DNA of 59,311 nt, filler included, from Jimgerdemannia flammicorona (Eukaryota), in the NCBI GenBank assembly GCA_003990765.1. It is 3 parts of 3 records of this genome, joined end to end, with 100 filler letters (N's around TTAATTAATTAA, not from the genome) between each part and the next. Parts side by side here need not be neighbours in the genome. Positions count along the whole stretch, not along the records: positions 19,810 to 39,517 come from RBNJ01001871.1; 2 more parts are not named here. The stretch is one strand, 5' to 3'. The notes below the pieces were generated by a model. The model had not been told where the DNA came from. It saw nothing but the letters and a program-made list of their open reading frames with translations, and searched no databases. Below are positions 1-59,311 of this stretch, piece by piece (position 1 is the first letter of the stretch; each line of letters begins with the position of its first letter). Both the position numbers and the translations under genes were made by a program.

Positions 1-1945
1 TTTTCTTTTCGACTTTCGTATGTCACATATGGAAGAATGGCGTTTTGTCACCATCCAATTGACAGGCGGGTCTTAACATGTAAGGATGGTCCGTCTTGTT
101 TTAGTGTTCAATATTCCAATTCAAGCGAACCTGTGCAGAAACCTTAAAACCGGACGCACTTGTTTGTTGACGCTATAGCGACGTGCTCTTTAACGTTTCA
201 TCCCATTTCAAGAGAACAAAACAAAAATACTTGAAAGGGGTGTGGAATGGCTTCGTGGGAAACGGCCTCGTGAAACAGCCACGCACACTCCATTGCCCCC
301 GCCCGCTCGGAATTCCCGTTCGTTGGTGAGCCGCTTGCTGGCGTGAGGCGTGAGGGTGCCGTGGGTATGTTGTGATGGTCCGGTTATTGGGGTGGAGTGC
401 CTTTCGTGCTTCACGTTCAATGGTTTATCTGTGGATTGTGTTTATTTTATCAGTTTGTCGCACAAGATTCCATTGTTTTGTGCCAAGTAATTACATTTCA
501 GCTTTTAATAATTTTGGCATTCATACATATGTACATATTTGATCACGCCGATCTTTGCGATATATGCGTTTGTTTATGAATTAACTTTTTACATGTTTAT
601 ACCGATGAATAAAAACTAGAGCGCACCCCGAAAATCGGATCTGAGAATCGTCGGCCTTCAACGGTGGGGCTGACCGTTCCTCGTTGGCCAGCCTCTCCCC
701 GCGGCTCAAGCCGATTGGACGTTTGAAGCACAACCGTGCTGCGCGGATCGCCCGACCCCTCAGAGGTCGACGGGAAAAAACGCCGGCGGGTGCACACGAT
801 TACCGTAGGAAGACGGCAAAGAGTAACCGCTCTTGGAATGGAGTTGAGATTAATTTGTTAGGGATATGGTTGATGAAGATGAGATATGGGGGTAATGATG
901 GAGCCGAGAATGGATTAATGGCGTACCTTGGATTCCCATCTCTTGGTCGATTTTGCGTAGGCTACATGGTTGTGAGAGATAGGGGAATGGCGTTGAAACC
1001 CACCTAGATTTCAGAGGATGCAAGTTGGTGCGAATGATGGAAAAGACCGTGAATTCCGTTCGCGCGATACCGCAACGTGGAGATATAATATATACTGTAA
1101 ATATTTGCGCCCTGTTAACACCGAGTGGTTGTGTGTACGCCTTTCCTTGTTCCGGACTGGCACAATGATATCCCGAGACTTGTCCTGCAGGCGTCATATT
1201 CGTGACTCCAATTCTGCACAACACGACAAAAAAATCGTAGGTCCGCATTTTCCATCCCTTCTTCGGAGCATAGGTACATATGTCGTGCAGCGCAGGTATG
1301 TCATAGAAGCCGTTCCCCAGTATCGGCATTCCAATGTTGAATGTCCGAAACGCCAGTCGCCGTGTTTCCATAATCGTCTGCGTGCCGATCTGCGGGACGT
1401 GTAAGTCCTTCACGACCTCCGACTTTGGTGTTTATGTCCAAGATCAATTGGGCAATTTGAATAGTCCAAATGAAACCTCAATTTCGGCAGTCAAATCGCA
1501 ATGTTGCACGAGAAAGAATAGGAGGAGCTAACCCAGGGCCGCAGACGCTCTCTGAGCTTTCGGACTAATAAAAAAAAAAAAAAAAAAAAAAAAAAAGATG
1601 TCACAAGAAACCCCACACCCGAATGCCGCACCTGTTAGCGACATCGAGGCTGGTGAGCTGGGTGGTGTACTCTGCTAGATCACACCTCTTCACGGAAGAT
1701 GTAATCTTGGCAAAAAATAAATTCAAAAAAAGAAGGGCGGTTGCAGGAGGAAAGCGCGCTGCGGATATTTATGCTCTGGCTGATCGACCAACCACTCTGG
1801 ATTGTTCAGCAGCCCATGGAATGTTATCGAATATGACAGCGTCACCGATCCCATGGTAGCCATTCGAAATTGCCGAGATTCTCTTCCCTCTGCCCATCGC
1901 AAACCTCGCTGCCATCACAGAATTATGCGCGACCAGACCCAAAGT

Positions 1946-2162
1946 GTCCGGTATAAGAGTGTTTCTGAGTTCAAATTGTATACAAGTGTCTGGTATAAAA
2001 GTGTCTCTGAGCTCAATTGTATCTGAGTATCCGGTATAAGTGTCTCTGAGCCCGATCGTATCTGAATATCGGGTATAAGAGTGTCTCTGAGTCCAATCGT
2101 ATCTTGATATCTGGTATAAAGGTGTCTCTGAGCTCAATTGTATCTGAGTATCCGGTAAAAGG
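1946..2162. repeat. Tandem repeat, ~39-42-bp unit, ~5.3 copies
   Basis: Units of consensus RTCYGGTATAARRGTGTCTCTGAGCTCAATTGTATCTGAGT read directly in tandem. Confidence 0.9.
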
Positions 2163-2222
2163 TGATTATATAATTTCACGCAGAGAAGAAGGATAAATTT
2201 CATAGTCATGTGCCACGCCACT

Positions 2223-2403
2223 CAATGACCTACTTACTGTCAATGACCTACTCCAATGACCTACTGCAATGACCTACTGCAATGACCTACTACTATGACC
2301 TACTGCAATGACCTACTGCAATGACCTACGGCAATGACCTATCGCAATGACCTACGACAATGACCTACGGCAATGACCTACTGCAATGACCTACTTCAAT
2401 GAC
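2223..2403. repeat. Minisatellite, 13-bp unit CAATGACCTACTG, ~13 copies
   Basis: Direct reading; core CAATGACCTA is nearly invariant and the last 2-3 nt vary. Confidence 0.95.
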
Positions 2404-3505
2404 GCCGAGGTCTCCCTGCTTTGAACGCATTCCACAGTACTCTGCACGGGTCGGGTCAGCCGCCGGTACCTGTGGTCTATTATGTCCACAGGCAGCTGTT
2501 CATAAAACCCCGACGAAACTCTAACCATCAAGACCCTTCTTCCGAGATATCTTCAATGAGATTCTCACAGGCGAAAAATCCTTTTCAACGAGCTTTGTAC
2601 TTCCAATTCCACCGCCGTGATTCACTCTGACGAGATCCGTAGCTCCCACTGACAAGATGCCCTCACTCACCTTACCCTACTGATGAGACCGGTTGGTTGG
2701 ATTCAGTTCTTGGAATTTCTGACTATCGCAGATCAAGTTCGAGTTGAACTCGACCCATGCAGAGAACTACTCCACACTCTATACGTCCTGCTGCAAAGCA
2801 ATCGCCTTGTGAGTACTCCTTAGAATTTTGCAGTGGTTAGGCCTTTGTTAGTTATTTGTATGCAATTCGGAAAAAAAAAATCATGGTGGTTGGGGACTGA
2901 GTCACGTTGTAGCCCGAGTTTCGCAGGGTTTGCTTGATTGCTTTCCTTTTTGCACCACCCCCACTATAATCCAGCCAATCTAATATTCACGAGCTACGAG
3001 CGACACTTGCAACCTTGAAGACTTGCATAAGGCCACCCATGAGTATCTTCACTGCCTTTCTCTATTGCCCAATGTAATGGTGTTAATTCTATTGTCCTTT
3101 TGTTTACAAATTCTACACTGTAATAAAACAAGACAATAAAAAACTGTATTGTAAAATAATGAATGGTTGAAGCCTACCTAGGATGTATTGGTAAAGCTAC
3201 CAGTTTTTCTTAAATATGCTATTACAGTTTTTTTTTAGGTATATATATATATATATATAACCGAGCAATTCTCTCTGAGATTTTAAATATATCTGGTCCA
3301 TCCGGCTTTTTTGATACGTACCAGAAAAAAGACAACTAGTATCTGAAAATTCTGTGAGCACTCTTGTTTTTACGATTCTCTATACACCTCAGATACACCT
3401 TCGATTGGCTGATGAACGTCGCACCATAAGTTTGCGACCGGGTACTGTCTCGCTAGCGCAGCAGTGAGGTTCGTTGAGATGTAATTAAATGATGCTCGTT
3501 CGTTG

Positions 3506-3934
3506 ATGGCTTTCAGTTTGGTCTGCAACTCGGTCTGCTTCAGTAATTAAAAGGTGCTCGCTCGTTTTTTCCTGCTCACTTCATTGGTCTGTAACTCGCA
3601 CTTATTTGATGACATCCTTGTTCACTTATTATTATTATTATTTGCTTTTTGCTGGTGCTTTCTTCAATAGTTAAGTGGCGCTCACTCATTTTTTCTGCTC
3701 ATTTCTCGAACTCTGCTTGCTTCGAGATCCTGGTAATTAAGTGGTGCTCGGAAAACCTCTGAGCAGCAAAAATGAACGAACTCACATAACTAATAAAGAA
3801 AGTAGACCGAGTTGCAAACCAAATTGAACACCACTGACAGTGTTGCAGACCAATGAGCACCACTTAAATGAGTGATCAGCAAAAATGAGCAAGTACTTCT
3901 TAATTACAGAGTTGCAGACCAAACTAAATGCCAT
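3506..3934. mobile_element. Imperfect palindromic MITE-like element
   Basis: ATGGCTTTCAGTTTGGTCTGCAACTC (3506-3531) is nearly the reverse complement of GAGTTGCAGACCAAACTAAATGCCAT (3909-3934). Internal TAATTAA..GTGCTC and TTGGTCTG(C/T)AAC motifs recur in both orientations. Confidence 0.55.
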
Positions 3935-4409
3935 GTAGCGGATCGAAATGAAATTTTTACAAAAGTTGTGCAAAACTTACATTTTAAAAAAATTCATCCA
4001 CAATAATTTTATTGATATAAATAGATGAAATATCTAAGGAATATATATGGTATATTTATTTTATACATAGGTACACAGAGAGACTATGAGCAGAATATTT
4101 CTGCTGGTAACCTAACCGGTACACTGCGACATGACAATACCCTGCGGCATGACCAGTACCCTGCGGCATGACCAGTACCCTTTGGGAGGGTGCAGTACCC
4201 AGCACATGACAAAACCCCACCCAGCCTATTGCCAAAACCGGTTTATAGCGCACACTATCGGAATCCTCTTTATTTTTTTTTAACCTCATCCGTCTTCCTT
4301 CACCCTTTCACGCCACAACCCACCTAACAAAAAATGCTCATCCCGGATCCCAAGATGGTCGACATCCCGACCATCGGACAGCGCCAAGCATCTGGATCTG
4401 AGCTACTAC

Positions 4410-4712
4410 ATGGCGCAGCGCTCCGTCTCGGCGCGACGGTCGCCCAACAACCCTACCATCTTGTTCGTTGGTGCGTCAGGCGCAAGCAAGTCTACGACCA
4501 TTAATCGCCTCTTCGGCACAAAAATCTGCGATATTGGAGACACCAAGTCCGTTACAAAGGACGTCACCGAGTATTACGTTGACATATCTTCCATGAGATG
4601 CGGCATCAATAACCTCAAGCTCTCCATCATCGATACGCCTGGGTCCGGTGATTCGAAGGGGGGGGCCAAAATCGGATGCGAAGCATACCGTGTGCATGCA
4701 ACGGTTTTTTGA
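4410..4712 (+). pseudogene. Truncated TRAFAC-class GTPase (AIG1/Toc34/MMR_HSR1-like) fragment
   Basis: ILFVGASGASKSTTIN (G1 with GKS->SKS), SVT (G2) and IIDTPG (G3). No G4 follows. The upstream ATG at 4334 is out of frame and a decayed TE follows. Confidence 0.7.
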
Positions 4713-4899
4713 GGTGGGTTGTCCTGACTAGTTCGTGGCTTTTATTTTGGCCCGCTGAGCGTATTGGACAGGTATTTTAACAAGATTTATTATGGTTGAT
4801 CTTTTATATATTGACGCCTCGAAGACGTACGACGGTTTAAACAAAGGCACCTTCCCATCGGTTATCCTCCCTAACAGACAATCGCATGGGTGGCCTTAA

Positions 4900-7450
4900 G
4901 TCATCTAGTATACCACTCTTTAATTTGATAAATATCTAGAATTTAGTACTAAGTCCACTGAGTAGACTCAGATAAAGAAGAGAAAGATATAATAAATTAT
5001 TATATATACTTACAAGCTACTGAAAATTTCTATAGAAATTTCTATAGAATTTCCAACTAGTAGTTATAGTTATCCAAAATAGTATAAATATATAGATATA
5101 TTCAGTGTATTATATTTAGTCATAGCCTCAAATGTATATAAATACTCTCTATACTAAGTATGTTGTAATCTCAGCTTTACTTTCTCTGAATATAAGAATA
5201 AAGTAGTATTCTTATTACAAAATCTTCAGATCTAACTTATTAATAATTCTGAGTCTGATCAACTTGAAATACAAGTATGATACTTTTACTAATATATATA
5301 AGAACTCAAAAGCAATATCTGAACTCTGTTTCAACAGATGACAGAAACTCAATGCTTTCTCACAAGAACTTAGAACTTAGGGCCAATAGTTGGTTCAATT
5401 ATTTGTAATATATTAATTCTATTGGTATATAGTTTTTTTATACTGAGCAGGTTATATCAGAGGAGTTTCTTATTCCAATGATCTTAGATAAATACTCCAG
5501 ATTTGTATCTTTTGAGATAGATAAAACATCCTTTGATTTGCTCAAAAATGGTATCAATTGTAATAAAGATAGTATCTTATATCTATATATTGTCTTCTAG
5601 TCTATCATCTATCAGATTAATTTATAAGTAGAGTCTTGAGTCATTATCTTTCTTAGATTCTTCTTATTCATCTGTGATAAATTCTTTACATACTCTTTCT
5701 AAATAGTGATCTTCTTCTTTTTCTTAAATTATATAAAGCTAATTACCTTAATATGATACTTCTTTTCTCTATAATTAAATTTGAGTATCTATTGACCAAT
5801 GTCAATGACTATATTCATTTCTCTTATCTAATTAGTACTAAGAATTATCTCATAGGTAATAGCTTAGTGACTACTGCTTTTTAGATAAAAAAATAAATAT
5901 ATCTGAGAGTAATAATAATAATTCAGACTTCTTCCAGAGGTTGAATATAGGCTCCATCTACTACTAATACTGAGGCTAGATAGTTCATCAATGAGTCACT
6001 AGAGGATATCTAGAAATTTTTAGTAATGATACAATATTTGCTTCTATTATTAATAAGAACTTTTACCTTTATCCTCCAATATCTCTATATAGATATATAT
6101 TGATATATCTTTCTGCTACCTAAACAGTAGTTAGTGCTGACTCTTACTATAGGATTAGTACTCAGTCTGTACAAGATCTAATAGTTCTTAGCTATTTATT
6201 TTAAACTTCAGCAGATATTAATTATAAGAACTAGAGGAGAGAGACTTCTATCTTAGCCTTCTAGATCTTCTTCCATACTTCATTATATATATCTCTAGAT
6301 ATGGTCTTTGGGGTATACTTCTTTTTGAGTATTGGAATTACTAATTCTTGTTCCTCTTATTTTATTTCTTTATCTTCAGATCTAGATAGTGATTTATCTT
6401 TTTTGAGAGTAAAGGATGAGAGAGAGTAAGAAGATGTATTAATCTGATTCTCAGCTTCTTTTTTTTGAACAATTCTTCTTTTTGATCTTCTGACTGATCT
6501 GTCTTTATTTATCTTTCTTTTCTCTATAGGATAGACTATTTTTCTAAAGATAATTTTAGTAGAGTATAAATTGAGATTACTATAGTCTCACTATTACTCT
6601 TTTTATAATCTTAAATAGGGTGAGCTTTAGTCTTCTTATACTGGATTGTATTCTTTCAGTTTAGTAGTTCAAAGTCTCTTCAGTTACTTCTTCTATTATT
6701 ATATTCTATGATATAGTGTCCAAGCTATTTATAGTTATAGTATTGAACTTAAGTCTTATTATATATAAGATAGATAGCTTCTGTCTTCTCAAGATGAGTA
6801 ACTTCTGTTTTCCTAGAGTGAGTAGCTTCTGTTATCTCAATGATAGTCTATGTTATTTTACAGATAGTTCTAATTTTCATATATAGTGAGTTTTTTAATT
6901 TTTCCAATCAATTAGTCTAATTTAGAGCTAAGGTTTTAGATTTCATTCTTGTCTTTTTTTTATTTCTTTGTGGATTCCTTCTTTCTTAGATTTCTCTGGA
7001 GAATTTCTTAAAGAGTCTTAATCAAGAGGTTCTCTTTGTCTTTTTTATTATTATTATTTTAAGTGATTTTTTACTTGATCTCAAAGCATCCTTGGGCTAT
7101 ATCTACTTGTTCATCAGGTCTCTTGATATCAAGAGTGTGAATATACTGGACAATATTGAGAGAGATTTCATTTATAAAGATTATTAGACCTAATGATATC
7201 TTAATTAGTAGTACTGAATCTAGTAGTATATATTCTCTTCTAGATTCTTATAAAGAATACTCATAGAGATTTTATAAGATTTATCTTCATATTTATAATG
7301 ATTCTTAAGATTTATAGTGAGTTTCAGTTTCTGTATACTTCTTATAAGTCAGTAAGAGATAGTTATATATTGGTCTATATAGTAGTTTATAGTAGCTAAG
7401 ACTTGTTCTAGATTAGAGTTATATTCTGATAAAGATTTCTTTAGCTAACT
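4900..7450 (-). mobile_element. Highly decayed LTR-retrotransposon gag-protease relic (boundaries approximate)
   Basis: Minus strand shows a decayed CCHC knuckle YYNYK*LGHYIIEY (6742-6701). Retropepsin remnants are KVLINNRSKYCII (IDSGS-like, ~6030-6070) and IILSTN*IREMNIVID (IILGxDW-like, ~5800-5850). AT-rich and CpG-free. Confidence 0.65.
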
Positions 7451-8346
7451 CTCTTAGTTATATATATGTATATATATATATATAGTATACCACACTTATA
7501 CTCAACCTTTTGATTATAACTTTATATTGTACTTAATAAAAAAATAATAAAAATTATAAATTAATAGAAAATCCTATTGAGTTTTATCAAATAGAGAGTT
7601 TTTTTTTTTTTTTTGATATTGTTTATAAATTTTAGTAAATTAGTTTTTTATATCAATTATTACTATTTTTTATATTTATATTAAGGTCTATCACAATTTT
7701 GGCCTTAAATCCATATACTTTTGGCCTTAAATCTATAGTATTGTGACATATTTTTCAAAGCCAAAAAAATCAAAATCTGGCTTTAAAAAGAAATTGTAAA
7801 TCAACCCACTCAACTCACTTTTCAAGGTGCTTTCGAGGCCACTCAAGGTCACTATTTGAACCTGCTCAAGGCTGCTGTTCAAGGTCACTCAAGGCTGCCA
7901 CTCAAGGCCACTCAAGGCTGCTCAAGGCCACCATTCAAGGCCACTCAAGGCTGCTGCTCAAGGCTGCTCAAGGCTGCTCAAGGCCACCATTTGAGGCCAC
8001 CCAAGGCCACTGTTTGAGGCCACTCAAGGCTGCAGTTCGAGGCCACTATTCAAGGCTGCTCAAGGCCACTGCTCAAGGCTGCTCAAGGCTGCTCAAGGCC
8101 ACCATTCAAGACTACTCAAGTTGCTATTCGAGGCCACTCAAGGCTACAGTTCGAGGCCACCATTCAAGACCACTCAAGGCTGCCATTTGAGATCACTCAA
8201 GGCCACCATTCAAGGTGTAAATGGCAAGCAAGTATGTATGAATGTAAATGCTGTTCATACCTACTCATCATTCACACCTATCTGTCATTTACATTCATGT
8301 CCACCATTCATATCTACTTGCCACTCAGTGAGTTCATTTATTAAAA

Positions 8347-9126
8347 ATGCTTAAACAGAATTATGTCTATAATGGTAGACTGATAAACAAAGGCTGGAGG
8401 GTGAGAGAATTGACAGTCAACTCAATAACTCGAATAACAGAGCAATGACTCAATCACTTTGAATTTCCATACAAGGTCATAACTGCTCTAGATACTGTGC
8501 AAAAACACCTCCATAGCTCAGTATGGGCTGAAATTCATATTCCATGAAAAAGAGATATATTCTGTACTAGAATCACTGAATTTTCCCCTTCTCTGGCATT
8601 ACAAGAGAGACCACCACCACCATGGCCACCTTGACCATGACCATGAGCTGCTATCAAAAAGAGGAAACAAACCAAACAAAAGACTGTCAGGGTAAAGGTG
8701 ATCCCTCAAGAAGTTGGAGCAGCTCTTCGAAAAGCTCAAGAGCAAATTAAACTACAACAAGAAGATCTCATTAGAAATTATCAAGACCTACTACTTCAAA
8801 TCAATAATACCACTCAAAATGATGAATCTTTACATGCATGACATTTGCTTAGAAAGAAACTTCAAGCTGATGAGCAAAATGGTGACAATTCAGCTACTCA
8901 GCATTCCAAGGAAATTATGGTAGGGAAAAGATTCTATGATGGACTACCTTTATTGAAATTGAGAAACAAAGACAAAATACTTATTCAGGCAAGAAGGATT
9001 TATGATGTAACATCATGATTAGCTCCTAATCAAGTTGCAAGAGTACAAGAGATATCTGTAAATAATGTAGCTGAAGTGCTAAAGGGTGAATGACACATTC
9101 TACAAAATATGTGTCATATGATGTGA
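8347..9126 (+). pseudogene. Decayed ~260-codon ORF inside the foldback element (helical protein, unknown function)
   Basis: One frame without indels. All 8 internal stops are TGA (8446, 8545, 8632, 8638, 8644, 8839, 9016, 9091), consistent with CGA/TGG decay. Contains a P/R-rich stretch, a KKRK patch and ARRIYDVTS*LAPNQVARVQEISVNNVAEV. A partial second copy lies on the minus strand at ~10520-10650. Confidence 0.65.
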
Positions 9127-9989
9127 GTAAAAAATTGTGTACTAAGCCACAATATTAGTAGAATAAGCCACATATTGTATATGTTTTTATATTATGCCAA
9201 TTATAATTATTTTATATGCCAATTGTTATATGCCAATTGTAATTATTTATTTATATGCCAATTGTAATTTTTTTTATTTTTTTCATATACCAACACAATT
9301 ATATTATATATTTTTAATAAACTGACTTATAGTGTAAATGGCAAGCAGATGTGAATGGCAAGCAGAAGTGAATAGCAGCCTTGAGCAGCATTGAGCTGCC
9401 TCAAATGGCAGTGTTAAGCAGCCTTGAACAGCAGTGTTGAGTGGCCTTGAACAGTAGCATTGAACAGCCTCTAACAGCAGTGTAGAGCAGCCTCGAATGG
9501 TGGCATTGAGCAGCCTCATTGAGCAGCCTCAAATGGCAGTCTCGAATAGCACTGTTTGAGACTGCTCAAGGGCCTTGAACAGTACCCTTGAGCAGCAGCC
9601 TTGAAGTGGGTTGAGGGATGGAGCTAGCTTACAATTTTTTTGGCTTTAAAAAGAAATTGTAAGCCAGCCATAAGTCAATCTGCTTAACCCACTTTAAGGC
9701 TGCTGCTCAAGGGCACCATTCAAGGCTGCTCAAGGGCACTGTTTAAGGCTGCTCAATACCACCATTCGAGGCTGCTCAATACTACCATCGAGGCCACTCA
9801 ACACTACTGTTCGAGGCCACTCAATACCCCATTCAAGGCCGCTCAATACTGCTATTTGAGACCACTCAATGCTGCCATTTGAGGCTGCTCCATGCCACCA
9901 TTTGAAGCTGCTCAAGGCCACTATTTGAGGCTGCTCAAGGCTACCCAGATGTGAATGGTAAGCAGGTATGAACATAAATACTATTCACC

Positions 9990-10345
9990 TTCACCATTGA
10001 TACTGACTTGTCATTCACATTTATGTCTGCTCACCATTCATACCTGCTTACCATTCATATCTGCTCACTATTCACATCTGCTTGCTGTTTATGTCTGCTC
10101 TATTCACATCTGTTTGCCATTCATGTCTGCTCCCATTTATGTCTGTTTGCTGTTTATATCTGCTCCCATTCACATCTGCTTGCTGTTCATATCTATTCCA
10201 TTCATATCTGTTTGCCATTCATGTCTGCTCCCATTCACATCTGTTTGCCATTCATGTCTGCTCTCATTCATGTCTGCTTGCCATTCATGTCTGCTCTCAT
10301 TCACATCTACTTGCTGTTTATGTCTGCTTGCTATTCATACTAATG
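9990..10345. repeat. 16-17-bp tandem repeat (CATTCATGTCTGCTTGC-like) in the foldback arm
   Basis: Direct reading; source of the spurious C/H/L-rich ORFs. Confidence 0.9.
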
Positions 10346-11399
10346 GTGAGTCCATTCATTAAAAATGCTTAATATAGTTGTGTTGGTATATAAAAAAAAT
10401 ACAATTGTCATAAAAAAAAAAAAAATACAATTGATATATAAAATAAATAATTACAATCAATACAATATGTGGCTTATTCCACTGATATTGTGGCTTAGTA
10501 CACTTCTTGACAGCAGTTTTACTCCCTATATATATTTTGTAGAACATATCATTCATACTTTAGTACTTCAGCTATATTATTTACAGATATCCCTTGTACT
10601 TCTGCAACTTGATTAGGAGCTAATTGTGATGTTACATTATAAATCCTTCTTTATCTAGAGTAGTTATAACCTTGTATAGAAAGTCAAAGCAATTGAACAG
10701 CATTTACATTCACCATTCACACCTGCTCATTGTCTTGAGTGGCCTTGAATGGTAGCCTTGAGCAGCCTCAAATGGCAGCCTTAAATAGCAGCCTTGAATG
10801 GCAGCCTCAAATGGCGGCCTTGAGTGGCCTTGAATGGCAGCCTCAAACAGTGGCCTTGAGTGGCCTTGAATGGCAGCCTTGAACAGCAGCCTTGAGTGGC
10901 CTTGAACAGTAGCATCGAATAGTAGCCTTGAAGGTAGTCTTGAATGGCTTCGAACATTGGCCTTGAGCAGCCTCAAATGGTGGCTGTGAGTGGCCTTGAA
11001 CAGCAGCCTTGAGCAGCCTCGAATGGTGGCCTTGAGTGGCCTTGAACAGTACCCTTGGGCAGCCTCGAACAGCACCCTTGAGTGGTCCTGAACAGCAGAG
11101 TGGCCTTGAGTGGGTTGACTTATTATGGCTGGCTTACAATTTCTTTTTAAGTGCTAGAATTTATACTACCATATGAACGAATTATCCCTATAGGTGGTTG
11201 GGACTTTAAAAAAAAAATTTCCTTCAGACTTCTTCTTCAAACTCATCTATTCTTTAACTTCTTCCTCTTTACAAACTCCTCTGACCCTTGCTCCCAGCAT
11301 AGCCTGGCCTCATATATATATATATATCTGATATACTAACAGCCATCTCCACCTGTGACAGCAATTCAAGATCAGTATTGTTTTGGTGGAGGAAATGTA

Positions 11400-11857
11400 G
11401 TGCTCTGCAAACCCAACCTGATCTAGAGAACAAACCTACCATTTGATAGGAGTGTTAAAAATACAATAACTTAATGGAAACACATCCAATTTTAATGATT
11501 TTGGGCTTGTTTGAAAGCCTATGATTATAGCTTTCCAATATATATTATATTGTTAATATTTGCCATGTTTTCATTGAGTGATTTTATTTTGAATCTCGGG
11601 TTGTATGGCGGATTTGTTCTCAATCTGGGAACAGACTGCCCTCATCCTGAGGTTTTCAAAATACGATAACTTAACGAAAAAACATCCAAAATTAACGAAA
11701 TTATAATTGCTAGAACACTATGATCATAGGCTTTCAAAAAAAAACTAAATTCATTAAATTCTGATGTGTTTTCATCAAGTTATTACATTTATTATCACTC
11801 AGGTCAAATGGCAGGTTGTTCTCAGGTCGGTTGGGTTGGGTTGGGTTTGTGGAGCTC
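11400..11857. mobile_element. MITE with ~50-bp TIRs and TA flanks
   Basis: Left TA|GTGCTCTGCAAACCCAACC..GAGAACAAACCTACCATTTGA matches right TCAAATGGCAGGTTGTTCTC..GGTTGGGTTTGTGGAGCTC|TA. Two internal palindromic modules (ATAACTTAA..ACATCCAA; GAAAGC..GCTTTC). Confidence 0.8.
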
Positions 11858-11975
11858 TAAAATGATGTGAAGCCTCAGCTTATTCTACAGAAAGTATATT
11901 TATGAATACTAAAATCTGATCTTTTCAATCTCTACATTTTCAATCTTTTATTTTTATTTTTATTTCAGAATCATA

Positions 11976-13395
11976 ATGACAAAATTAACTAAACAAAGAC
12001 ATCATCTGAAAGTTATAAGATATCAAAAAAAAAACAAAAACTTCTTGATACAATAATGAGACTTAAAAAAGAAACTATAGGTAAATATAATTCACATATT
12101 AATTATATATTAACTATAATATATTAATAATATATATATATATATAGATAAGAATGAAGATGAAGATAAAGATGAAGATGAAGAAGAAAATGAGAATAAG
12201 GATAAAGATGAGAATGAAGATGAAGATGAAGATGAGGATGATGATTAGGATGAAGATGAGGATGAGAATAAGGATGAAGATGAAGATAAAGATAAGAATG
12301 AAGATGAAAATGAGGATGAAGATGAGAATAAAGATGATGAAGAGGAGGATGAAGATGAGGATGAAGATGAAGATGAAGATGAGGATGAAGATAAAGATAA
12401 AGATGAGAATGAAGACAAAGATAAAGATGAAGATGAAGATAAAGATGAAGATAAGAATGAACAGAAAAAGAATGATGAAGAAGAAGAAAAAGTTGATAAT
12501 AGATTTAATTGGAAAACTCATATTAGTGAACTCAAAAATTATATAAAGAAATTAGAGAACTTATCTCTAAATTCTATTATACAATTTCACCATATATCAC
12601 AATATATGGCATTTAGAAACAATAATAGAAGTTCATCACAAGCTAGTTTTCTAGTTTCAGAAAGTATTGATAAAGGTTCTTACTATGCAAAGCAGTTGAG
12701 AAGATGGATACAGGACTAGATTATATAAAGAAAACTTCCCACTTCTCAACAAGGAAAATATGCTAAAAGAAAAAGTCTTTTAAAAAACAAAAACATTCAA
12801 CTTGCAGTCAAAGCTTATTTGGATAAAAATAAGTTTACTACTACTTCTAAATCTCTTAAAAAATATTTAGAAGAAGATATTTTTCCAATACTCAATATAT
12901 CAGCACAACTTCATGAAGAAACAGCAAGAAGATAGATGATAAAAATAGACTATACTTACAGTAAATACAGGAAAGGTCTCTATGTTGATGATTATGAAAG
13001 AGATGATGTTAAAGTATACTGTGAACAATTTTTAGAGCAGATAACTAAATAGAAACTACTTATGATTCAATATGATAAAAAGCTTCAACCATTACTAAAT
13101 AATATTTCTCTTGGGCAATAACATATCTTAGTCACTCATGATGAAGCTACTTTTAATGTCAATGATAATCTCAAATATGGATGGAGACTAAAAGGAGAGT
13201 TTTCTTTAAGAAAAAAAAGTAAAGGTGCTGGCATAATGATTAGTGAATTTCTTCTAGATACTGTTGGACATTTGGCTATCTCTAAAGAACAATATAAAAA
13301 GATAAAAAAACCAAAATTTCCAAGAGAAGCATATTCTCAGCTTGAAATTGGTAAAGCTCATGAAGGATATTGGACTGGAAAAGATCTGATAGATC

Positions 13396-13397
<2 letters not shown>
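11976..13397 (+). pseudogene. Tc1/IS630-like DDE transposase relic with N-terminal D/E tract, truncated by LINE insertion
   Basis: Motifs YVDDYERDDV (YxDGHERxDV-like), LVTHDEATFNVND, KGAGIMISEFL and GKAHEGYWTGKDLIDQ. Putative GT..AG intron at ~12081-12147. (GATGAA)n encodes an acidic tract. Confidence 0.75.
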
Positions 13398-13432
<35 letters not shown>

Positions 13433-13436
<4 letters not shown>

Positions 13437-16400
13437 TATAGTTACTTGGACTCTTCCTTTATTATACCCATCTATCTCATATAAGTACAGTGAACCCACT
13501 CCCTATCTAATCCCCTTAGGGGGCCCCTCCTCCCTACTCCTTCTCGATGAAACACTACTCTATCGAATACAATCCCCACCCTCCCACCACTCTGTTCACA
13601 TATCCTCACTACCAAACCTCACTGTCACCCTCCTGAAGGACCCTAACCTATCCACCATCCAGTCATCAGATCCCCCAACAGCTCCTCCCACCTTAAAACC
13701 TTCTCCTGCAGTCTCATCTGCTGCTCCTCCTCAAACACAAATAGCCAATGTTCTGCCAATCCCACCCAAACTGCTAACACCCACCTGACAGTAAGCCAAC
13801 TATTACCCACCCCCCCCACTAGCCGAGATCTCAAGTCCTTCTAGCAATTCCCCTCACCTGCTGGCCTGTGCTCTACATCCAGTCTATTCCCTATTTCAAC
13901 CCAAAAGTCCCCCAAAACCTCACACTCTCCCAGCCAATGTTCCAGCATCTGCACCAAACCCCCAGCTTGCCCTATATTGTAATACTCCTCACAATCGAAA
14001 CAGCCACTATCTACCAGATGCCCAGTGTGGAAATTCAGTATGACATTCCTCTGCAGCATTTGCCACCATACCACCCAGAACTTGGGGAGAAGCCACTGCT
14101 GTACCTCAGCACTCCAAGACCAGATACCTGCCCAGTCCCACTCCTCACTAATCCTGACCACCTGCCAACTGCTTGGCCAAAGATCCTGGCCAAGACCCTG
14201 CTGACACTCCACTCCATCCCCAATATTAAAAGTAGCAAGTGGAGTACCCCCCAGTAGCAGTCTATCCCATTGCCACATACTAGGTCCCCACAACACCTCC
14301 CCCTTATTGCCCTGCCAGCACAGACCAATTCTGTGTACTCCATCGACCACTCTCCACCAAAAGCCCTTAAACCACAGCCTCTGAATTCTATTGAGCCCTA
14401 TCAAAGAGAGTAGATCTCCTGAGGACTCTCGGGGGGAGGTTCTCATCTCCCATACCTTCTGCAGCAGAGGCACCCAACCCCCTCCTTGCAGTTCAGCCGC
14501 TCTCTTCAACCACCAGGCTCACAAGCAGTGCAACCTTTTAGGGAAATCCACAAGGCCAAGACCTCTCCTGACTACCAGTGTTGCAAGAGTATCCCAACTG
14601 ATCTGGGACCTCCTCTCTGCCCAAATCCAATCCCTAGCCACCTTCATCAGCCTCTTTACCACCCAAGCTAGGAAGTCTAGGTGGTAGGCTACATACCACA
14701 GCTTGGGGAACCAGTATATATTCAGAATTGATACCTGCCCTGCTAGAGAGATATGGCAGCCTCCCCAACCTCGAAGGGCCTCCCCCCAAACAGCCACCCT
14801 GCTCTCCCATCATACTCATGGCAAGACAGAGCTATATACAAAGAGGAAGATGCCCAGATACCATACCATCTCACCAGTAGGAACAATTGTTCCAATGACA
14901 TCTCCACCCACTAGCACATTCCCTAGCACCATAGTCTCATACTTATGCCAGTTGAGCTTTGCCCCAGAGTGATCCTCATATTATTCCACCATCTCCTTAA
15001 GTACCTTGACATCTGCCACAGACCCAAGGCCAACCACCATATCATCTGCAAAGGCTCCCACCTTCCACACTATGCCATAGATAGAGAGCCCTACCACCTT
15101 CTGGCAAATCCTATCCATCAATGGTTCCAATGAGAGAGCATAAAGAATAGGGGATAGGGGGTCCCCCTGAGGAACCCCTCTTTTCAAGGTAAACGCCAGA
15201 CTATGGTGACCATTACACATCAGCACTGCCCAACTGCCCTCTAGCAGATTCAATATAGAAGCCCGAAATCCTGGAGGAACACCAATACGATCCAATATCT
15301 TGCCCAGCCAAACCTGCTGGACCCAGTCATAGGCTTTCTTCTGGTCTAAGAAGACCAACCTTCCATCTAGGCCACAAGCCTGGGCCCCTTCAATGACACC
15401 ATGCACCCATGCAGTCCTATCTCTTATAAGTCTACCTCCAACAAAGCTCTGCTGCTCCTCTCCCAGCACCTGTTGGGCAACCTTCTGCAGCCTCGCAACA
15501 ACCACCTTAGTTACTATCTTCCTATCCATGTCCAAAAGCATGATCGGTCACCAGTTCTTCCAGTCTTCTCTCCTCCCCTTGTCTTTGTACAATAAAGCCA
15601 TCAGTCCAAGGTCTTGCTCTCCAACCCACTCACCACTCTGAAGAACATGATCACAGAGAGCAGTCATCTCACCCAAAATGCCAGAGACCTTAACCATCTT
15701 CTTCCAGAAGTCCCATGGTAGTCCATCCTCCTCTGGTGCTATTCTACTTTTAGTTGCTGCAAGGACACTCTGGACCTCCTCACCTCACACTGGCAAGACC
15801 AAGTCATCCAGTCCAGCCACTTGCAGTGGCCTCCATTCCCCTAATGTATCTTCAATAGCCACCTCATCAGCACTCCCTTCTTCCTCACTCTACAAACCCT
15901 GTCATCTCTCTTTCAAAACTCCTAAGATTTGTTGTGTGCCATATACCATGTCCCCATTGGTATCTAGGACTCCATCCTACCGATGTCTCACTCTCCTAGC
16001 TTTGAGCAGATGGAATAAATATCTAGTAGGCCACTCACCCTCTTCAAGCCCCTACCACCTTAGCCTAGCAGCCATACCTCGTATATACACCTCCTTCTCT
16101 TCTCTCAACACCTGTTGCAGTTCCATTATCTCCAATTTAATCTGTGCTAACCTCCAATCCTCCACTCTATCAGAAGTAAGCAAACCTGCCCAATCCATTT
16201 GCAATCTCCTCAGCCTGTTGGAAGCACACCTTGTGTACTTCCTCCTCCATCTCCCAGCTTCTCTCCCAGCCTCTCCCCAATAGACCCTTGCAGCCTCTTT
16301 CAATCTCATCCAACAGACACCCACTGACAAACCCTCACACCTCCAGCAAGAAACTTTTGCCTGAATGTCCTCTACCTACAAATCCCACAACCCCTTCTCA

Positions 16401-19295
16401 GCCAGCAGGGAGGAGTTAAGGCACCAATGTCTGGGTCCATCTCCACTCTCCCCAAACTGCCCCTGTCCCAACAGTCTCCAGTGATCAGACTATAGGCACC
16501 ATTCCATCTCCAATATCTTCCAGATATCAGACCCCTAGCATTCTGCTGTCAGAATCCAGTCAATCCTTGTACCTAAGCCATTCACCCAATACATGTAGAC
16601 CCTGGAGTTGCCCCATCATGTTCTGCCCATATCCCCTAAGAAGCTCAGCTGCTCCACCTCCTCCCATGCATCCAGGCCTCCACTTCTCCCTCCTGTACTC
16701 CTTCCACCATCAGTTTGGTCCAGATGCTGATCCTGAACCATATTAAAGTCCCCCCCAAGCATATCAACCCCTTTCACCAAAAGAATACCCTCCTCCAGCA
16801 GCTCCTTAATCCATACAATCCTCTCACCTCTAACCACAGGGCAGTAGCAAGAGCCAACCCTCACCAACTCCCACCCTGGCTGATGCCAATCTCCCCAGAC
16901 CAAGCGATCACCCCAGCTCCCAATACCCCCCAAGTCTCCTCTACCCTTCCTCACCAGAATTGCTACTTTTCCAAACCAAGCAGTAGCCCCACCCCATTCC
17001 CTAGTCCACTCAATCCAATCATCCTCATCCTCATACTGAACATCCTGCAGTAAAAAGAGATCAGCCTTCAATCCCTTGAGCCAATTAAAAATGTTCTTAT
17101 GCTGCCCAGATCTCCTTAGCCCATTCACATTCAAAGAGAAAATGTTGGTTGTACTGTTCATAAGAGAAAAAAAAGTTGTATCATGAACCCACCCTCTACA
17201 ATTCTGCATCCCACTCCTCCTGTAACAAATCCAAGTCATGATCAGCAGCTAGTTCCCTTTCACCAGCTTCCTGTGCCTCCAACCCTCTCAGAAGTTCTAC
17301 CATTGCCCCATCTTCTTGCTCCTCAAAGTCCTCATAATATTCCAGACAGGCTTTCTGCCAGAACCACAAACCATGCTGCTCCACCCAACAGTATGCCACC
17401 CACTCACCAGTGACCACCACCAGCTTGGCCCTCCTCACCTCATCAACCTCATATCCCTCCTCCTTCAGGAAAATCAAAAGAATCTCCCCCTTCAGTGCCT
17501 CCACCACTCCCTTGCTGTACAAAATCTGTGCCCAATACTCCTCAGGCATTACCCATAGGTCCACTTCCCCCAAAGTCTCAGCCATGAGGTTATCCATCAC
17601 CTTGCTCATCCACAGCAAGTTCCCCACCTCCTTCCCTCCCAGAGTCCCCAGCCATCCTATGTCTAACATTGTGGTGTCAGCCCCTATACTGGCAGCCTCA
17701 TCCCACTCCTCCACCAGCTCATCCTCATCAACTGTCACCACCTGACCCCCTTTTTCCACATCAGGGACCCCAAAGTGCACTTGCTGGGCCCCCTTCATCG
17801 GTATATCCTCTGTTGTCTGTCTCTTTCCAGCTGGGCCCCTCCTGATAAGAGGGGGGGGGGTTGCATCCAGCTCCTGCTCCCAGACCTCAAAAGTGCCATC
17901 AGTATAGGGGTCCTTGCTCAGCATCTTTTCAGCTCCTTCCTTGTCTGCCTCCACCTTCCCAACCCCTTTACTCGCCCAAATACTGGCTTTGACACCCCCA
18001 GACCCTGCAGCTCCCACTGCCTTCTGCTTTGCCTCTACTTTCATACTTGCAAGTAGCTCTCTCTGCCTCCTACACCCCTGTGCCCACTCCCACTGCTTCC
18101 TATCAGTATGGGTGCATTTCCCATCCATAACCTCCAGATGTATCAACTCCTCATACATCTTCCAGGCCCTTGCCCTCCTCTCCACAGCTCCACTCATCTC
18201 CTCCAGTACCTCCAACAAGTCCTCCTCCTCCTCCTCACTCCCCTTCACCCTCGATACCTTACAGATGAATGCCCTCCACATCAGTACAGAAAGCCAGTCA
18301 CTTACCTTCCCTGTGGCCTCCTTGCCCGCTAGCTGAATCCTGACATCAATGTTACCTGTTCTGATCATTGTCCCCTCCTACACCTGAAAGCTGATGTCCA
18401 CCATGTCACCATACTCAATCATCACCTCCTCTACCCTCTTTCTAGTCTCCTCCTTAGTCACTGTGAGCACCCCCTTTACCAGAAGCTGCACCATCCTGGG
18501 GTCCCATCATAAGCATCATACTATGGGGACCACCACCTTCTCAACTATGACTCCAGTCTTCAGTGCCTCATCCAGTGGGCCTGCCTCCTCAAAGCCCACC
18601 TTGACCCCCTCCAGATCCTTCAAGAACTTCACTGAGACCGCCCCAGTCACCTGCTTTGAAACAAGCCCCAGAACCATCCTTGCTGTCACTGCCAAGCCCC
18701 AGAAGCATAAGGTCACTGTGAACTCCGAGATTGACTTCTTGAGTAATGGGGTCACCACCAGCTCCATTACACCATCTGCCAGGTCCCCCTTCTATATTGG
18801 GAAACCCTGTCCCACCTGGCCATCAGCTATCACATCTCTTTTTTTTTCCTGATTCCTTGTCACACTCCCATCAACAGTCACACCCCCAGCCACAGCACCT
18901 CTAGCCCCTATGCCTGCACTCTCAGCTGGAGCACCACTCCCCCTCCTAAGGCTCACCTTGCCCTTCCCCTCAGCAGCACCAGCCCTAGTACCAGCCAGCC
19001 ACCCACTTCCCTTAACCTTGTCTGTGAAGCTCAGGAGACCAGATCTTCCCCCATTGCCACTAGACACCGGTCTCTCTCCAGAGCCTTCTCCACTCTTTGG
19101 CTCTCTTTGGCCCCCATCCCCAGGCCATAACCCCTCCCCACCTGCTGCCAGTTGAAGGCCCTAGGTCTACCCAACCTAGTATGTACACCTGTATATTCAT
19201 TACTTTCCATATTACTAGTCGCCTTTCACCAAAAACATTGTTGAAAGTGTTGCCTGAGTCTTGTGTCACCTGAATGTTACTGGTGCTAAGTTCGG
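13433..19295 (-). mobile_element. Full-length L1/Tx1-like LINE, decayed (copy 1)
   Basis: ORF1 spans ~19210-17196. ORF2 starts at 17161 with an APE endonuclease (FSLNVNGL, LLQD, GGDFN, SDH), RT (LDQKKAYD, GVPQGDPLSP, AFADD) and a C-terminal CxxC..H..C. The 3' end is AATAAAGGAAGAGTCCAAGTAACTAT(A)n and both flanks are TCAG(AT)n. Confidence 0.92.
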
Positions 19296-19299
19296 TCAG

Positions 19300-19330
<31 letters not shown>

Positions 19331-19332
19331 AT

Positions 19333-19709
19333 CGCGGAGGCATCTCTCTCTACTACAATTCACGTTACACACACTTTTCAACACACTTTCGAAGCATTTA
19401 TTGGAGAAAAGATACTAAGGCAATGTCATCCAGCAAGCAAGCCGATGCGCGTACTAGGTCAGGTGGACCTGGGGCCTTCGACTGGCAGACTGTTGGGAGA
19501 GGGTATGGTTTGGGGATGGGGTCCTTCGGTGGCTTGAGTGGGCAGGGTGGCTCAGGCAGTGGAAGTGGCACTGGTGGGGGGGCTGGAGGGAAGCAGGGGA
19601 GGAGCTTTGCGGACACGCTGGAGGGTGGGGGCTGACCATTGGGCACTCATGGTGGACCGGCGGGAGGAAAGGGGAAGCAGAAGGATAGAACCGCTGGGGG
19701 AGCTGGACC
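19333..19709 (+). mobile_element. 5' end of a related, CpG-rich (younger) LINE, cut by the contig end (copy 2)
   Basis: ORF1 start at 19423 (MSSSKQADARTRSGGPGAFDWQ) aligns with copy 1 (MESNEYTGVHTRLGRPRAFNWQ); SFAD motif shared. Confidence 0.8.
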
Positions 19710-19809
19710 NNNNNNNNNNNNNNNNNNNNNNNNNNNNNNNNNNNNNNNNNNNNTTAATTAATTAANNNNNNNNNNNNNNNNNNNNNNNNNNNNNNNNNNN
19801 NNNNNNNNN
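19710..19809. other. Assembly linker (N44-TTAATTAATTAA-N44)
   Basis: 100-nt spacer with stops in all six frames. Confidence 0.98.
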
Positions 19810-19826
19810 TTTTTTTTCGAGCATAG

Positions 19827-21089
19827 GTAACTGATTATTACATCTCCATAAAGCCCGGAGAATTACGGGATAATTCGCTGCGGTTCGGGTATTCAATGCT
19901 CCGACTGGATGTCTAAGAAATCATATCAATCTTTGCAATCTAGTTTACCCAAAGCTGTCCGGGCACCATTCTCGGACTACAATTCATCATGCTACAATTT
20001 CCTTGCCCTCTGGCCTTGTATACGAGCCTCTGTCAGCGGATTGGGATCTGAATTAGGAGATGCGAAATTTTTACCGTATGTTTTCCTTTCTATTCCTGTG
20101 CTTATAAGACTAATTCTGTCGATCCTTCTCTCCCTGAATTGTACAACACTTTATTAATGATTTGATAGAGGGGAAATATATCTCCGAGCTATTGATGAAG
20201 TACGAAAGCTTCGTCATCAGCAGGAGTCGCATATGAAGGTGGACGGCGTTGTGCAAATTGAATTCTCAGAGATTGAACTATTATCAATGGAAGTAACCGG
20301 CCATCATGGCCTCCACGACAAAAACAGGGCTGGCTGGGATCATATTAAGGGAATGCATGCTGCATTGGCAATGCTATCACGAATTGCGTATGTTTTTATG
20401 CATGGATCCGTAGAACTTTTCCAAGACGTCAAGGTGGCATTCGTTCATGCCCATGGTTAGTAAGAAAATTTACAATTTTGGTTGGTCTTAACTCTGGCTC
20501 ACCAGCAATCATGTTACTTTTCTTTTTAATTAGGAAAGACTTTGCATTTGTGGCTCTTCAACATGCCAACTCCAGGCATCTTTGTCATGCAACGTGTCGC
20601 AAAAGCAGCAGCCCGGCGAAATTTGGTGAAGCCCTTCTTTTATGCGAGTTGATCAACTTCTTATGGACATTGAGGGTAAATACAAAATAGTCCTCCAAAA
20701 GGTTTTTACCGAACTCGCTGACACTTTTCATGTTTGCGCAGGTTGAAATCTCAAAGACAGTGAAGGCAATGGTGATGTTGAAGGAATCGCATGAGGAAAA
20801 GACTTTAGGAATAAAGTTACGGGGAGAAAAGTGTGGACAGTTCCTTTACGAAGTTTTGAGACCGATGGTGGTATCAAAGAAGAGTAAGATCGTAACTACC
20901 ACATTGGACAAGAAGACAGAGTTTGCTGGCGTTGGAGAGGGTGTGCTTCCGGGTAGCTCGCCGATCAGGAATGATGAATATCTACTTGTTAATAGTAGTA
21001 GTGTAGTGGCTGACCGGCACTTTTGTCATCTCTGTGCTGACGTGTTAGCAATCTTCTTTCCATTACTTTCTATCTCCCTCACCATTTAG
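19827..21089 (+). pseudogene. Multi-exon 3' part of a PD-(D/E)xK-like (REase-fold) hypothetical gene with frameshift
   Basis: GT-AG introns at 20076-20168, 20456-20533 and ~20676-20741 give ..KFLP|GEIYL..KVDGVV..ELLSMEVTG..WDHIKG..FVHAH|GKTLHLWLFNMP... A 1-nt frameshift near 20610 is needed to reach PAKFGEALLLCELINFLWTLR. Confidence 0.6.
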
Positions 21090-21699
21090 TTAGTTGCTAT
21101 TATTGTTTTCTCCGTTCCGTTCCGCTTTATTTCTCTGTTGTATTTTTATCTTCCAATAGTCGGTTTTCCTTATCTTTAATCCTTCATTAGTCAAATGTCC
21201 AATCGCTCTAAAAGGGCTATAAGGCGACTTCTGTCCACTGAATGCATTAGACTTGCACTACTCAATCTCCTGACTCTGTTCTTCAAAGGGTAACCCGCGA
21301 AGATACCTGACACCGTTACAGTAGTAAGATAATCAATGGGCTCCAAATCGAGTTCTGGGTTCGATCCTATTTGGAATATGAAAAAGCGGGGTTTGATATT
21401 CACGGTGTGTATGCTCTCCAACCAGCACCCTACGCCCAACATGACCCTTATAACGAGCAGCAAAAGATCACCCTGTTTAATGGAGGGGTCGCGAAATAGA
21501 ACAGTGCGCACATTCATGAAATCACAAGATCCTTCCTATATAGGGTTATCCCTGCATAAAATTGTTTATATCAATATGAAACTAATTTACATCAAGTCCA
21601 CTATGGAACTGAAAAACTATAGCACCATCAGAAGTATTCTGAAACAAGAGCAGGGTGAAAAAATTGCGCCATATGTTTTCAAAGTATCTGGCACCAGAG

Positions 21700-23064
21700 C
21701 TATTCAAGATTATTTGGATAAAGAGAGAATCACCATATCAATTCTAATAATTCTAATAAAAGCATAAATACCATTCATCAAGAAGATATTTCTGGACAAA
21801 GTCAGTAGGAATTAAATTCTAAGAAACGAGAATTATCAGAAATATTCCAAGAGCCTAGGAAAAAAAGAAAAACCTCTGAAGAGTAGAATATTATGGGTAT
21901 CATCATATATAGGGGTATTCTTATATATATTCTTTAATATACTCTGTGGAAGAAATTTTACAAACTATATGTAATATATATAATATATATATATACATAT
22001 ATATATATAGTAGATGACATAATTATGAATGAACATGAAAAAGCTCTCCATTTCCTAGAAGTAGGATATAGTTGTGGTTGCTTGACTAAGATACACAAAG
22101 AAGAATTTGCTGAATTGTGAGAAGACTTCCAAGTGCTAACAAAATCTGAACAAGACATTTTCTTAATGGTCTAACTCAGATTCATAGATGGAGGAGTGAT
22201 AAGTACTAGTCAGTACCTTAAAAACAAGACTCAGATCAATAAAAGAACTATCTACTACTGAAATTATAGTACTCTGATTTGCCAAAAAAAACTTACCTCA
22301 ATATACTTAGCATTGGCCACAATTATTTTGAAAACATTTGAAATCATTTGCCAAACAATGGTCTTTACTACAGGTCCATGGTAATGTAAAAAGAATGCCA
22401 TGGTGAAAAATCAAGATGGTTATCAATATTGATGTTACTACTATTGTCAAGAATTTTTTGCTAAATTATGTCAAAGTTCAAGGCTTACCTAGCTCAGTAA
22501 GATCTATTAATTGAGTCAACCAACCAATTATCTTTCTACCAGCAGAAATGAGCTACAAGTCTGTTTACCATAATTTTTTAGCTGACCTAAAGGATAATAG
22601 TAAATTGCATAACCTCAAGTATGATGCATTCTGCAAATTATGGTATCAGTTAACCCCATATATTCAAATCATGAGTCTGAGGACTGATTTATGTGATACT
22701 TATCAGTATTTGTAAAATGACTTATAGTTCAAAGCTTGCAAAGAGAAAGAGGCCCAAGATCTATTAAATAAATATAAAGAGCATTTGGCCAAAGCCTAAC
22801 TAGAGAGAAATTATTATAACAAAAATACCAAGTTGATAGAAGAACAAAGAAAACTTATCAATCAACATTTACTGATAAATGCTAAGATTCAATATTACAG
22901 CATTGATGCTATCACTCATTACAGTTATGATTGAGTACAAAATGTCCATATGCCTCATTCTAATTAACAGATTGGTAAGATATACTATCTTAGCACTTGT
23001 AAGGTACATTTGTTTGGTATTTAAGATGAAGTAGTCTATGAACAAATTAATTATGTTCTTGATG
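21700..23064 (+). mobile_element. Sola-type DDD transposase relic, 5' part (left boundary approximate)
   Basis: SCGC..ICQKTYLNILSI..VHGN, TDLCDT, THYSYD*VQN and KVHLFGI..QINYVLD; continues in frame after the LTR element. Confidence 0.75.
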
Positions 23065-25125
23065 TATAAGAGGGTTACTTTTTAGGATAACTGTTATGTA
23101 GTTCTGGAAAGGGTTTCTAGATATTCTGGATGTTCTGGAAGACTGTTTTCTTATGGTCAAGATCAATTTCGTATGGAGTATGTCCTCTACACTTATTGAT
23201 TTCAAGATCGGGTTGATGTCTTAACCAAAGTCCTTTTTTGGACTAGTTCTGGATGTTCAGGATTTTCCGTATTTCAGGAAGTTCAAGAAACTAAGACCAG
23301 CTTAGTTGAATTGGCATATCGCTGCAGACAATACCCAATTAGGAAATTTCGTGATAGGGTTAGGAGTAGGACCTAACAGGGAGCAGATTTACTTAAGAGT
23401 GGTTTGTGGGTTATGGAATAGGTTTATTTGCTATTCATGATATTGCTATACTAGGAGTATTTGTGTGAAGGGGTATTGTGGGGAAGTATTCAGGAATGTT
23501 CTGGTATGTTTTAGTCTGAGATTCTGAGGTCTGGGGGAGGGGGTATTTATACTAGTGAGGAGCTATCTGGGCTATGCTAGATATGGATATAGCACTAAGT
23601 GCTTTGCTGAGTCGGAATGCAGTCACATAGTACAAGTGTGATCTGACATATCAAGAGATCGTCTGACTGCTGAGTTAGTTTACAGTCACATCGTACAAGG
23701 CTAATCTAACTATACTATGACTGCTAGGCTATTTATGGGTTTAAGCACTGTCTGGGTAGTCTTCGATGATATCACCATTGATTGCATCATCTCTGATGAA
23801 GTAGTTGTCTAGGAATAATGATTCGCGGATTACTTCTCCTTATTCGCTGAGGTAATAGTACATTGGAACTTCATCTCCATCTTACAGGATAGCATTGTCT
23901 GTCTCGTAGGCTGGATAAGGTATTGGTGGGCGAAGGATGGGTGTATTATCTTCGCTTTCGTCAGATTCACTGTCTGTATACCTTCTATAGGTTACAGCAC
24001 TATGAGTTGCAGGATTGTAGTAAGCTGGCAGCTGTGGTTCATGTCGCTCGTACTCAGGTGGTGGAGTGATTGGTTCAATCTCGAGGGTTGTCTGGAGGTA
24101 CAGGTTGTGTTCTCCGGTCTCTTCATTGTAGTTGAAGTAGTCAGGGGTGAATGCGGGTTAGTATTCATGCCAGTGGTCATTGTCCCAATAAGTCTCGTAT
24201 ATAATTATGAACTGTTGTAAGTTCATTGGCAAGGTTGGCAGAGTGATCAGAGTTGGCAGAGATCCTTGGCTAGAGGTCATGTCGGCATCAGAGGGATCAT
24301 TTCTTCTGCTTCGTCTTCATCGAAGTGGATTATATCGTAGATGTCCTTCATGGCATATCCAACTTGGGGCATTTGCAGGATTTGATCATTGGGGTGTCAG
24401 AAGGTTCTGTCTGTAGTTTTGATGTACTCGAGGTACTTGTGATTGAGTTCTTGTATCATGTCATCGATTTGGCCATAGGACAGGGTAGCAACCATTTCAC
24501 TGGTAGTAACTCGGAGGCAGGGAATAATAGTGCTATACTCGTAGAAGAGTTCTCGATGTTTGTGGGTGATGAGCTTCTGGTGTTGAGACATCTGGATAAT
24601 GTCTGTATCATGGTAGTGTTTGACCATGTCTTCCAGGAGGCGGCCAATCTGGTAGTAGCTTGAGATTTGTCCAATTCGGTGGGCCTCGCTAAGCATGTTC
24701 AGGGTGTTCCATCGGGCTTCCACAAAGTAGAGGGGTGCCAGGCTATGGATATTCATGAGGGGCAGAGGGGGTGTAGCTTGGTTGACAATGGTATTCCAAA
24801 TGTCAGCACGGATACAGTTATAGATCTCGGTGGTCATGTTTGTGTATTTGGAAGTTGTGGTTGTTGTTTGTTTTGGTTCTCCGATTCGATGCATCTCGGT
24901 GCTCGGTATATATGCATTTGGTCCTGATTGGTAAGGTTCCATTTGTGTAGATCTTGTGTTCCGTGACTTCATATTGACTCATCTTTGTGCACTGTGACTT
25001 CGGTTTGACTCAGCTTTGTGATCAAGCAGGTGATTTCCAGATTTGTTCAGAGGTCATGTAAGATTTCAGTGGCTTGTTCAGAGGGTGACGTGTAATTTCA
25101 GTTGCTTGGAGGTTGTGCACTTACA
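23065..25125 (-). repeat. 3' LTR (2061 bp)
   Basis: TATAAG...CTTACA termini; colinear with 31643-33704 apart from one 1-bp indel near 24301. Confidence 0.96.
23740..24837 (-). pseudogene. LTR-embedded ORF, 3' LTR copy
   Basis: MTTEIYNCIRADIW... with premature stops and a 1-bp deletion relative to the 5' LTR copy. Confidence 0.7.
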
Positions 25126-25139
25126 ACTCTCCCCTTCTT
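25126..25139 (-). promoter_or_regulatory. Polypurine tract
   Basis: AAGAAGGGGAGAGT immediately before the 3' LTR. Confidence 0.9.
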
Positions 25140-25559
25140 AGCTTTCAACATCCTCGTCAGGGCCTTCTAATTTGTTCTAGTATTGTTACACCATTTGGGA
25201 GATCAAAAGTCTGGTAAGGTCCATTTTCTCAGAAAGTGGCATGCTCATAGTACAGTTGCCTAACGCATTGGATTCACACGTTAAAGGGTTGTGTGTTCAA
25301 TGTTATGTGCCAGAAGTGATTCTGACATCATTCACTGCTGGAGAATTTCCTCTAAGGAATCTTCTTAAATGTCTATACCTTGTTTCCCACCAGTGGTACA
25401 GGGAGAATAAGCTTGCTTTCAGTTTTGCTATTTTTCCAGGGATTCGGTATTCTTGTCTTGTTTTGCTGAGTTCTTGGTTTGGTTCGCAATAATTATAATG
25501 TTCAGGAGGATAATATATAGTATGTATGGATAGGTGTGGAATATTTGGTTCTAGTTGTT

Positions 25560-28500
25560 CAAGGAATCATATTCCTGAACTAGGTTGATAGCATTCTGGA
25601 GATTGGTCTTGGGTTTCCAGGTTGCATTGTGGATCGGGTAACCTTTCTATTTGACAAGGTACTCAGGGTGGCTCTTGTTGCCACATTTGTTGAGGATTTG
25701 TTCAACTTCATACTCTTCTTGGTCATTAATGATGACAGGTGCAGGTGGTTTCATGGTCCGATTTGGAAATAGCTCGTCATCATTGTCATTGTATCGCTTG
25801 GGACATTGAACATTAAAGACTGGGTGAATCTTAATGGTATCCAGTAGTGCCAGTTTATAGGAGGTCAGAGAGACTTGTGAAATGACTTCAAATGGTCCAA
25901 TGAACTTGCTGTTCAGCTTCGTAGATGGTCTGTGCTTGAGGTTGTCAACTCGGTATCCTCTGATGTCTAGTAGGACTTTTTCTCCAATATCAAAAGTTTC
26001 TTCTCAGCAGTGTTGGTTAACATACTGTGATTGTTGTTCTTGAGCTTGCAATAAATTCTCAATGGCAATTTGGCTTAAATTGCACATTCGGAGTAAGAAT
26101 TCTTCAACAGCTTCGACTGTGGAGGGTTCTTCAGTGGTTCGGATGAGTGTCAAAGAGGTGTTTGGATTTTGTCCAGTGTTGGTGAAGAATGGGGTCATTC
26201 CAAGAGAGGCTTGCTTGCTATTGTTATAGGCAAACTCGACTGCAGTGAGGTGTTCATGCTAGTCATCTTGTCTGTAGGAAACATAGTTCCTTAGCATTTG
26301 TTCCAGAGTTCAGTTCATTCTTTCAGTTTGGCCATCGGTTTCAGAGTAAAAGGCTGTGGATAGTGCAAGTTTTGTTCCAAGGTGTGCATGGAGGGCTTTC
26401 CAAAAGTGGCTGGTGAATTTCAGATCTCGGTCACTAACAATGATCTTAGGAAGACCATGATAGTGGAAGATGTTGTCAAACAAGAGTGTGGCTATGTCTG
26501 GTGCTGTTGCAGTAGTGGTAGTAGGTACAAAGTGGGCTTGTTTGCTGAGATAGTCTACAAAGACAACAATTGCATCTTTCCTGTTCTTGGTTTGGGGTAG
26601 TTGTACAATGAAGTCCATAGAGATTTGTTTCCAATTTGCAGATAGTACTGGAATAGGGTGGAGTAAGCTGGGTTTTGCTAGTGTTGAGGACTTGTTTCAT
26701 TGACAGGCATCACAGGAAGTGATATAGGTTTTGAGCTGATCTGCCATGCGGGGCCAATAGAAGTTTCAGAAGATAACTTCATAACATTTATTGAATCCTA
26801 AATGTCCAGCTATAGGGGCACCATGATATTCGAATAGGATAGTCCTTCGGAGGTCTCAGTTGTTTGGAACATACAATCTGTCCTTGTAGTAGATAGCATT
26901 GTCCTTGAGTTGGTATTGATTGTACCAGGTATGCTTGTCAGCATCATCATTGTTCAGAATTTCTCGGAGTACTTGAGCTTCCTTGTTGTCTGCACATGCT
27001 GTGATAATTTGTTCCATAATGGAGTTGGTAACCAAGGTCAGAGTTTGGATAACCTCTTCGATTGGTGGTCTGGAGATTGCATTGGCAACAATATATTCCT
27101 TGCCAGGGCAGTACTGGATTTCATAGTCAAAGTTGGTGAGGACTTTCATCCATCTGGCTTGCTTTCGAGAAAGGGTAGCCTGTGTCTTGATGTTGACTAA
27201 TGACTTGTGGTCAGCTAGTACAGTGAAGTGTGCTCCTTCTAGGTATGGTCACCATTTGATCAGAGTGTCTATGATGGCTAGCATTTCCTTCTTGTGAGTT
27301 GTGTAGTTGATTTCGGCATCATTGAACTTACGGGAGTGGTAGGCCACAGGGTGTCCTTCTTGCATAAGCACTGCTCCAAGAGCTAGGTCAGAGGCATCAG
27401 TAGTGACTTCATATGGTAGGGCAGGATTTACTGCTTGAAGTACTGGAGTGGTTATCAGGGCATCTTTCAGTACTTGAAAGGTGGTATCTTGTTCAGGTCC
27501 CCAAGTTACAAGATTGTTGAAGTCTTTCTCTTGTTTCATGGTCCAGGGTTGTTCTTGTTTCTTGCTGTGCATAGTTATTTGGGTGAGGGTGGTAGCAATT
27601 TTAGCAAAGTTGGCAACAAATCACCTGTAATAGTTTGCTAATCCCAGGAATAACTGGAGGTCTTTCAGCTTCTTGGGTCTGGGCCAATCCTTGATTGCAG
27701 AGATTTTGCTGGGGTCTACTTTGATTCCATTTGGGGTGACAATATATCCAAGAAATTGAATTTCTTTCAGGAGAAATTCACATTTGCTGAGTTTTGCAAA
27801 GAGTCAGTTTTTTCGGAGTTTCAGTAGTACTAGTTCAAGGTGTTCAAGATGTTCCTTCAGGGTTTTGCTGAAGACTAGGATGTTGTCAATATAGATAACA
27901 ACGAATTTGTCCAGGTATGGATGCAGAATGGTATTCATCAGTGTCTGGAAGATTGCTGGAGCATTAGTTAAGCCAAAGGGCATAACCAGGAACTTAAAGT
28001 ATTCATAGCAAGTTCAGAAAGCTGTCTTGTAGATGTCTTCTTCTTTCATGGCAATTTGCCAGTAACCATTTCATAGGTCAAAAGAGCTCATGAATTGTGG
28101 GTTGGTGAGCCTATTGAATATTTCATCAATCCTTGGTAGTGGGCAACAGTTCTTGATGGTCTGTTCATTGAGGTCGTGGTAGTCAATGCACATTCGCAGG
28201 TCTCCTCCTTTTTTGACAACAAAGAGGACTGGTGCACCATAGGGTGATACACTGGGTCTGATAAATCCTTGTTCTAGGAGTTCATCAATTTCTTTCTTGA
28301 GTGCATCAATTTCTCTCAGAGACATGTGGTAGATTGACTTGAAGGCTGGTTTGGTATCTGGGATAGTCTTGATTGTATAGTCTACTGCTTGTTTGGGAGG
28401 TAGGCCTTTCGGGAGCTTCTTTGGGAATATGTCTCGGAATTTCTGGAGTAGTGGTCTGACATGGCTGTCAACTTTGGAAAAATCTTCTTCAGAGTTCTCG

Positions 28501-29000
28501 GGTTCTCCTTTGGATGGTCGGATGGAGATGGCGAAGAGAGGGCATTTCTTGGCCAATTTCTTGAGTTGTAGCTTGTTGATATGGGTGATCTTTGGTCCAG
28601 GGTCACTAGAGTTGAGTGAGTCCTTTTCACCTTGTAGTTTGAAGTTGTGGCATCCTTTCTTGATGGTCAGAGAATGGTTTACCCAATCAATCATGGAGTT
28701 CTCTTGTTTTAACCATAGAGTCCCAAGAATGATTTCATTATCAGAAAGTGGTATGATTTGGAGGGTAACATGTACTCAGTAGTCACCAATTCGGAAGGGT
28801 AGATTGCGGACTTCTTTGCTAATAACATGTGAGGTTCCATCAGCTGTAGCAACTGCTTGAGTTTGCTGTACTAGGGAGGTGAAGACCTTGAGTCTGTTGG
28901 CTGTCTCTTCATTAATGAAGTTGCCTGAGGCACCACTGTCTATCATAATCTTGACAGGTGCTCCATTGACAAAAGCCTTAAGGGTGAGCAGTTTGTCTGA
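25560..29000 (-). pseudogene. pol: protease, RT, RNase H, integrase, chromodomain
   Basis: PR IDSGASGNF. RT SPYGAPVLFV..MCIDY..PLPRID..MPFGL..YIDN (decayed YIDD). RH TDASDLALGAVL. IN H..H..CDAC, MDF, SDRD, TDGQTERMN. Chromo EYEVEQIL..EYLVK*KGY. Confidence 0.93.
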
Positions 29001-29206
29001 TCCAATGCTGGTGATTTCAGTTGTAGGAGTCTTTCTTCTGTTGGTTCTTCTTTGAGCCAGTTCGTTGACACAAGAGAAGCAATCATCAATCATTCGGGAA
29101 GAGTACATTCCAATACCATGAGGGCATCAGCCACTTGGTACATATCCATCTTCTATCTTCTTGTAGAATTGTTCTTCTTTGCTCATGGTAGGTTGGGCTG
29201 GGGCCT

Positions 29207-29620
29207 TGTATGATGAACCAAATCCTTTGGATCCTTGGATGGTGGGCAGTAGTTCAGGGACTTCCTTGACTGTCAGGGTTGACTCGATTTTTTCGAATAG
29301 GATCTGGGCAATGCAGAAACCAATAGGGATCTTGAAGGGAGTCCAACTGTGGTTTCGAATGAGGACAATGATTTCGCCTGTGTAATCTTCGTTAATGACT
29401 CCTCCTTCTACTGAGAGTCCTTTCAGTGCTAGGCTGCTGGGACAGCATATTCTTCCAACATGTCCTTCAGGGATTTGGATACTGATTCCTATATAGACTT
29501 GTTTGACTTCTCAGTTGGAAACTGTAGCTTCTTTGGCTGCATACAGGTCATATCCAGCTGCTTTTTGACTTCCTTTGGTTGGGGCCTTAGCAGTTTGTCT
29601 TAACTTGACAAAGTCTAGTG
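29207..29620 (-). pseudogene. dut: Trimeric dUTPase domain between Gag NC and protease
   Basis: All five motifs: AAGYDL, GRICCPSSLA, GGVINEDYTGEI, CIAQI and QGSKGFGSS. One TGA. Not shown in the ORF track. Confidence 0.92.
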
Positions 29621-29689
29621 TTCTGGTGGTCAGGTTGTTGAGGTGGTGCAGAGAGGTGACAGTTGCTCGGGTTGCTGTTCGGGGTTTTC

Positions 29690-30750
29690 AGTTAGGGCAG
29701 GCACTGGCTATGTGTCCTATCTTTCGGCAATAGAAGCATGCTCTGCTTCTTCGAAGTTCATTTCTTTCACCTTCAGTAAGTTTCTTGAAGGTACTTGGCT
29801 GGGTGGGTTTATGATTTCTGGGTATCCAAGAGGTGGATGTGGGGGGAGCTCGAGATGCTTTATGCTTGGGTTCTTCTTTCTTGGTCCAAGTCTTTTCCTT
29901 GTTGTTGAATTGTCTGGGGCAGAATTGGTCCAGCTGTTAGGATTCGCTTGACCATGGTCTTGATTCTTGCCAGGCACCATTGTTGGTAATCACAACCAAC
30001 TGGGCAGCCTTGTTCTCAGATTTTTCTAGTAAGCCATTCAGGCAGAGCATCAAATAAGTGGTCTGCTCTTGTACCATTTCGTGTTTCATCATTGGCAATG
30101 TATCCTAGGCCAACAGTGTTCAGGAGTGACTCGAGTTTTGTACAGAAGGTTTCGAATTCTTCTTTGCCATGTATATTGAATTTGAGGTTGCAGAGTTTTA
30201 CTCGAGATTCAGCAATCATGGTTTCACTATGATATTGAGCAATCATGAGTTGTTTGAGTCCAGGGGCTGCAGGATGGGCTCCATATCCTGGGGCATTGTT
30301 TGCTGCATTCTGGGCAACTACTGCAGGTCGGGTATCCCATGTGAGGGGTTTTTCAGAAAGGGTTCACCACCATTCTTCAGCAGGTCCTCAGAAGAATGTA
30401 ACAACTTGGCGGACATAGGCTGTAGTTGTAGCAAAGAGTTGTTCCAGGGTGTGGTCTTGATTGTTTGTCAGAACGTGGTCAGCAACTCGCTCATTGGTCC
30501 ATTGATTGGCCTCGAAGTTGGTGTCAACTACACTAATAAAGCTTTGGACTTCTTGTGCAGTACCATTGAAGGTAGGTAGGCTGAGATTTTTGGTAGATTG
30601 GGTCTGTTCAGCTAAGGCAGTAATGGTTGCTGCCATTATAGCTACTTGAGCTGTGAGATCAAGAATCTGTTGGTTTGCCATGTTGATTGCTGGAGGTGGT
30701 TGGACTGCTGGTAGTGGTATTACTGGTACTACTTGAGGTACTGGCACAGA
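29690..30750 (-). pseudogene. gag with CCHC knuckle
   Basis: LPTFNGTAQEVQSFI capsid start; CFYCRKIGHIASAC zinc knuckle at ~29695-29740. Confidence 0.88.
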
Positions 30751-31627
30751 GTGTGATGGGGTTCTTTGGGTCTGTATAAGTTGCTAGAGTAGTAGTTGTG
30801 GGTCTGGAGTGAGAGCTTGATAGATAGCTGTTTGTTGCTGTATAGGTGTATTCTGTCCTGATGGATGTGTGTCTCCTTCCGTGGTGTATCCAGGATTGAA
30901 TTCAGTGAGATACTCCTCCTCTTCTTCAGTTTGGTCCCCGTGTAATTGGGTTTGCTCTATATCAAAGTAGACAGAATCAGTTGTATATCTGATTTCAGAT
31001 GGACTTAATTCAAAGTCAAGTTTAGATTTAGTATTGGTTTCAGATTCAGGTAGGGCTGTAGCAGGGCCTGCTTCAGGTTCAGGGTCAGGTAGTTGATGAA
31101 GGGTTTCTCTTGCTTCTTCTTTAAGGATATGGCAGGCCTTGCTGTTCTGGAATTGGTAGTATAAGGCAGTCTTGGTCCTGGTACGGTGAAAGTCAGTAGA
31201 GTTGAGCCACTTGGCTACAGAGGCTTGGGCTTCGTGAGGAACTAAGGCTAGAAAGACTGCTGCTGGTTGTCCTAGGTCGCTCGGATTTGTGGATCTGACA
31301 AAACTCTTATTGAGAAAAGTAAAGAAGGCTTCAATAAGACCTTCTTTGTCTTAACTTGCTGGGTGTAGTGCAAGGAGTTCGGTGAATAGGGTTTCGCCTA
31401 TTTGCTGGTTTAACCAGAGTACTTCTTTTTTTAAATGAAGTTTATCCTACTTGTTGCAGGTATGGAGGTCAAATTGTCCTTGTGCGTCAGGTTCAATTCT
31501 CTCCAGATTGTCAGATGGTTCGGATAAATTCCAGTTCAGAGGTTGGGCTTTATACCAACTTGTAGGAATTCGCAGAGGGGTTTGTAGCAGGGTAAGGAAG
31601 CGTCTTGAAGCAGAATTGGACTGTAAA

Positions 31628-31639
31628 CCAATGCTACCA
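31628..31639 (-). promoter_or_regulatory. Primer-binding site (tRNA-iMet-like)
   Basis: TGGTAGCATTGG 3 nt after the 5' LTR; TGGTAGC matches initiator-Met tRNA 3' ends. Confidence 0.7.
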
Positions 31640-31642
31640 AGT

Positions 31643-33704
31643 TGTAAGAGGGTTACTTTTTAGGGTAACTGTTATATAGTTCTGGAAAGGGTTTCTGAAT
31701 ATTCTGGATGTTCTGGAAGACTGTTTTCTTATGGTCAAGATCAATTTCGTATGGAGTACGTCCTCTACACTTATTGATTTCAAGATCGGGTTGACATCTC
31801 AACCAAAGTCCTTTTTTGGACTAGTTCTGGATGTTCAGGATTTTCCGTATTTCAGGAAGTTCAAGAAACTAAGACTAGCTTAGTTGAATTGGCGTATCGC
31901 TGCAGACAATACCCAATTAGGAAATTTCATGATGGGGTTAGGAGTAAGACCTAATAGGGAGCGAATTTACTTAAGAGTGGTTTGTGGGTTATGGAATAGG
32001 TTTATTTGCTATTCATGATATTGCTATACTAGGAGTATTTGTGTGAAGGGGTATTGTGGGGAAGTATTCAGGAATGTTCTGGTGTGTTTTAGTCTGAGAT
32101 TCTGAGGTCTGGGGGAGGGAGTATTTATACTAGTGAGGGGCTATCTGGGCTATGCTAGATATGGATATAGCACTAAGTGCTTTGCTGAGTCGGAATGCAG
32201 TCACATAGTACAAGTGTGATCTGATATGTCAAGAGATCATCTGACTGCTGAGTCAGTTTACAGTCATATCGTACAAGGCTAATCTAACTATACTATGACT
32301 GCTAGACTATTTATGGGTTTAAGCACTGTCTGGGTAGTCTTTGTTGACATCACTATCGATTGCATCATCTCTGATGAAGTAGTCATCTAGGAATAATAGT
32401 TCGCAGATTACTTCTCCTTGTTCGCTGAGGTAATAGTACATTGGAACTTCATCTCTGTCCCACAGGATAGCATCGTCTGTCTCGTAGGCTGGATAAGGTG
32501 TTGGTGGGTGAAGGATGGATGTATTGTCTTTGCTTTTGTTGGATTCACTGTCTGTATACCTTCTATAGGTTACAGCACTATGAGTTGTAGGATTGTAGTA
32601 AGCTGGCAGCTGTGGTTCATGTCACTCATACTCAGGTGGTAGAGTGGTTGGTTCAATCTCAAGGGTTGTCTGGAGGTACAGGTTGTGTTCTTCGGTCTCT
32701 TCATTGTAGTTGAAGTAGTTGGGGGTGAATGCGGGTTAGTATTCGTGCTAGTGGTCATTGTCCCAATAAGTCTCATATGTAATTATGAACTGTTGTAAGT
32801 TCATTGGCAAGGTTGGCGGAGTGATCAGAGTTGGCAGAGATCCTTGGCTAGAGGTCATGTCGGCATCAGAGGGATCATTGTCTTCTGCTTCATCTTTATT
32901 GAAATGGATTATATCATAGATGTTCTTCATGGCATATCCAACTTGGGGCATTTGCAGGATTTGATCATTGGGGTGTGGGAAGGTTCTGTCTGTGGTTTCG
33001 ATGTACTTGAGGTACTTGTGATTGAGTTCTTGTATCATGTCATCGATTTGGCCATAGGACAGGGTAGCAATTATTTCGCTGGTAGTAACTCGGAGGCGGG
33101 AAATAATAGTGCTGTACTCGTAGAAGAGTTCTCGATGTTTGTGGGCAATGAGCTTCTGGTGTTGAGACATCTGGGTAATATCTATATCATGGTGGTGTTT
33201 GACCATGTCTTCCAGGAGGTGGCTGATCTGGTAGTAGCTTGATATTTGTCCAATTCAGTAGACCTCGCTAAGCATGTTCAGGGCATTCCATTGGGCTTCC
33301 ACGAAGTAGAGGGGTGCCAGGCTATAGATATTCATGAGGGGCAGAGGGGGTGTGGCTTGGTTGACAATGGCATTCCAAATGTCAGCGCGGATACAGTTAT
33401 AGATCTCAGTGGTCATGTTTGTGTATTTGGAAGTTGTGGTTGTTGTTTGTTTTGGTTCTCTGATTCGACACATCTCGGTGCTTGGTATATATGCATTTGG
33501 TCCTGATTGGTAAGGTTCCGTTTGTGTAGATCTTGTGTTCCGTGACTTTGTATTGACTCATCTTTGTGTACTGTGACTTTGGTTTGACTCAGCTTTGTGA
33601 TCAAGCAGGTGATTTCCAGATTTGTTCAGAGGTTATGTGAGATTTCAGTGGCTTGTTCAGAGGGTGACGTGTAATTTCGGTGGCTTGGAGGTTGTGCGCT
33701 TATA
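31643..33704 (-). repeat. 5' LTR (2062 bp)
   Basis: TGTAAG...CTTATA termini, followed by TSD TGATG. Confidence 0.96.
32319..33416 (-). pseudogene. LTR-embedded ORF, 5' LTR copy (366 codons including stop, no indels)
   Basis: ATG in CACAAAC-ATG context with TATATA ~70 nt upstream. Copy-specific stops are sense codons in the other LTR. One TAA (codon 227) is shared. Confidence 0.72.
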
Positions 33705-34398
33705 TGATGAAAATAAACTTCTTAGAAAGGGTTCAAATGGTACACTTAGCTTAGTCTTCAACAGAATCAAGCAATTGAATAAAGGCAAGAAGCATTTGAA
33801 AATTATCTACAATAATGTAGGTAGACAAAACAAAAACAATACTACCCTTTGATTTTACTTATATTTGATAATAAGTGGTTATTATGAAAGTATTGAACTA
33901 AACTTCATGGTTCTAGGTCATACTAAATTCAAGTGTGATAGTAGTTCCAGATTAATCAAAAGGCTTTATTGCAAAACAACAGTGAATTATATAGATCATA
34001 TCATTGATGTGGTAAAAAGGTTTAGCATCACTGAATTAAATAAAGCTTGATATTATAATAGTGATGAAGGTTTTCAATATTATAACATCATAAGTGGCCT
34101 AGAAACTTATTTTAAAAAATTGCCTAGCTTGTAAAAGTTTCAGTACTTTCTTTTTACCAGCACTAATCTTGAGAAAATCAAAACCCAAGCAGTCATAAAT
34201 GGTTCTTTCCAGGAATTCAAGTTATTGAAGACTAGTAAATCCACAACCCCTCAAGCTATAGAAAAATTCAAAGCCTTGTCATTTCCAGTGCTTAAGCCTC
34301 TTCCTATGGAATTGAAATGCTAAGAATACCTTTATCACAATATTTGCCTATTTGTTAGAGACCAATTTAAAGATATTACTTGTCTCAAGCTAATATAG
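33705..34398 (+). mobile_element. Sola-type transposase relic, 3' part
   Basis: Rejoined frame reads VLD|ENKLLRKGSN. YNNVGRQNKN (decayed DNxxGQNKN) and FMVLGHTKFKCD (GHxxxxxD) are Sola-like catalytic motifs. Confidence 0.8.
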
Positions 34399-36289
34399 TT
34401 TTTATTTTACTTTTTTCTATTACTGATAAACTCTTTAACCAACATATAAGCAGTTGTTCTCATAATCATAATTAAAACTACTCCTAATCCAATTCAAGGA
34501 ATTTGATTAGGTTTTTGCTTATCAGTTTGGTTAAGTTCTAATCTAACTAATTTGGCTCTTTTAGTTTGTAATTCTTGTTCTTGTTCAGCAGTTCAATTAG
34601 TTTGTTTTTCTAAATTTTTAATTTGAATTCATACTTTTGCAATTTTATTTCTTCTTTTCATTTCCTTTTCAGAAACCAAGAAAGAAAGATGGGTACCTTC
34701 TTTCTTATATTTTAAATAATCTATATCATCTTTTCAAATCATATAATAAGTTTCAGGATCACAAAGTTTTTCAGCAAGACATTCATTTTCCATGGTACTA
34801 TCAAATTGGTTGTCTTTTTTAATTGGTCTATAATGTCTTCAATATTTTTGCAATTTAGTTTTAGGAAACACATTAATTATGAATTCAGATTCACTATAAT
34901 TATTGATATAAGAAGGAATATCACCTTCCCATTTTTCCACTTTTAATGCTTTTACTAGTTCTTTTTCTAATTTGTATCCAATCTGAAAATCATGAATATC
35001 CATGGTACTTTCAAATTTTTATATTGTTTCTTATAATACTTCACCTAGTTGATCTCAGGTTTTTTGATCAATACTGTTGATATTGTTAGGTAAGTATTTT
35101 TTAGTAGAAATAGTTGTATATCCAAAACTTACTTCATTACATAACTTAGCAACTATCTTATACTTTTCAATAATAATATTATCTATATTATCTGAATTGG
35201 GTTCTAAGTTTTCTTCAGTCACCTTTATTTGTTTGGGTATAGCCTTTCTCATAAGCTCTTTTGGATCCAGTGACTTTGTAATCTTTTTTATATTTAGAAA
35301 CTATTCATATGTAAAAATGGGGTGAGTTCTGACCACCCAATTTTCCTACTGTGAAACTAACACAATATCCCAGTAGTTTTATTATATCTATTTTTTTAAT
35401 ACTATCCTTTAAGACTGGTAAAATATCTGCTCATTCTTGCCTAGTTATTTCTCATAAATTATTAGTGTGATGTTTGGTACATAATACTATATGAGCTTTA
35501 GTTTGTGCTCTCATATTTAAACTAGAAAAAACAGTACCATTAAAGTCTGGCAATCAATATTTATATATCTTTTTTTCATATACTTTAATGTTATTGTAAA
35601 TATGACAAACTATTTCCCCCTTTTCTATACTTTTTGAGCAAATATAACTTAGAGTATTATTATCTTTTCAAGAAAAGTATTCATCTTACTTGCCTCTTTG
35701 AATTTCTTTTTGACAATTCTGGCATTGAGAGTATTTATATCTATGACTGTCTTCATAAGTGGTAATATCTCAATTGAGCATGATTTTACATTGAGAGCAA
35801 AAAGTGGTTATTCTATCTTATCTTCCACTATCTTTATCTTTTATACTTCTGACTCTAAAAGATCAATCAAAATTTTCTTTATTTTTAGCCTTAATTAATA
35901 TTTCTCTAAAGATTTTCTTTTTACTTCTTTCTCATTCAGTAGTTTTTTCATCTAATTCTTACTGAATGAGATATTATAAACAATCTCAATAATGAAATTC
36001 AATATGTTTTTGATCTTCTTCATCTCACCAATCAACTGTTAGTCCTTCTTTTATTTGATTACAATTAAAACATTCTTTGCTAGCCATCATACTTATTGTT
36101 TATAAGTAGGATTTTAGCAAAAAATAATAATAATTAAAGCAGAGAGTGTGTGAGATAAAAATAATGAAGAAATAAATTGTGGGTTATATTTTACTGTAAT
36201 TATCATAGAAATGTGAGAGTGAAAATAAAAATTTTAAGCCTAATATCCAAATGACATCAAATGTTCACTTTGTCTAGTTTTGTTGCAGT

Positions 36290-37735
36290 ATACTCCATAT
36301 CATCTGTAATGGTACCCACCTTCCACACTACACCATATACCAAGAGCTCTGCCACTTTCTGCTATATTCTATCTATTAGAGCTTTTAATGAAAGAACATA
36401 GAGAATAGGAGACAATAGGTCTCCCTGAGGAACTCCTCTCCCCAAGAAGAAAGCCAAACTTCAGTAACTATTACACATCAGTGCTGCCCTACTACCCTCT
36501 AACAGATTCAATATAGATGCTTGAAATCATGAGAGAATACCAATTCTATCCAGCATCTTGCCTAGCCACACTCACCAAACATGGTCATAGGTCTTCTCCT
36601 GGTCTAAAAAGACCAGTCTCCCATCCAATCCACAAGCCCTTGCTCCTTCAATAATACCATAAACCCAGACAGTCCCATCTCTGATAAGTCTGCCTCCAAC
36701 AAAGCCCCACTGTTCCTTCCCCAGCACCTGTTGGGCAACCTTCTGTAGTCTTGCAACAATCATCTTGGTCACCATCTTCCTGTCCATATCCAGAAGCATG
36801 ATCTGCCTCTAGTTCTTCCAATTCTCCCTCCTCCCCTTGTCTTTATACAACAAGGTCACCAGCCCTAAGACCTGCCCACCAACTCACTTTCCATTCAGAA
36901 GAATATGGTCACAGAGAGCAGCCATCTCTCTCAATACTCTAGGGACCTTTGCTATTTTCTTTTAGAAGTCCCAAGGCAATCCATCTTCTTCTAGTACAGT
37001 TCCAATCTTGGTTGCTACAAGGACTCTCTGTATCTCCTCCTCTTGGACTGGTTTAATCAAGTCACCAAGTCTCTCCACTTATAGCAGATTCCACTCTTTC
37101 AATATATCACCAATTGCCTCTGCATCTGCTCCCCCTTCCTCCTCACTCCAAAGGCTCCTCCATCTCTCCTTCAGTACTCCCAAGATCTATTGCATGCTAT
37201 GTACCATTTCTCCCTCTGTATTCAAGACCCCATTCCAATGATGTTGTACCCTCTTAGCTTGAAGAAGCCTAGACAAGTACCTAGTAGGCCACTCACCTTT
37301 CTCAAGCCCCTACCACCATAGTCTGGCAGCCATTCCTTGCAAATGAATTTCCTCCTCTTCTCTCAATATCTGTTACAACTCCACTATCTCTAATTTTGCC
37401 CTCTCTAACCTCCAATCCTCTACCTCTTCAGAAGAAAGCAAATCAGCCCATTCTATCTGCAATCTAATCAGCCTATTAGAAGCATACCTTATATACTTTC
37501 TCTTCTACCTCCCAGCCTCCTTACCAGCTCCTCTCCAATACCTCCTTCAATCTCATCTAATAGTTACCCACAGATGAATCCTCATATATCTAGTGAGTGA
37601 TCTTCTTCTGGATTTCCTCCACCCATGGATCTCACAACCCCTTCTCAGCCAATAGAGAGGAGTTAAGGCACCAATGTCTGTGTCCATCTCCACTCCTCCC
37701 AAACTGTCTCTACCTCAATAGCTCCCAGTGGAATT
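36290..37735 (-). mobile_element. Internal ORF2 fragment of the LINE family (copy 3)
   Basis: Near-colinear with ~15040-16490 (MLLDMDRK..LDQEKTYD..GVPQGD). Confidence 0.9.
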
Positions 37736-37739
37736 TAGT

Positions 37740-38685
37740 GATCACTATAACTCAATCAGAGAACCACCACTATTAAGAACCTCTATATAAGCTTTAATTA
37801 GAAGAGTCAGACTCCTTACATCTTTATCAAAACACTGTCCCCTACCAGCATCACTAGTTTATCAAGCACCTCCACCATCTCTATCCTAAGCATTATCAAG
37901 AAACTCTACTTCAGAACCAGACTCAGACAGTAAAAACAAACCAGAGATAAGCTATCTTCAGAAATTCCATAATATAGATAGTGAAGATGTTGAGGAATTC
38001 TATAGAGAAATTGAAGTACAAGCAGTAGCCAAGTAGTGAGATGTCTAGAGAAAGCTCAGAATTATAGAATCACTTCTGGAAGATCCTGCTCTATAGAAGT
38101 ACAACCAAGCAAGATAAATTGGAGGAGAAATTCATATAGCAGAATAAGCCAACAATCTTTAAGCAAATGGAGATCATGCAGACAGATATAATATTTATAA
38201 GACCTGGCTCTATACTTAGTTCAATAGTCTTAAGCATTAATAAGAAGCATAAGAAGCTTTGACCTAAATGAGTCAAGCTGCCAATAAAATTCCAAAAAGC
38301 TTCTACTATTAAATTTAAGCTCAGATGATCAAAGTTAACATATAACCTACAGTCCAACTAGCCCTGGTCTCAACCACCTTCCTCAATGGAATATTCTCAG
38401 AGCTTCAAAGATAAGTTATTAGGATAGACTATTGAAGTATTGACTAACAAGTTGTTGGAGTACAAGAATGCTAGGAAGCAGACTATAGATTACTCCAGCA
38501 GACTCAAAAACATCAAAAATCAGCTCAAGTTAAAACCTCAAGGACTTATAGAATAACTCCAGAATAAGAGAATGTCTACTTAAGAGTCCAGTTGGCCAAC
38601 TATGAGATCAGACCCCTACCCTCAATCTTAACTCAGTATAGGTAATAACAGCAATATCTACTAAGAACTCAAGAAGGTCCTAACC
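37740..38685 (+). mobile_element. Possible decayed gag relic
   Basis: LQKFHNIDSEDVEEFYREIE resembles a gag capsid N-terminus (P.F.G..EDxxE[FW]); many stops. Confidence 0.4.
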
Positions 38686-38689
38686 AAAC

Positions 38690-39517
38690 AAATGAAAGAT
38701 CTGGTAGATGGAGTATACCAGATAGGCCTGCATTAATGAGGCAATGAGGGAGAGATGCAGTGAGGTCTGGCTATGTGGTAATGGGACAGATTGCTTCTGG
38801 GGAGTGTTCTGATTGCTGAGTTCAATATTGGTGATGGAGTGGAATATTAGCAAGAACTTGGCTAGGATCTTTGGCCTAGTGATTGGTAGGGAGTGGAGAT
38901 TGGAGAGGAGTGAGACTAGACAGGAGTCTGATCATGGAGTACTGAGATGTGGCAGTAGCTTCCTCCCAAGTTCTGGGTGGTGTGGTGGTAGATACTGTAG
39001 AGAAATTTTATGCTGAATTTCTGTACAGGGTATCTGGTAGATGGTGGCCAATTAGATTATAAAAAGTGTTATAATGTAAGATAAGTGGGAGGATTTGTGC
39101 AGACTCCAGAACATTGGTTAGAAGAGTGTGAGGTTCTGGGGGACTTTTGGGTAGTGGTAGGGAGCTAGCTGAGTATGGTGAGGAGACCAGATAGAGAGAG
39201 AGGTTGCTGGGAGGATTTGAAATCTCAGTTAGTGGGTGGAGTAGGTAATAGTTGGCTCACTGTAGGGTGGGTTTTAGTCATATAGGTAGGGCTGGCTGAT
39301 CATTAGCTCTTTGTTTTCAAAGAGGGGCACCAGATAGATATATAGAAGAAGTTATTGAGATGGGAGGGTTTGATGGGAGATTTGCAGACTAGGTGGTGGG
39401 TTGGTTGAGGTCTCTAGGATAGGCAACATTACTACCTGGTAGAAGGGATCTGTGCACAGAGTGGTGGATGGGTGGAGATGGTATTTGACAAAGTAGTCTT
39501 TCATTAAGAGAGAGTGG
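38690..39517 (+). mobile_element. 3' ORF2 fragment of the LINE family (copy 4), cut by the contig end
   Basis: Reverse-complement match to ~13540-14350. Confidence 0.88.
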
Positions 39518-39617
39518 NNNNNNNNNNNNNNNNNNNNNNNNNNNNNNNNNNNNNNNNNNNNTTAATTAATTAANNNNNNNNNNNNNNNNNNNNNNNNNNN
39601 NNNNNNNNNNNNNNNNN
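39518..39617. other. Assembly linker (N44-TTAATTAATTAA-N44)
   Basis: Identical to the first linker. Confidence 0.98.
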
Positions 39618-39928
39618 CTTCTTTCGTATGTACATTTTATCTTGTGCAAAGAGAATTTAGTCGATGAAGCCAGTAGTCCATCAATATTTATAAAATCACC
39701 CTTCGTATGCGCCGAGTTTACGTGGGTCTCACTACACCTCTCTCTCCTGTCCGACTCGAGCTTCGGCGCTGATGGCAGCGGTGGTGCCACCTGTGGTGGA
39801 GGTGGCAGTGGTGGCGGCTGTGGTGGCGGCTGTGGTGGAGGCGGCTGTGGTGGAGTGGTGGTGGCGCCGTTATACAAGGACAGATTTTCTGGGTTACATA
39901 TCGCAAATATCAGAGTTGTGTTTCGCAC
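39618..39928 (-). CDS. Possible partial proline-rich protein exon, cut by the contig start
   Basis: CpG-rich open frame with a PPQPPPPQPPP tract; no recognisable domain. Confidence 0.3.
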
Positions 39929-40039
39929 AACAATATACTAAAAAAGTCGTGAATCCTGGTTAATACTAATTTGTGTCACTATGATCGACCGCAAATAGGG
40001 CCGAGAAACGCGAGACTTGACAGTTTGCATTCGTCATTC

Positions 40040-40041
<2 letters not shown>

Positions 40042-40080
<39 letters not shown>

Positions 40081-43000
40081 GTCACTCAGACTTCCATTTA
40101 TTACCACTCAGTCTAAAATAATGATACATATATACCTACAGCCCCTCAGCCAATGCCCCTTGAAACCCTCTCTCTTCTCTCCATCTCTCTCTGCCAAAGG
40201 ACAACTCAATTCCCTACCACTGAAACCCTCCTGTCACTCTTCTTGCAAATACAGTTTACTAAATTCTGATAGCCCCCCCCCACCTGATCCCCACCCTCTC
40301 CACCAACCATTCCCAATATACTACCCTAGCCCCAACCTCAACCTGCTGGTCCTCCTTAAAGATATAAAGCCAATGACTGGCCAGCCCTACCCAAATTGCC
40401 AGAGTCCAACCAAAAGTCAGCCATTCATCCCCAACCCTGCCCACTAACCTTCACCAGAGATCCCTCCATCTCTCTCTCTCTCCCCCCACCAGGGGCTGCA
40501 ATCCCAGTCTACTCATAATACTATGCCAAAACTCTTCCAAAATCTCACACTCCTCTAGCCAATGTTTAGGTATTTGTACCACTTCCCCCTTCTGTCCAAT
40601 GTCCATACATTCCTTACACTCAAATATACTGTCTGCCACCAAGTGTCCTGACTGATAATTCAGCATCACATTCCACCTTAGAAATCTCCACTATACCACT
40701 CAGAACTTGGGGGGAAGCCACTATATCACCTGCTTGCTCTAAGGCCAAATATCATTCTAGTCCTACTCCTTATCAATTCCAACTCTTTACTATACTTCAG
40801 GCCACATGTCCCCCCTGAGCCCTCACATACATTCCATTCCATCACCAAGCTGAAAATTCTCCATCAATGTACCTCCCAGCAGTAGCTAGTCCCATCTCCA
40901 CATCCATGGTCCCCAGTCCTCCTCTCTCTCATCACCCCTCCACCTAAGTCCAATTCTCCTTGCACTATCTACTACTCCCTACCTACTGCATCCTCCTGCT
41001 CCCATCTATGGCCGCCATTGCAACCAAGTCACCAGTCACTCTACAAGGGAAATACCAGACTTTCTATAATCTCTACATAAGTGACACCCACTCCCAGCCC
41101 CTCAACTTGCTCACCCTCTTCAGCCACCATGCTCACAGGCAATAAAGATGCTTAGTAAAGTCCACCAATCCCAGCCCACCCCTGTCAACAGGCTGAGTGA
41201 GAACCTCTCAGCCTATCTGACTTTGCCACCTAGTCCAAATCCATGATCTTGCCATCTTCAGAAGTTGCCTGACCACCCATACTAAGAAGTCTAGATGATA
41301 TCCTACATATCACAGCTTAGGCAGCCAATACACATTCAGCACCATCACTCTTTCTGTCAAGGATATATGCCAACCACCCCACCTCAAGAGAACATTTTCC
41401 CATACAAGTAGCTGCTGTTCCCACCATACATGAGGCAGAAGGGACCCATATACTGAAAAGTATATCCCCAAGTACTGGACCAGTTCTCCTGCTGGAACCA
41501 CTGTTCCAATCATATTGCTGCCAACTATTCTGCCACCTAGCACCAGAGTCTCACATTTGTACTAGTTGAGTTGAGTACCAGAGCCCCTCTCATACCATTC
41601 CACCATCCTCTGTAATTCCTCCACATTCTCTAAAGAACTCAGTCTAACTACTATGTTATCTGCAAAAGCCCCAACCTTCTAGTTAATTCCCAAAATATCC
41701 AAACCTCCAAATCAATACTAGATTCTGTCCAACAGGGGCTCTAAGGAAAGGGCATAAAGGATGGATGACAAAGGATCCCCTTGTGGCACCCTATGATCTA
41801 GCAGAAATGTTACACCCCTATGCCCATTCATTACTAGTACTGCTTGGCTGTTCTCCAATAGACCAATTAATGACCTCCTGAACTCTGGGGGAACTCCCAC
41901 ACATTTCAGCACTCCCTCCAGCCAGACCCTCTTCACTCCATCATATGCCTTCTCCTGATCCAGGAATATTAGCCATCCATCAACCCCAGCTGCCTGAGTC
42001 CCTTCAATCATCCCATGGACCCAGGCAGTACCATCTTGGATCAACCAACCACCAACAAAACCCCTCTGCTCCTCTCCTAGAACCTGCTGAGCAATCCCCT
42101 GCAACCTAGTTACCAAGATCTTAGTCACTAGCTTTCAGTCCATGTCAAGAAGTATGATTGGTCACTAGTTCTTCCAATCTTCTCTTTTACTCTTATCCTT
42201 ATAGAGTAAGGAGACCAGCCCTAGGTGCTGGCCTCTAATCCAAGTTCCAGATCTAAGTACCTTATTATACATTGTCATCATTTCTTCCAGAACTACTACC
42301 ACTCCAGCCATCTTCTTCTAAAAATCCCAGGGCAGCCCATCCTTATCTAGAGCTGTCCCCTTACTTGTTGAAGCCAAGACCTTGCACACTTCTTCTCCTT
42401 GCACCAGATCTCCCAGCATCTCCAGGCCCAGTGCTGGGTTTGGATGCCAATCCTCCAACTGCCACTCAATATTTAGAGCATTCTCACCCCCCTCTTCTTC
42501 ACTCTATAAGTTTCTCTAGTGAGTCCTCAGCAGGTCCAAAATCATAGAAGTCCCTGCCACCATCTCTCCATCTTTATCCAAGATACCATCCCACCACTGT
42601 TTAGTTCTCTGCACTTAGAGCAATCACAATAGAAACTGAGTGGGCCTCTCCCTCTCCTCCAATCCCTATCACTGCAACCTCACCACCATTCCCTTTAGCT
42701 TAACCTTCTCCTCCATTCATAGTACTTCTATTAGCTCATCTACTTTCTTTTATATCTGCAGAATTCATCAATCGACCACCTCTCTATCCTCTAATGACCC
42801 CACCTATCTCCCCAGGAGTGCCACCAATCTCTGTAAAGCCCATTGCACTTGCTGCTACTACTGAGCACTCTTTCCTTTCCTGGCCTCCCTCCAGTATCTC
42901 TGAGCACTCAATTTCAGCCTCTGCCAGTGATCTCCAATCACCAGTCTCTGCTTCTACCACCTACCAATCCTCTCAATAGCTTCTACCTTCCAGTCTGTCC

Positions 43001-45785
43001 ATAAAGGACTATCCTCCAACAAAGAAGAATTTAATCACCAATGTCAAGGCCCATTCCCACTTCCCCCAAATCTCCCCCTCTCTATCAGACCCCAGTGATC
43101 TGACCATAGGCACCAAACCACCTCTAGTGTATCCCAGACATTTACTCCCCAGCACTCTGCCATTAACACCCAATTAATCCTAAAGCCCAGCCCTACCACC
43201 CAGTGAGTATAAATTCAGCAATCCTCCCAGAACTGTTGCCCTGAGTCAACCAAAGAACTCAATCTCTCAATCTCTATCCTATTATCCAACCTGCCACTTC
43301 TGCTCCTCATTCCTCTCCTGCTATCAGTCCTGTCCACCACACTATTATACACTATGTTGAAATCACTCTCCAGACAATCAATCTCTGCCTCACCCATTAC
43401 ACCAGCCTCTCTCAAGTCTGTGATCCAATCTATGTATTCTCCCCTCTCAGCCAGGCAATAATATGACCCAACAGTCAAAGGGTTCTATCCAGATCTCTTC
43501 TATACTCCCCACACCAACCTACTCCCCTAATGTCCAATATCTCCAATGTCCCCCATCCCCTTTCTAACCAGAATATCCACAGCTGCCCCACCCCATTCTC
43601 TAGTCCAATCCTGTAAGTCCATGTCTATCTCATATCATATATCCTATAATAAGAAGAGATCTGTATCCAGTTCCTTTAACCAACCAAAGATATTCCTTCA
43701 CTATATCACTCCTCTCAACCCATTTACATTCAAAGAGAAGATTATAGTTATACTATTTATATTGAATAATAGTTGATATTGAGAGCCCAGCCTAGTATTC
43801 CATACTTATCTTATTACTAGCCAGATCCAAGTACTACTCTGCTTCCAAATCATCCTCTCTTACAGTCTGAGCATCCAGTGCTTCCAAGATTTTCTGATAC
43901 TCCACCCCATTAACCACCTCTATTTCTGTCCAATAATACATGCACACTACTCTCCACTTCTCCAACCCCTTCCTCAAACCCCACAAGTATGCTGCCCAAT
44001 CATTCACAATTACTTGAAGTTCCTCCTCCCTCTTATCATCCATCTGATATTTATCTGATTCCAAGAGTACTGCCAGGATCTCATTACTAACCTTTCTCAG
44101 CACCTTCTCACCTCAAAGAATTTCCACTCAGTGCCTATTGTCCATAACCCAGAAGTTCTCTCCCCCCAGCTCCTCAGCCACCACCCCCTCCAGAGTCTTC
44201 TACAGCCACTTCTTCTTGTCTACCACCTCTGCAATGCTCTGGGTGACCCCTTTGACCCCCACCACAGGGTCCACCAAAGTACTCCTCCTCACTGACTCAT
44301 CCTACTCCTCCTCCAGTATATCCTGTAGTTACTCCTCACTATCTGCCCCACATGGGACCTCATACTGAGAGTATACTTCCTCATCCATTTTAGCATCCTC
44401 CATCATACCACTCTGTCCCTCTTCACTCAATCTACCTTGGGCTGCACCTTGGGCCATTCTGTACTCCCCAGCCCAGGTACTCTTGCTCAATTCTGCACCA
44501 CCTTCTCCTGCACCACTGCCTGCCCTACTACCTCTCAACTTCTCTAGCAGCTCTTTCTGGATATGCCTTCTCTGCACCTTCTCCCAGACCACTCAGTCCA
44601 TCTTGATCCTCTTTCCATCTATGATCTCCACTACTGTCTTGGCTTCATACTTCTTTCAAGCCAATCTTCTCCTCTCTCCTGCTCCTGCCAGATCCTCCAG
44701 AGCCTCCAGCAAGTCTTCCTTTTCCTCTGTTATCCCTTTCACCCAGAAGATCTTACATTCAACTGGTCTCCACTTAAGAGTCACTGGCCAGTCCCTCATC
44801 TTTCTCATATTCTCCTTTCCAGCCAGCCTTACCTAGACATTGACATCTCCTGTCCAGAGTTCAGTACCCTCCCAGACTCAGAACCTGATATCCACAATCT
44901 CCCCATACCCCTTGACCTCCTCCACAATCAGTTCTCTGGTCCTCTCCCTTGACACTATGGGAAAATCCAATACCATCAACTATACTACTCAGGGGTCCCA
45001 GCACATGTACCTTACCATAGGAATCACCACTCTGCCCACCACTACTCCTTTCTCTACTGCCTCCAACAATGGCGCCTTTTCCTCAAATCCAACCTCAACC
45101 CCTTCCTTCCCCTTCAAGAACTTCACCAAAGCTGCCCCCTTTACCTTCTGTGCCATCAGCCCCAAAATTGTCCTTGCAGTCACTGCCAAGTCTCAGAAGT
45201 ACAATGTGATGGCAAATTCTGACTTTGACTTTTTGAGTAATAATACTGATACCATGCCCATCACACTATCTGCCAGGTCTCCAGGCCTTGTGCCCTCTCT
45301 CTGTCCTGATCTGCCAACAACCATCACATCTGGATTTTTTTCCAGATCTCCAGTCACAGCTCCATCAACAGTCACATCCTCAGCCCCTACCCCCCCTCCC
45401 CCCCTACTACCTAACCCACTCATGGGGGCCCCATCCTATCCCCCAGTTGAAGCCAATGATACCTTTCCCAGTTTCAATCAACTATCCAGACCAGATGCCA
45501 TTCTCCCCATCTTGACCTTATCAGCAAAGGTCATCCTCCTCTCTCCTTGTTGCCTCAATCCACCCCTCTCTCTACCTCCAGTACTGCAGCCCACTATAGA
45601 AGGCTCTGGAATCTTCAAACTATCTTCTCACCTCCTCCTGACATACTGCCAGTCAAAGGCACTGCTGCCTTCCTGACTGACATGCTCACTAGTATGCTTA
45701 TTTTTGTCTATATTGCTAGTCTACTTTCACCAAAATGTTGCAGAAAGTATTGTCTGAGTCTTGTGTCACCTGAATGTTACTGGTG
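40042..45785 (-). mobile_element. Near full-length L1/Tx1-like LINE, decayed (copy 5)
   Basis: 36-nt poly(A) tail (T 40042-40077) after AATAAATGGAAGTCTGAGTGACTAT. RT LDQEKAYD..VPQGDPLS..AFAD, APE and ORF1 present. The 5' 32-mer CTGAGTCTTGTGTCACCTGAATGTTACTGGTG is identical to copy 1. Confidence 0.92.
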
Positions 45786-45789
45786 AAAG

Positions 45790-46955
45790 GTGTGTCTGTT
45801 CAACATGATAGATTCTTGAGCCTTATGATAGGTCTCATTTCTTATATACTTTTCAATAAGCCAGTGGGTCATGGTTTCATACTCTACTAGTCAGATTGGT
45901 GCTGCATTGATGACTACTCTAAGGTCTGAATATATATTGTTTCTTACTTGGGTAAAAATTCCCTTGACTGGTTCTCTGAGTTAGATCTTATAGATAGCAA
46001 CTTTTCTTTCAGAAGAGAGGTTCTTCAGAGCTATAGTTCTTTCAATTCCATCAAGAAATTCTCTTGGGTCTTCTTCTGGATATTCTGTGAAAGTTGGCAA
46101 TAGGGTGGCTATTTTATCATTACTATCTTCTGATTCTAATTCTGGTTCTGATTCTGATACTGATTTTAATTCTGGCTCTGATTCTGATTCTAGTTCTAAT
46201 TCTGATTCTGGTTCTAATTCTGATTCTAGTTCTAGTTCTGATTCTGATTCTGGTTCTGATTCTGATTCTAGTTCTGATTCTGATTCTGATTCTGGTTTAC
46301 TTTTTGAATTATTACTAGAATTTGAAACACTTGGATATTCTGAGGATAGTACATATTATAGATCTTGGGTGAGATGTGATGAGTCTGGGTATTCTTGAAG
46401 AGACTACTCATAGTTCTGTAATAGCTAGTGATAGAGGTTCAATAGACAAAATTGATAGAACTTTTAGAGAAAATTGGGCTTATGTAATGAGGCCTTCTAG
46501 TTGTTATACAAGCTCATCAAAGACTCTGACAGGACTGTCTATATAATCTGATTGATCTGGTTGATCTGATAGTAAGTCTGTTGATACTGGTTGAGAATTC
46601 TGTACTATGCTGACTTCTGGTTGGAATCCTTCTAATAGTAGATAATTGGTAAGTCTTGAGATAATTACTTCTCTTCCTATCCAAATACTAGTGATAACTG
46701 ATTCTCCTATAGTGGCAGAGATTGGTGTTGTATCAAATATATCTAGTTTGACTATAGATTCTTATAAGTTGAGACATTACATTAATTTTGAAATTTTTCA
46801 GTTGAGAGTTTCTTTTATAGATTTCGAAAATCTTCTCAGTTAAGCTTCCAAATATAATATACCTTGCTCAATGGAGATAAATTACAAGGTTGGAAGTTGA
46901 TATAGTTTGGCTTGAGCCCTTAGTTACTTTGTTAAAAAGCAATAAAATATTCCTT
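45790..46955 (-). mobile_element. Decayed LTR element 5' end: LTR end, PBS and gag with (GAATCA)n tract
   Basis: LPTFTEYPEEDPREFLDGIE gag start. 46854-46955 matches the reverse complement of the solo-LTR end 53570-53677. TGGAAGCTTAACTGAGA resembles a decayed tRNA-Pro PBS. Confidence 0.65.
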
Positions 46956-47439
46956 AATTCCTAAAGTTCTTAATATCTAATGATATAATAGTCAAATTTA
47001 GATATAGTAGTCAATTTGTATATCAATTTCCTTATTAAGATAGTTTTTAGATATAGTAGCAATTTTGTATAATAGTGGTATAGTACAATGATCTCTATAT
47101 AGGCTGCTAAGTTCAAGTGAAGAAATTTGCTGCTATTTTTAAGTAATCTGCTATTTAATGAAAAGCTGCTATTTTCAAAAAACCTATCTATACAAAGCTA
47201 GTCTAGAATAAGATACACCTTTATAGTAAACTACATAGTTTGTATAAATAAAGTAGTCTTTGATATAACTTTACTTAAGAGACTTCTTTTGCTCAAACCA
47301 CTTGGAGTAAGCTAAGCTATAGAGATATCTTTTTATGAAAAGTAATATATTTTAAAGTTTTCACTTTGCCTACATTAGTGTGCTAGATGCAGTGGGTATC
47401 TGGCAATAATATATAATAAGTTTTGTTGAAATCCATCAA

Positions 47440-50400
47440 GTTTTAGTACTATAGTGAGCTAAGGTTCATTAAGCTCTGAGCAGTTGAAGAGAAGGAGGCC
47501 TGGTCTAAGAGTTTTGCTACAACTACTGGAGCTAGAGAGGTAGGGAGGCAGGCTGGTGGTCAGGGGCAGATAACTGGAGTAGATGGCTTAGTGAGAGACA
47601 GGAGAGTTGCTTCTAGGTCTATAGTGGAAGAACAGGGGGAGCATAGTGTTGATAGGGAGAGAAGTCAGTTAGCTGATCAGCTGACTGGTCAGGTGTCCAT
47701 CAGGGGTCAGGGTCTGGTAGTGGGACTACTGAGATTGGTTTTCCTGAGGCTAGAATAGTGGCTAAGGGTGTGGCTACTGATAGAGCAAGGATATTAAGTG
47801 AGGTATTGGCTGGAGGTTCTGAGAATTAGAGAAGGACAACTCTGGATACAAGGACTGATAAGCTGGTAGTACATTTATTCTTTTATAAATCAGTATCAAT
47901 ATGGGTGGTCTCAGCCAATTTCTTGAGTCTTGAACTATCAGCTAGAGAAGTTCTATGATTGGTAAGATCATTGGAGTAGAGTTACTAAGATGTGAAAGCT
48001 ATTGAGGTTGGATTTATTGAGGAAGAGGTGATAGTGAAGACTCTAGAGAAGGGGCTAATAGTTAAGAATATCAAGATGTGGATGGCAAGGTGTCAGAGGT
48101 GAGACATATATGTGATTGAAGAATTACTGATACTAAGCAAACAGGAGACTAAGACAGTGGTGACCAAAGCCCTAGAGAGTTATAGTGAGATGGTGGATTT
48201 CAGCTTCATGTTCTGAGAAGGCATGAAGTTGAGGAATAGTAACTGTAAGGTGATGGTATAGTTGAAAGGAAAGGAGGTGACTGAGTTGGGGTGAGACTGG
48301 TCTGAGATTATTTGTATTAGAGAGTAGAAATATTAGGTTTAGAGGAGAAAAGATTCTGAACAGGAAAAGGAAGAGTTGTTGATTACCCTAGAGGAGTATG
48401 ATGAAGTGAAGGCCTTGTAGAAGAGAAAGTGGGAGGAGTTTAGCAAGAATTGGATCTGGATTCAGGCTGATAGAAAGAGGTAGTAATAGTATAAGGAGAA
48501 TTGGGAATATTTGCAGATAGTATTATAGGGGTCTGTAGAGGAGAAAGCTGCAAGGATTGCAATTGATAGGAATCAAATGAAAGGGATAGAGGCAGCTGAA
48601 GTATCCTTCTCATAACTGAGATGTATGGAAGATTTCATACATATACTAGTGAAGGGGAAGTGGGCTGATGGAGAGAAGATGAGGGGGACTGGTTTTGAGA
48701 ATGAAGTCAAGGTAGTCCCAGAGACTCAGATAGAGGATATATATATAGCTGAGACTGTAAATATATACTGAGAATACTCTGAGACTAGTGAGATAGTATA
48801 GCTGGACAAAGTCTCTGAGGAGGATGATTTGGTAGAGATTGCTTCTAATGTGTCAGCATATAGAGAATTGCTTCAGGAGCTATGTAGGATCTCTAGATCT
48901 ACTACTCCAGGGTCTTTGATAATAGTAACAGATGGTTGGTTCCAGGCTATACTTGAGGAGCTTACTGAGAAAGACATTAAGGAAGTTGATATGTTTCAAG
49001 GATCTCCAGAGATATGGGTGAGATTTTTTAATATATATAGCAATATAGGAGCTGAAGTTGGTAACAGTCATAGTGGCAGCCCTTCTGGAGGATGAAGAGT
49101 ATAAGATAGATGATACCAGGATGGATATCAAGAAGGTAGCATCAGAGTGAGTGGACTTTTTTTATAGCAGTATCAATAGAGAGCATATCTAGAGAGCAGT
49201 ATATATATGAGGAATATTGAGACATTATCAAGAATAGGGCTGAGAAGATAGTAGTAGTGGCAGCTGATCTTTAAATTCTTCATTTATAATAAAGGACAAT
49301 CTATGAATTTTATTGATCAATATCAATGGTATATGAGATGAGGTCTAGTAGTAGTACCTTTTCTAATAACTGAAGATTAGAAAGTATAATATGGTATTTC
49401 TTTAGGATATTTAGATATATAATAAACAAAACTATGAGATATAGAGTAAGGAATGATTTGGTAGTGCTGGTTGGAATAGTTATGTAAGTTGGCATTCTAG
49501 TTGGTGTTGGAAAGGATGAGCTAGTGGACATAGAAATCTTTAGTAGTTGTCTAGTGTAGAGAAAGCTGAAGGGAGAGATCAGGGATGGACTTTTGGTGAA
49601 CTCTATATATCTACCAGTAGTTGGCAAAGAGTGAAAGCAATGGGTGGAGAAGTGGTTTGCTTGAGAGAGATAGGTAGCTATGGGGTTGGACATTTTGAGT
49701 GAGAATTTTAATATAGTATAAGATTAGGTTCTGGATCAGTCTGATAGTGGGGCTGGGGCAACTGTCTCCTAGAGACTATCCTAGTGACTTCAGGTAGAGA
49801 AAGGTATGGGTCTTTGTAGATAATATAGTAGTAGGGTTAGATAGTGTTGAGAATGTAGACATTTTGTAAGAAAGAATTAGACAAAATAAGAGGCTGATAG
49901 GAGTAAAGTTGAATTGGAAAAAGTGAGACTTTGGAGCTTAGTGCTGGTTTTGGGGCCAAGAGTGGGTTTGGATGAATTGTATCTATTAGAGAGACTGTCA
50001 GATATTTGGGTATTTGGTTCTTGGTATTTAGAACAGTTCTGCTAAGTAAGTAGTAGTGTGGGATAGTATAGAAATAAGAAGATATATTGATGGGCTGGCC
50101 TAGACATAACTTCTCCCTAGTGAGAAGAGTGGTGGTTTTGAATATATACTAGTTGCTGAAGCTGTAGTATCTGGATTACTATTTGGACTTTTCTGAGTGG
50201 GTGGTGTGGTAGCTGAAAAAGGCTATTGAAGGGTGGCTTTGATAAGAGAGGTGGCCACAGATTAGATGGGAGTCATTAGTGCTACTGATTGCCAATAGGG
50301 ACCTGGAGCTAATGGACTTTTGGTAGTAACTGAAGACTCTTAGATATTGGTGAGGACACTGCCTTGTGGAGCTAGAAGAGAGAGGTTGGAGCAGATTAGT

Positions 50401-51470
50401 GATGGACAATTGGGAGATTAGGTTCTGTCCTAGAGATGAGGAGTGGAAGGATATGTGAGGGTTGCTCCAGATTGGAACAGTTGGCAGAATATAGTACAAA
50501 GAGTTCTAGTGGAGTATTGTGGAGGCCTGGCTAACTATAGGATTGGTAGAGTCTGAGATAGTGGAGAATGTTGACTCTAAGCAATAGTGATAAAGACTGG
50601 AGCTACTCAGAGTAGGTGATAGGATATTGAATAAATATTTATTAGTTGAGGCTATAGAATGGGCTAGGACAGGACTGCTTGAGAGGTAGTCAGTTAATTG
50701 ATAGATAGCTGAAATTGGGAAGATATAGAAGTAGAATAAGGTCTAGAGTTGGGTAGCTATATTATATCAAGTAGTACTCTTTAGATATTAGATAGTATGG
50801 TGACAGTTTTTGAGGAGAAATGTGATGTTGAACTATTGGACAGATTGGATAGAGATAGATAGCTGTTGGGATTGTGGATAGTATACTGAAATATCTGAAA
50901 AAGTGGTTCAGACTCTGGGATATATCTTAGTGGCCTGTTCTGGGATAAAAGGTTATTGGTGGATTTTAGAAGAGTACTGGGACTCTGAGAGAGAGAGATC
51001 TGGAGACTCTATCAGTGTGGTCATCCAGAGGAGGCTATTGGGGGAAGTCAGTAATATCTAGAGTAGTGTTGGACAGATCTTAGGGATGTGGGTCCTAATG
51101 GCCTCACACTAACAGTGAGTCTTCAAGAGTGAATATTGGATGGGAATTGAGAAGTTAGTGGAGCAGTGATATTGGCTTCTATAGGAGATGGTATAAGGGT
51201 GATAGTATTAGAGGAGGCAGCAGGAGCTGGAAGTGGTGAAGAAGGTACAGAATATTATCTTAGAGAGTAGGAGTCAGTTGGTACTAAGTAATGGAGAAGT
51301 ATAGTAGAAAGCTGATATTAGTTGATAGGTTCTTTAGAGAGACTTGGTTGATTTTCTTTCAAGTGCAAGTGTTGGTGATCAATGGGTCCTGTAATTTGTA
51401 TATTATTTTTATAGATATATTTTGATAATAAAGGAGTCCAAGTAACCATAAAATAATAATAATAATAATT
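47440..51470 (+). mobile_element. Strongly decayed, internally deleted LINE of a related family (copy 6)
   Basis: ORF1- and ORF2-like remnants; 3' end AATAAAGGAGTCCAAGTAACCAT plus an A/(TAA)n tail at ~51427-51468. Confidence 0.75.
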
Positions 51471-51486
51471 TTATTAAGAGAAGTTA

Positions 51487-51765
51487 AGAGCTCCCAAACA
51501 AATCAAATCAAATTGGAAATTTTTTAATTCAAATCAAATTGAGGGACCAATTTGAACTCTATTTTTCAAAATATAATAACTTAATGAAAATATATTCAAA
51601 TTTAACAAGCTAAAGATTATTAAATTTAAACATATCTTTATTGAGTTATTATATTTTAAAAAATAGAGTTCAAATTGAATCTTAAATCAAATTAGACCTT
51701 TGATTTGATGAAATTAAATTAAATTTGGATCAAATTCAATTCAATTTAATTCATTGTGAGTACTA
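51487..51765. mobile_element. Palindromic MITE
   Basis: GAGCTC..GAGTACTA termini; internal TTTGAACTCTATTTT / AAAATAGAGTTCAAA inverted pair. Confidence 0.7.
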
Positions 51766-52346
51766 GAGAAGACTAGAGAAGTCTGCTATTTTTGAGAAGC
51801 TCACTAATTTAGAAAGAATAAATATTATCTGAGTTATATATCTATCTCAAGAAGTCCATTAAGCTGATTTGGTCTCAGTTGCTGAAAATATCAAAATCTG
51901 TCTACTTTATACAAATAGAAGTATAGCTCCATTCAAACAAGAGAAGCTGAATAGGAAACAAGATGATTTTTAATACTAAACACTAATAAGAATATTAAAA
52001 TTATTAAATATTTTATTACTTTTGACAAAGTAACTAAGGGCTCAATTTAAATTACACAGCTTTATATCTTTATAATTTACCTTCATTGAGCTGACATATA
52101 TTATAATACTGTAATCAAATATCTATCTTCTAATTCTTATTTTTAATTTGAATCAACTATAATACTAGATAAGATAGATTTAGTATTCTTAAATTTTATA
52201 GTAACTTAGTTATTTTTAATATAGTTTATAATATTAACCTAAAGTCAATTGTAGTCTTTTATAGATAAGTAGTCAATATCTTAAGAAGCTTCTCTTCCAA
52301 AATAAATAATAATCTAAAATATATATATATGTATATATAAGAATAT

Positions 52347-53677
52347 TGTGACAAGTAGCACAATTGTCCTGTCAGAATTATAAATTAGCTACATACTATA
52401 TCTAGTACACTAAGCAACCAAGACTGCTTTACTGTACCAACCTGTATAATTAGCTAGAGAAATCAGAAACAGTATACATATACATTTATCTGTACTGGTC
52501 TGGTACACTGTACTGAGTGGATATCTCTTACCATCTCAGTACACCATACTATCCAGGTACATCTGCCATAGATAGAAAATTTTAATTAGCAATATAGTAA
52601 CCAGATAGCAACCACAACTGTATAAAATACCCCAGAGACAAGAGTGAATAAACCTCAGTCTGAAATTCAGGACACATTTCAACTCTGGTTCACTTTCTGG
52701 TACAAAGAAGAGTCTGAAATTCAAAGCAAAAGACAAGTCTGCCTACCACACTTCAAGAGGAACTCTACAGCTACTGCTAGAAGATTGTGAGCTTACTTTC
52801 CACTCCAGTCCACTTTCCGATACAAAGCCTGAGTTTGCTGCCAAATTTCGAGTGAAGAACTTCACCGCCTTTTGAAGAATCCGCCACTTAAAGAATAAGC
52901 CGCTACGTTATGGTCCACTTGCCAGATAAGCCTGAAGAATCCAAGAAGTCCGCCATTCCCAGAGAGCCCGATCCTTGTCACCAAGCCAGTCTATCTGACG
53001 CAACTTCGCAGTGGAGCCAGTCTACAACGTAACCCCTCACAAACGAAGCCAGTCTTTGACATAACTTGCCAAGAATCCATGACATCTGAGCTATCCACGT
53101 CATCCGCCGTTTTTGAGTTATCGAATTATCCAAGTTATCTGAGCTATCTGAATTATCCGTGCTATCTGAGTTATTTCCCAGAACGCCGCCGATTCAGGAG
53201 AATCCACATCAACCAAGTTATCTGAATTATCCAAGTTATCCGATATTCCCAGAAGAGTCGATTCAGGAAGAATCCAGTTATTCGAGTCATCCGAGTTATC
53301 TGCCATTATTCAAGAGACCTGCCGATTCAGGAAAATCTGCGCCAAACCAAGTCACCCACCATTTTCCGCTGAGATCATGCCAGAAATCATATACTTTTGG
53401 AGATCGTCGTGCTACACCAGATTGTCACGCAGAAATTGCACAAGGAAACCCTTCGCCCTACACAATACTGTCATACGAAATCGCCGCCACACTCAAGAAC
53501 CCGTCCCAATAAGGAAATCGCTCGCAGATATCCAGCTTTGACTATTATACTACTAAACACCAACAAGGAATCTTAGAACATTTTGTTGCTTTTTGACCAA
53601 AGTAACTGGGGGCTCAAGCCAAACTACATCAACCCCCCAACCTTGTAATTTGCCTCTATTGAGCCGGGCACGTTACA
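52347..53677 (+). mobile_element. Solo LTR (1331 bp)
   Basis: TGTGAC...GTTACA termini with ATAT on both flanks. The 3' end matches the LTR end next to PBS-gag at 46854. Older relics at ~47100-47290 and ~51770-52110. Internal 9-bp TTATC(C/T)GA(A/G) repeats at 53085-53305. Confidence 0.8.
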
Positions 53678-54157
53678 ATATATAGATATAGAGACTTTCT
53701 CAATTTAAATTTCTATAATTAGAAGCTTTATAATAAGATCTTTTTAATTATTATCATTAGCTTTATTACATAGATAGTAGCTAATCTCATAATTATAATA
53801 AAGATAAGTGGGGTCTGAGTTGCTTTGAACCAATATAGTTTAGATTTTCTATATAGAAGTTAAATTATATAGTAATAATTGACAATAGTAAACTATCTCA
53901 ATAGTACAGAAAATATGAAAAAAATAGGCTGTTTAATATATATAATAAGTAAAAGCTATTATAGTAAATCCTAATTTTAGAGATATTTATAAAGTCTTTA
54001 AATAATGAAGTCTCATTATTATTAATTTAAGATTTATTCAGAAATATAGAGTTTATAACTTAGTTTGATAATTTAGATGAGATTTTTAGATAGTATTTTT
54101 TAATAGTTATATTGTGTATTATTATTGATAAAAGTAGATTTAGAAGTTATATAGAAC

Positions 54158-54443
54158 TAGTACTTCAAAATAAATCAAATCAATTTAAATTGAATCAAAT
54201 CAAATTTAAATTGAATCAAAGGTCCAATTCAAACTCTATTTTTAGAAATAATGAAACCACATCCAAATTTAGTAATATTTAGCTTATTAGATTCATCTTA
54301 TATAGAGAAATCTAATAAGCTAATAAGTATTAAATTCAAACATATATTTATTGAGTTATGTATTATATTTTGAAAAATAGAGTTTGAATTAAATTTCAAA
54401 TCAAATTGAATTAAACCTTTGATTCAATTTATTGAGAGCATTA
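54158..54443. mobile_element. Palindromic MITE, same family as 51487
   Basis: TAGTACTTC..GAGCATTA termini; central GCTTATTAGATT..AATCTAATAAGC inverted core. Confidence 0.72.
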
Positions 54444-55084
54444 TATATCTCTTAGATGATATATAGAAATGTCTTTTTAGCAGCAATTTTTATAAAAAAA
54501 AATCTGATTTTTTTAAGTTTACATTTTCTGTTTAAAATATAACTCAATTTATTTAATTTTAATTTTAATTTTTTTTTTTTTTGATTAAATTTTACCCAAA
54601 GATAAAAAAAAGTATAAAAAATCAATAGTTAAAATATTTTTAAAAGTTATTATAATTTTCAGACTTATAAATTTTTTTAAAATTTATAGTCAAATTTGAC
54701 TATATTATCATTTAAGAGATATATAACTTAATGTTATTATTCTAATTTTTGAGTTATACTATATTTGTATAATAATATATAATTATATAAGTAATTTTAT
54801 TTTTTTATTAATAAATAATTATAATAATATTTATATTTGTCTAACTTCTAGAATACTCATTAAATCTGTAATCTCATTGATCAATACTATAATAAGTTTA
54901 TATACTATAATGATTAAATAAGCTTTTTTGAATATAATATCATTTTATATAAAAATGTTATATTTCTTTAGTTTATCTGCATTTCCTGCTTATCAGTTAT
55001 TTGGGTTATCTCGTTGAGTAGAAGTATGTTGTAATTTATATAATTTTTTTTTTTTTCAATCAAACCATTGTTGAGATGACAAAT

Positions 55085-55756
55085 TTATTCGTCCGTGACG
55101 TCATCCATCACCTCCACCGTCGACATCCACCATGCATCCCGCCCTTCACAGTAATACCCCCTAACCCTCTCCTTCACTACAAACCCGCACTTGGAATACA
55201 ACCCCACCGCCTCTAGCCGCGACACGTCCACATACAAATCCGCTGTTGCCCGCCCCGACCGCACCTTGGTCGACTCCAATGTACGCTCTATCAAATGTAT
55301 CGCAATGTGGCATCGACGATGTTGCGGGTGCACGCACAATTTCTGGATCCGGATCAACCGCCGACCCGACGAATTTCCGGTGTTTGAATAGATCAGGTAC
55401 CCGACCACGACCACCAATGGTACCGGTCCTGGTAGCGGCTCACGCGATGGTGCTGCGCCCTTGTTCTTCCTCTCCTTCTCCTTCTCCTGCTTTACCGGCG
55501 GCGGCGTATTGGCCCTACCGCCGATTTCCTCGCCCGCTTCTCCGCGCTGCCCGTCGTCGAATCTGACCGCGATCATGCACATATTGGTGCGCTTTCGAAT
55601 CTCCTCCTTGATGGCCATGCACTCGTTACGCGGGAACGTGCGGCGTTCCAGCGTCTCGATTTGGACGAGGATCTTGTCGTGGTGCTGGTGGAGCGACTTG
55701 TGCGGGAAGATCGAGATCGAGACTCCTGGTGGAAGCGGCGATGGGGAGTACGCCAT
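55085..55756 (-). CDS. GNAT-family N-acetyltransferase (RimI-like), 223 aa, intronless
   Basis: IETLERRTFP; VVGY; IQKLCVHPQHRRCHIA (motif A); LYVD..EAVGLYSKCGF..GYY (motif B); CpG-rich intact ORF. Confidence 0.9.
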   Translation of the reverse strand: MAYSPSPLPPGVSISIFPHKSLHQHHDKILVQIETLERRTFPRNECMAIKEEIRKRTNMCMIAVRFDDGQRGEAGEEIGGRANTPPPVKQEKEKERKNKGAAPSREPLPGPVPLVVVVGYLIYSNTGNSSGRRLIRIQKLCVHPQHRRCHIAIHLIERTLESTKVRSGRATADLYVDVSRLEAVGLYSKCGFVVKERVRGYYCEGRDAWWMSTVEVMDDVTDE

Positions 55757-55890
55757 CGCCAGATTAGACCTGTATGTTGTAATTTATATCGTTATACGTC
55801 ATTATGTGGCTTGTGTGCTGCGTCATCAATAGCAATGCCCACAGTCAGAACACCACCTCCATCGTCCCTTCACAAATCCCAGAATCGGTA

Positions 55891-58144
55891 ATGGACGCTC
55901 CTCCAATACTCGACACGGGCGCAGCCAGTGCCACTTGGGTAAAGTCATCTTAATCTTGTTGATAATTCTTCGTTCATGCAAGGGGTTTAGTATTTATATT
56001 TGTAACGACGTTTTGTTATCGCTTCATAGTTTGCATCTGCTTCACCCTCCGTCAAACGATCAGTCTCCACCACCGAAGACAGTAGCAGCCCTGGAGACAG
56101 TGTCGGCCCCAGCAATATTACCCACACCCGTGACTTGCAATACCCCGAAACCTTAATCTCAAAATACGTCCAGCAATGGGACAAGAATGACGTGAAAAAT
56201 TTCCTGAATGAAAATAAGGGCGGTTTTCATTTAGATGACGAGGATATTGCAAAAATATTTGTTCAAAAAGTTAGCGGCCATGGCTTTCTCCAGCTTACCG
56301 AAGAAAAACTTAGTCACTGTCCGTTCGAGCTATCCTTTGGACCTGCGGTCGAGATCGCCGAACTGGTTAAGTTGCTGAAGAGAGACAACGAGACTCGGAG
56401 TGAACCTGGTAAGAGTCGAGTATGTCGTCAACATACTCGTTATGTGTGCATGGTATGGTGTAGGACGAGTGATAGCTCGTAGAATTTTATTTTTTTTTAT
56501 TTTTTTTTCCTGGAGTGTTATGTTGTAATTGCCTAATATCACCTTCCATCTTCAATCACCATGTCTCTTAACGGCTCAATTTTCCGTTTGTTTCCCTCCC
56601 ATCAAGCACCTCCCCAAAAGAAAAAGAGGAAGGTCGACATAGACAAATTAAGGGACGAATTGTTGATTTGTCTGAAAACGCTCCCAGCTCCGGCTTCGCT
56701 AGGTGATCCTTCCAATTTCCGAGATTTCCAGGACAGGAACGGTGCTTTAATTCTGAACTGCCGCCCGTTGGACACTGTCGGTCCCCCCATTACACTCTTT
56801 GATCCTATTCTGGCCAAATTTATGGATGATGCCAAGGGCGGCGCCAAGCTTGATGAAGATGACATTGATCTTGTGTGCAATATCTGCAGAGAAATGTGTT
56901 CCCTGTCGTTTCGCGATGAGAACGAAAGGAGAGATATTTTCATCCGACGCCTGAGCCCTTACTTCAAAAAGACCTTCGACATCTATGCTTTCGGAAATCA
57001 ACGGTCCTCGGACGGCTCTATATTGTTTCGAAGCCAAGACACCGAGATTCCTCTTTTGAACTTGGTTGTGAAGATGGAATTAGGTAAAGGACATGGGTGT
57101 CCATATTTACAGTCGACCGTTTGCTACGCTGAGTTCATAAGGAAACTCTTGGACGATATTCCTGCGATCAGACGTTCTCGGCTTCCGGTATTCCTGTTGT
57201 ACTTGACTGGTATGTATTGATACATTAAATTTTACTGGAATATCAAACCAATGTTGATCTGATAGATTGCTCATACTCATTCACTGTTTCGGAACTATTC
57301 TGCCGATGTCACAGGGCCGTACCTAGGTGTATCATTTGCAATACTTCTGGAGAAGCCGGTGTGCGAACCTGTGACGCCCTTAATGCCCCTCTTCTTTCTG
57401 CCCCACAATGAAACCATGGTATTGGAGGTAGCTTTCATGTTCAAGGCTCTCAAGATCGCCCTCGATGACCTCGAGGAGTTTTATCATAGATTGATAACGC
57501 CTGAAGCTAAGGTTAATCGCAATCAGCTGCTATTCCCATACTACAACAACGTGCGCATAGAGGAAACAATATACAAGCTCACATACGTCACCAAATTGGA
57601 GGGTCGTAATATATTTCAAGCAACGATGAATATCGATACTGAATCATCTCGGGACGTTGTTGTCAAATTCACCAAGAGATACTCGGAAGATTGCCACAGG
57701 GCATGCTACCATTTGCGAATCTCACCAGAATTGTTGGCCTGTGAAAAACTCTCTGGGGGGTGGTACGTCGTGGTCATGGAGTTTCTGAAGAATCACACTA
57801 CACTGTTCTCTCTTGCCCAGAAAAATCTGCTTGCGTTGACGATGTGGCCATCGATTGAGGATGCCGTGAGGAAGATGCATCGAACTGGCTTCGTACACGG
57901 AGACCTGAGACTACCAAACATCATGTGGGCTCTCGACGGTTCTATAAAAATAATCGATTTTGACTGGGCCGGCAAGGACTCCCAAGTTACCTATCCGCCA
58001 TTACTCAATCGCGAGAGCAATATCCCTTGGCACGACGGGGTCAGGTTTGGAGTGAATATAACGACGAAGCATGACTGGCATTTGCTGACAACGCAGTTCT
58101 GCAATGCTCTTGGTGTAAAGGAGTTCGTTCGTTTACATGTATGA
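55891..58144 (+). CDS. Crinkler-like SAM + NLS + REase-like + protein kinase-like protein, 4 exons, 619 aa
   Basis: Exons 55891-55938, 56030-56408, 56607-57209 and 57315-58144 are phase-consistent GT-AG, total 1860 nt. SAM-like W..DV..FL..LDDEDI..VSG..FL.LTEEKL..LSFGPA. NLS PPQKKKRKV. SDG..VK.E.G..PY.Q. Kinase VVVKF, HGDLRLPNI, IDFDWAG. Confidence 0.88.
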
Positions 58145-59244
58145 CAATCGTAATTTTTCTTCGGCATGAATGCTTCCTCGCATCCATTCATAGTGTAGTG
58201 AAGATGGGATATTGTTAGCGACCTAAGGATCGAAGTTTATAGGATTTGTTACTTGGGTATACACATAGTATTCAATAAATCGTCGCATATATTATGATGA
58301 GATATGTTCTTAGTATGTGAACAACGATATTATCGTGGACTAGTAATCGATTCAGAAAACGCGCTCACAACAAACACCTTCAAAATATCTTCATCACATG
58401 ACCAGGTCAACTATGGCGGTTTGAGTGAGGCCGTGTAAAAAGACGAAAGTTTATCGATTAATATATGATCCTATAGACAAAAGATGGATATTACACTTCA
58501 CAATCTGCGATTCATACGCCTCGAACAAAGAAATCGACTGCTTGCTGCAAACTCGTTGTCCTAAAAAAATCGTGCCGTCACCCAATTGTCATATCGTCAA
58601 CCAGTTGGCATGTCATCACCAACCTGATTCGATATGTATCAGCAAACGCACATTCTGACAGTTCCGTCTCTTTCACTTTGAATCGATCCACTTACTTTGC
58701 GCATGCTCATTTATTTCATTTGATCTTTAGCTTTTACCCTCTCCTCCAAACCCCGGTCACCGTATTTACACACGGCGCAGCTGCGTCATACCCGCCTCTG
58801 CTTTCTTTCAATCGTGAGAACTAATAATCGTGCATTACGCCAGCTTTCAATCTCTTGCTTTGCCGTGCGAATCGCTTTGCTTATTTCACGCACGCTCGAT
58901 TTGGTTAGGGGGCTGAGGAAGAGGTGATAGGTGAGAGAGAATGGATACTTCTGCTTGTGTATGTTTTTGGGATGTTTGAATTAGTATGCCGACTACTTTA
59001 ACCTCAAAATATGTGGTCAGATTGACTGTAGACAGGGTTGGGGTTTCAAGAAACGATGATGGAGATCTTCATCCATATCGGAGGACGTCAGTATATAGTG
59101 ACATATACTAATGGATGTCCTCCGAATTGCATGATAAATGTGGCTGGAGATCAAACTGCGGAAGTCAACGCGCTTTGAAAATTCTCACGAGATGGCCCAT
59201 TGATGGGATGGCAACCCGATATGTCAGCACGTGGCCTTATGCCA

Positions 59245-59289
59245 ATTCATCAATTTTACGTCATTCATCAATTTTACGTCATTCATCAA
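59245..59289. repeat. 18-bp tandem repeat x2.5
   Basis: ATTCATCAATTTTACGTC repeated. Confidence 0.85.
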
Positions 59290-59311
59290 GTAATGTATTT
59301 CATGGGGTGGG

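Follow-up and report, generated by a model that had tools for sequence, protein, structure and literature searches.

A full-length, env-less chromovirus of the Ty3/gypsy type lies on the minus strand of the window, the 59,311-nt stretch of Jimgerdemannia flammicorona DNA (GCA_003990765.1) that was analyzed here as three joined parts; the part bearing the element (positions 19,810-39,517) is derived from RBNJ01001871.1 (Table 1). Its coding domains were retrieved by Pfam searches in one frame, in the order gag, dUTPase, PR, RT, RNase H, INT, and chromodomain, with E-values of 1.3e-31 for RVT_1, 1.9e-30 for dUTPase, 3e-31 for RT_RNaseH, 4e-17 for Integrase_H2C2, 4.4e-10 for Chromo, and 0.0027 for zf-CCHC. 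The dUTPase domain follows the gag zinc knuckle and precedes the protease, and the chromodomain (PF00385, residues 1978-2026) scored above its cut-off and was located C-terminal to the integrase. Self-blastn paired the two LTRs as 23067-25123 and 31645-33702 (94.3% identity over 2058 nt), and the final ends, set by junction reading, are shifted from these values. These ends are fixed by the positions of the PBS, the polypurine tract (PPT), and the target-site duplication (TSD), the latter being a 5-bp CATCA on both flanks of the element; the PBS-like motif TGGTAGCA is presumably complementary to a tRNA 3' end. The LTR termini read TG(T/A)..(C/T)A and are of the TGTAAG..CTTACA type, with one transition per copy.

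Table 1. Features of the chromovirus copy, its LTRs, and the LTR frame, in positions of the window
Feature	Position	Strand	Description and basis
5' LTR	31643..33704	-	2062 nt; self-blastn, MAFFT LTR alignment, junction reading
3' LTR	23065..25125	-	2061 nt, one base shorter; self-blastn, MAFFT alignment, junction reading
Internal region	25126..31642	-	gag (CCHC) to chromodomain; one frame, many stops; Pfam and frame read-out
PBS-like TGGTAGCA	31632..31639	-	3 nt past the 5' LTR; sequence reading
Polypurine tract AAGAAGGGGAGAG(T)	25126..25139	-	abuts the 3' LTR on its upstream side
TSD CATCA, left copy in element orientation	33705..33709	-	junction reading
TSD CATCA, right copy	23060..23064	-	junction reading
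LTR frame, 5'-LTR copy	32319..33416	-	365 codons and TAA; stops at codons 54, 223, 227, and 265
LTR frame, 3'-LTR copy	23741..24837	-	stops at codons 146, 227, 319, and 333; 1-base deletion near codon 178
TATA-like CATATATACC	33484..33493	-	about 75 nt upstream of the frame ATG; identical in both LTRs; putative promoter
TATAAATA box, strong	32122..32129	-	about 190 nt downstream of the frame stop; candidate genomic-RNA promoter
AATAAA	32001..32006	-	candidate LTR polyadenylation signal, from sequence

The spread of the LTR family is shown by the contigs of three runs (432, 3592, and 427) that matched the LTR at a likeness of at least 80%. In run X2, six contigs passed from position 33702 into sequence matching the PPT junction of the window. 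The contigs of runs X1 and X2 had the first 47 nt or so of the LTR in common and diverged from position 33655 onwards. None of the 12.4 million reads of run X23, which bears the same species label as X2, matched, so this label is not necessarily that of the host. Rfam gave no match within the window.

Layout of the frame within the LTRs

Both LTRs contain, wholly within their limits (LTR positions 289-1386 of 2062), a frame of 365 codons. A frame of about this length in both 2-kb LTRs of a chromovirus had been proposed in the first-pass annotation, and this proposal is confirmed. The LTR begins directly at the PPT, 288 nt before the frame ATG, which places the frame inside the LTR and not, as an internal ORF would be, between pol and the 3' LTR. 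Four internal stops occur in each copy, namely TGA, TAG, TAA, and TGA, in codon order, in the 5'-LTR copy, and the TAA at codon 227 is the only one that the two copies have in common. Alignment of the LTRs upheld the earlier statements that this common stop is single and that a stop present in one copy alone always corresponds to a sense codon in the other. The stop/sense pairs are TGA/CGA (twice), TAG/TGG (twice), TAA/CAA (once), and TGA/CCA (once), so the pairs given before (TAA/TGG, TAA/CAA, and TGA/CCA) were roughly right; likewise, the proposed consensus of 226 amino acids, a TAA, and 139 further codons was correct as to the stop at codon 227 and missed the 1-base deletion in the 3' copy. 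In the window, the frame is thus represented by two pseudogenes. The parent element may have transposed with an already truncated gene, given the codon-227 stop in both copies, and the C-terminal half may consequently be dispensable in cis.

The frame starts in the context ACAAACATGACC. The TATA-like box announced upstream of it was found (CATATATACC), and no ATG occurs between this box and the frame ATG. The strongest TATA consensus of the LTR, TATAAATA, follows the frame and precedes the AATAAA by about 120 nt. As the frame stands upstream of this strong box, it is probably located in U3. Among the run contigs, the depth downstream of the TATAAATA box was two to three times that of the remaining LTR, and in run X10, which is only guessed to be RNA, the summed contig depth rose from about 9 to more than 3000 just downstream of it.

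Decay of the insertion

Comparison of the two LTRs revealed 25 synonymous and 52 other differences within the frame (32% synonymous), distributed over codon positions 1, 2, and 3 as 34/17/26. Transitions between the LTRs affected 37 of the 74 CpG sites and 58 of the 321 CpA sites, the latter count including CA/TG pairs that point to one CpG mutated in both copies. The insertion is old and dead, and its gag-pol region and both copies of the LTR frame have decayed neutrally by CpG and CpA transitions. Classical RIP was considered as the cause of these transitions, but their CpG/CpA context is better explained by deamination of methylated CpG.

Evidence for a coding sequence

The number of stops per copy is far below that expected from composition. 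Composition-matched shuffles contained 17.6 +/- 3.9 stops, versus 4 per copy of the frame, and not one of the 2000 shuffles fell to 4 or below. The other five frames contained 13 to 30 stops, except for antisense frame 0 with 5 or 6, and the stops of the other sense frames were mostly common to both LTR copies. Furthermore, the codon usage of the frame correlated with that of the gag-pol of the element when read in frame (r = 0.70) and less so off frame (r = 0.35 and 0.42). Similarly, the G content at codon positions 1, 2, and 3 was 0.25/0.10/0.14 in the frame and 0.24/0.13/0.15 in pol, whereas it was flat (0.13/0.13/0.13) in the part of the LTR outside the frame, which lacks a three-base periodicity.

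Family variants within the frame, taken from 40 of the 419 entries listed, a set that does not include codon 227 (position 32738), amounted to 30, of which 24 are present in both LTRs and hence predate the insertion. These 24 pre-insertion variants were distributed over codon positions 1, 2, and 3 as 7/2/15, with 14 of them synonymous and 10 not, and their excess at the third position (15/24, from the same 40 of 419 entries) has a binomial p of 0.009 against a neutral expectation of 0.33. Because of this third-position excess, the periodicity like that of gag-pol, and the two homologs described below (P0002 and P0003), the frame appears to be a genuine coding sequence, formerly under selection and carried in the LTR, rather than a chance frame.

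Relatives of the frame product

Among approximately 15 billion predicted proteins, two relatives of the frame product were retrieved, P0002 and P0003, both known here as predicted proteins alone. Split by length class, the protein search yielded one relative among 324 candidates of near length, one among 24 shorter candidates, and none among 648 longer ones. An exhaustive search of representatives, with a profile of the C-terminal 252 positions that left out the N-terminal 114 residues, returned P0002 only, and a look-up of protein clusters contributed neither names nor accessions.

P0002 is an uninterrupted protein of 247 amino acids, encoded on a contig of 998 nt and identical to codons 115-364 of the frame at 154 of 250 positions (62%), with two in-frame gaps of two residues and the same C-terminal end. 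At each stop of the window copies that it spans, codons 223, 227, and 265 among them, P0002 reads a sense residue; at codon 227 this is Q, in keeping with the CAA that had been anticipated from the sequence of the LTRs. Simulations in which a sequence was left unconstrained at the divergence of P0002 remained open in 0.4-3.2% of the runs. In addition, 44 of the 90 mismatches with P0002 were BLOSUM62-positive (0.489), versus 0.285-0.326 under the null, and the observed value was attained by 0, 0, and 1 of 3000 simulations; the replacements between the frame and P0002 are more conservative than those given by unconstrained mutation. P0003 (128 amino acids, 110/128 identical) represents a second copy that is open over the first 128 codons, has the same start ATG, and contains a sense residue at codon 54. 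Since P0002 begins at codon 115, conservation of the N-terminal half rests on this one close copy.

Codons 233-303 have a counterpart of 81% identity on a high-depth contig of 9601 nt in run X10. No confirmed relative was found among metagenome contigs searched with P0002 and a homolog alignment, among viral contigs searched with P0002, two alignments, and a piece of pol, or among genome contigs searched with an alignment query.

Properties of the encoded protein

The C-terminal half, described earlier as acidic and rich in P and Y, has indeed a pI of 4.05, with 40 D and E, 19 P, and 18 Y among 191 residues, and is probably disordered, judging from this composition. Residues 312-351 have a net charge of -11 and contain 16 W, F, Y, L, I, or M residues, a pattern retained in P0002; on composition only, this is the makeup of acidic transcriptional activators, whose acidic stretches are enriched in aromatic and large hydrophobic side chains. 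The N-terminal half is predicted to be helical with low confidence, which leaves the first description of this half standing as a prediction only, as the AlphaFold models of the N-terminal half (pLDDT 42.0) and of the whole protein (pLDDT 30.6) are both of very low confidence. No DNA-binding or promoter-targeting domain was detected by Pfam; the N-half model has a pLDDT of 42, and K and R make up 19 of 361 residues.

Transmembrane segments are usually called above a mean Kyte-Doolittle hydropathy of about 1.6. The highest mean over 19 residues was 0.96 for the window copy, 0.97 for P0002, and 0.57 for P0003; hydropathy thus gave no transmembrane-like segment, nor the signal peptide or transmembrane segment that marks env-like ORFs. 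The frame product matched no Pfam family at E-values up to 1 and, for the C-terminal 252 profile positions, no PDB chain at E-values up to 5. It was not similar to the gag-pol of the element (best E-value 0.23-0.34), and the frame was not similar to the remaining window. In the protein atlas, P0002, with a stored model of pLDDT 0.39, had no usable match; the matches of P0003 (0.90-0.93; 131-155 common features) were to unrelated families and were set aside as chance. The frame product is a candidate new retroelement factor, without a recognizable family or fold.

Proposed origin, expression, and function

Taken as a whole, the most probable explanation, to which we assign a probability of about 0.62, is that this chromovirus lineage carries a gene for a family-specific accessory protein in its LTR, most likely in U3. 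An accessory gene had been suggested by the first-pass annotation; the coding nature of the frame, as judged from its periodicity, homologs, and variants, is in line with this suggestion, but the window has the gene only as two pseudogenes. For the anti-silencing or transactivating role that had been put forward as an example, the acidic C-terminus with its many aromatic residues is the only hint. As for its origin, the ORF may once have been situated between pol and the 3' LTR, and a shift of plus-strand priming to an upstream polypurine tract may have made it part of the LTR. Because reverse transcription copies U3 to both ends, each insertion would obtain the gene twice, and one copy would persist in a solo LTR. 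The expression unit could fit within one LTR, made up of the TATA-like box, some 40 nt of A/C-rich leader, the 1098-nt frame, and the AATAAA of the LTR, about 310 nt past the frame stop, giving an mRNA of approximately 1.5 kb; the same frame would also be present near the 3' end of the genomic RNA. Concerning its function, which is the weakest step, the gene may encode a soluble, non-membrane protein acting in trans on the element family. Its most plausible role, judged by composition only, would be to act on the LTR promoter or on host factors as an acidic activator or adaptor.

A further-reaching version, which we hold to be rather unlikely, is that U3 acts as a full cassette of promoter, 365-codon gene, and poly(A) signal, encoding a trans factor that boosts LTR transcription or blunts host defense, with solo LTRs as a distributed gene family serving active elements. 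One option would be that this factor counters the deamination and uracil-linked pressure seen as CpG and CpA transitions, the element carrying a dUTPase.

Instead of an accessory gene, the frame could be a captured host gene or gene fragment, with P0002 as the host gene or its ortholog and with the LTR copy never having served the element and having drifted since. LTR retrotransposons are known to take up foreign ORFs, as in the case of bdelloid elements (PMC5408684, in the part of the text available), and both the lack of similarity to gag-pol and the knowledge of P0002 as a protein alone are compatible with such a capture. A host gene should, however, appear in annotated proteomes, and a single protein of 247 amino acids and a fragment of 128 amino acids were found among the approximately 15 billion proteins searched. 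Moreover, the variants of the LTR copies favor third positions (15/24, in 40 of the 419 entries listed), the codon usage resembles that of gag-pol, and the high-depth X10 contig of 9601 nt, with its 81% identity to codons 233-303, fits a repeated element. Host capture is thus considered improbable. Alternatively, the genomic RNA might start from the upstream TATA-like box, with the frame as the first cistron in a very long R, much as an additional ORF precedes gag in some plant Ty3/gypsy elements, and with TATAAATA making a second mRNA for gag-pol. The conservation of the upstream box in both LTRs and the absence of an ATG between this box and the frame agree with such a leader ORF, but R would measure about 1.47 kb, which is unusually long, and a strongest TATA that lies downstream of the frame and shortly before the AATAAA is the usual U3/R/U5 layout. 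The increase in X10 depth of more than 300-fold just downstream of TATAAATA, in a run whose nature is guessed, argues in the same direction and makes a leader ORF doubtful. A chance or compositional frame, for which the few stops of a T-poor, A/C-rich sense strand (A 367, C 313, T 239, G 176) and of antisense frame 0 could speak, is close to refuted by the shuffles, the periodicity absent from the remaining LTR, and the replacement simulations, as well as by the stops of the other sense frames and the open homolog.

Comparison with known systems and implications

Accessory genes in the LTR are the hallmark of a few complex retroviruses. The sag gene of MMTV is located in the U3 of the LTR, and the lentiviral nef and spumaviral bel/bet genes overlap the 3' LTR; these genes are situated downstream of pol, at the 3' end of the genomic RNA, and are duplicated at both ends of the provirus. 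The accessory gene proposed here resembles them in being part of the LTR, downstream of pol, and duplicated, its placement in U3 being one that we infer from TATAAATA and AATAAA. It differs in that the frame is contained entirely within the LTR, about 290 nt from the LTR start, in that its product has no Pfam match (E-values up to 1) or PDB match (E-values up to 5, C-terminal 252 positions), and in that it is carried by an env-less Ty3/gypsy chromovirus, not by a retrovirus. Sag is a membrane protein, whereas the frame product has no membrane anchor. The extra ORFs of LTR retrotransposons have been described in the internal region, either as env-like ORFs or ORF3 between pol and the 3' LTR or, in some plant elements, upstream of gag. 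A full-text literature search for ORFs within LTRs returned only retroviral cases and unrelated uses of the phrase.

Closer to the present element, bdelloid LTR retrotransposons capture additional ORFs, according to the available part of PMC5408684, and fungal elements of Novikova et al. 2010 are marked 'add. ORF' in the portion at hand of PMC2864245. The present element shares with them an additional, lineage-specific ORF alongside gag-pol that has no assigned function, but the ORFs of those elements, as described in the portions at hand, are internal, whereas the present one is inside the LTR. Excerpts of the same source report a dUTPase at varying positions in fungal chromoviruses (PMC2864245); PosPlaTy3 of Postia placenta, elements of Phanerochaete chrysosporium, and Tmt1 of Tuber are, in these excerpts, chromodomain Ty3/gypsy elements with a dUTPase in the polyprotein, as is the present element, but their description there contains no LTR-borne ORF (PMC2864245). 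In the crapaud family of Podospora, according to the accessible sections of PMC10787394, only the 5' half of the LTR exists in diverged variants. Its U3-side half varies in modules between subfamilies while the rest is common, comparable to the split of the X1 and X2 contigs at position 33655, but crapaud is described in those sections with two ORFs, gag and pol, and with no LTR ORF (PMC10787394).

If the frame is indeed a selected gene in the LTR of an env-less chromovirus, the U3 of a retrotransposon can carry cargo too. As the PPT sets the 5' end of the LTR, a shift of the PPT would suffice for an internal ORF to become cargo of the LTR. Solo LTRs, which are usually masked and ignored in annotation, could then hold protein-coding potential, and this may be the reason why only two fragments of the protein were found among the approximately 15 billion predicted proteins. 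Should the unlikelier version of U3 as a full cassette apply, solo LTRs would not be inert scars.

A dead chromovirus with dUTPase

The minus strand of the window carried one full-length LTR retrotransposon, delimited by the single long direct repeat pair found by self-blastn (23067-25123 and 31645-33702; 2058 nt, 94.3% identity). The LTRs ended in TGTAAG..CTTACA, each copy having one transition there, and the 5-bp target-site duplication CATCA was present at both flanks of the element. TGGTAGCA was located 3 nt past the 5' LTR, and the purine run AAGAAGGGGAGAG(T) adjoined the 3' LTR. Six contigs of sequencing run X2 passed from the LTR start into the same purine-tract junction, so that the LTR boundary was confirmed by independent copies. 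The internal 6.5 kb encoded, in one frame and in this order, zf-CCHC, dUTPase (E = 1.9e-30), aspartyl protease, RVT_1 (1.3e-31), RNase H, integrase, and Chromo (4.4e-10) domains (Pfam), a frame broken by many stops. With all defining chromovirus features present, the element is a dead chromovirus with dUTPase. It shares this domain with some fungal chromoviruses (PMC2864245, section 5), which carry it at varying positions; here it followed the gag zinc knuckle and preceded the protease.

Regarding the surrounding sequence, two large blocks with a strongly C-rich plus strand contained many long stop-free runs and shared stretches of 73-75% identity (15037-16459 with 36295-37706; 13547-14311 inverted with 38740-39504). 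No Pfam match was retrieved in any plus frame of these blocks read through stops, and they are probably an unclassified repeat family. Each C-rich block contained a pair of 44-base N runs (masked stretches), at 19710-19809 and 39518-39617, respectively. Host-like ORFs (GTPase, GNAT acetyltransferase, and protein-kinase pieces) were found at the flanks of the repeat-rich core.

Coordinates of features in the window
Feature	Position	Strand	Description
5' LTR	31643-33704	-	2062 nt; limits set by junction reading
3' LTR	23065-25125	-	2061 nt; limits set by junction reading
LTR frame, 5'-LTR copy	33416-32319	-	365 codons + TAA; internal stops at codons 54, 223, 227, 265
LTR frame, 3'-LTR copy	24837-23741	-	Stops at codons 146, 227, 319, 333; 1-base deletion near codon 178
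TATA-like CATATATACC	~-75 from the ATG of the frame	-	Followed by an A/C-rich stretch without ATG
Consensus TATAAATA	32129-32122	-	~190 nt past the stop of the frame; conserved in both LTRs
AATAAA	32006-32001	-	~120 nt beyond TATAAATA; conserved in both LTRs
dUTPase domain (PF00692)	29100-29500	-	Polyprotein residues 685-811
C-rich blocks	13500-21900; 36000-46500	+	GC skew -0.25 to -0.51; GC 0.40-0.51
GTPase piece (MMR_HSR1/Septin/AIG1-like)	4284-4709	+	E = 1.8e-08
GNAT acetyltransferase piece	55088-55783	-	E = 2.6e-08
Protein-kinase fragment	57266-58141	+	E = 1.7e-07

The LTR frame and its decay

The first-pass annotation had claimed that both LTRs contain the same frame, with private stops that are sense codons in the other copy and one shared stop. 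This observation was confirmed, since private stops indeed read as sense in the other copy and the sense frame held 4 internal stops per copy, against 17.6 +/- 3.9 predicted from composition (0 of 2000 composition shuffles had 4 or fewer). The stops were largely as described, and the frameshift in the 3' copy came in addition. The remaining frames contained 13-30 stops, mostly common to both copies, except for antisense frame 0 (5-6); a low stop count opposite a coding frame is common. The stop at codon 227 was the sole one in both copies, and the gene may already have been truncated in the parent element; alternatively, a parallel CpA transition in both copies would be its source.

The two LTRs showed 119 differences over 2062 aligned columns, namely 114 transitions, 4 transversions, and 1 single-base gap. 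By context of the C-bearing state, these affected 37 of 74 CpG, 58 of 321 CpA, 14 of 202 CpC, and 5 of 279 CpT sites, and CA/TG doublets visible in the alignment suggest that CpGs were hit in both copies. Inside the frame, 25 differences were synonymous and 52 were not (codon positions 34/17/26); this synonymous share of 32%, close to the 33% expected of neutral transitions, indicates unconstrained drift of both copies. Such drift is expected of any insertion and is uninformative on a gene in active elements. Divergence was higher in the frame region (78/1098) than in the remainder of the LTR (41/964).

Evidence for a gene

Several lines of evidence favor the LTR frame being a genuine gene of the element family that resides in the LTR and is dead in this copy, to which we assign a probability of roughly 0.6. 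A first line is coding periodicity. Codon usage correlated with that of the gag-pol of the element in frame (r = 0.70) more than in the shifted frames (0.35 and 0.42). Similarly, G at codon positions 1/2/3 amounted to 0.25/0.10/0.14 in the frame and 0.24/0.13/0.15 in pol; the LTR downstream of the frame had 0.13 at all three positions, without periodicity.

A second line is a distant, open homolog. Among 5.8 billion protein clusters, a word-indexed search yielded 1 match from 324 candidates, the predicted protein P0002 (247 amino acids, uninterrupted), which was identical to codons 115-364 at 154 of 250 positions, with two 2-residue gaps and the same end point, and which had W, Q, and Q at window stops 223, 227, and 265, respectively. 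When the window's own frame was mutated at random down to the amino-acid identity of P0002, it was still open in 0.4-3.2% of the runs. BLOSUM62-positive mismatches were 44/90 (0.489) versus 0.285-0.326 in the simulations, of which 0, 0, and 1 of 3000 reached 0.489 at transition/transversion ratios of 1, 4, and 20, respectively.

Thirdly, a second predicted protein, P0003 (128 amino acids, 110/128 identical), started at the same ATG, was open through codon 128, and had a sense residue at codon 54. It may originate from the same organism and hence represents another copy rather than between-species conservation.

Lastly, 432, 3592, and 427 contigs in three sequencing runs matched the LTR with at least 80% likeness. 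Among the 40 variants listed of 419 variant places, 30 lay within the frame; at 24 of these, the two window LTRs agreed and differed from other copies, so that these variants predate insertion. They fell on codon positions 7/2/15, with 14 synonymous and 10 not (binomial p = 0.009 against 0.33; Fisher's test against the LTR-to-LTR differences, p = 0.03). The six private to one LTR were distributed 2/2/2. As the sample is small and was tool-selected for read support, this line is only supporting beside the periodicity, the open homolog, and the close copy.

Counting against the gene, the protein searches retrieved two relatives only. An exhaustive search of 1.84 billion representatives, with a profile of the C-terminal 252 positions only, returned P0002 alone, and longer or fused forms were found in 0 of 648 candidates.

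Placement in the LTR

The frame occupied LTR positions 289-1386 and, given an ordinary U3/R/U5 layout read from TATAAATA and AATAAA, would be located in U3. The upstream TATA-like box, the frame, and the LTR's own AATAAA could form a self-contained, LTR-internal transcription unit of ~1.5 kb. In run X10, considered RNA as a guess of the tool, summed depth was 9-18 just upstream of the TATAAATA TATA and 3400-7400 just downstream; such a depth step would also arise from a better-conserved R-U5, and in the two DNA-like runs the region downstream of TATAAATA was 2-3 times deeper. Record 12 of X10, a run of only 35 million letters, was a 9601-nt contig with a depth of 369, positions 152-364 of which were 81% identical to codons 233-303 (window 32508-32720). 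Another organism may harbor a related element, about the length of LTR plus internal region, that is either very abundant or highly expressed.

Furthermore, contigs of runs X1 and X2 agreed over the initial ~47 nt of the LTR and from there continued into a different sequence (window 33655, LTR position ~50), and the depth of 31773-32076, downstream of the TATAAATA box, was 2-3 times that of the remaining LTR. This divergence and depth step suggest LTR subfamilies with exchangeable U3 bodies; LTR families with modular variation in the U3-side half have been described (PMC10787394). By eye, the LTR contained short direct repeats within its first 200 nt (33550-33640, LTR ~65-155), CTCTGAACAA and CAAAGTCAC(A/G)G(T/A)ACACAA(A)GAT, each twice. 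Short direct duplications of this kind are seen in enhancer regions.

Character and affiliation of the LTR protein

The LTR protein had no family in Pfam (E up to 1), no chain among the PDB sequences (E up to 5), and no usable match in the protein atlas. The N-half, earlier proposed to be helical, was indeed predicted by AlphaFold to contain helices (residues 2-141), at low confidence only (pLDDT 42.0, and 30.6 for the whole protein). No transmembrane-like segment was found, so that the protein is neither env-like nor Sag-like. The C-half was acidic and P/Y-rich, as the first reading had it (pI 4.05, D+E 40/191, Tyr and Pro abundant). Among residues 312-351, which had a net charge of -11, 16 were bulky hydrophobic or aromatic, a pattern kept in P0002; acidic activation or adaptor segments typically have such a composition. 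As to function, our best guess is an acidic trans-acting factor, composition being a lead rather than a test.

Retroviruses provide known examples of frames within the LTR. The LTR frame is similar to retroviral U3 genes in position, but is a member of none of those families. For LTR-internal frames in retrotransposons, all matches of the literature search either concerned retroviruses or used the phrase in an unrelated sense, and no such frame was described in the passages checked in PMC6875170, PMC4139406, PMC6673714, and PMC11302176. Extra ORFs without assigned function have been described in fungal elements (PMC2864245). The LTR frame is filed here with the accessory ORFs of LTR retroelements, a known kind.
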